The notes under the pieces were generated by a model that saw only the letters and a list, made by a program, of their open reading frames with translations, made no database searches and was not told where the DNA came from. Below, in pieces: positions 1 through 64,000 of a stretch of DNA of 64,000 nucleotides. Made by a program: the position numbers and the translations under genes. The stretch comes from Macrostomum lignano. Its lineage: Eukaryota. The stretch is taken from assembly GCA_002269645.1 (NCBI GenBank), contig NIVC01000591.1, positions 496,001 through 560,000 of the forward strand. Direction: 5' to 3'. How positions within the stretch are numbered: position 1 is the stretch's first letter; each line of letters opens with the position of its first letter.

Positions 1-257
1 TGATGTGATGAACCACTGCTGGCCGCAGCGTGCGTCTGCGTCGTGGCATGTCAGGTCCGCTGATACGTCAGCAGACACAGTCAGCATCTCGGTCTTCAAT
101 ATGCTGACAACGCTTGAACCCACCTCTTTCTGTGCTTTCAACAGACGAGAATAAGAGGCTGAGGTCACCAGCGTTGCCAAACAAGCTTAGGTGTTTTTTG
201 CCGCTGTGGCGAACGATGCGTCTCCACAACAGATAAAAAAAGCAGGAAGAAATCTCT

Positions 258-2180
258 CCATTTCAGCATTCGAGGTGTGCCACGAAGCTCACAGATGTTC
301 AATTGAAAAGATATTTTTGGTGTAAAGTCTACTCAGATGTTATATTGCAAAAATGCTTTTAGTTTAATTTTAAAAAGATTTTCCTTGCTGTAGTATGCAT
401 TTGATTTTTTTGTACAGTCACCTCTACGTCGTAAATTCTAAAGAAAATTCACTCCATTTCAGCATTCGAGGTGTGCCACGAAGCTCACAGATGTTCAATT
501 GAAAAGATATTTTTTGTGTAAAGTCTACTCAGATGTTATATTGCAAAAATGCTTTTAGTTTAATTTTAAAAAGATTTTCCTTGCTGTAGTATGCATTTGA
601 TTTTTTTGTACAGTCACCATCTACGTCGTAAATTCTAAAGAAAATTCACTCCATTTCAGCATTCGAGGTGTGCCACGAAGCTCACAGATGTTCAATTGAA
701 AAGATATTTTTGGTGTAAAGTCTACTCAGATGTTATATTGCAAAAATGCTTTTAGTTTAATTTTAAAAAGATTTTCCTTGCTGTAGTATGCATTTGATTT
801 TTTTGTACAGTCACCATCTACGTCGTAAATTTTAAAGAAAATTCACTCCATTTCAGCATTCGAGGTGTGCCACGAAGCTCACAGATGTTCAATTGAAAAG
901 ATATTTTTGGTGTAAAGTCTACTCAGATGTTATATTGCAAAAATGCTTTTAGTTTAATTTTAAAAAGATTTTCCTTGCTGTAGTATGCATTTGATTTTTT
1001 TGTACAGTCACCTCTACGTCGTAAATTCTAAAGAAAATTCACTCCATTTCAGCATTCGAGGTGTGCCACGAAGCTCACAGATGTTCAATTGAAAAGATAT
1101 TTTTTGTGTAAAGTCTACTCAGATGTTATATTGCAAAAATGCTTTTAGTTTAATTTTAAAAAGATTTTCCTTGCTGTAGTATGCATTTGATTTTTTTGTA
1201 CAGTCACCTCTACGTCGTAAATTCTAAAGAAAATTCACTCCATTTCAGCATTCGAGGTGTGCCACGAAGCTCACAGATGTTCAATTGAAAAGATATTTTT
1301 TGTGTAAAGTCTACTCAGATGTTATATTGCAAAAATGCTTTTAGTTTAATTTTAAAAAGATTTTCCTTGCTGTAGTATGCATTTGATTTTTTTGTACAGT
1401 CACCATCTACGTCGTAAATTCTAAAGAAAATTCACTCCATTTCAGCATTCGAGGTGTGCCACGAAGCTCACAGATGTTCAATTGAAAAGATATTTTTGGT
1501 GTAAAGTCTACTCAGATGTTATATTGCAAAAATGCTTTTAGTTTAATTTTAAAAAGATTTTCCTTGCTGTAGTATGCATTTGATTTTTTTGTACAGTCAC
1601 CATCTACGTCGTAAATTCTAAAGAAAATTCACTCCATTTCAGCATTCGAGGTGTGCCACGAAGCTCACAGATGTTCAATTGAAAAGATATTTTTGGTGTA
1701 AAGTCTACTCAGATGTTATATTGCAAAAATGCTTTTAGTTTAATTTTAAAAAGATTTTCCTTGCTGTAGTATGCATTTGATTTTTTTGTACAGTCACCAT
1801 CTACGTCGTAAATTTTAAAGAAAATTCACTCCATTTCAGCATTCGAGGTGTGCCACGAAGCTCACAGATGTTCAATTGAAAAGATATTTTTGGTGTAAAG
1901 TCTACTCAGATGTTATATTGCAAAAATGCTTTTAGTTTAATTTTAAAAAGATTTTCCTTGCTGTAGTATGCATTTGATTTTTTTGTACAGTCACCATCTA
2001 CGTCGTAAATTCTAAAGAAAATTCACTCCATTTCAGCATTCGAGGTGTGCCACGAAGCTCACAGATGTTCAATTGAAAAGATATTTTTGGTGTAAAGTCT
2101 ACTCAGATGTTATATTGCAAAAATGCTTTTAGTTTAATTTTAAAAAGATTTTCCTCGCTGTAGTATGCATTTGATTTTTT
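258..2180. repeat. 196-197 bp tandem satellite, ~9.8 copies, in a Cav1 intron
   Basis: Unit starts at 258, 454, 651, 848, 1044, 1240, 1437, 1634, 1831, 2028. Confidence 0.97.
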
Positions 2181-2512
2181 GTTTATTTATTTTCGTGGAA
2201 CTGAACGTGGAACTGAAAATCCGGTCATATAGGTAAGAAATATTTGACAAATTTCAAATAGAACTTCCTCAAGAAGATGGTTCGAACCACCGTCAAATGA
2301 GTCATCAGATTGAACGATGTATGTGAAAAGCTGTCCTGCTTTGTGTGCTAGTCATGTGATTGATCTTATTTGATAGCGGCGTATAAAATGAGAACTATGC
2401 AAATAAACTTGCTTTCATGCTTATCACTAGCTTCATCAGAAACCTACAAGTACTAAATCAAATAATTATTTATTCACTATTCATTAGTCATTATTATTCA
2501 ATCCCTTCCTAC

Positions 2513-2720
2513 CGCTAACGCAGTCGAGCAGAATTTCCTGCCAAGCTTCCCCAGTGGCCGATCTGAACAGCACCAAAGAAGCGGCAAAGAACGTTCGAAA
2601 ATTGTTATTCCGATTGATCTGAGTATGCGCGTTCAGGCGGATTTTGCCGAACATTTGCATGCCGATGACAGCGTAGATGAAGAATAGCATCAAAATTAGC
2701 AGGGCCACGTAGGGCAGGGC
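2513..2720 (-). CDS. CACNA1 (Cav1): Cav1 exon 22 (IVS5, pore IV)
   Basis: [26 protein letters not shown]...[18 protein letters not shown]. Confidence 0.94.
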
Positions 2721-5700
2721 CTAAATTGAACAGTTTTGGTTAAATCGTCAATCTTAACCTTTCAGTGCAGTATAAGACACCCCAGTAAAACAAAATGCAT
2801 AGACCTACTTGAAAAGACTTGATGAATGTCCACAGCAGAGTTCGCAAGTGTTCTCCTCTATTTAGCAGCTTGACAAGACGCATCGCTCGAAACAGACGGA
2901 AGAAGTTTATTGATATTGTTGTTTTTCCGGCCTGTAGTGACAAAGAAAAGAAATCGAATCAATTAGTTGAAGCAGTTTCATGTCCTAAATAGTTTGCTTT
3001 AATCCGGTGCAAAACTTTTCTTTCAAAATTTGTATAAGTAGACCGCTCGCGCCATCGATGAAAAAAATCAAGCAATTAATGATGAAGCATGAATTATTTG
3101 TACATAATAAAAGCAGGGTAATGCTACATCAAAGTTACGTGCTACATTGCCAAACAAAAATGCTGAAAAAATATTTCAGTACAAGCTTAACAGCAAACTA
3201 TCGTAATTGCATTTTAGGTAGGTCAATTTTTTGACTCAATCGAATAAAATTTATTTCCAGCTGATCTTGGTTTCCACTACAGGGCAATCATTTTATGCAC
3301 CTTTCTGACGCTCGGTTATATCGGAAGGACAAGAAAAAACTATCGTATCGCACTCATAATTTATCGTAGAGTATGCTTATATGTTGTTCAAACTTTTATA
3401 CCTTATGTCGCTCTATAAAGCTTTTTATGTACATTTTTATGCACTTCTATATTAATGTTTATATAACCAGCACCAGTTTTTATTCAAATACTAAACAATG
3501 AACTTTACGATACTACATTTGGGATTTGTTAGCAGGGTGTAATAACACGGCAAAGCGATAAGCGTACTATAATAAAAGCGAGCCATACAAGCTAACAAAA
3601 AGAGAATGAAACTGTGATTAATTTAGATTTTTCTACACAAATTTGTAGAATTAGGTGGCTGTAGCTCGTACGAGGTAAAAAAATCTTTGTTAGTATGTTA
3701 TATTTAATTGAAAACTACTTGAAGTTATAATTTATGCATCAGCTACATAATACGCTTTTCACAAAAGTACATTGCGTAGAAAACGAATAAACCACAACTT
3801 TTAGTAAGTTTGTTAAGTTTCTTAAAACTTCACTTTCATTGAAGAAAGTCAATCAAAACTAAATTCGGCACAGTGTTAACAAGATTTTTCATTATATCTG
3901 CCTTTTAAATAGCTAATTTATTTGCAAAACTCTACAGCTACCGACAATCCCGTAAGCGTTGGTAGTTGATAGTTTCACGTACGGCAATCCGACGTTCCCG
4001 ACACTCATCTACGTCTCTGACGAAGAGCGGTATGTACTTTTACATTACATCGACGGATGACAACGTCATACGTCGGCTGAACGTCAGTGCAATGTAAAAG
4101 TACATATTTTTCATCGACCTCGATAGACTTTGGGAAGGTCGGATTGCTGTACGTGAAACTTGAATGGTAACAAAAAATTTAGAGATGTTTAAATATTTTG
4201 CATGGACAAAATGACCTACTTAGCAAATATATTATTAGTGTAAGCAACAATAAAATCAAGCAAAAACACAAGCTATTTGTCGTTAGTCTTATAGTAAACA
4301 AATCGAGAAAATTGAAACGGCGCGCGACTTGAAGTTTTCACATACGTGTCGCGAAATGATATTGTGCTGAGAGTCGTGTGGCAGTGTGGTCTTTAATGCA
4401 AGGAGGCATTAAAAAAGTTAAATGAATCGAATTGTTTTGCGGCAAGTCACTTAATACATAATAAATAAATTCGAAGCATTTTTAACTGAGACATAAAGCT
4501 AAATTGCTTTGATACTCATAGCCAAAAAAGTAAATTGTTGAGGTGCAAAAAATGACAAAAAATGACTAAGTTTTCTAGCTAGTGCTGATTATCGCTTAAT
4601 TTATCAATATTTGATGTGAATGTGCAGCGTATTGACCAACATTTTAATTGACACTGTCAACTAGCAACTACCTATTAACTATCAAATTCGCGGTAGTTTA
4701 TGACAATATAAGTACGTACTTCTAATGTAAAAAATATTCTTAACATGCAGAGAAATACAAAAGTTAAAATCAACATAGATTATAATTAATTCTTTCTATT
4801 TCTACCGACGCGTTTCGGACCAACAATGGCCATCTTCAGGGTCTGGTGTATTTTTAACTCACACAACAACTTTATAAGTGAACAAATGTTAACTGTACAG
4901 TCCAAAGGGCATGTCATGGGCAGAATTTTCCAAAAATGTTAAGCATAGATTGCAAGTACATTGTTCAGACTTGTGCCTTTACTTAGAATACCTTGAGCAA
5001 ATGGCCCGCACCACTATGGGAGAGCTGAATATTCAGATTAGGTTTTTGGTCTTTAATGTACATGGATTCAAGTATGTTGAGCCTAAAATCAGTTCTACAC
5101 CGATCAATAATTTTAAACTGCTGAGTTTGCTCAATTTCGCAACAACTGTTGCAACAGAGCAGGTGGTCTTGGATAGCCGACCTTTTCAACCAATGCTCTC
5201 TGACTCTGGTGTACAGGTGCCTTTTAGTTTTACCTATATAGGTAATGTTCTGGTCAACAGAACAAGAGAACTTATACACAACACCTGCCGCCAGAGCAAG
5301 AGGAACATGGGATTTCAGTCTACTAACGTATTGGCCGACCTTAGCAGTGCGGAAAACAATCTTAATAGGCGTGTTAAAGAATTTACGGAAGCTTTTCTCA
5401 ATTTTCTTCTTCAACAGGTTAGAGCAGTTGCCATAGAAAGGCAAGACCATTGTCGGGCAAGTTTTTAACACATCCTTATCAGAAGCAAAACTCGGTTTGT
5501 TCGTCATTTTATTAGAGATGAATCTATTGATTTCACTACAAATGACATTCTTGGGAAATTGATTCATTCTCAGAATTTTGGTGAGATTGTTAACTTCAAT
5601 GTTGAAATTGGTCCAAGAGCTGCAAACCGTGTAGGCCCTATGCAACAAACAACGAATCAGGCCAACTTTCCACTGTCTGGGACACACAGCTCCAAAATTA

Positions 5701-8700
5701 AGCATCAAGTTCGTGAAAGTGGGCTTGCGGTAAACTTTAGTGGAAACTGAATTACTGTGGATGTCAACGTCAACATCAAGGAAAGGGAGTTTCTTGTCAC
5801 CAACTTCAACCGTGAACTGGATGTTTTTGTGAGTGGAGTTCAGAGCAGCAAGAAACTCTTCATGATCCGATCCCCCTTTGAAAATGGCAAAGGTGTCATC
5901 AACGTAGCGCTTGTAGAATCTAGGAGCACATTGCAGGGTCATCCACTCTTTCTCCCAATGAGTCATACAAATGTTGGCAAGAGTGGGCGCAAGGGGGCTA
6001 CCCATCGCGCAGCCATCGGTTTGGCGGTAGTACTTATCATTAAAAAGGAACAGACCAGAGGTGGCAAAGTTCATAAGTTTTTTGAAAGTACTTTTTGGGA
6101 ATTTTGGAGGGACATGCTCATAGACATAGTCAGCGGCCAGATCAATAGCAAACTGCAGAGGAACATTTTTGGAAAATTCTGCCCATGACATGCCCTTTGG
6201 ACTGTACAGTTAACATTTGTTCACTTATAAAGTTGTTGTGTGAGTTAAAAATACACCAGACCCTGAAGATGGCCATTGTTGGTCCGAAACGCGTCGGTAG
6301 AAATAGAAAGAATTAATTATAATCTATGTTGATTTTAACTTTTGTATTTCTCTGCCTGCTAAAGCGTGCTACCTTACCTCAATTTTATTTTGAAATTCTT
6401 CACATGGCCTACACATATAAAACAGCTGTTATTCTCAAATGAGCGTTACACAGGGCACGAACATCTTTTGATCTCAAACAGTTATACCAACTAAGTTGTC
6501 TGTTCTAGGTATGCTTATAATAAAAGTAACTATACTTGGATTAAGTGATTTCAAAAACGAACAAATACTCTATGACTAGAAAGTTTCTATGAATAACAAA
6601 GACTGAATAGCAAGGGTAGCTCTAAGCTAAAAAGAACCTAGCTATTAGTCGACATAGGACCTCTTATTGTGAAAACTTGAATACTGGACAACAGTTTTTC
6701 GTTATAGTTTCGAACACTACAAGCGTAAAACTACAGGACATGGACATGTACATACCGTGAGCTTTCCCGTGATGATATCGATGTACGAACCGAGCACGAT
6801 GATGAAGTCAAATACGTTCCATACGTCGCTGAAGTAGTTCTGAAATGCCATATTTGCTTTTGCTTTTCAATTGACTCTTAATCTATAAAATTTCTCAGTA
6901 ACCAGTATCCAAAGACTCACTCTAAAGCTGAAAGCAATCAGTTTCAGCACAAACTCGATGGTAAATATGGCCGTAAATATCATGTTGAGATAGTCCAACG
7001 CTAAGCTGTACGCGTCTGGTTGACCTTCAAACTAAAATATATGAATGTAGGAAAAAAATTACGAGCACCTGTTTGATAGCAAGGTATATTTGTTCGATAA
7101 CTACATACGAGCTATTTTTCTCACCTTCATAGCTAATGCGATAGTATTGAGCATGATAAGCACGAATATTCCGTATTCAAACGGTGTTGAAGTGACGAAC
7201 CACCAGATTTTATAGCGGAACTTCCGCTGCGGTATATATCTCCTGACTGGTTTCGCTTTCAGGGCGAATTCGATGCATTTTCTCTGGGAAAAGTAGAGAA
7301 TATTGGGATAATTGCAAACAAAAAAAGTCTTTTGGTGATATTTTTGCGCGTACATTTTTTCAACCCAAAATCTTCATATATGTAAAACTGTCTGTATTTA
7401 TCGCTCTTATAAAAATTCAGCGCCTTTATTTTATGTTGACTTCACTTTTCTTGTATAACAAATCGTTACTGTATGTCGATCTGAATTATCATTAATTATT
7501 GTCTCGCGTATTCATCTTGATAGATCTCAGAGCATCTACTCGTATGTACGAGCGTACTATAAGTTATGCAAGGACTAATTAAGTAGAAGGATGCCACTCT
7601 CGAAATCAATGACAATTTTGAAGGCATGCTTGCTTGCATTGCAGCTAAAATTTAAAGGCCTCTGGCTCCGGATCAGTTGCAGTTAAAAGGATAATTCTTT
7701 AGCCAGATTGTTCGAAATTTTGTTCTCTTAACATGATGCAATGTTTGACCCTATATCTGCATTTGAGTAAAAGCTACATCGAATATTTCATTGCAGTCAA
7801 AATGAATAATATATAGATTACTCCAAACGTCCTTGATACTATGTAAGTAAAAGATTTTGTGTGAAAAAAAGAAAGATTTTGTATGACAATCCGTCATCCG
7901 GCTCGCAACTTACCTGATTTTTATCCAGCTCGCAGTTCTTGTACTCCTGCTCGCCTTCCTGTTGAAATGTAACAATCACAAAGCCGACAAAAATGTTAAC
8001 CATGAAGAAGGCTATAATGATGATGAATACTATGTAAAATATTGCTACTGGTGGCCGGTTGTTGTAAATGCCGCTCATACTCTCTCCAGCGGAGTCAATT
8101 GATCGATACAGCAGCCTGTGTTGGAGCGGTAGGTAAAAAAACTTATTATGAAAAAAACTAGACAAAATTATCCAAGCTGAAGTCTCTAAGCTAATGAAAA
8201 TTTTGGAAGCTAACGTCGCCCCCAGCCACTCACTTTGGCCAGCCTTCGAACGTAGCCACAGCGAACAAGGACAGCAAAGCATTTGGCACGTTGTCGAAAT
8301 TCAAATCATTGTTAGTCCAAGTTCTGACGCTGTACTCCGGACTGCGAACATCGTTGTTCTTGTAGTAGATAAAGTAGCCCTGGCAATCGGCTTCCACCAT
8401 TTTGGACGGATCGTTGCAGTATTGAAATTTGCCCTTGAACAGTTGGACTCCAATTACGGAGAACATGAATTCGAGAAGAAATGTGACTAGCATGATGTTT
8501 CCAATGCTCTTCACGGCGACAATGACGCACTGGACTACGTGCTGAATGTTTTATATAGCGGAATCAATTGAAAGAGCTGCAGAGTTTTTACTATTACAAA
8601 TAAAGTACATAAAAGATGTATAGTTGTGCCCAAACTACATGTCTGAAAGCACTCTGGACCTTTAAGACCGTAAGCACGTAGAGTCTTAGATATCTCACAT

Positions 8701-11700
8701 GGTAAAAAATTGCACATTCAGTTTAACAAAATTAATTAAGTTTAAAGCGAAGATTTCAACACGTCAAATATTGAAGTCATTTTGACTAAACTTAAACTAA
8801 GCATCAGTACCAGTGTTTCGCAGTCCCTGATAATATTAACAAGTGTCATATATCAAAACATTTCTAATTTCGCTAGCTGGGCGCTACTATGACACGACTC
8901 TAAGTTTCCAGAAAAGCAATTCTTTTTTCGAGTTCTTCACCTTAAGTCCTTTGGCTCGATTAATCGCCCGCAGTGGCCGTAGAACCCTCAGAACTCTAAG
9001 AATCTTCACCACCGAGAACGTGTCGTTTCTGCAGGAGTGAGCAAAAAACAATGACTACCTTTGTATATTAAGAAACATTAGTATGAAAAATAAAGAATAG
9101 CGATTCGATCATTGTTAATAAAAAATACAAACATGCATTTATTTAGGACGAAGCACAGAAAAAGACACAAACCGATGAACCAAAAGTAAATTTTGGTAGA
9201 AAAGAGCTATTTAAACACCCTTAGGCACTTTGAAAGGCAGCAATTTTCGAATAGGTGCATAGCTTCCGATGTTAGCCAAAAAAACTATGAGAAAGCTTTA
9301 ACCTGAGCTCTCCATCAAAAGGTAAATTGGGGCCTACCCGCCAAAAGGTGAATCAGCTCTGAAATTACAAATGGTGTGTCGCTTTGGAGTTCCGTATTTC
9401 TTAGAAAAAGATCTGACTCAAAAATGTTATAATTGATGACAATACGAGCTATATGTAGCTACCAGACAATAGTCATGACATACGGGCGTATATAATCCGT
9501 TTTGACATCTAACTTTTTGTATAGCTAAAACAAAATTAAAAAAAACTACTGAAGCTTTTTAGTTTATTAATGAGTAAATAACCAGAAAATGTATTTCATT
9601 TTTCTAATAAGAATTCGCTTTTGAGCTGGTCTAGATAAGAAATCAATAGGCTGCAAAATACAATAAAAATTAAATCTGAACTAAAGCTGAGCACACAAAT
9701 CTGTCACTCACTCCATAAAGAATGACACCAGTGCTATGACAACTACAAGCAAGTCCAAAAGATTGAATGTGGACCTGCAGTAGGAACCTTTGTGCATAAC
9801 TGCTCCGTAGGCAATCACCTGTGGTGATTTTTTAAATAAAATAAATGTAAATGCAGTAAAACAAACAAAATTGAGGCTATACAGCATCAAAGTAAACATT
9901 CTATCGATTCGCCTTTAATAATTAATGACAGAGTGCTTTTGTGATGTGGTAACAAAAGGTTAGGAGGAGTGCAAAATTACGGAGAATTAGAGACGTGTGG
10001 ATTACAAAACGACATGACAGACACTTAAATGTTTAAAGTAATTGCGCCATATTAGGCGAGGAATTTAACAATGATTGTGTGCGCCTAATTTCACCCTGGT
10101 TAATAATAGCTGATGCCTAATTTGTTGGTTTGCTTTATCAAAACTAAACTGTTCTGTCAAAAATGAATACATTTCAGAAACTCTGACGACAAAACTCTGA
10201 CGTCTTGGCATCCTAGGTTCTGCAGTTAGATTTGGTATATATTCATACAACCATTGATTCAAAATATTTTATACGTAGCTCGTGGACTAATTAAACTTAG
10301 GAAGATTGTAAGATTTTTTTAGATTTTGTAGTCCCTGCCGTTTCTAATTTTGCTTGCACCATATCTTCTATGCATGCAATTTGCGTTTGTAAACTTGGAG
10401 AAGTGCAGGTGGTACAGTTCTGATTACCAAACAGAAAGAAGAAATCAACCACAAAGCAAGCGACACAGAGTTGGTGAGAGATTTAAACAAAAGTAAGCAC
10501 AAGGATTACGGGTGGTGCAGGTGAGGAATCGATATTTCAATAAATGTTAACCCAATTCCAAGCATAATGAATACTTCAGACTGGGAAACGTACTCTAAAC
10601 AGAATGAGATGATGCTGGTGAATACTACCAGCATGTCCAGCAGGTTAAACGCCTGTCTGCAGAAAGCACCGCGGTGAAAAATAACGCCGTAAGCGGTCAC
10701 CTAAAATCGAAATATTTACGTTTTATTTCTGGTAGAAACTTTCTATTCCTTAAGCTAAAAGATTCTACACCGTCTGCACAGGCAAAATTGGTTAGCGTGA
10801 GAATTCAAGTTAATAAACGAAAACACTGCCTACCTTGAGTAGAATTTCCACGGTAAATACGCTGGTGAAAAATAAGTCGAACTTGTTCAGAATCTGCAAT
10901 TGATCGGTTCTTGATTTAAACCAACAGTGACGATAACAAAAGTCATGGGCTTTTCAGATTTATTAAATTCTTTTCTTTGGTTAAAGAGCGCCCATTGGAT
11001 GATAAGCTCTAAGCTAAGATTGTGGACAGTGATCTTGCGAAAAGTTCCTGAGCACGTACTAACAAAAGTGCTGCATCAATAGAAAAAGGAACTGAGTTAT
11101 CGAACAGAAGAATCGGGCTGGTACACACAGATAATAAATATTCGAAATTTTGAATGGGATTCGCCCAGCACGTCCTGTCATGTCACTTTTCGAAACTTCA
11201 CAAATCACGTGGTCAAGCTAGAAAGCGAGCCTCACCTTATTTCGATTGTTCTGAGAATTAACTGGCTCCTCAGCGGCAAGCATGGCCGAGCTGACCATGA
11301 TGCAGGCGAGCACGACGCTGCCAAAATAGGAGTGATTGCAAATCTTGTGACATAGAACGCGAAAGCTGTTAGTGCTGCTCAAGATGAAAAAGGATGACGC
11401 CTCGGGGATTGGTTGCACTTTCTGCTTCATGTGCAACTCGGACATCCGTCGAGGTCGTGCTGAGGTCACGGGAACGTCTTCGGCGTCAGAGGTTTCGTCG
11501 TCAGTGTTCGGCTTACTCTCCGAGTCTGGAATTCGGATAATGAGGTGGATAATGATATTCGGATAATGATAACGAACTCCGAGCGTTCTTTGCATTTTGA
11601 GCATATGAAAAAATGTTCTAATTAGATTGTACTGGTACTCAGCACCAATGGTGCTTCTGATATACCTGGGCCTTAAAATTCTTGTTGTGTACCCTTGTTG

Positions 11701-14700
11701 TGTACTGTCGCTTGATTCAACAGCAGGAGAAGTAACTTTGTCAATTTTAACAAGCAGACGAACCAATAGATGCACAATTAAAAAGACGTAAAAGCATCGT
11801 GTGCAGTAGGAACAGTAAGAGCAAATGTTTTTTAAGTCAATCCGGACACAACACTTACCAGCTATAAAGACTTTCGGTTCGCCGACTCGGCCAATTTCCT
11901 CGAGCTTGTCGATGGCTCCAGGACCACCGCCGACAGACGTCGAGCCCACGCCGCCGGAGTTCGCGCCAGAGCCGGAGACAGCGGCGCCGGCTTTCTTGTC
12001 GCATTCGTCGCTGGCGTCTTTTTTCGCGTCCGACGTATTGTCCACGTCCGCTAAGTTGTCCACAGCAATGGCCAGAAACACGTTTAACAGGATGTAGTTG
12101 CCGCAGATGAATAAGATGACAAAATAGAAGCTGACTAGAACTCTAGTGGCGTCCTTGGAGATCAAAATGTTTTTTTTTATTTTTTGAAGGTTTGATAGAA
12201 ATTTATGCGCTGTGTCATTCTCGAACGTTACACGTACATGTACAGGTTCTAACCTTTTGATCCCCGGTCTTATGATCTGCACTGTTATGCTTCCAGTTTT
12301 ACGAGAAAAATTTCTATTCATACGATCCCCACTCCTATGATGCCACTTTCCTAATCCCTTGCTCTTCTGATTCCCACCCTCATGATATCCAATCCCATGA
12401 TCCCCAATCTCGTGATCTTCAATCCCATGATCTCAAATCCCACGGTCTCTAATCCCATAATCCATAATTCCATATCCCATATCCCATGATCTCCAATCCC
12501 ATAATCTCCAATCCCACGGTCTCCAATCAAATAATCCATAATGCTCCACACTTTTATGATTCCCAATATTCTGATCTTAATTCAGTGGTCTGGTTATTTG
12601 TGATTTGAAATTTATTATTGATATGATCCTCGCCCTTATCATTTGATACGAACTTTTATATTCAGTGAAGCGTAAAAGGAATCTTATTATTAAGTGAGGA
12701 TTGCTTGCTTCTGGGTTTGTTTACTATTGGGGGGAATGCTTCTTATTTTTGTGGAGGCTTTCTTTCGTGGCGTACGCAGAAAAGTTTTTTATAAGCAGAA
12801 AATTGCAGCAAAAAATATCTACAGACAACTCATTTTTAGTATATAGAAAGGTGACTTTCCTTGACAATTTTACTCGAATAATGTGATTTATGAAACTGGA
12901 AAAGCAATACTTTTAAGAAAAATGTGATTTTGTTTTAATGAATTCACATGCATGGATAATTTTCGTCCCTGGCTTATTGGCCGCCCCGAAGGGGACATTA
13001 GATTGCTAGTCTGATACTAATTTTTATTAAACCGAATTCGAGTTCTATTAAGTCTCACAGCTCCTGCATCAAGGACACCTAAATTTAAATACCTAATGAT
13101 ATTAAACATTTTATAAATATTATTTTGAAAATCCGTACATTAAGACCACCGCTGCTGTTGATTCCGTCGTACATAACGCTGTTCCAATCTTCGCCAGTTA
13201 ATATCTGAAAAGAAGCACATTTTCAAGATATCAGATACGAGAACTGAGCAATGTTACTAAAAGTTTAGCACGTATTATTAAACATAGTTTCACCTGAAAG
13301 ACGGTAAGCAACGACTGCCAGAAGCTGTCAAAGTTGCTCCTCGGCTTGTGCGTTTCAAAATTAAATTTGCCGCCAAATAGTTGCATCCCCAGCAGGGCAA
13401 AGATCACAATGAACAGAAACAGTAGCAGCAGCAGGGAGATGATGCTCTTCATTGAGGACAGAAGTGAGGCTACAAGATTTCGCAGCGAGTTCCAGTAGCG
13501 AGTTACTTTGAATACTCGAAGTAGACGAGCGCATCGCAGTACAGAAATGCCGATATTCGGAATAAGGTTGGTCTCCGTGAGTAGCAGCTCCGATATAGAG
13601 GCGACAACGACGAAAAAGTCGAATTTGTTAAACAGAAAACTATAGTAAGTGCGAACTCCGAGCGAGTACATTTTCAAAAGCATCTCGAATGTGAACAGCG
13701 CCACGAATACATAGTTGGCCTTGTTTTGAAAGTCCTCGAGCCACAGTGGCTGATTGTAGAACTGGCTGGCCAGCACGCCAGTGTTGAGAAACACCAGCAG
13801 GATGATGATCCAGTAGGCTGCCTGCGACTTCACGCATCGGCGACAGGAGCGTCGGCTGCGACGGTTCCACTTGCGGAAGCCGCGACTGATCAGATTAAAT
13901 AGTTAGACGATGGTACTATTTATCAGGGTTATTGATACCCCATAATTGGATATTCATTGTGTTAATTGACATTTTACTCATTATCTTAGAGACAATTTAC
14001 AAAGTCAATTAGAAATTATCACTATGCAAAAATAAAGCAAAACGTTTGCACTAAAATTGTCCTCTGCTGCCCTGCTGCCTGCCGCCTGCTAACAATACAG
14101 AACTGCATGGCTTTCGAGCTCATTAACGCGTTAATCTTTGAATTTTATAAACTGTTTTAAGTGTTTTAAGTTTACTGAAAAAGTTTAATCAATCAATTCT
14201 GCTGCATTATGTGAGCCCATTATGCTACAGTATTCGTTAGTTAGTACGGAATTAAATAAGCCTTTGCCGTAGACATCCTCTACCGACAATACGAGCTCAT
14301 ACGAGCGTAATCCATTTGAAACAATCCATGTAACATGCCCGAGAATAAATTTGGATGTTCCTGGGGACTCTTCCCCAAGGTGCGCGCATTGTAAGTAGAT
14401 AGATATAGTCATTTAAAATGTTGATCTTACCTGTTCCGCTGCCACCAGCTCGGCTCTACGGCTGACTCCATCTCGCCCTCGCTTTTGGCCATAGAGTCAA
14501 ACTCAGCAATGGCATTCTCTGTGGGTTTGGACATCGCGTAGAGACCGTCGGTTCAGATTGGTTAATGAAAAATCCAGGAGAAATCAAAAGAAAAATTACT
14601 TCCTGCAAAGATGAAAGATAAGTTACAACAAAATGTTTTGGTGAGATTAGCTCGTACTGGTCAAAGAAAAGCAAACTTATGAAAAACTCTGGCAATTTTT

Positions 14701-17700
14701 TCCAAATGACTCGACTAATTTCGACTTTCCGGTGCAATTTTTCCAGTTCATTTTGAACTCGTGAAGTTTTTCATAAAATAATATTTTTTCCAAACGGTGC
14801 AGAATAAAAGCTCAATGGTGAGCGTGTTGGTCTGTTGGTTACAAAAGCGGTCTTACAATAAAAACAAATGCTCTGTACACATGTACGTAGACACCCATGC
14901 ATTTGTCTGTCTGCTAGACCTACACTTTACTGTGGCATGCTGCTGTCAGTACATGAATGCATTCAGCAAATTCACTCATGTCTTCTGTTAGTTCAGACTA
15001 CTGAAACGGTCTTAATAATAGTACATGTACTACTTACAAAGCGGAGAGGCTAGTTGGGTTATCTGCATAGTACGTCATGATAGCAGAAAAAACGCAAGAA
15101 AAACAGCTCTTTAGACTCAGGAGTAGAAAGGCAACAATTTTTATATAAAATCACTCACTAACATAACTTTTTCACGTGGAAAATCTTTTCTCACCAATAA
15201 ATTCTTCTAAATATGCCTCTGCCCCAAACCTATCCTCCTATGGTATTCTCCTAACTCATTAGTACACCCCAGTTCTCTAAACTTCTGCGTACACACATTG
15301 AATTGGTTTGATGTGGGGTTAGCCAGAGCTTCGAACAATAAAAGATAACAGACAAAAAAAACAAATGACGTGTGCTTTTCCACTGGCTAAGTGAACAACC
15401 AGTGCTCACTTCGAGCTCGCCTCCGTTTCATGAACTGCTCTCGGGCAGTCAGGCGCCTGTCCTGCGACTCGCGTCGCTCGCCGAACTCCGCAGCGTTACC
15501 TGACTCCGGCGCGGCTTTTAAAGCAAAAATTGAAAGACAGTGCCAAAGCGGAAATTAAATTTGAGCGATTGCTAAATTCGGACTCAATGAATGTGCATAC
15601 ACAGCTAGTTAAGAAGCAGTGTGGCTTAGAAAGAATACTTGCAACTGGATTACTCTAGCAGGATATCAGAGCGTAGGCCGTCACTCGTCTTGGAATCGAG
15701 GGACGTAGCCAGGGTCTTTCACTGGGACCCGAAGCTTTAGGGTAGCACTTCATTTGATACGGAGTCATTTTATTCGATTCACCCAGCCTCGCTGTGTTGG
15801 CTATCAAGGTAAAGTACGATAAAACTTTTATAGAGCTTTTAGTGGTTGCGCCGAACATAAGATCTTTGCAAGCATACTAACAGTAATACTTTCTGTAAAT
15901 AAATTTCAACTGAGTGGATGGCGGTCAATCGGTTTGATTCTACCTATAGAGAAAAGTCATTGATTTTTATACGTATTTACACGTTTTTTGTCTACTAAAG
16001 CGTCGTTCGCTTGGCAATAAATCGAACCATCAAACCCAAAATTTGATGTAAAAAGCTGTGTGATTACTCAAAATTGGTAGCCTGAATGAGCCTTTTTTGA
16101 TGGCCTCCTTTATTAAGGTTTCATTTTATACAACAATTTACTTTCACCGTGACATAGTGCAAGTACATGTATGAACTAGTTTTGGTCATTATTCCATAGT
16201 TAGTCCTGCTCTTTGATAGGCTCACCTCGCCACCCTAGAGTTTTCTTACCCCAGTACGCATTTTATCCCGCGACTATTTTATTATTATTATTATTATTTA
16301 TTCGTCCTTCATTATCTTTACATTAGCGTGAAATAACAGCGGAATAATTGCATCTACGAGCTATGCTGGGCTGTGCTGGACAACAATGCATTCTGCCTAT
16401 AGTATGTACCTTTATTCAGCATTAGCCAGAAAAACTGTTTAACATTACATATTCAACTCAGCTATATACGAGCAACCTATCCATTGCTTAGAAGTTGTGT
16501 CAGTGTCTACTAGAGCCTCCTGAAAGCTAGCTAAACAACATGGCAACTATTATTATCACAGTTCCAGTATGCCAAAGCAAGCAAGCCAGACCTGTACGCC
16601 TGAGCCAGAGTTTGAAAACATTGCGTCATTCCAGTAATACTAATGGGATCGGCGTGTCCTTGCGGTTTTAGGCTACTGGTTTGGGTTTACTGCTATTTTT
16701 ATTATCATGTACTTTAATTTGGTAGGTTGCTGCCACCAGACTAACGTCCCTTATAATTAATGTTAAATTAACATAAGTGAGACAAGAGTCAAAATTATGT
16801 GAGGTTTATTAGAAAATAAAAGAACAATATTATCAAAACCAAATATGCAAAGAGTGAATTACACTATTAGTTTCCTATGTTAATACTTCGGTAGACTCCG
16901 GTTCTTAATTAGACTAATGGTAGACTCCTTTAATCTTTCCCTTATTTTACCTAATTTGATTATACTAATATTCCTATTCTCGGTAGACTCTGTTGACTAA
17001 GTGGTAGACTCCTCTTAGCCTCCCTATGTTACCCTGGACTTACCCTTCCTTATTCCTTGAATCTTATAAATTTTCTTCTACAAAAGGGGAGACTCCCTTA
17101 CGTTCTAGTTTAAGCTTAAGACTTAGTCTCTGAAATATTGTCCTGATGGACTGTTGAACGGATGCTTTTCCCCGAGGCTAAACAGCCTTTTTCTAATGGA
17201 GGAACCCGCTAAGACTCGAATTCCCACAACTTCAGTTATTTCCCCGAGGGTGAACTACTGATAGTAGCGTGAAAGCAAAACTGTTTATTCTAGATTTCGA
17301 GCTACTAAAATAATTCATCTCGACGAATGGAATCACTTGGCAAACGCCTTAGCACAACTGCTTGAAATAACCCCCTACTACACTAATAATGGTAATAATT
17401 GATTACACCTGCCCCAATTGGGCCAGGTTTGCATCGACAGCTCAGCCGCACCCTCAATCACCCTAGCTAATAGTGGTACCCATTTTACAGCTGGGGTGAA
17501 TTGAAGCAATACAGAGTTGTCTTGCCCAAGTACACAAATTGTTCCAGTGGGATCACGAATCGAGCCCCCGACCTTCAAGTTGAGTCCACTATAGGCTGCA
17601 ACGCCCTTTGCAGTGCCATCGCAGTGTTAATGAACTGAAGTCAATCGCTCTGTTAAGGCTCTGGGTGAAGGCTTTCAATGCTGGTGAGTGTGTATTCGTA

Positions 17701-20700
17701 TTTACATGTTTTAGCAGACCATTATTTTGTGTCTCGGCTTTTTTTAGATGATGATGAATATAAAGTTTCTGAAGAGAAAGGGACAACTAGGGCGTACATG
17801 TATCTGTTGCGTCAGTACTGTAAATATTCTTGGATTTCAAATTTTCCGTTAAAGAAGAAAACCAACTTAAATCAACCCCTGAAGCCTAAAATATTAATTC
17901 AAAGAGCCCTTTGAAATAATCTAATTGAAGAGATAAAAATATCAGTTTTCTTCATTACCAATAATTTACGCAAACTGTTTGCAAAGCATCAGCTTTCTAA
18001 AAACAGAATTTTAAAAGCAGAGGAAGTTAATTGTGCAAAATTATGCTAAGACAAGACATAGTTCAGCTTTGTTCAAAATTTGTTTGAAATGTGTTTCTAG
18101 CAGTTTTCTTCAAACTAGTCTTGCAATTTTCGTTTGAGCAGACTTAGCAAGCGATTCTGCGATGCCTTGAATAGTTGGCATGTGCTGATAAATTTTTGTT
18201 TTGTCAGTGCCGATCGAGTGTGATCAGCTTCTGTGCCAGACAGAAGGCAAAGGTTGCTTAAATGCATGTCTAAGAGCAGCTGACTAAATATTCTGTAAGA
18301 CTACAATGAAAGCAGCTTTAGCATAACTAAAAGGTATTCTTAATGGTTGAAGAGATTCTCATATTTGTGAAAGCTAACAATATTTGATAGCAAAGACAAT
18401 TAATAAAAATTTAACTGGTGTTTGATAGGATTTCCAAAATTTTCCAGCCAAATTCGTACCAGAGGGAATTATGGGCGAATTTTGACCTAAAATGATTTGG
18501 CGATAAATAATTTTCAATCTTGATCAAAGCACTGGTTATTACAGTAAAAAAAATTAAGTTAATCAGAGAAAGATTCTGATTTATTGGGTATTATTAGAAA
18601 ATAAATAATAATAGCTTTGAAAATATTTGCGAAAAGATTTTTTGTTTAACTCACTTCTGACTTCTTCTTCTTCCTCCTCACCCTCGTCGTCGGAGAGATC
18701 CTCTGAAATTGGGATCGCACTTTGATTTTTAAAGAGTTCATTATAACAGCCTGGCCAACGGTCCCCAGCTCTCTCAATCTCTCTCAAGCCCTCAAAACCA
18801 AACGAGACTCACTAATTAAAAGAACCGGAAAGTCAAAAAGCCTCGTGAAGATGCTTTGTGTCAAAGGAAATGCTGGGCATGCGCGGGCCCACAGGGAACA
18901 CCTTGCACTGCTAATAAGCCTGCATGAAACGAACCTTCATTGTCAAGCTCATCATTAAATTCTCGCAAGATTTTAACAAATCTGTGGTTTAATTAGCTTA
19001 CAGAGTTTAATGAAAACAAAAACATCTTTTAGATTTCACATCCGACTATCGAAATCTATCTTTTCAATTATTATCTATAGACCTTCCCTGCCTTTGGAGC
19101 GTCGTTGAATCATATATATTTCACTAATTTGCTGCAGCAAGAAAAAGTGCCAATTTGATTCGCTTTGCAAAGATCAGTTACTACAATGACAATATCGAAT
19201 GGCAAGATTAAATAGTAAAGCGACCCCGTTAGACGTCGGAAACATATCGGCCGACGTCGAATTGATGTACGGGAAATTTCATGAATAACTTAATAAACGA
19301 GTTGATTTTTAATGTTTGTTCCTAATTATCCCCGAAGAAGGCACTAGGACGGACAAGCACTTTTTCTACCATTCCTTGTGATGATTTCTTACCTGCGGTT
19401 AGAATCCACTCCATATAGCCGTTATAATCCTCCTCAAACTTCATTCGCTCCCTCTGCTTGTGAAATTTGCCCTTCTTCTTGGCTTTCTCCCGCTCCTTGG
19501 AGAATTCTCTGCGGGTTGCGTGAAAATAAAAAAATAGAAAATATGCCGGCGACCTTGAGCTTTAACAAGGGAAATGTTTAGAAGCGGCATTAATATGCAG
19601 CTGTTTGGACATTTGTCTCTTCTCACAAACTCTTGAGTAATGATGATTACAGGGACAGCTAAAGTCTTCGAAATGATCTGGAGGCCAATGTAAGGAATGC
19701 ATACTTGTCTTATACAACAAATATACGCTCCTTAACCGCATCCAGGTCATTTTTTTAGTAAAACCAAGTTTAGCGTCTGTCTACTTCAGCTGTCCATGAA
19801 TGAGGGGTCTACAAGCTTATCGCATCGTTCAATGCAGGTTCTTTTCACCAGCTCTAAACTTGACATCATCAAGTCAGAAAGTCTTATATCGCTTTAGCTG
19901 GTGGCGTATCGAGTTAGTGAACGCCTCCAAGAAGGTTCATCTGCATTTATTCTAAGTATCGTTTTTATAGCCACTACATGCAAAGTTTCTTTGTTAGGGT
20001 ATTTTCAAACCGCTCATGTTTCATGCAGATTATCAATGCTTGAAAGTTTGTAGTTGCTAATTTATGTGCAGCGTTGAACCTTTTCATAATCGCATTTATG
20101 GGATTTAGGAAAAATTGGAGAAATTTCCTGTTATGAAAAACTATATTGCACTCAGGGAACCAGCGATTAGAAAGTGCTGTCGATTTTATGCTGGATGGAA
20201 CAGCTATTCAGTATGAAATTTGCGGTTCATTGAGTTTCGTTGCGGGAATTTTTCTTTCAGAAAGTTTAACTTAAAATATTATTGTATAATTTGACGTCAA
20301 AAAACAACGTATTATTTTTTCTGTCTGTTCTTTGTAGTCTAATTGTAGTCATGTTATGATAAAATTTAAATGAATCGATACATCTGCGATTTCATCAATG
20401 ACAATGGGTCCATTTTTTCTGTCAAATCGGTCCGTTCTGGTTATTTTTGAACGGTAAGGTCGCTGTCGCATTCTTATACTTTGCGTAACTTTGATCTGAG
20501 CTCGTAGATGTAGAATTATCCATTTGCCAGCGACGTCCATCGAATTCGAAAACGCGCAATTTGGGGATATTGAACGGGCTTCAACTTAGTGTTTAATGAT
20601 GCTCACCCGCTCAGCACTCCGAGAACCAGATTGAGAACAAAGAATGATCCAAGAATAATAAGGCTGACAAAGTACAGCCAGGCGAATTCTGGTCCAGTGC

Positions 20701-23700
20701 TGTCCGTGACATAGTACATCACGTCAGTCCAGCCCTCCATGGTGATGCACTGGAACACTGTCAGCATAGCCAGGCCGATATTATCGAAGTTGGTGATGCC
20801 CGAGTTCGGCCCGGGCCAGCGCTCAGTGATGCCCGGTTTTGGTCGCCAGTCTTTGTCCATGGGATTCGCATCGAAGCACGTCCAGTTTTCGTCGGACTTT
20901 GCCTCGGGATAGTCGACGCCCATGCAGCCCCAGCCTTTCAAATCGTCCGGATGGCGACTGTCGCAAGGACGGGGCTCGTTGCTAATCATCCCTAGGGATT
21001 TTAAGTGTTTTTAACTTTTTAGTAGTTTTTTATTTTAATTTGAAAATTTATTTTCGAGACAGAATATCTGAACAGGCACAACCGAAGTACGTGCACTTGG
21101 ATGACGTGTCCAGTTTCACTTATTGCTTCGTGGGTGTAAGTCAGGATTATTTAGAGATTTAGTGATTTAATCATCATTATTTTACTGTACGGTCAGCCCT
21201 AGGGGGCATCAAACGTACTGCAATACTTTGATAGCCTGTATGGGGTGTGGTCCCCCTCGACCCCTGGCTACATGCGCCTCAATTTTTAAGTTTGAAGCTC
21301 GCTTGAAGCTTTAAAATTCCATTGATTTAAGGGAATCCGCAGGTAACAGAATGGGGGACTTTGTAGGACAGACAATCCGAACAGAGAAGAGGCCAGTGCA
21401 ACTTGAAGCAGAAATGCAATATCCCTTGATGACATGCAGTACACTGTGGATCTACCTGCAATTCTACCCCCACCCCCCAGGGGGAAGCGCATATTTAGGC
21501 AGAAGAAGGAGAAGAAGAGAAGAGAATCGATGAAGAGCACGAGACTACCTGCAGTCATTGCGGTGTTTCCCTACTGCTCAGCGGCCAGATTGGCTGCAGG
21601 GACTCAATGCGATGAGGGCTCAATTCGCTACACAGCCAAATCGGGCAAGTGCGGAAGCGAGCCGGTCATGCAGGGGTGAGCAGGGAAGGAAGACTTGTGT
21701 TTCTAGCTCATTACTGCAGAGAGATTGAGAAAGAAGCGAGAGAGCACAATATGCATCTGGACGCAAATCAGAGAGGCGAGTAGCGTGTGAGACTGCGGCT
21801 CTGCAAAAGCAGTGAGAGTTTGTGCATGCCTTTACTAGATAATCTCAGAGCAACTCATCCATCTGGGACGGTGCCTGAGGCTGTTGTGGACGACTTGAGT
21901 AAGATTAAGGGTGCCTATACACTGCAAGCTAGAGCCCGCAGATTTATGAGTACTGCCAGATAGGTATTCGGGTTTCATCGCTGATAACTAGAAATTGACT
22001 TATTGCTGTGTGATAGCAGATAAGGGCCTGATTCATTTGGATAAAGGAAGTAATTTTTCGAAAAGAAACGTAGCAAGATATGATGCATATTTTACAACAA
22101 AGAGTTTTTGTTTGCTTGGCCAAATCATCTTTCTGTCTCGTGCATGAAACGTAAACTAAGAGCGTAGGCTGTTCTTGATAGAGTTCTGTTGGTCATTGTA
22201 TTGATAATTTCACCTAAACACTGGGTCATTATTCCACAATTACTCCAAAATATAAATTTACCCAATATACAAATTCCATCACGTGACTGCTTTCTACACC
22301 TTTATTTTCAATTCATCCCACCTTATCTTATCTTTGCTTAGGCGTAAAATAACTTTGGCATAGTGGTAGATTAATTAGTGTGTAGCTGAGTTAAATAATG
22401 GCCAAATATGAAGAGCTAAAACGCTGAAATGATGCCATTATTCTACACTTACTTCGGGCTAATGCAAAAATAAGGAACTTTGTACATGGGTTAATCAATG
22501 TACATTGGGGAGCAACTGTGGATTAATGGCTAACACTATTGTTTCTGAGTGAAAGTATATATACAATGACATGTAGTTTCTTTTGATTTGTTTTAATTAG
22601 ACCCTGACAATGCCCGCGCCAAAACTACGACTTTGAAAGTTCAAAGACGACTGAATTAATCTATATTTATTTAAGTAATCTAATCTAAGAAGTAATCTAC
22701 TTAAGTAGTCTTTGTGAAAACTCGGCACTCACAGAAGCCGGTGTTGTGGTCCTGTCGGTAGCAGGCACCGTGCAGTTTACCGGAGAACATCTCAAGACCA
22801 ATTATGGCATAGATGAGTATAACAAAGATTACTAGCAGAGCAATATGCAGTAAAGGTAGCATCGCTCGCATGATTGAGTTGAGCACAACTTGTAGGCTTG
22901 GCAAGCCGGACACAAGCCTGAGAGGTCGCAATACTCGAAACGCTCTCAGCGCTTTGATGTCAAGAGACTTTGGCAGCAAGCTCTGCAGAGCAATGCTGAA
23001 CAGTCCCATTACAACGATGATAAAGTCTAATACGTTCCAGAAGTTTCTCAGATAAGCGTTTGGGTCCATGACGAAGCCCTGGGCGATGATTTTCAGGCAG
23101 CACTCCAGCGTAAATATGCCAGTGAAGACCAGCTCCAGCTTTTCCTGCAAACATTGCAGGGAGAAAGTGGTTTAAAAGAGTTTCAAAATTCTGATGCCAA
23201 CAATTTGCCGATGTATTTGTCTATAGTCTGACTTTTTTAAGTTAGCTATTAGGTTAAGACATTGAAGAAAACTTTTTAAGCTAAGAATTTTGGCTTAGCA
23301 TATTTTGCTTTTTGTTAATTGATATTAAATCTTGTTCAGAAGTGACGCTTTTTTTGTCAAACAGCGTTGCTTTATAACACAAAATCAAATTTTAACATAG
23401 GCTTCTTCCCTCTTCCTCTTGACATTTTCTAGATAATATGTAGCTTTATATAGATTTGGGAAATCTCATTTTAAATGTAGCATGACTGACTAAGTGCTTT
23501 ACAGAAAATTCTCTGACTCCCCTAAAAGCACTGACGCGACGGTGCATCGAACGTCAGTCCAGTCTCCAAAGACGAAATAAGCACTTAACACTCACCAAAA
23601 ATAGATTGGCATCGTTTGAGTCGAGCTCCGGGTAGGGTTTTGTAGCGGCCAGGGCCACGCAGTTGGCGAAGATTGTCAGCAAGATGATTATTTCGAACGG

Positions 23701-26700
23701 CCTGATGAAAATGTGTTTCGAGTTTGATAGCATTAGCTGACGCTACAAGTGCATCAATACGCTCGCACATTCGGGTATCGTATTAAAGAACGTTTCGATT
23801 ATTTCAGACGAATTTTATTGACCCATAGCAAAAGATATTTTTTGCTTCCTGTGAATGACAGTCGCTTATTGTGAATAGGGTAGTTTGTTGTTAATAGAGT
23901 AGCTTGTTGTGAATCGAGTAATTTGTTAATAGAGTAGTTTGTTGTGAATAGAGTAGTTTGTTGTGAATAGAGTAGTTTGTTGTGAATAGAGTAGTTTGTT
24001 GTGAATAGAGTAGTTTGTTGTGAATAGAGTAGTTTGTTGTGAATTGAGTAGTTTGTTGTGAATAGAGTAGTTTGTTGTGAATTGAGTAGTTTGTTGTGAA
24101 TAGAGTAGTTTGTTGTGAATTGAGTAGCTTGTTATTAGAGTAGTTTGTTGTTAATAGAGTAGCTTGTTGTGAATCGAGTAATTTGTTAATAGAGTAGTTT
24201 GTTGTGAATAGAGTAGTTTGTTGTGAATAGAGTAGTTTGTTGTGAATAGAGTAGTTTGTTGTGAATAGAGTAGTTTGTTGTGAATAGAGTAGTTTGTTGT
24301 GAATAGAGTAGTTTGTTGTGAATTGAGTAGCTTGTTATTAGAGTAGTTTGTTGTTAATAGAGTAGCTTGTTGTGAATTGAGTAGTTTGTTAATAGAGTAG
24401 TTTGTTGTTAATAGAGTAGTTTGTTGTGAATAGAGTAGTTTGTTGTGAATAGAGTAGTTTGTTGTGAATTGAGTAGCTTTTTGTGAATTGAGTAGCTTGT
24501 TAATAGAGTAGTTTGTTGTGAATTGAGTAGTTTGTTGTGAATAGAGTAGTTTGTTGTGAATTGAGTAGTTTGTTGTGAATAGAGTAGCTTGTTATTAGAG
24601 TAGTTTGTTGTTAATAGAGTAGTTTGTTGTGAATTGAGTAGTTTGTTGTGAATAGAGTAGTTTGTTGTGAATTGAGTAGCTTGTTATTAGAGTAGTTTGT
24701 TGTTAATAGAGTAGCTTGTTGTGAATCGAGTAATTTGTTAATAGAGTAGTTTGTTGTGAATAGAGTAGTTTGTTGTGAATAGAGTAGTTTGTTGTGAATA
24801 GAGTAGTTTGTTGTGAATAGAGTAGTTTGTTGTGAATAGAGTAGTTTGTTGTGAATAGAGTAGTTTGTTGTGAATAGAGTAGTTTGTTGTGAATTGAGTA
24901 GCTTGTTATTAGAGTAGTTTGTTGTTAATAGAGTAGCTTGTTGTGAATTGAGTAGTTTGTTAATAGAGTAGTTTGTTGTTAATAGAGTAGTTTGTTGTGA
25001 ATAGAGTAGTTTGTTGTGAATAGAGTAGTTTGTTGTGAATTGAGTAGCTTTTTGTGAATTGAGTAGCTTGTTAATAGAGTAGTTTGTTGTGAATTGAGTA
25101 GTTTGTTGTGAATAGAGTAGTTTGTTGTGAATTGAGTAGTTTGTTGTGAATAGAGTAGCTTGTTAATAGAGTAGTTTGTTGTTAATAGAGTAGTTTGTTG
25201 TGAATTGAGTAGTTTGTTGTGAATAGAGTAGCTTGTTGTGAATGGAGTAGTTTGTTGTGAATTGAGTAGTTTGTTGTGAATTGAGTAGCTTGTTGTGAAT
25301 TGAGTAGTTTGTTAATAGAGTAGTTTGTTGTTAATAGAGTAGTTTGTTGTGAATAGAGTAGTTTGTTGTGAATTGAGTAGCTTTTTGTGAATTGAGTAGC
25401 TTGTTAATAGAGTAGTTTGTTGTGAATTGAGTAGTTTGTTGTGAATAGAGTAGTTTGTTGTGAATTGAGTAGTTTGTTGTGAATAGAGTAGCTTGTTAAT
25501 AGAGTAGTTTGTTGTGAATTGAGTAGTTTGTTGTTATTAGTGTAATTTGTTGTTTTTAGAGTAGCTTGTTGGGTTTTGAAGTATTTTCTTCGAAAATTTT
25601 GCCAGTATCCTAAGGCGCTGATTAATAACCCTCTGGGCTGAGCTGACAAGGTATTGAGGTTCTAAGCTATTTTAAATTACCAATATGTTCTGTAGATTCT
25701 GATGAGAGCGGGAATAGGAATAGAAATAATTTATCATCATGAAAATATCCCTCTTAGGTACTGACTTTCCCTAACCCCTGCCAAAGCCAGGTAATCCAGA
25801 TATACTAGACCCGGCAGATGGGAGATCAAACCAATGCACTTTGAGTTTTATATAAACGGCTGGATTTCTCGCGATGTTCGGCTGAGTTTTGACCTCAAAC
25901 TATCGTTCGGAATATCACGCGATGGGATATAAAATATTATTGCACTGCATATGTAGTACTTCCCCAGTCAAGAATTAGTGGGATTGTACCAGCCAGATCA
26001 TCTAAGGTTACCTTCTGCTTCATTCGTACATTGTCTACAGGACGTTTGCTTGATTAATTAACGAAAATATATTTATTAAATAATGCTGGAACGATGACTG
26101 GGGTGATTCAGGATTGGGATTCTGTAGGAGAATAAGTTGAATACATTCGGTGAGAGAATGGAAAATTCTATAATATAGAAGTCTAGGATTCGGTGAAGGA
26201 GACTGGACTCTGGATAAAGGAAACTGGGACTCTCGATGAAGGAGACTGGGACTCTAGATAAAGGAAACTGGGACTCTCGATGAAGGAGACTGGGACTCTC
26301 GATGAAGGAGACTGGGACTCTCGATGAAGGAGACTGGGACTCTCGATGAAGGAGACTGGGACTATCGATGAAGGAGACTGAGACTCTCGATGAAGGAGAC
26401 TGGGACTCTCGATGAAGGAGACTGGGACTCTCGATGAAGGAGACTGGGACTCTCGATGAAGGAGACTGGGACTATCGATGAAGGAGACTGAGACTCTCGA
26501 TGAAGGAGACTGAGACTCTCGATGAAGGAGACTGGGACTATCGATGAAGGAGACTGAGACTCTCGATGAAGGAGACTGGGACTATCGATGAAGGAGACTG
26601 AGAATCTCGATGAAGAAACGGGTTTGATGAAGGAGTCTGGGATTTGATGAAGGAGACTGAGACTCTCGATGAAGGAGACTGGGACTCTTGATGAAGGAGA

Positions 26701-27421
26701 CTGGGACTCTCGATGTAGGAGACTGGGACTCTCGATGAAGGAGACTGAGACTCTCGATGAAGGAGACTGGGACTCTCGATGAAGGAGACTGAGACTCTCG
26801 ATGAAGGAAACTGGGACTCTCAATGAGGGAGACTGGGACTCTCAATGAGGGAGACTGGGACTCTCAATGAAAGAGACTGGGACTCTCGATGAAGGAGACT
26901 GGAACTCTGGATGAAGAAGACTGGGGCTCGATAAAGGAGTCTGGAGTTTGATGAAGCAGATTGGGACTTTCATCGAGAAGAAATCTGTTCAAAACAGGCA
27001 GGACTCACTTTCTGTCCACCAGTTTGATAATCAACTTCCTGATGGGGTTGTTGATTGACAGGCAGAACAGCACTCGGTTCGGCCGCTTGTCCCTCGGTTC
27101 AGAGCGCGCCCGCCTGGCGGCCTGGCTCTGCGCCAGCATGGCGGACATGGCCACGGACATGAGGTCACTGTGGCCGGTGCCGAGGCCGCTGGGTTCAGCA
27201 CTGAAGGCGGTTACCCTCGGTGTTGGGTTGATGTGCACCTGTCTGCCCGGCTGCTGCTGCGGCAGCTGTTGCGACAACAACGCTGAAGTAGACGGATGCT
27301 GAGCTGCATCGTTGGATGAAGTTTGCAAATTTGCCGGGCATGCCGCTGCTGTGGAGAAACTGGCGGGTGCTGACGGCGGCTGCGGCTGCGGCTGCTGAGG
27401 GTTCTCAATGTTTTCTTCCAT
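2513..27421 (-). CDS. CACNA1 (Cav1): L-type voltage-gated calcium channel alpha1 subunit (Cav1), multi-exon, 3' end outside window
   Basis: Exons: 27009-27421, 23596-23701, 22733-23144, 20607-20991, 19393-19508, 18655-18702, 15410-15514, 14431-14518, 13294-13885, 13139-13204, 11859-12153, 11236-11525, 10834-10893, [10594-10700 or 9712-9818], 8941-9028, 8234-8541, 7914-8115, 7125-7283, 6921-7031, 6756-6839, 2809-2931, 2513-2720. All GT-AG with phases consistent end to end. Pore motifs TMEGW/TGEDW/TFEGW/TGEAW; four R/K-rich S4s. Cav1-type segments [13 protein letters not shown] and [26 protein letters not shown]. Confidence 0.96.
2809..2931 (-). CDS. CACNA1 (Cav1): Cav1 exon 21 (IVS4)
   Basis: [41 protein letters not shown]. 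Confidence 0.94.
3971..4160. mobile_element. MITE-like / fold-back element
   Basis: 30-bp terminal inverted repeats with 27/30 match (3971-4000 vs 4131-4160); inner 16/16 inverted repeat (4031-4046 vs 4091-4106); central hairpin; no TSD found. Confidence 0.65.
4804..4842 (-). ncRNA. Minimal type I hammerhead ribozyme motif (PLE 3' pLTR)
   Basis: ACC-CUGAAGA-U-GGCCA-UUGU-UGGUC-C-GAAA-CGC-GUC/GGU: core boxes, 3-bp stem I ACC/GGU, 5-bp stem II, palindromic ACGCGU stem III, GUC triplet. Confidence 0.8.
4983..6191 (-). CDS. Truncated PLE RT + GIY-YIG ORF (first 10 aa come from the inverted arm)
   Basis: Uninterrupted 402 aa. It begins at NVP of the RT motif DVxSLFTNVP, so the first catalytic Asp is missing. 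Confidence 0.85.
   Translation of the reverse strand: MSWAEFSKNVPLQFAIDLAADYVYEHVPPKFPKSTFKKLMNFATSGLFLFNDKYYRQTDGCAMGSPLAPTLANICMTHWEKEWMTLQCAPRFYKRYVDDTFAIFKGGSDHEEFLAALNSTHKNIQFTVEVGDKKLPFLDVDVDIHSNSVSTKVYRKPTFTNLMLNFGAVCPRQWKVGLIRCLLHRAYTVCSSWTNFNIEVNNLTKILRMNQFPKNVICSEINRFISNKMTNKPSFASDKDVLKTCPTMVLPFYGNCSNLLKKKIEKSFRKFFNTPIKIVFRTAKVGQYVSRLKSHVPLALAAGVVYKFSCSVDQNITYIGKTKRHLYTRVREHWLKRSAIQDHLLCCNSCCEIEQTQQFKIIDRCRTDFRLNILESMYIKDQKPNLNIQLSHSGAGHLLKVF
6260..6298 (+). ncRNA. Second copy of the hammerhead motif in the inverted arm
   Basis: Same sequence on the plus strand: acc ctgaaga tggccattgttggtcc gaaac gcgtc ggt. Confidence 0.8.
6756..6839 (-). CDS. CACNA1 (Cav1): Cav1 exon 20 (IVS3, 84 nt)
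   Basis: [28 protein letters not shown]. Confidence 0.94.
6921..7031 (-). CDS. CACNA1 (Cav1): Cav1 exon 19 (IVS2)
   Basis: [37 protein letters not shown]. Confidence 0.94.
7125..7283 (-). CDS. CACNA1 (Cav1): Cav1 exon 18 (III-IV linker, IVS1)
   Basis: [18 protein letters not shown]...LNTIALAMK. Confidence 0.95.
7914..8115 (-). CDS. CACNA1 (Cav1): Cav1 exon 17 (IIIS6)
   Basis: LLYRSIDS...[33 protein letters not shown]. Confidence 0.95.
8234..8541 (-). CDS. CACNA1 (Cav1): Cav1 exon 16 (IIIS5, pore III)
   Basis: [27 protein letters not shown]...ATFEGWP. Confidence 0.95.
8941..9028 (-). CDS. CACNA1 (Cav1): Cav1 exon 15 (IIIS4)
   Basis: [29 protein letters not shown]. Confidence 0.95.
9712..9818 (-). 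CDS. CACNA1 (Cav1): Cav1 exon 14b (paralog of 14a, 107 nt)
   Basis: [35 protein letters not shown](E); CACAG acceptor, GTGAGT donor. Confidence 0.9.
10594..10700 (-). CDS. CACNA1 (Cav1): Cav1 exon 14a (IIIS2-S3 linker + IIIS3, 107 nt)
   Basis: [35 protein letters not shown](E); TTTTAG acceptor, GTACGT donor. Confidence 0.9.
10834..10893 (-). CDS. CACNA1 (Cav1): Cav1 exon 13 (IIIS2, 60 nt)
   Basis: [20 protein letters not shown]. Confidence 0.93.
11236..11525 (-). CDS. CACNA1 (Cav1): Cav1 exon 12 (II-III loop, IIIS1)
   Basis: DSESKPNT...RPRRMSEL...[19 protein letters not shown]. Confidence 0.9.
11859..12153 (-). CDS. CACNA1 (Cav1): Cav1 exon 11 (IIS6, II-III loop)
   Basis: [35 protein letters not shown]...; donor G|GTAAGT. 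Confidence 0.9.
12323..12575. repeat. Degenerate minisatellite (atcccatgatc-like)
   Basis: Recurrent aatcccat/gatct motifs. Confidence 0.6.
13139..13204 (-). CDS. CACNA1 (Cav1): Cav1 exon 10 (domain II pore)
   Basis: [22 protein letters not shown]. Confidence 0.92.
13294..13885 (-). CDS. CACNA1 (Cav1): Cav1 exon 9 (IIS1-IIS5)
   Basis: [28 protein letters not shown]...[16 protein letters not shown]...QSLLTVFQ. Confidence 0.96.
14431..14518 (-). CDS. CACNA1 (Cav1): Cav1 exon 8 (I-II loop)
   Basis: [28 protein letters not shown]; GTAAGA donor; phase 1-2 joins exon 9. Confidence 0.8.
15410..15514 (-). CDS. CACNA1 (Cav1): Cav1 exon 7 (I-II loop, 105 nt)
   Basis: (T)[34 protein letters not shown]; GC-rich island, pyrimidine tract+AAG acceptor, GTGAGC donor, phase 1-1. 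Confidence 0.7.
17385..17605 (-). mobile_element. tRNA-derived SINE with CORE/MIR-like domain (older copy)
   Basis: Degenerate A box, B box GGCTCGATTC, GTGTACTTGGGCAAGAC...CCAGCTGTAAAATGGGTA; aligns by eye with the copy at 49022-49272. Confidence 0.7.
18655..18702 (-). CDS. CACNA1 (Cav1): Cav1 exon 6 (acidic I-II loop, 48 nt)
   Basis: (E)[15 protein letters not shown]; TTTCAG acceptor, GTGAGT donor, phase 1-1. Confidence 0.75.
19393..19508 (-). CDS. CACNA1 (Cav1): Cav1 exon 5 (I-II loop, AID)
   Basis: [38 protein letters not shown]. Confidence 0.93.
20607..20991 (-). CDS. CACNA1 (Cav1): Cav1 exon 4 (domain I pore, IS6)
   Basis: [33 protein letters not shown]...NLVLGVLSG. Confidence 0.96.
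22733..23144 (-). CDS. CACNA1 (Cav1): Cav1 exon 3 (IS2-IS5)
   Basis: [11 protein letters not shown]...[17 protein letters not shown]...GKLHGAC. Confidence 0.96.
23596..23701 (-). CDS. CACNA1 (Cav1): Cav1 exon 2 (IS1)
   Basis: (K)[35 protein letters not shown]; not in ORF track in this frame; CAG acceptor, GTGAGT donor. Confidence 0.93.
23872..25560. repeat. 19-bp minisatellite GTGAATAGAGTAGTTTGTT
   Basis: Direct reading. Confidence 0.97.
26195..26960. repeat. 22-bp minisatellite GATGAAGGAGACTGGGACTCTC
   Basis: Direct reading; 22-aa ORF periodicity. Confidence 0.96.
27009..27421 (-). CDS. CACNA1 (Cav1): Cav1 exon 1 (N-terminus to pre-IS1)
   Basis: ATG in strong Kozak-like context GCCGTCGCCATGG; [26 protein letters not shown]; donor AA|GTGAGT phase 2. 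Confidence 0.88.
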
Positions 27422-27691
27422 GGCGACGGCTTGGAGAGCCCTCACCCGCCGCCTCTGCCTGCCTGACCTGCCAACTGGTCACTGACTGGACAGAGCGGTC
27501 GCCTGGAGAGTGAGGGGGGGCGATGAGTGCGTCTGACACATGGGGATTCGTTGGGAACCAATGGGAAACCGTTTTGGTTTGCCTGAGGGAAGCATTTGTA
27601 GTGTTGGGACTCTACTTTGTACAATAACTAACTTGTCAAATTAATTAATACTATCTTTGCGAAAGAATCATTTTTTCATTTTTTCTGTCAA

Positions 27692-27874
27692 ATCCCAGTC
27701 AGAGACATCCCAGTCAGAGACATCCCAGTCAGAGACATCCCAGTCAGAGACATCCCAGTCAGAGACATCCCAGTCAGAGACATCCCAATCAGAGACATCC
27801 CAATCAGAGACATCCCAATCAGAGATATCCCAATCAGAGACATCCCAGTCAGAGACATCCCAGTCAGAGACATC
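27692..27874. repeat. 15-bp minisatellite ATCCCAGTCAGAGAC
   Basis: ~12 copies. Confidence 0.96.
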
Positions 27875-28374
27875 AAATTCGTCATGGATAGATTTTTATA
27901 AATGCCATGTCCTCACTCCAATTAGCTGCAGTGTCTGTCAGTCTAGAGAGCTCTATCTTAATCCCCACACACGCAAACTCTCTGCTCTGCATCTTCCCAT
28001 CTTCGTGTCTCTTGGATCTCTAATCTGACATTGTGCCGTGACTGGTGCAAATGAGAAAGAAAATATTTGGAGACAAATCTACACACTATCTCGGCATTGA
28101 AAGGTAACCCCATTCCGTCCGAAAGGGGATTAAGCAAGGGTATTAAGCCTCCCCTAGCAGCAGGCCACCTCTATGCAAGGAAAAAAGAGGCCAGAGTCCC
28201 CCGCCTTTGACTTTTTGCGAAAGCAAGGGTAACACGAGCTGCATACAATGCTGCAATTTTGCTGAGTGCCCAAGTTATTTTTAGTTATTAATATTAATAC
28301 TTTTTGAGACCTCTTTGTGAGCGGTGGATTCGTGTTTTGAGTTAGGACAGCAGGTTCTGCTCCATCAGTAAAAG

Positions 28375-28825
28375 TTTATGACCAATCAATATCAGTTTAT
28401 GACCAACCAAAATCAGTTTATGACCAATCATCACCAGTTTATGACCAATTAATACCAGTTTATGACCAATCAATACCAGTTCATGACCAATCAATACCAG
28501 TTTATGACCAATCATCACCAGTTTATGACCAATCAATACCAGTTTATGACCAATCAATACCAGTTCATGACCAATCAATACCAGTTCATGACCAATCAAT
28601 ACCAGTTTATGACCAACCAATATCAGTTTATGACCAATCAATACCAGTTCATGACCAATCAATACCAGTTCATGACCAATCAATACCAGTTTATGACCAA
28701 CCAATATCAGTTTATGACCAATCAATACCAGTTCATGACCAATCAATACCAGTTTATGACCAATCAAAATCAGTTTATGACCAATAAATACAGTTTATGA
28801 CCAATAAATATCAGTTTATGACCGA
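28375..28825. repeat. 21-bp minisatellite TTTATGACCAATCAATACCAG
   Basis: Direct reading. Confidence 0.96.
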
Positions 28826-29329
28826 CCACAATAGAAGCATTACTACACAATACAATAATTGCCAATCTAAAAGTCACGATTGCCGAAGCGAAGAAATTAA
28901 TGACTATTCAGTAGCTGGCATCGGCATATTCGGCTTAGTTTAATTTCCAGACTGATTTAGAACACAACCAAACAGTTAAAAAATCGATTAAGATGTTCTT
29001 ATTTTTGCCTTTTTGGAAATGTTATTAAATCCAGCCTAAATTAAAATTCGTTTCCACAAAGTTATCTGAAATAAACCAGAGTCATCTCGCAGCAATGTCC
29101 GCACTAGCAATGCATTATTGCTGCTTCTAAAAGCGGAATTCTGTTTGCATTAAATTATTCAATATTGCATCCAGCGCTGCTCAAGGAGTTTTTAAATATC
29201 GATTTTTTATTTAAGGTCGCTGAAGGGAAGGATGAGGGTCGAGAAAGCCTTCTGAGACCATTTTAAGAGCTAAAATCCACCTATACTAAATCTCTAAAGA
29301 CTGTCCGTCTTTACAAGGCTAAACATGAC

Positions 29330-32050
29330 GCCTTCACTCCTCCTGACGCATCACTCTTCCTGACACATAACTCTTCCTGACACATCACTCTTCCTGACGC
29401 ATCACTCTTCCTGACACATAACTCTTCCTGACACATCACTCTTCCTGATACATCACTCTTCCTGACACATCAATCTCCCTGACACATCAATCTTCCTGAC
29501 ACATAACTCTTCCTGACACATCACTCTTCCTGACACATCACTCTTCCTGACGCATCACTCTTCCTGACACATAACTCTTCCTGACACATCACTCTTCCTG
29601 ATACATCACTCTTCCTGACACATCAATCTCCCTGACACATCACTCTTCCTGACACATCAATCTTCCTGACACATCACTCTTCCTGACACATCACTCTTCC
29701 TGACACATCCCTCTTCCTGACACATCATCACTCTTTCTGAAGCATCAGTCTTCCTGACACATCATCACTCCTCCTGACACATCACTCTTCCTGACACATC
29801 TCTCTTCCTGACACATCATCACTCTTTCTGAAGCATCACTCTTCCTGACACATCATCACTCCTCCTGGCACATCGCTCTTCCTGACACATCACTCTTCCT
29901 GACACATCTCTCTTCCTGACACATCTCTCTTCCTGACACATCACTCTTCCTGACACATCTCTCTTCCTGACACATCTCTCTTCCTGACACATCACTTTTC
30001 CTGACACATCTCTCTTCCTGACACATCACTCTTCCTGACGCATCACTCTTCCTGACACATCACTCTTCCTGACACATAACTCTTCCTGACACATCACTCT
30101 TCCTGATACATCACTCTTCCTGACACATCTCTCTTCCTGACACATCACTCTTCCTGACACATCTCTCTTCCTGAAACATCAATCTTCCTGACACATCACT
30201 CTTCCTGACACATCTCTCTTCCTGACACATCTCTCTTCCTGAAACATCAATCTTCCTGACACATCACTCTTCCTGACACATCTCTCTTCCTGACACATCA
30301 CTCTTCCTGACGCATCACTCTTCCTGACACATAACTCTTCCTGACACATCACTCTTCCTGATACATCACTCTTCCTGACACATCTCTCTTCCTGACACAT
30401 CACTCTTCCTGACACATCTCTCTTCCTGAAACATCAATCTTCCTGACACATCACTCTTCCTGACACATCTCTCTTCCTGAAACATCAATCTTCCTGACAC
30501 ATCCCTCCTCCTGACGCATCACTCCTCCTGACACATCACTCCTCCTGACACATCTCTCTTCCTGACACATCAATCTTCCTGACACATCATTCCTCCTGAC
30601 ACATCTCTCTTCCTGACACATCAATCTTCCTGACACATCACTCTTCCTGACACATCATCACTCTTTCTGAAGCATCAGTCTTCCTGAGACATCGCTCTTC
30701 CTGACGCATCTCTCTTCCTGACACATCAATCTTCCTGATACATCCCTCCTCCTGACGCATCACTCCTCCTGACACATCACTCCTCCTGACACATCTCTCT
30801 TCCTGACACATCAATCTTCCTGACACATCATTCCTCTTGACACATCTCTCTTCCTGACACATCAATCTTCCTGACACATCACTCTTCCTGACACATCATC
30901 ACTCTTTCTGAAGCATCAGTCTTCCTGAGACATCGCTCTTCCTGACGCATCTCTCTTCCTGACACATCAATCTTCCTGACACATCAATCTTCCTGACACA
31001 TCAATCTTCCTGACACATCACTCTTCCTGACACATCACTCATCCTGACACATCTCTCTTCCTGACACATCACTCCTCCTGACACATCTCTTTTCCTGACA
31101 CATCAATCTTCCTGACACATCACTCTTCCTGACACATCATCACTCTTTCTGAAGCATCAGTCTTCCTGAGACATCGCTCTTCCTGACGCATCTCTCTTCC
31201 TGACACATCACTCTTCCTGACACATCTCTCTTCCTGACACATCACTCTTCCTGACACATCACTCTTCCTGACACATCACTCATCCTGACACATCTCTCTT
31301 CCTGACACATCACTCCTCCTGACACATCTCTTTTCCTGACACATCAATCTTCCTGACACATCACTCTTCCTGACACATCATCACTCTTTCTGAAGCATCA
31401 GTCTTCCTGAGACATCGCTCTTCCTGACGCATCTCTCTTCCTGACACATCACTCTTCCTGACACATCTCTCTTCCTGACACATCACTCTTCCTGACACAT
31501 CTCTCTTCCTGAAACATCAATCTTCCTGACACATCACTCTTCCTGACACATCTCTCTTCCTGAAACATCAATCTTCCTGACACATCCCTCCTCCTGACGC
31601 ATCACTCCTCCTGACACATCACTCCTCCTGACACATCTCTCTTCCTGACACATCAATCTTCCTGACACATCATTCCTCCTGACACATCTCTCTTCCTGAC
31701 ACATCAATCTTCCTGGCACATCACTCTTCCTGACACATCATCACTCTTTCTGAAGCATCAGTCTTCCTGAGACATCGCTCTTCCTGACGCATCTCTCTTC
31801 CTGACACATCAATCTTCCTGACACATCAATCTTCCTGACACATCAATCTTCCTGACACATCACTCTTCCTGACACATCACTCATCCTGACACATCTCTCT
31901 TCCTGACACATCACTCCTCCTGACACATCTCTTTTCCTGACACATCAATCTTCCTGACACATCACTCTTCCTGACACACCATCATTCTTCCTGACATATC
32001 ATCCTTCCTGACACATCACTTCACCTAACATATCACTCTACCTGACACCT
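29330..32050. repeat. 17-bp minisatellite CATCACTCTTCCTGACA with higher-order structure
   Basis: Direct reading; variant marker recurs every 241 bp. Confidence 0.97.
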
Positions 32051-32520
32051 TCTCCAGCTCCCTAACACGCATGAACACTCCAGAATCCTTATTCTAAAGA
32101 ATACATAAATATTCTCTTGATGATGAATACTATCTCTCAGCATCTATTGATGCGTATACAAGAGCTTGGATCAGCAGCTTGCATCTCTATTATCTTTTCA
32201 GCTCTCAATACCACTGGCACCAGAGAGCTTATTGAGTCCACTCTGGCCAATGGTCCGCCTCGCTTGGCATGAAGGACATTGGATTTTCTCCCAGGCGTGC
32301 ATGCTCTTGCCCGGCTATGCTCAGCCACGTGAGCAGTATCAATTAACAGCACATCTCAAGCCTTCACTACACCCGATGCGAGTCTTATCAACCCTCTCTA
32401 ATGTTGCACTTCTCTTCTAGTGATAAGCTAAAAATAGAAACTAATGACCGCTGTCCTGATGTAACCGGTTAGTACAGATCATACATACTTCCGATGGGAC
32501 AGCAATCGGACACGGAGCTT

Positions 32521-33010
32521 CACTGACTGCACTACACGGACTGCAATCCATTGACTGCAATCCACTGGCTGCAATCCACTGACTGCAATCCACCGATTGC
32601 AATCCACCGACTGCAATCCACTGACTGCAATCCACTGGCTGCAATCCACTGACTGCAATCCACTGGCTGTAATCCACTGACTGCAATCCACTGACTGCAA
32701 TCCACTGACTGCAATCCACTGACTGCAATCCACTGACTGCAATCCACTGACTGCAATCCACTGACTGCAATCCACTGACTGCAATCCACTGACTGCAATC
32801 CACTGACTGCAATCCACTGACTGCAATCCACTGACTGCAATCCACTGACTGCAATCCACTGACTGCAATCCACTGATTGCAATCCACTGACTGCAATCCA
32901 CTGACTGCAATCCACTGGCTGTAATCCACTGACTGCAATCCACTGACTGCAATCCACTGGCTGTAATCCACTGACTGCAATCCACTGACTGCAATCCACT
33001 GACTGCAATC
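32521..33010. repeat. 14-bp minisatellite GACTGCAATCCACT
   Basis: Direct reading. Confidence 0.96.
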
Positions 33011-34307
33011 TGCACACATTCAAGATACATTCCAATTCACAGCAGCCACACTAAATTTATTGAATTAAATAAAAAGCCATCCAATATTTCATGGACACTG
33101 TAATTATGAAAGTTTTCTCTAAATTAAAAAGATGACATTTCAGGTCAGAACTTGAGCGCATTAGAAATAATTGAGCAATTTATTTACTCCAAATAAATTT
33201 TCTCTGAATTTGACCTCAAGGATGCACTAAACCGAGAATTTAGTGTGTAAATATTTTCTACCGCCAATGCCTTCTACATTATGCTTCATAATTTGCATTG
33301 AACTTTCACTGCGAAGGATGGCCCTAGAGACTAAAAGAAAATTGATATAATTTCATGGAAAATAGATGCGAGCTATGCTACTGAGATGCCAATCATATGC
33401 GAATTTTTGGCCCATTTTATGCAACAAAACTGACTGCAAAAATTTAAAAGACTTAGAATTGTTAATAATTAATAAATAAACAGTACATTAAGGGGCATAA
33501 TTCATATATATCTATAGCTTGAATCATATATAGTTATGAATGCTAAAGTTTATATAAAAATCGGTTTCGAGAAGCGGTATTCGATCCTGTACAAGGGACG
33601 CATTTATGCATATTTTAGGTGTCACATAAACGTATTGTTAACAAAATTTTGACTAGCTAATTGTTTACAATGTTATCAGTAACCAACGCTAGAGTAAAGC
33701 TTCATGATCTGTGCACTTAATTAATACCTTCACATGAGGCATTGGGACTGCTTTGAACCTGAAAGCGCCGGTCACAAAGCTGCAGTGAGCAGTCCCAGAA
33801 GTGGGTTTATAAATGAGTATATATGGTATCGTTTATATATACACGACAAAGAAGAAAAATCGGAGCCAAAAAAAAACGGAGCAGATAACGTAGTGGCTTT
33901 GGGAAGGCAAGCAAGTCCGCTTTCGGGAGGCATCCATCACTGCCCGGGCTGGCGGGGTTGACAAAGTTAATTAGATAAAAAGAGGCGCTGGCCACGACAC
34001 AAGAATACGCTATAGGCCTCCGTCATAGTGCAGAGATACATAAGCATTGGCTCTTGGTTTAGTATATAAGGACTAGCACCTATGCTCCTCACAAGGTGTC
34101 TGATTATTCGATCAATAAGAGTAGCAGTGCTAGCTATACCCATTATTAATGATAATATTAATAACAAGCTCTAACCAGTAGCATGGCAGTGGGACTTGAA
34201 AGAGTACATGGGAACTATCCAGTACAATTCTATCCCAAAGGATCTTTCTTTATCCTGTTCTATAGACAATAATAATCGTACTTTAGAAGTAAATGCTAGA
34301 CTCTATA

Positions 34308-34546
34308 GCCCATATACTGCCACCCATAGACTGCAACCCATAGACTGCAACCCATAGACTGCAAACCATAGACTGCAATCCATAAAACTGCAACCCATAT
34401 ACTGCCACTGATATATTGTAACCCATAGATTGCAACCCATAGACTGCAACCCATTGACTGCAACCCATAGACTGCAAACCATAGACTGCAAACCATAAAC
34501 TGCAAACCGTAGGTTGCAAACCATAAACTGCAAACCATAGACTACA
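34308..34546. repeat. 14-bp minisatellite GACTGCAACCCATA
   Basis: Direct reading. Confidence 0.92.
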
Positions 34547-35147
34547 ACCTATGCTCCTCAAAATGTGTCTGTTTATTTGATTTATATGCAGTTACAGTGC
34601 AAGCCTACTCAATATTAGTTATAATGTTAATAATAATTACTATAATAAATATTATAGTTTCTAACTACTCGAGGGAGTGGGACGAGGAGTACCCAGAAAA
34701 ATGTTATGTAAATGAATCGCGCACATTTCTTATTTATTTATTTATCCACTAGACGGTTAGCAACTGCTGTGATGTGCAGAGACCTGCATGAAAAATATGT
34801 ATAGGGCAGAGATACAGATGGATGGGCAGCAAACCAGGTCTGTCCAGATGCCTCTGTACAGTGTCCTGAATTCGGTTCATCAGCCAGTCAACTCACAACC
34901 CCGCATCTGACAGGAACAAGCACTACATGTGCCAGTGTCTGGTATGAATCAAATTTTCACATCCAATAGCAACATCTGCTCCTGTGACAATTTTGGCCAA
35001 TGATTTCTAGATTAAACGGTCAGAAGTACAGAATCCAGTCAATTCAGGCATTCATCTCAGTTTGAGGGCCATAAATCTTTGGATGACAGTTCATCATTTT
35101 TGTGTGATCTTACTGGCTAAACCGTGTGTTACTATTGATTTGTTAAG

Positions 35148-35376
35148 CTCACTCACTCACTCACTCACTCACTCACTCACTCACTCACTCACTCACTCAC
35201 TCACTCACTCGCTCACTCACTCACTCACTCACTCACTCACTCACTCACTCACTCACTCACTCACTCACTCACTCACTCACTCACTCACTCACTCACTCAC
35301 TCACTCACTCACTCACTCACTCACTCACTCACTCACTCACTCACTCACTCACTCACTCACTCACTCACTCACTCAT
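35148..35376. repeat. (ACTC)n microsatellite
   Basis: Direct reading. Confidence 0.98.
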
Positions 35377-35819
35377 TCATTCACTCATTCACCAAGTCAC
35401 TCATCAAAGAAGTAAGACTTCTTGAAATTCTGTTATAACTGATAACTGATAAGAGATTCCCACTTCCCTGTGCCTGACACGGAAAGCCATTCCAGCGCAG
35501 GACAGCTGCTTTTCGATCTGATCCGAAATTAAAACGCTATGAAGTGTCGGTTAAATTTCGGAAATCGACTGTCACGAGACTCCCGAAGCTTCATCAGTAA
35601 GGTAAATTAATCTAGAGGAAAACAGCTTCTTGAATCGAATTTCGATCCACTAGAAAGATTACTTTTGAGGCTGTTGATTCTACGGAAAAATAAAAGACGA
35701 AACAATCACGTGACCCCTTGCAGAGACACGAAACTCCAGTAACGAAATGCTTTCACGAAAAGCAGCAACTTACGGTTTCCAGCCTATGGGTAGGAGTGAG
35801 TGGATGACTGAGTAAGGAA

Positions 35820-36140
35820 GACTGCAACCCATAGACTGCAAACCAAGGACTGCAACTCATAGATTGCAACCCATACACTGCATACCATTGACTGCAAACC
35901 ATAGACTGCAGCCCATATGCTGCAAACCATTGACTGCAACCCATACACTGCAAACCATCGACTGCAAACCATAGACGGCAAACCATAGACTGCAACCCAT
36001 ATGCTGCAAACCATAGACTGCAACCCATACATGTAAATTGCAACCCATACACCGCAAACCATACACTGCAACCCATACACCGCAAACCATAGACTGCAAC
36101 CGATAAACTGCAACCCATTGGCTGCAAATCATAAACTGCA
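35820..36140. repeat. 14-bp minisatellite GACTGCAA(A/C)CCATA
   Basis: Direct reading. Confidence 0.92.
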
Positions 36141-36619
36141 AAACCAAAGACTACAAAAATAAAAAACGAGTAAAGTCCACAAGCCATAAAAGAATTTCCA
36201 CAATTTCCATTAACTAATTACCACAATTTTAGGCTTTTCTCTAACTTTGATTCCTCCGTCACATCAGTTTTAATTATTCGTACTCAAGATTGTATCGCAA
36301 GGTCAAGGATTTGAATGGAATTAGTGATACAACCGCAGTTTTAGCTGTATTGGACTGATCATTTTATTAAATGGAATGTTTTATGTTTATCTGCTTCAAT
36401 GTACTATTATAGGCTAACATGAGACATCGAGGGGCTTTCAGACATCAACAGCGAATCAAACCTTGGGCAGTAGGCTCGACTTTGATTCAAAAAGGAAACC
36501 TTTCATAATTGATCAATAATATAATATACAGATGTGAAATCTGTTTACGGAAAATACCTCACAGTCAACATAAGGATCAAGAAAACGGCACATGTTCTGG
36601 ACACTTCTAGTCCTTGAAA

Positions 36620-37341
36620 TTTTACCCCTTGAGATTCTACCCCTTGAGATTCTACCCCTTGGAGAGTCTACCCCTAGGAGACTCTACCCCTTAGAGATTC
36701 TACCCCTTGGAGATTCTACCCCTTGGAGATTCTACCCCTTGGAGATTCTACCCCTTGGAGATTCCACCTCTTGAGATTCTAACCCTTGGAGATTCTACCC
36801 CTTGAAGATTCTAGCCCTTGGAGGTTCTACCCCTTGGAGATTTTACCCCTTGGAGATTCTACCCCTGGAGATTCTACCCCTTGAGATTCTAGCCCTTAAG
36901 ATTCTAGCCCTTGAGATTCTAGCCCTTGAGATTCTAACCCTTGAAGATTCTACCCCTTGGAGATTCTACCCCTTGGAGATTCTACCCCTTGAAGATTCTA
37001 CCCCTTGGAGATTCTACCCCTTGGAGATTCTACCCCTTGAAGATTCTACCCCTTGGAGATTCTACCCCTTGGAGATTCTACCCCTTGAAGATTCTACCCC
37101 TTGGAGATTCTACCCCTTGGAGATTCTACCCCTTGGAGATTCTACCCCTTGAAGATTCTACCCCTTGGAGATTCTACCCCTTGGAGATTCTACCCCTTGG
37201 AGATTCTACCCCTTGGAGATTCTACCCCTTGGAGATTCTACCCCTTGGAGATTCTACCCCTTGGAGATTCTACCCCTTGGAGATTCTACCCCTTGGAGAT
37301 TCTACCCCTTGGAGATTCTACCCCTTGGAGATTCTACCCTT
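36620..37341. repeat. 15/16-bp minisatellite TTCTACCCCTTGGAGA
   Basis: Direct reading. Confidence 0.96.
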
Positions 37342-38210
37342 TGAAATTCCCACTATAAACTCAGCGATCCTTCAAATCCACTCCCTATGTTGTCAGGAGG
37401 AAGTCTTGTTCGAGAGTAAAACTGCTAATAATATCGCTCTGGTCAGTTGTCAAGGGACTGGCGGGTACTTGGCGTCGAACCAGTGAGCAACTCGGCATGC
37501 GTTTTTCCTCAGCTCAGAGCATCGGCAAATGGCTGGAGAACTCAGATCTCTGAGGCGGAGGGCAGCCAGACTGTCAGGACTATTGTCTTGACGCTTCCCC
37601 CCACCCGACTGCTTCCTCTTGCCTCCCCTGACGCGCACAAAAAGCCCTCTCAATCATGCGCTGAGAGTCAGTTGGGAGAGCTCAGCTCCTCCTGCCAGTA
37701 TAATTGAAGCATTTTCAATGCACACAGCTCAATCGGAGAACCTGTATGCGTTGCCTCAGCCCTGCTCGGGTTGGAAATTTGGAAATAAGCTCGCTGGGGC
37801 ACCGCCCTCCACACATTTTGCCCCCCCCCCGGTTAGCTGCACCTCAAGCTCTCGGGGTCCGGCGTGAGCTGACGGCTGCCCACCTCAACCCATGGAATCC
37901 ATAAAAGCTATCTGGGAAGCGAGAGTGTGTGGCTGGGGGGTTGGCCGGGGCTAAGTAAAGTTACTCTTTGACTTTCTGAGCATTGAGTACGTCAGGGCTT
38001 CAAGTGCGGAGGGATTGTAACGGAGAGAATTGAAAGGTTTTACAGGGGAAGGTGGGACGTTTAAGTGTCATGGGGGGCTGTTTGCAGTTTTGAATTGCCT
38101 TAGTAGAAAGTGGCCAACTCAGAGTTATGGGGGCTTCAATATCTGTGCTAGTGAAGTGCAGTTCAATGGCTTACTCGGTTTGATCTGCTGAGTCAATTAA
38201 AGCTTACAAT

Positions 38211-38503
<293 letters not shown>

Positions 38504-39864
38504 TTCCCAAAGTCAAGTCAAAGCTTTCGATACAAAAGTTTACAAGCGCCTAGAATTCTGAAACTTTTCCCGAACAGCTGGTGTGAAATCGGGGGTTGTT
38601 AAGCAGGGTTCCCAGTTTACAGACAAAATCTTGAAGGCTGTCGTGACCTCCCGATCGGGTTTTCAAATGTCAACCAAGAAAAACCATGGGCTACAGGAAC
38701 CTTGGAAAACATATTTGACAACTGTGAAACATTTTTTCAAATCATCTGCAGTACGAACTGGATATCCAGATGAAGTTGTCGCAACAGAATGAACCTGGAA
38801 ATGCGCAGTGACCTTGACTATATTTGTCACACTTTAAATTCAAACCTTCCCAAAATCAGCGCTGGCTTAATTAATGAATGACTACACCGGGACTACATTT
38901 CATATCTCCATCTCTAAATCTCCTAGTTACAGTTTCTGTCCATCTGAAATATTCCAATACATTTTTCTCGGAGTACTGATCCCCTCAGCCTGTCCCGTAC
39001 CCCCGGAGACGGATTTCATTCCCAAAGTGGGAAGGGAGATTCATCCCTCACGCACAAGCAGAGACTGAGCAACTGGAGCTTATAGGCTGGGTATTAGTGC
39101 TGGCCTCTTAATTTAATCAGCTGAGATAAAAATGAACTCAAACCCGCCGCCCTAGGGTGGACTTTGAACCCCGAATCGGCAGCCTCATTCCCCCCCCCCC
39201 CGACTTCCCTTTTCACTTCCTCATTTCCCCGCCACACACAGCGGCGCTACAGTGGTGTGTAGGCGGCCACCTTTGATGGCGAGTCTAATGAAAACTCTGA
39301 AAGGAGCTCGAGGTCTGAAAAAGACGTTTAATCTAGTCTGCCTGCTATATTAGTTAGTACTTTTATAATATGCAAACCGTGCCGACCTGTCTACTTTGTT
39401 TATCATGCGCAACTAAACGCTGGGTGTGCGCGAAATATTGACCAGGGGGTTGTCGTGCAACTTACGAAACGGCCATTATTACACCATTTGGCGACTCTAC
39501 CGGTAGATTCTTCCAATTGATAAGGGCAAGCATAATGCTATGATGTATCAAACTAATTAAAAGTTTATGACTGAGTTATACGTAGGCTCGCTAATTATCT
39601 TATCTAATTACTAGAAATTCAACTGCCCCTCGCCACGCTTAATCAATGTACAGCATACTCCCTGCCCAAATGACTAATCAGTTTACCCACCCCATCTCTC
39701 GTCCAATCAAATCAAATTTAAAGGTTTGAAATAATGAATGGCCGCTCAAATGTGTGTTCAATTGACAATGCGCTTGTAAAGTAGACTCAGCAACAGTCAA
39801 AAGTTCCATCCAAAGGAACAGACTGAGCCGATGCTGTTAGTTAACTGAAAAACCAGCTACAACT

Positions 39865-40066
39865 GCACACTCTGGGTGGGCCTTCCCGATTCCCCAGACA
39901 TGAATCCCATCGAGCATGTCTGCAGGGACTTCCTAAACCGCAGCATTCGAAAATAGAATCCACCACAGAATGTTGCGGAGCTGCGTCACGCCATTGAAAA
40001 CGCTTGGCAGCAGCTTCCCCAGGACGCGCCCAGGGATGCTCCGCAGAGGGGATCCCACACGCGTTA
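39865..40066 (+). pseudogene. Degenerate Tc1/mariner transposase C-terminal fragment
   Basis: (W)PSR/SPDMNPIEHVCRDFLNRSIRK*NPPQNVAELRHAIENAWQQLPQD...HTRY: SPDLNPIE motif, with a stop and indels. Confidence 0.8.
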
Positions 40067-41047
40067 TTGTGATTCTAACTGCATATTGCATAAAAAAATA
40101 AGTTCACAATGATTTTGTGCGACTGACGTTTACTATTGATTCAATCAACTTTCCCTTCCTCGCGGCGGCTTAGTTGCGTAACTTAAGGGTTGCATTGTGA
40201 GTGAGAAGTTGTCACAATAGGTGCAAAAATTTTCATCTTGCTTGGAGGATAAAACTTTTGACTGCTGCTGAGTCTATGTTGCGGAGTTTAACAGTGGCCA
40301 GAAACACTCGTGCGATCCATCATCGTCGCGCCATGTCGCCGACGGCGTTGCACCCGGGTGCCCGCAGTCATCCTTCGAACCTTAATGCTCAATTTTACAT
40401 CGTCCAATGCCCACTTGACCTTGACCTGTACCGGCTGGCCAGGTGTAGTGATAAAACTCAAGATAAGCCCGAGCACCCTGGCGGGAATCGGGTGGGCACC
40501 GGTTGTAAATCAAGTATTTATTCGAGCCGTTCGAGCTGCGACCCCCCCCCCACACACAAAAGAGTTATCTGATTTGCTTGCTTGCCGAGATTTTGCAGGC
40601 AACAGCTGAAATCTTGCGATTAAATTCCCAGATCCCCAGTTGCACTTCCTGTCTGAGCTGCATGCTTTTGCTTTGACTTGAGTCCTGCTGTCATTTGTAG
40701 TGGCCAGTGCGGCTCATGTTGCAATGAGATTTCTTGGTCCACTTGATATCGAAAAAAGTTTATCAATCACAATATTGCTTGTAACCAAATTTTGAAGTAA
40801 TAATTTGGGCCCGTGAAAATCTTCGTAATTAGATAATCTCAAATTGAAGATCTGACACTTACTGACACTTGATGTCAGAGGGAAAATTTCGATTTTGTAC
40901 CAATTTTTAATAAAAAATGATTGATAATGATGCATGACCAAAATTCGGAAGACTGAAGGACTAGAAAAGTAAGACAAGATGGGACACGCAAAATACAGAT
41001 ACTTAAGATACCATAAACATAAAGATGAGAAAGAAAGAAGACAATAC

Positions 41048-41820
41048 AGAGACACATCAGAGACACATCAGAGTTACATCAGAGATACATCAGACACACA
41101 TCAGACACACATCAGAGACACATCAGACACACATCAGACACACATCAAAGACACATCAGAGTTACATCAGAGATACATCAGAGACACATCAGAGATACAT
41201 CAGAGATACATCAGAGACACATCAGAGACACATCAGAGACACATCAGACACACATCAGAGACACATCAGACACACATCAGAGACACATCAGACACACATC
41301 AGAGACACATCAGACACACATCAGAGACACATCAGACACACATCAGAGACACATCAGACACACATCAGAGACATCAGAGACACATCAGACACATACTAGA
41401 GACAAAACAGAGACACATCAGACACACATCAGAGACACATCAGACACACATCAGAGACACATCAGACACATACTAGAGACAAAACAGAGACACATCAGAC
41501 ACACATCAGAGACACATCAGACACACATCAGAGACACATCAGACACACATCAGAGACACATCATACACACATCAGAGACACATCAGACACACATCAGAGA
41601 CATCAGAGACACATCAGACGCATACTAGAGACAAAACAGAGACACATCAGACACACATCAGAGACACATCAGACACACATCAGAGACACATCAGACACAT
41701 ACTAGAGACAAAACAGAGACACATCAGACACACATCAGAGACACATCAGACACACATCAGAGACACATCAGACACATACCAGAGACAAAACAGAGACACA
41801 TCAGAGACACATCAGAGACA
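41048..41820. repeat. 11-bp minisatellite GA(G/C)ACACATCA
   Basis: Direct reading. Confidence 0.95.
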
Positions 41821-42426
41821 GACCAGAGGCAGGAACGAGGGCAGATGAAGGTCTTACGGGAAGATTTAGAGATCGCAAGAGTGAAGCGATCGATACCGAA
41901 GACAGTGTTCTCAGATCACCCTATGCAGCTGAGAGAATGGTGCTAAGCCTATAGCTTGAAAAGGGCTGAAATTCTGCCACAAAGGACACTAAGAGACAGT
42001 CAGATTAAGAAGGTGGCGAGGAGCAGCGGGTAATACTGGGATTTGGGAAGCAGCCGTTTCATCTAGCAAAGGATTCGAATCCCCAGATCCATAGTGGCCA
42101 CACCCTTGGCAAATACGCGGCTGAGGACCTGCCGACCTCCCTAAGCCTGAGAGCTCCAATAGCGATTTTCGTCTAAAATATTTTTTATTAATTTAGAAGC
42201 ACAACCCACAGATGAGAAGAATTGAAAACAGATATACTGGCTTTGCATTTTTCTCTATTAAATTAGAAATGCCCATTCACCTTAATGAAAGGGGAAATTT
42301 CGATTGCAGTTTAATGGGGAAAGAATGGGATATAGCTGAGACTAGGGAGCATCTCCACTTTTATTAATTTACTAGTCATGTTATATAAATATAGTATAAA
42401 CACCGGTACATACCGCATGCTATCAA

Positions 42427-42688
42427 CTGGCGCCATTATCTACCTGTACAAGTGGCGCCATTTTCTACCTCTAAGACTGGCGCCATTATCTAACCTGTAT
42501 TTGAATGGCGCCATTATCTACCTATAATTGAATGGTGCCATTATCTATCTGTAATTAATTGACGCCATTATCTACCTGTAATTGAATGGCGCCATTATCT
42601 ACCTGTAATTGAATAGCGCCATTATCTACCTGTAATTGAATAGCGCCATTATCTACCTGTAATTGAATAGCGCCATTATCTACCTGTA
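42427..42688. repeat. 27-bp minisatellite GCGCCATTATCTACCTGTAATTGAATA
   Basis: ~9 copies, degenerate on the left. Confidence 0.92.
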
Positions 42689-43285
42689 AGAGAATTCTTC
42701 CTTTATTTCCCTAAGTACGTCAAAAAGCAGTTGCCCAGGGGAAGGAAAAAGGAAATTCGATTTCAACTTACAGTTTCGCTGCCAACGCAGAGCTGCAGGA
42801 CTTTCCAATTAAATAAACAAAGTTCGCTCTGCCCTATTAGCAGGCCGATCATTTCTGTCAGCAGTGAGCGGTGAGCTAATCTGTGACTAATTGAGTCACC
42901 TGACATTGCGAGCCATGCGCTCAAATCTGAAAGCTCTTTTTATTCCTGCTTAGCAAAGTGCTGGCAAATCCTGTTCTATGCTCGGTGGAAAGAAAGGGTT
43001 TTTTAATCCTCTTAGCCGTGCAGTAGGCGAACTTGAGGGGATTTTATTGGGCAGCCAATGGGAACTGAGCTGCCTCATTTTATTCCTCAGACCCAGGGCT
43101 AAAACATGCGCGGCGCTAGTGAAAACAGAACCTGCCTTCACAAACAATGAGACAATGAAAATTTCAATTTTACATTTGCATTGTCAGACAGACTGACTGG
43201 GTGCATTTCTGCCGGCTGTGGAACAACTGCAGTGCCTAGGGATTAATGAATGCAAATAATTAGTCCCTGTTCGACTAGGCTCTGT

Positions 43286-43632
43286 TCATCCCCATCCCTC
43301 AGATCCCTTTATTGCCATCCCTCAGATCCCTTCATTACCATCCCTCAGATCCCTTCATTCCCATCCCTCAGATCCCTTCATTACCATCCCTCAGATCCCT
43401 TCATTACCATCCCTCAGATCCCTTCATTACCATCCCTCAGATCCCTTCATTCCCTTCACTCAGCTCCCTTCATTCCCATCACTCAGCTCCCTTCATTCCC
43501 ATCACTCAGCTCCCTTCATTCCCATCACTCAGCTCCCTTTATTCCCATCACTCAGCTCCCTTCATTCCCATCACTCAGCTCCCTTCATTCCCATCACTCA
43601 GCTCCCTTCATTCCCATCACTCAGCTCCCTTT
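43286..43632. repeat. 23-bp minisatellite CCATC(C/A)CTCAG(A/C)TCCCTTCATT(A/C)
   Basis: Direct reading; two variant blocks. Confidence 0.94.
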
Positions 43633-44640
43633 ATTACTTCTCCTTGCTTCATTACTCTTCTTTCAAATCCCTTCTTCCCCAGCCCTCAGCCCCTTACTTG
43701 CAATTCTGCAAAAAAAACTAAACATTTGCTTCCCAGATTCACCCGAGCAGCTTCATCAACTCGGGCTCGGTCGCGCGTGCGCAAGAAGTAATGATAATTA
43801 CTGAGACGGACCGATTTGTCCATATTCGATGCGCCCGCAGGTGCCACACACCGCGGCTCTAATTGCTATAATTATTGCAGAGCCGCCCAGCTAGAAGAAG
43901 ACGCAGAAGGAAAACAGGCAGACTGAAAAGCAGAAAGAGGTACTTTCCTTGCTGCGCAGGTGGCAGCAGCCCGGTAATGCACTCGGAGCAGATGCGCTCA
44001 AGTGCGAGGCTTGTCATTTCGGCTGCCTTCGTCTCAACAAAACGAATAAGACACGGCAGGCGGAGCTCCCGATGTAAAAAGAAGAAGGAAAAGAAGAGAG
44101 GAAGAAGGGGGAGGCTGAGTGAGTTTGCGAGGCAGACAGAAAGACAGACAGACAGACAGACAAGAGGCTGCACTTGATTGATGGAGCGCCATCTGCATGG
44201 CGGTTACCGCCAGCATTTTCGCCGCAGCTGCTGGCTGAGCAGCCAGTCTTTATTACACGGGGAGGGGAAGCCCCATACATACTGAGGATCCGCTGCGGCT
44301 GGGAGGAATCTCCCCAGTCCAGACAGACGGCGGGGGTCGGGAAGGGGCGGCTTCAGAAGAGAAAGCAGACTGGTTACAAAGAAGTCGCGGTAAGACAGGA
44401 AAACCGACTGAAATTTACAGCCAGGGGTCACGCAAACCGGGAAGCAGCGAGAGCCGTAGAGTGGATACTGCGGCCTGTGCAGGAGGAATTAGGCCTGAAG
44501 AGGGAGTTAAAAGGCGAATTAGGACTCAAAAGCAGAATTGCCTACTCAAAGTTAGGCATGCAAATGAGACACGGTCAGCTGATGAACTCAAATTTGGATA
44601 GAGTTTAGGATCAAAGCAATAACGAAAGTGTTTATGAAGC

Positions 44641-44900
<260 letters not shown>

Positions 44901-45344
44901 CCTGGGCTCACACACGTATGAATCGCTAATTGCCGCACTCCTATTTGGACAGGTGGATCCCCGCTGCTTGGATAAAAATAGCTCCTAGTCTTCACTAATG
45001 ATAGGACGGACCAGTGCATAGAGAAGCTGACAAATGATGAGGTGAGCAGGGTTCTTTTCATCCGATATTATCTTGTCAGGGCTTCGAATTCGGGGTCTTC
45101 TGGGCATCGGGTGTCGCCAGACAGGTCAATGGCGTGTGTCTGGCTGGGTTTTCTTGTTCCAAATAGGCCTCTGTTATTGAACTAGTTATGTAGCTCGTAA
45201 TCATTGATTCACTTTTTATCGGGTTATGCGTGATAAGGACTAGCGAATATTCTATTTTCGATCGATATACATCCAGGGCTTTAGGCATGGGACTGAGTGT
45301 CTTGGGGACATATGAGGGTCACTTTGAGATCAAAAAAGGTCACG

Positions 45345-45959
45345 TGGAATCTTGTGGATCAATTGGAATCTTTTGGACCAGTTGGAATCTTGTGGATCAA
45401 TTGGAATCTTATGGACCAGTTGGAATCTTGTGGACCACTTGTAATCTTGTGGACCACTTGGAATTTTGTGGATCAGTTGGAATCTTGTGGATCAGTTGGA
45501 ATCTTGTGGATCAGTTGGAATCTTGTGGATCAGTTGGAATCTTGTGGACCAGTTGTAATCTTGTGGACCAGTTGGAATCTTGTGGACCACTTGGAATCTT
45601 GTGGATCAGTTGGAATCTTGTGGACCACTTGTAATCTTGTGGACCAGTTGGAATCTTGTGGACCAGTTGGAATCTTGTGGACCAGTTGGAATTTTGTGGA
45701 CCAGTTGGAATCTTGTGGACCAGTTGGAATCTTGTGGACCAGTTGGAATCTTGTGGACCAGTTGGAATTTTGTGGACCAGTTGGAATCTTGTGGACCAGT
45801 TGGAATCTTGTGGACCAGTTGGAATCTTGTGGACCAGTTGGAATCTTGTGGACCAGTTGGAATCTTGTGGACCAGTTGGAATCTTGTGGACCAGTTGGAA
45901 TCTTGTGGACCAGTTGGAATCTTGTGGATCACTTGGAATCTTGTGGACCAGTTGGAATC
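45345..45959. repeat. 19-bp minisatellite GGAATCTTGTGGACCAGTT
   Basis: Direct reading. Confidence 0.96.
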
Positions 45960-46300
45960 ATAATTATTGACTCGCGTCTATAACACAATCGCTGTGGTAC
46001 ATTTTAGCACAAATACTGAGGTTTACTTGCCCTTCTAATACCCCTCCCCCCCCTATCCCTTTCATGCAGATTCCGCCGTCGGATGATAATAAAATATCAC
46101 AAAGAACCCTGGGCAATCGCGCAGTCGTATCATTTTAAACCAAGTTTTATACTCCGTGCACACTTCCGCACTTGGGTTCTTACCCGGGCCAGTTAAAAAG
46201 TAACTCAGCAATTTTCTTTGTCAACTCTCTGCACCAATGCAAAAGAATTTCTCTCATCAACAGCTTCATAAATACTTCTGCAGAGCTTGAAGTCTTTTTT

Positions 46301-46822
<522 letters not shown>

Positions 46823-47462
46823 CCTATCTATCTTGTCGGGCTATATATCAGTGCCAGCAGCGTCACTTCCAGCCCCTCACCGGGCTACCCTCAGCAAAGT
46901 TTAGCTGCAATTTGCTGTCCAATTCACCGCAATGATCCCCTAGAATTGTCATCGCGCCACCCCCAAGTCAGCACCGCAGTTCCAGTGGAGCGGGCAGTCC
47001 GATCCAGACGCCTCGCAGAGCGGCATATAAACTACGGCATCCCCAGGGGAGCAGATCTGTTTATTGCCAAGGCTAAGAAGGCCTTAGAAGTGCAACTCCT
47101 AGCTCGGAAAGCAGTGCGTCTAGTGTCATAAGTCGGTTGGGAAAAACTTCGATTCAAAGACCTGCATTGCTGGCACGGAGGCGAAATACCAAACACGACT
47201 TTTTTGCGATTTTTTGAAATTCAATCTTTTGGGTAGAAGACAGATGGTGTCTCCGAGCGGCTGTGGAACGGGTAGCCTCGTGTCGGAATGCCATACTAGA
47301 GATATTGATCCGTGTTGAAGAAGTTAATGCAGCGATTTTCTAAGGTACGAGGGTAAATGATTGGGCTGAAATGCAACCAATCTGTGATGCTGAAACATGA
47401 TGTGGTTCTTGAAACGTGTCTTGACAAATTTCGGCATTTCTATATACAATACTAATTTTGCG

Positions 47463-47711
<249 letters not shown>

Positions 47712-47744
47712 ATAAATGATTTTTTTGAGAACCGTCTGGCCGAG

Positions 47745-47960
47745 AAAAAAACCGATATGTATTGAAAACTAACAAAACTGCAGAAAAAAACCGATATGTA
47801 TCGAAAAATATAAAACTGCAGAGGTAAAGCCGATATGTGTCGAAAACTAACAAAACTGCAGAAAAAAGCCGATATGTATCGAAAAATATAAAACTGCAGA
47901 GGTAAAGCCGATATGTATCGAAAACTAATAAAACTGCAGAAAAAAAGCCGATATGTATAT
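47745..47960. repeat. ~39-bp tandem repeat with alternating A/B monomers
   Basis: CCGATATGT marker at 47752, 47791, 47830, 47869, 47908, 47948. Confidence 0.9.
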
Positions 47961-48354
47961 AAAAAGATGAAACTGCCAAATGCGAGATGTATAGAATGAA
48001 TACAGAAAACCCTGCGATGAAAAATTCGATTTGGAAGTGCTGTATCAAATACTATGAATTTGAATGGCCCCTATAGGGGGCTTGGTGCGCTAGTTAGTCC
48101 TATTTTAGGTACAGTTTATGTCCTAGCTAAAATATGTAATTTTGTCAACAGCTCCATGTAACGACTGGGCTGTGTTTAAATTCAAAAAATGAACTCGCAG
48201 AAAGTGTAACTGACATTACTTCAATTGAAACAGGTCGTAAGCAGGAATGTTTGCCACCATTTCGAATGCTTATATGCTTGGTATGCGATTTTAGGTGTCA
48301 TTCCCTTTGAAAGGTTCGCCTTTATTTGGGCTTATAACTTGAAGGCTGATTGTG

Positions 48355-48600
48355 AGAGTGGAGGGAGAGGGGAGAGAAGAGAGAAGAGAGGAGAGAGGAG
48401 AGAAGAGAGATTAGAAACGGGTGAAGAGGGAAAAGAATGAGAGAGGAGAAAGAGAAGAGGAAAGAGAAGAGGGGATGGAAGAGAGAGAGAGAGATAGGGG
48501 GAGAAGAAATTGGAGAGATGAGAGGGGAGAGAAGAGAAGGAAGCGATGAGAGGGGAAAGGAGAGGGAAGAGAGCGATGGAGGAGTGCGCGGCGATAGGCT
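48355..48600. repeat. GA-rich polypurine low-complexity tract
   Basis: Direct reading. Confidence 0.85.
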
Positions 48601-49021
48601 GAGAGATTGAGATTTTTTAGTTTGGAGGGAGGTGGGAGGTCTAAGCGGGATGGAGGATGGGGAATCGCACAGCAGGGAGGTAAGCAGCAGAATTCGGCAA
48701 ACAGAAAACGGAGAGTGGAGCAGAGGTGAAGCACGGATGCGCAGAAGATACTTGCAATACTCGTAAAAGCAGAGATAGGTGAGCACGTGCCACAGAAATT
48801 TCTGTACCAGATGGCACCAGTTGGACAGCCTCATTTCCGAATTGATTCGAAAAAAGTCGCAATTTCCGTCCTCAAAGAAAATCGCAATCGATGACAGGTG
48901 GCTGATAAAATTCTCCCTCACACCATCTGCTCTCTGCCTTTGAAAGTCGTCGCCTCCAAGAAAGTTTTAACATTTTCTAGCGTCTTTCATCGATTTATAT
49001 TCGTACTACCACGAGTATTAC

Positions 49022-49272
49022 AATAAATAATAATATTTTATTACACCTGTCCAACCGGCAGATGTGCAACCGACGGCTCAGCCAAGGACTGGGGGGTTGC
49101 CACACACCGTCAGTTACCCCAGCTAATGCTGGCACCCATTTTACAGCTGGGTGAACTGAAGCAATGCAGAGCTACCCTGGTAAGTGTCTTGCTCAAGGAC
49201 ACAAATTATTCCGAGTGGGTCGAGAATCGAACCCCCGACCTTGCACTCTAACCACTGGGCTACAACCCCCGG
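49022..49272 (-). mobile_element. tRNA-derived SINE with CORE/MIR-like domain
   Basis: A box TAGCCCAGTGG (49252-49262), B box GGTTCGATTC (49224-49233), GTGTCCTTGAGCAAGACAC...CAGTTCACCCAGCTGTAAAATGGGT, A/T-rich tail. Confidence 0.78.
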
Positions 49273-49878
49273 CCTACTACTGTATTAGTCTGAAATTTAA
49301 ACATCTCAGTAAGAATACACTACTGTCCAGAATAGTCGTAAGTAGTATTAGTAGTATTTTGCTTGGGGGCTTTGCAGAGAGGAAAAAACTGCAGCTAAGT
49401 TTCGGGTACACCCGACCCAGAAACCTTTGCTGCGTAATAAATTGATAGAGTTGAAGTGGAGTGGCGTCTGAACAACTCGATTCGAACTTCACTGCCGATA
49501 CCAGCCGTATGTGTTTGGCGGGCTCCAATGTTTAATTCAGCTAAACCGCCAGAGGAACCAACCAGAAGACAGAAGTCAACCCCCCCTCAACGCCTTGGAT
49601 CGGAAACGAGAGAGTAGAGGGGTGGGCGGCGTATCTATCGTGTCTTTAAAACTGGTGGCACCGTGAGTGACCCTTGCGGGGCTGCAGTCAAGCGTGGGCT
49701 TCTCCGTTATCAACGTTATCACGCGAATTGAGCTGACCTGGCCAAGTGAAAAACTGCTCCAGAAACAAACACAAAGTCAGGTTTACGAAAGAGGCGGACA
49801 AATTCAAAGCAGTGTTGCTGGGCGGTTTGTTCAATATCTAGCATTGCTGCAGCGCTGATCAACAGGTCCAGATCGGCG

Positions 49879-61717
<11,839 letters not shown>

Positions 61718-61847
61718 GTTAGCTGCTTCTCTCTCTGCTGCTAGCACAACCCTGCCAAACCAAGGACGAAAAAATTGGGGGGAGGAGGCGCCCCCAGATA
61801 GGGTGGTAAAAACCATGGCGCCCATATTCCCAATTTTAGCTGAAGCT

Positions 61848-63940
61848 CCTTGGGTGCTGGCGCCCCTTGGTGCTGGCGCCCCTTGGTGCTTGCGCCCCTT
61901 GGTGCTGGCGCCCCTTGGTGCTGGCGCCCCTTGGTGCTGGCGCCCCTTGGTGCTAAAGCCCCTTGGTGCTGGCGCCCCTTGGTGCTAAAGCCCCTTGGTG
62001 CTAAAGCCCCTTGGTGCTAAAGCCCCTTGGTGCTAAAGCCCCTTGGTGCTAAAGCCCCTTGGTGCTGGCGCCCCTTGGTGCTGGCGCCCCTTGGTGCTGG
62101 CGCCCCTTGGTGCTGGCGCCCCTTGGTGCTGGCGCCCCTTGGTGCTAAAGCCCCTTGGTGCTAAAGCCCCTTGGTGCTAAAGCCCCTTGGTGCTAAAGCC
62201 CCTTGGTGCTAAAGCCCCTTGGTGCTAAAGCCCCTTGGTGCTAAAGCCCCTTGGTGCTAAAGCCCCTTGGTGCTAAAGCCCCTTGGTGCTAAAGCCCCTT
62301 GGTGCTAAAGCCCCTTGGTGCTAAAGCCCCTTTGTGCTAAAGCCCCTTGGTGCTAAAGCCCCTTGGTGCTAAAGCCCCTTGGTGCTAAAGCCCCTTTGTG
62401 CTAAAGCCCCTTGGTGCTAAAGCCCCTTGGTGCTAAAGCCCCTTGGTGCTAAAGCCCCTTGGTGCTAAAGCCCCTTGGTGCTAAAGCCCCTTGGTGCTAA
62501 AGCCCCTTGGTGCTAAAGCCCCTTGGTGCTAAAGCCCCTTGGTGCTAAAGCCCCTTGGTGCTAAAGCCCCTTGGTGCTAAAGCCCCTTGGTGCTAAAGCC
62601 CCTTGGTGCTAAAGCCCCTTGGTGCTAAAGCCCCTTGGTGCTAAAGCCCCTTGGTGCTAAAGCCCCTTGGTGCTAAAGCCCCTTGGTGCTAAAGCCCCTT
62701 GGTGCTAAAGCCCCTTGGTGCTAAAGCCCCTTGGTGCTAAAGCCCCTTGGTGCTAAAGCCCCTTGGTGCTAAAGCCCCTTGGTGCTAAAGCCCCTTGGTG
62801 CTAAAGCCCCTTGGTGCTAAAGCCCCTTGGTGCTAAAGCCCCTTGGTGCTAAAGCCCCTTGGTGCTAAAGCCCCTTGGTGCTAAAGCCCCTTGGTGCTAA
62901 AGCCCCTTGGTGCTAAAGCCCCTTGGTGCTAAAGCCCCTTGGTGCTAAAGCCCCTTGGTGCTAAAGCCCCTTGGTGCTAAAGCCCCTTGGTGCTAAAGCC
63001 CCTTGGTGCTAAAGCCCCTTGGTGCTAAAGCCCCTTGGTGCTAAAGCCCCTTGGTGCTAAAGCCCCTTGGTGCTAAAGCCCCTTGGTGCTAAAGCCCCTT
63101 GGTGCTAAAGCCCCTTGGTGCTAAAGCCCCTTGGTGCTAAAGCCCCTTGGTGCTAAAGCCCCTTGGTGCTAAAGCCCCTTGGTGCTAAAGCCCCTTGGTG
63201 CTAAAGCCCCTTGGTGCTAAAGCCCCTTGGTGCTAAAGCCCCTTGGTGCTAAAGCCCCTTGGTGCTAAAGCCCCTTGGTGCTAAAGCCCCTTGGTGCTAA
63301 AGCCCCTTGGTGCTAAAGCCCCTTGGTGCTAAAGCCCCTTGGTGCTAAAGCCCCTTGGTGCTAAAGCCCCTTGGTGCTAAAGCCCCTTGGTGCTAAAGCC
63401 CCTTGGTGCTAAAGCCCCTTGGTGCTAAAGCCCCTTGGTGCTAAAGCCCCTTGGTGCTAAAGCCCCTTGGTGCTAAAGCCCCTTGGTGCTAAAGCCCCTT
63501 GGTGCTAAAGCCCCTTGGTGCTAAAGCCCCTTGGTGCTAAAGCCCCTTGGTGCTAAAGCCCCTTGGTGCTAAAGCCCCTTGGTGCTAAAGCCCCTTGGTG
63601 CTAAAGCCCCTTGGTGCTAAAGCCCCTTGGTGCTAAAGCCCCTTGGTGCTAAAGCCCCTTGGTGCTAAAGCCCCTTGGTGCTAAAGCCCCTTGGTGCTAA
63701 AGCCCCTTGGTGCTAAAGCCCCTTGGTGCTAAAGCCCCTTGGTGCTAAAGCCCCTTGGTGCTAAAGCCCCTTGGTGCTAAAGCCCTTGGTGCTCTGCCGC
63801 TGGATCTGTCTGTGGGCCATACTTCCAGGGGCATATAGCCCGAGAGGCCACGCTTGGGACCAGGTCTCAAGGCCTGGTGCTAAAGCCCCTTGGTGCTAAA
63901 GCCCCTTGGTGCTAAAGCCCCTTGGTGCTAAAGCCCCTTG
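61848..63940. repeat. 16-bp minisatellite GGTGCTAAAGCCCCTT (variant GGTGCTGGCGCCCCTT), laminin intron 15
   Basis: Near-homogeneous over ~1.6 kb; unique interruption at ~63790-63875. Confidence 0.97.
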
Positions 63941-64000
63941 ACTTAATTGACTTAGCTGCAGGGGGCTCCGTGTGTCCGGAAGCAGCGAGAAGGCGTAGCC

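Follow-up and report, generated by a model that had tools for sequence, protein, structure and literature searches.

A tandem-duplicated and probably mutually exclusive IIIS3 exon pair in an L-type calcium channel gene of Macrostomum lignano

An exon pair in repeat III of a Cav1 gene

A gene for a Cav1 (L-type) alpha-1 subunit of the flatworm Macrostomum lignano carries, between its IIIS2 and IIIS4 exons, two adjacent copies of the exon for segment S3 of repeat III (IIIS3). The two copies, here called 14a and 14b, form a real pair that is under selection and very probably used in mutual exclusion, and we regard a tandem-duplicated, mutually exclusive exon pair in this gene (paralog 1 of three) as the likely identity of the feature. 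The elements are listed below by their positions in the window, that is, the whole 64-kb stretch of DNA that was analysed.

2505-27445, minus strand: Cav1 (L-type) alpha-1 subunit gene of M. lignano, paralog 1, from exon 1 to the IVS5-pore exon
10834-10893, minus strand: IIIS2 exon, 60 nt, phase 0-0, 20 aa, single and constitutive, 5' of the pair
10594-10700, minus strand: exon 14a, 107 nt, phase 0 to 2, the first copy in transcript order
10552-10593, minus strand: possible extension of 14a, 42 nt, adding 14 aa in the IIIS3-S4 linker; uncertain
9819-10593, minus strand: intron between 14a and 14b, 775 nt
9712-9818, minus strand: exon 14b, 107 nt, phase 0 to 2, the second copy in transcript order
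8941-9028, minus strand: IIIS4 exon, 88 nt, 29 aa after the split Glu codon, single and constitutive, 3' of the pair

Both copies are directly preceded by AG and directly followed by GT (14a: acceptor ttttag/G, donor GA/gtacgt; 14b: acceptor caccacag/G, donor GA/gtgagtg). Each is translated into 35 full codons and a terminal GA that the first base of the IIIS4 exon completes to Glu, and the IIIS4 exon takes either copy in frame. Identity between the two products amounts to 18 of the 35 full codons plus the common split codon, or 19/36 aa, so that the two predicted channels differ at 17/36 residues, and nucleotide identity is 62%. When the peptide of one exon was searched against the whole window with tblastn, the other copy was found (E = 4.6e-12), a similarity well beyond chance. 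A gap-free alignment to the solved rabbit Cav1.1 sets the exon product on residues 851-886 of repeat III, which comprise the S2-S3 linker and S3. These recomputed coordinates, lengths and translations agree with an earlier, sequence-only reading of the same DNA, which had described two 107-nt exons of the same phase with canonical splice sites, 775 nt apart, and had assigned them to the IIIS2-S3 linker and IIIS3 directly after the IIIS2 exon. Its statement that the IIIS2 and IVS3 exons are single also held: no tandem duplicate of any other exon was found in the portion of the gene that lies in the window, where the IIIS2, IVS3 and IS6 regions are all single. Exon 14a could be lengthened by the 42-nt extension through a donor at 10551/10550 (GG/gttaac); the longer form occurs in the UniProt/WormBase-derived models P0121 and P0243, is not conserved in the paralogs and is absent from RNA-based models.

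Repeats I to IV were recovered from the minus strand through the pore loop of repeat IV, and the 3' part of the gene (IVS6 to the C-terminus) lies beyond the start of the window. The pore motifs of the four repeats (TMEGW, TGEDW, TFEGW and TGEAW) each hold a glutamate (EEEE). The locus is 97-99% identical in nucleotide sequence to GenBank NIVC01001194.1 of M. lignano, and protein model P0121 matches the exons of the window at 96-100% identity. In homology searches with a 1377-aa rough gene model as the query, the top database matches were all named L-type, muscle or type-D alpha-1. Among PDB chains, those of Cav1.1, Cav1.3 and Cav1.2 scored 454-486 bits, compared with 340-355 bits for Cav2 and 313-326 bits for Cav3. 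The host gene is nearest to L-type channels and not to Cav2 or Cav3. An AID-like 14-aa sequence is present in the window, Ion_trans domains are recorded in orthologous proteins, and the orthologous model P0121 carries the Pfam domains Ca_chan_IQ and GPHH. Neither an Rfam scan of the window nor an exact look-up of an intronic RT ORF produced a match.

Transcript models and the choice between 14a and 14b

The most likely account of the pair is that M. lignano swaps 14a and 14b by mutually exclusive splicing. In the pre-mRNA, one of the two copies would be spliced in between the IIIS2 and IIIS4 exons, each copy encoding the S3 helix of voltage-sensor domain III together with the intracellular linker that leads to it from IIIS2. 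Published work on vertebrate Cav1 channels attributes much of pore opening to sensor III, and the swap may shift the voltage dependence or the kinetics of this sensor.

The GenBank BOX15 models derive from genome-guided RNA-seq assembly (PMC5730564). Among the RNA-derived models, P0249 and P0250 (paralog 3) have the arrangement S2-a-S4, P0249 being full-length with a only, while P0241 (paralog 1) has S2-a and P0244 (paralog 2) has S2-b, with the b exon alone. Two M. lignano protein models, P0121 and P0241, include exon 14a, and none of the RNA-seq-derived models contains both exons in full. P0241 and P0244 run on into the downstream intron and stop just past the chosen exon; these two models are incompletely spliced or misassembled. 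A number of UniProt models (P0122, P0123, P0124 and others) are a/b hybrids, which were rejected as real isoforms because their internal junctions lack AG/GT and because they are absent from the RNA-derived models. At this exon pair the current UniProt/WormBase models of these genes are in error, with a/b hybrids or read-through into introns, and need correction before they enter channel phylogeny or flatworm drug-target work.

Mutually exclusive use, as the sequence-only reading had proposed, is supported by the a-only and b-only models together with the frame rule and the selection on both exon types described below. In the models the two forms come from different paralogs (a in paralogs 1 and 3, b in paralog 2), with one form per paralog and no exon b transcript on record for the window's gene. 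We infer that a and b alternate within one gene and that the choice may be regulated by cell type. The same models allow a reading in which the paralogs are in the course of subfunctionalisation: the ancestor would have alternated, and now paralogs 1 and 3 would use a and paralog 2 would use b, with the other form confined to minor cells or to a particular condition. Exon use in the RNA-derived models is indeed paralog-specific, and there is a precedent in vertebrate CACNA1S and CACNA1F, each of which kept one exon of ancestral pairs (PMC9741552). However, both exons are under constraint in all three paralogs, which argues that both are still used in each gene, and minor isoforms would be invisible in whole-animal consensus transcript models; we therefore consider such a division of labour possible, but a good deal less probable than continued alternation.

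In the favoured case of mutually exclusive splicing, the choice would probably be set by competition between weak splice sites together with trans-acting factors. At the acceptors of 14a and 14b the pyrimidine tract is in both cases poorer than at the acceptor of the constitutive IIIS4 exon, and in the three paralogs the donors show a conserved asymmetry, with a suboptimal donor for a (gtacgt or gtaggt) and a consensus donor for b (gtgagtg). No intronic docking or selector elements were found to be conserved among the three paralogs, in which only the bases directly at the splice sites are kept, and inverted repeats at the three loci are short, locus-specific and at chance level. One of them, in the window, matches the 14b donor to the IIIS4 acceptor over 8 bp; it was dismissed, as it is absent in the paralogs and chance alone would give about 30 of its kind in 2 kb. 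Docking-site/selector control of the Dscam type is unsupported by sequence conservation and would have to rest on RNA structure whose sequence is not conserved.

Consequences of exon length for the reading frame

The exon length is 3n+2, so the inclusion of both exons, or of neither, disrupts the frame. For double inclusion this had been predicted from the sequence, and in the window the a/b junction itself does bring a stop (GA+G, then TGA), while the omission of both exons leads to a stop once 10 codons of the IIIS4 exon have been read. Across the three paralogs, including both exons gives a stop at the junction or at most 6 codons past it, and including neither shifts the frame in 3/3, with a stop within the IIIS4 exon in two of these; at the third locus (L001) the 88-nt IIIS4 exon stays open in the shifted frame. 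A channel would be encoded by single-copy mRNAs alone; all others would presumably be removed by nonsense-mediated decay.

This frame rule raises the alternative that the pair acts mainly as a dosage or quality switch, in which regulated inclusion or omission of both exons yields nonsense transcripts, or a truncated protein of two and a half domains, and hence less channel. The immediate stops in the both-in and both-out products are what such a switch would need, an annotated model and a Logan transcript of Echinococcus skip the single IIIS3 exon with a shift of frame, and P0241 and P0244 end just past the chosen exon. An off-switch, however, does not need two coding copies with type-specific residues under strong purifying selection, and a full-length a-only model exists (P0249), which makes this an unlikely main function.

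Conservation of both exons in three paralogs

M. lignano has three diverged Cav1 paralogs with about 75% aa identity. The order S2-a-b-S4, the length of 107 nt and the AG/GT sites are found for all six exons of the loci L003, L002 and L001. Both 14a and 14b are identical in L003; 14a shares 33/35 aa with the a exon of paralog 2 and 25/35 with that of paralog 3, and 14b shares 28/35 and 24/35 aa, respectively, with the b exons. Across the paralogs, identity is 24-33/35 within a type and 18-23/35 between types, and 9/9 quartets support the separation of a from b, with 92% bootstrap. Synonymous sites are largely saturated, with pS between paralogs mostly 0.7-0.8 (0.56-0.82 over all within-type pairs), while within-type pN is 0.06-0.18 and dN/dS is 0.04-0.16 where computable. 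Introns compared between paralogs show no significant similarity. Two near-identical copies of the locus differ by 39 mismatches in 1591 nt of intron and by 0 in the 214 nt of exons a and b; between these copies the 775-nt a-b intron has 4.1% mismatches and 7 gap columns.

On this comparative evidence, all six exons are under purifying selection. The grouping of a exons with a and of b exons with b, the saturation of synonymous sites and the unalignable introns place the exon duplication before the gene triplication in the Macrostomum lineage, with all six exons kept by selection since.

Several residues set the two types apart in each of the three paralogs. Type a has T at position 2, QA at positions 16-17 (the cytoplasmic entry of S3), M/I at position 23 and T-S-[I/L]-[I/A] at positions 28-31 (the outer half of S3), where type b has I/V, ST, L and [I/V]-A-L-[V/M], respectively. 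The S3 countercharge Asp is constant across a and b. The eight type-diagnostic residues are direct mutagenesis targets for how S3 shapes gating.

The same data bear on whether one exon in each gene is a dead relic, that is, one copy is constitutive and the other a decaying pseudo-exon. The RNA-derived models, with their single exon type per paralog and the missing b transcript for the window's gene, are what this would predict. But despite saturated synonymous sites and unalignable introns, each of the six exons is still 107 nt long, open and bounded by AG/GT, and within-type amino-acid identity has stayed at 24-33/35; neutral sequence could not have remained so intact. The copies without a transcript model (b of paralog 1, a of paralog 2 and b of paralog 3) are conserved as well as the used ones. 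The dN/dS check that the sequence-only reading had called for thus found both exon types constrained in the three paralogs, with no neutral decay, and a relic is very unlikely. Although duplications and repeats abound in M. lignano assemblies and several UniProt models here are plainly wrong hybrids, an artefact of assembly or annotation, such as a collapsed or duplicated segment of one exon, is scarcely credible (the sequence-only reading had called an assembly duplication unlikely), since the copies are only 62% identical in nucleotide sequence with a unique intron between them, identical exons occur in an independent GenBank assembly, and the pair is also present at two further paralogous loci.

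Other flatworms and the age of the pair

A search of related genomes had been suggested as a check. The pair is present in 3/3 M. lignano paralogs; in the one gap-free flatworm locus examined from outside Macrostomum, that of the cestode Echinococcus multilocularis, the IIIS3 exon is single and a-like. One a-like exon was seen in the Paragonimus kellicotti locus, where 2990 nt of N interrupt the downstream intron, and the Hydatigera contig begins so close to the IIIS4 exon that it is uninformative on the pair. The Cav1 genes of Opisthorchis and S. mekongi exceed 100 kb.

The a type and the single cestode/trematode Cav1 IIIS3 exon have the derived motif (L/F)TSIIS in common, and the b type resembles other protostomes more. 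This distribution suggests a tentative and rather doubtful scenario in which the IIIS3 pair would be an old flatworm invention that predates the split of Macrostomorpha and Neodermata, with b then lost in the parasites. Taken together with three M. lignano paralogs that each keep both exons and seem to differ in their default choice, this would mean six variants of voltage sensor III in one animal, which would then be a tractable, transgenic system for studying the division of channel function among exon pairs and gene copies.

Comparison with known exon pairs

Tandem exon substitution is the main way in which four-domain voltage-gated channels vary their voltage sensors and pores without new genes, and it has arisen many times independently. 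The closest relatives by gene family are the pairs 8/8a (IS6), 21/22 (IIIS2) and 31/32 (IVS3) of vertebrate CACNA1C and CACNA1D, which are like the Macrostomum pair in their Cav1 alpha-1 family, in their tandem origin and in the use of one of two exons for a transmembrane segment; 31/32 also alters the S3 helix of a voltage sensor, as the Macrostomum pair does. The Macrostomum pair is the exon directly after the 21/22 position, and it is the IIIS2 exon of the flatworm gene that is the positional equivalent of 21/22. This displacement by one exon implies an independent duplication, in line with the sequence-only reading, and by exon position the pair is not an orthologue of 8/8a, 21/22 or 31/32. 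Vertebrate exons 21/22 are 60 nt long (3n). Exons 21/22 of vertebrate CACNA1C encode IIIS2, and a variant that includes both 21 and 22 is known (PMC5748662), whereas double inclusion of the 3n+2 flatworm pair gives nonsense.

A second parallel is the insect sodium channel para, with mutually exclusive IIIS3-S4 exons k/l, which in Liposcelis number four, 27A-D (PMC3805903); the gating of para isoforms is reported to differ in the cockroach (PMC9741552). In both cases the alternative exons cover the S3 segment of the third repeat of a four-domain voltage-gated channel, but the para exon also spans S4 and belongs to a sodium channel of the arthropod lineage, with an independent origin, and the Macrostomum pair belongs to a calcium channel. 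In human and fly calcium channels, ten independent tandem exon substitution events have been described, all in different exons (PMC9741552). Cav3 12a/12b, NALCN 15a/15b and 31a/31b, and the Drosophila cacophony and Ca-alpha1D pairs fall into this same class, which is strongly enriched in the superfamily; in Cav3 and NALCN it is a pore loop or selectivity filter that is altered, in one pair of cacophony the beta-subunit binding site. None of the events with a stated location in that survey is at IIIS3; the positions of two Drosophila Ca-alpha1D pairs are not given there as far as found (PMC9741552). The insect Cav1 isoforms that were retrieved have one IIIS3 sequence per species, and literature searches on alternative IIIS3 exons of L-type channels and on calcium channels of Macrostomum returned nothing relevant. 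As far as these searches show, the S3 helix of sensor III is an unreported position for such a pair in an L-type channel, and the pair is one more case of a known mode of channel diversification.

The history of the pair within M. lignano resembles that of vertebrate CACNA1S and CACNA1F, in which an exon pair older than the gene duplication was likewise passed on to the paralogs (PMC9741552). Unlike CACNA1S and CACNA1F, each of which kept one exon per ancestral pair, 3/3 M. lignano paralogs kept both, and the flatworm genes provide a natural experiment in which a pair was inherited by three paralogs and both of its exons were retained in all of them.

The calcium channel gene in the window

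Stop-free segments on the minus strand, from ~27.4 to 2.5 kb, spell a four-repeat calcium channel that begins at its N-terminus and reaches the repeat IV pore loop; the remainder of the gene falls past the window start. A short domain III query returned distant fragments only. A rough 1377-aa model matched four M. lignano clusters named as L-type alpha subunit (the best, protein model P0121, 92% identical), matches outside M. lignano, in many phyla, reached at most ~63% identity, and the top PDB matches are the solved Cav1.1, Cav1.3 and Cav1.2 structures. Since P0121 is 96–100% identical to the window per exon (tblastn) and GenBank NIVC01001194.1 of the Mlig_3_7 assembly (L003, the second copy of paralog 1) matches it at 97–99% nucleotide identity, the window is taken to carry one of the copies of Cav1 paralog 1 in M. 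lignano.

Two exons of this gene encode alternative versions of the same part of repeat III.

Exons around the pair in the window
10834–10893, minus strand: IIIS2 exon, 60 nt, upstream of the pair
10594–10700, minus strand: exon 14a, 107 nt, AG before and GT after, ending in bases GA
9712–9818, minus strand: exon 14b, 107 nt, AG before and GT after, ending in bases GA
8941–9028, minus strand: IIIS4 exon, 88 nt, downstream of the pair

Sequence reading and translation agreed with the sequence-only reading on the two 107-nt lengths, the AG/GT sites, the 775-nt spacing and the 19/36 identity, the last made up of 18 of 35 full codons plus a split Glu codon that the first base of the IIIS4 exon completes after either 14a or 14b. 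Searching the whole window with the peptide of one exon recovered the other at E = 4.6e-12 (tblastn), and the same search found no second tandem copy of the other gene exons, the IIIS2, IVS3 and IS6 regions being single, as had seemed to be so for IIIS2 and IVS3. In a gap-free alignment, the alternative exon covers residues 851–886 of rabbit Cav1.1, which are the S2–S3 linker and S3 helix of repeat III. The claim that including both exons shifts the frame also held: with both spliced in, a stop codon falls exactly at their junction, and with both left out a stop follows ten codons into the IIIS4 exon.

Conservation of the pair in three paralogs

The three Cav1 paralogs of M. lignano are ~75% identical to one another and ~57–63% to other phyla. 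Each of the four loci runs IIIS2, a, b, IIIS4; both alternative exons are 107 nt long and have canonical AG/GT sites.

Exon types a and b in the four M. lignano Cav1 loci
Window, paralog 1: a 10594–10700 and b 9712–9818, minus strand; a–b intron 775 nt
L003, paralog 1, second copy: a 25143–25249, b 26032–26138; a–b intron 782 nt
L002, paralog 2: a 29863–29969, b 30913–31019; a–b intron 943 nt
L001, paralog 3: a 22744–22850, b 24858–24964; a–b intron 2007 nt

Among paralogs, a exons share 33/35, 25/35 and 26/35 residues and b exons 28/35, 24/35 and 28/35, against 18–23/35 between types. The a|b split was supported by 9 of 9 quartets and 92% of bootstrap resamples, and eight type-diagnostic positions (2, 16, 17, 23, 28, 29, 31 and 35) are common to all three paralogs. 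Synonymous differences between paralogs mostly amount to a proportion of 0.7–0.8 (0.56–0.82 over all within-type pairs) and are thus largely saturated, within-type non-synonymous differences are 0.06–0.18, and the flanking introns have no significant similarity. Because the types cluster while synonymous sites are saturated, non-synonymous differences are few and the introns are dissimilar, these comparisons indicate that the exon duplication is older than the gene triplication and that purifying selection has acted on all six exons ever since. On a more recent time scale, the intron sequence of the two paralog 1 copies differs at 39 of 1591 positions, and that of exons a and b at 0 of 214.

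The neutral decay that the synonymous and non-synonymous comparison was proposed to reveal was thus not seen in either exon type in the three paralogs. An assembly artefact is ruled out by the presence of the pair, and the selection on it, across paralogous loci, and a decaying relic by the purifying selection on all six exons. The pair is real and conserved.

Exon use in transcript and protein models

The Mlig_3_7 GenBank annotation (BOX15 locus tags) rests on TransDecoder ORF calls in an RNA-seq transcriptome that was assembled with genome guidance (PMC5730564). Among its RNA-derived models, P0249 (1973 aa) and P0250 of paralog 3 run from IIIS2 through a to IIIS4, P0241 of paralog 1 runs from IIIS2 to a and then into the intron, and P0244 of paralog 2 joins IIIS2 to b, skipping a, before entering the next intron and stopping. 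No RNA-derived model of the M. lignano Cav1 paralogs holds both exons in full. Each exon type is demonstrably spliced with the other skipped, in different paralogs (a in 1 and 3, b in 2). The mutually exclusive use proposed from sequence therefore stands as far as a-only and b-only models exist and none has both, but the two forms come from different paralogs; use of 14a and 14b is very probably mutually exclusive.

The older UniProt/WormBase models differ from these: some are a/b hybrids, and others extend exon a to a donor lying 42 nt downstream. In the hybrids (UniProt P0122, P0123, P0124, P0245, P0251 and P0252, of paralogs 2 and 3), residues 1–26 of exon a are fused to exon b minus residue 1, giving one and three-quarter S3 segments. 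As isoforms these were rejected as predictor artefacts, their internal junctions having no splice signals; the exon pair is what caused these annotation errors. The longer exon 14a (window 10552–10593; P0121 and P0243) uses a weak donor, GG|gttaac (10551/10550), and adds 14 residues to a very short IIIS3–S4 linker. Absent from the RNA-derived models and from the paralogs, this extension may be either a genuine minor isoform or an artefact of gene prediction.

Proposed splicing choice and effect on the channel

Since the exon length is 3n+2, products with both exons or with neither are nonsense in each of the three paralogs, and a channel is encoded solely by single-inclusion mRNAs, with nonsense-mediated decay as the likely policing step. 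Steric exclusion between a and b is unlikely because the intervening intron is 775 to ~2000 nt long, and the donors of both exons do not belong to the U12 type. A search for conserved pairing elements in the introns of the three paralogs gave none, so a Dscam-like docking/selector mechanism is without support. Acceptors of both exons have poor pyrimidine tracts (7–11 of 20 positions versus 12–16 at the IIIS4 acceptor); the exon a donor is suboptimal (gtacgt, gtacgt and gtaggt in the three paralogs), the exon b donor is the consensus gtgagtg in all three, and this asymmetry is conserved across paralogs. The choice would rest on such weak competing sites, as expected for a regulated choice.

Both versions keep the S3 countercharge Asp (NLLD), and the helices on either side are unaffected. 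The exchange alters S3 at its cytoplasmic entry (QA in a, ST in b) and at four consecutive residues of its outer half (T-S-I/L-I/A in a, I/V-A-L-V/M in b). The vertebrate IVS3 pair 31/32 and the insect para IIIS3–S4 exons, which change gating (PMC9741552), suggest by analogy that the exchange would most likely shift how sensor III depends on voltage, or its kinetics.

Distribution outside Macrostomum

No doubled IIIS3 was found among the other animal Cav1 proteins retrieved, in which isoforms of one species have a single common IIIS3 sequence. The gap-free Echinococcus multilocularis locus (L006) has just one IIIS3 exon, lying at 14153–14259 with IIIS2 and IIIS4 on either side; one is likewise visible in Paragonimus kellicotti, where the downstream intron contains a 2990-nt gap. 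The derived motif LTSIIS is common to the single exon of parasitic flatworms and the Macrostomum a type, and the b type is slightly nearer to other protostomes, which over only 36 residues hints at an older duplication with b then lost in parasitic flatworms.

Some parasite models lack the IIIS3 exon (P0254, P0261 and P0265; L006 12981–15259). In the curated E. multilocularis model and in a Logan transcript-derived protein, IIIS2 runs straight into IIIS4, which is then read out of frame, although the skipped 107-nt exon does exist in the genome; a Schistosoma japonicum model likewise omits it. Either this skipping is a genuine splice form of parasitic flatworms, unproductive or truncating, or the models need correction.

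Repeats, insertions and the neighbouring gene

Insertions and tandem arrays in the window
4786–6316: Penelope-like retroelement in the IVS3–IVS4 intron
4983–6191, minus strand: its 402-aa ORF, with reverse-transcriptase and GIY-YIG nuclease domains
4786–4917 and 6185–6316: inverted copies of one 43-aa ORF flanking it
256–2180: tandem array in a channel gene intron, 197-bp unit, 9.8 copies, 99% matches
23850–25571: tandem array in a channel gene intron, 19-bp unit, 93 copies
26190–26968: tandem array in a channel gene intron, 22-bp unit, 36 copies

The Penelope-like element is probably an insertion polymorphism between gene copies, as L003 differs at its site. In L003 (NIVC01001194.1), a 1.87-kb insert at 26856–28729, with terminal inverted repeats GGTTGAATCCAAAAAATGATACAGAA ... 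TTCTGTATTCATTTTTGGATTCACCC, interrupts the IIIS4 exon, which is intact in the window. The disrupted copy seems real because UniProt model P0242, from an older assembly, omits the same half exon; one recent duplicate of the channel gene may thus be non-functional. The window is dense in tetranucleotide and minisatellite arrays from 24 to 55 kb, which give rise to strong GC skew. On the plus strand at ~54300–58500, a neighbouring laminin- or netrin-like gene is indicated by ORFs that contain laminin-type EGF domains (Pfam EGF_laminin); microsatellite arrays separate its exons.

Comparison with known exon pairs

Neither an alternative IIIS3 exon in an L-type channel nor a study of Macrostomum calcium channels was found in the literature searched, which spans a portion of the journals, and the location of two Drosophila Ca-alpha1D pairs was not found in the text of PMC9741552. 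Tandem duplicated exon substitutions are strongly enriched in four-domain channels, with ten independent events in human and fly calcium channels, all in different exons (PMC9741552). Because such events are common in the superfamily, the pair will not surprise the field; S3 of sensor III is a new position, of moderate specialist interest, to which the experimental tractability of M. lignano adds. Both exons are retained in all three paralogs, in contrast with vertebrate CACNA1S and CACNA1F.

Among the closest known systems are the vertebrate Cav1.2/Cav1.3 pairs 8/8a, 21/22 and 31/32 and the IIIS3–S4 alternatives of the insect sodium channel para. Domain I of the window's Cav1 gene differs from vertebrate Cav1 genes in exon structure: of two exons, at 20606–20986 and 22740–23144, one carries IS5, the pore loop and IS6 and the other IS2 to IS5, so there is no separate IS6 exon to match 8/8a. 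Vertebrate exons 21/22 encode IIIS2, which is single here, bearing out the proposal of an independent pair one exon further on. The flatworm pair works like the known pairs and is not orthologous to any vertebrate one, because it follows the 21/22 position and the positions of the vertebrate pairs are single here.
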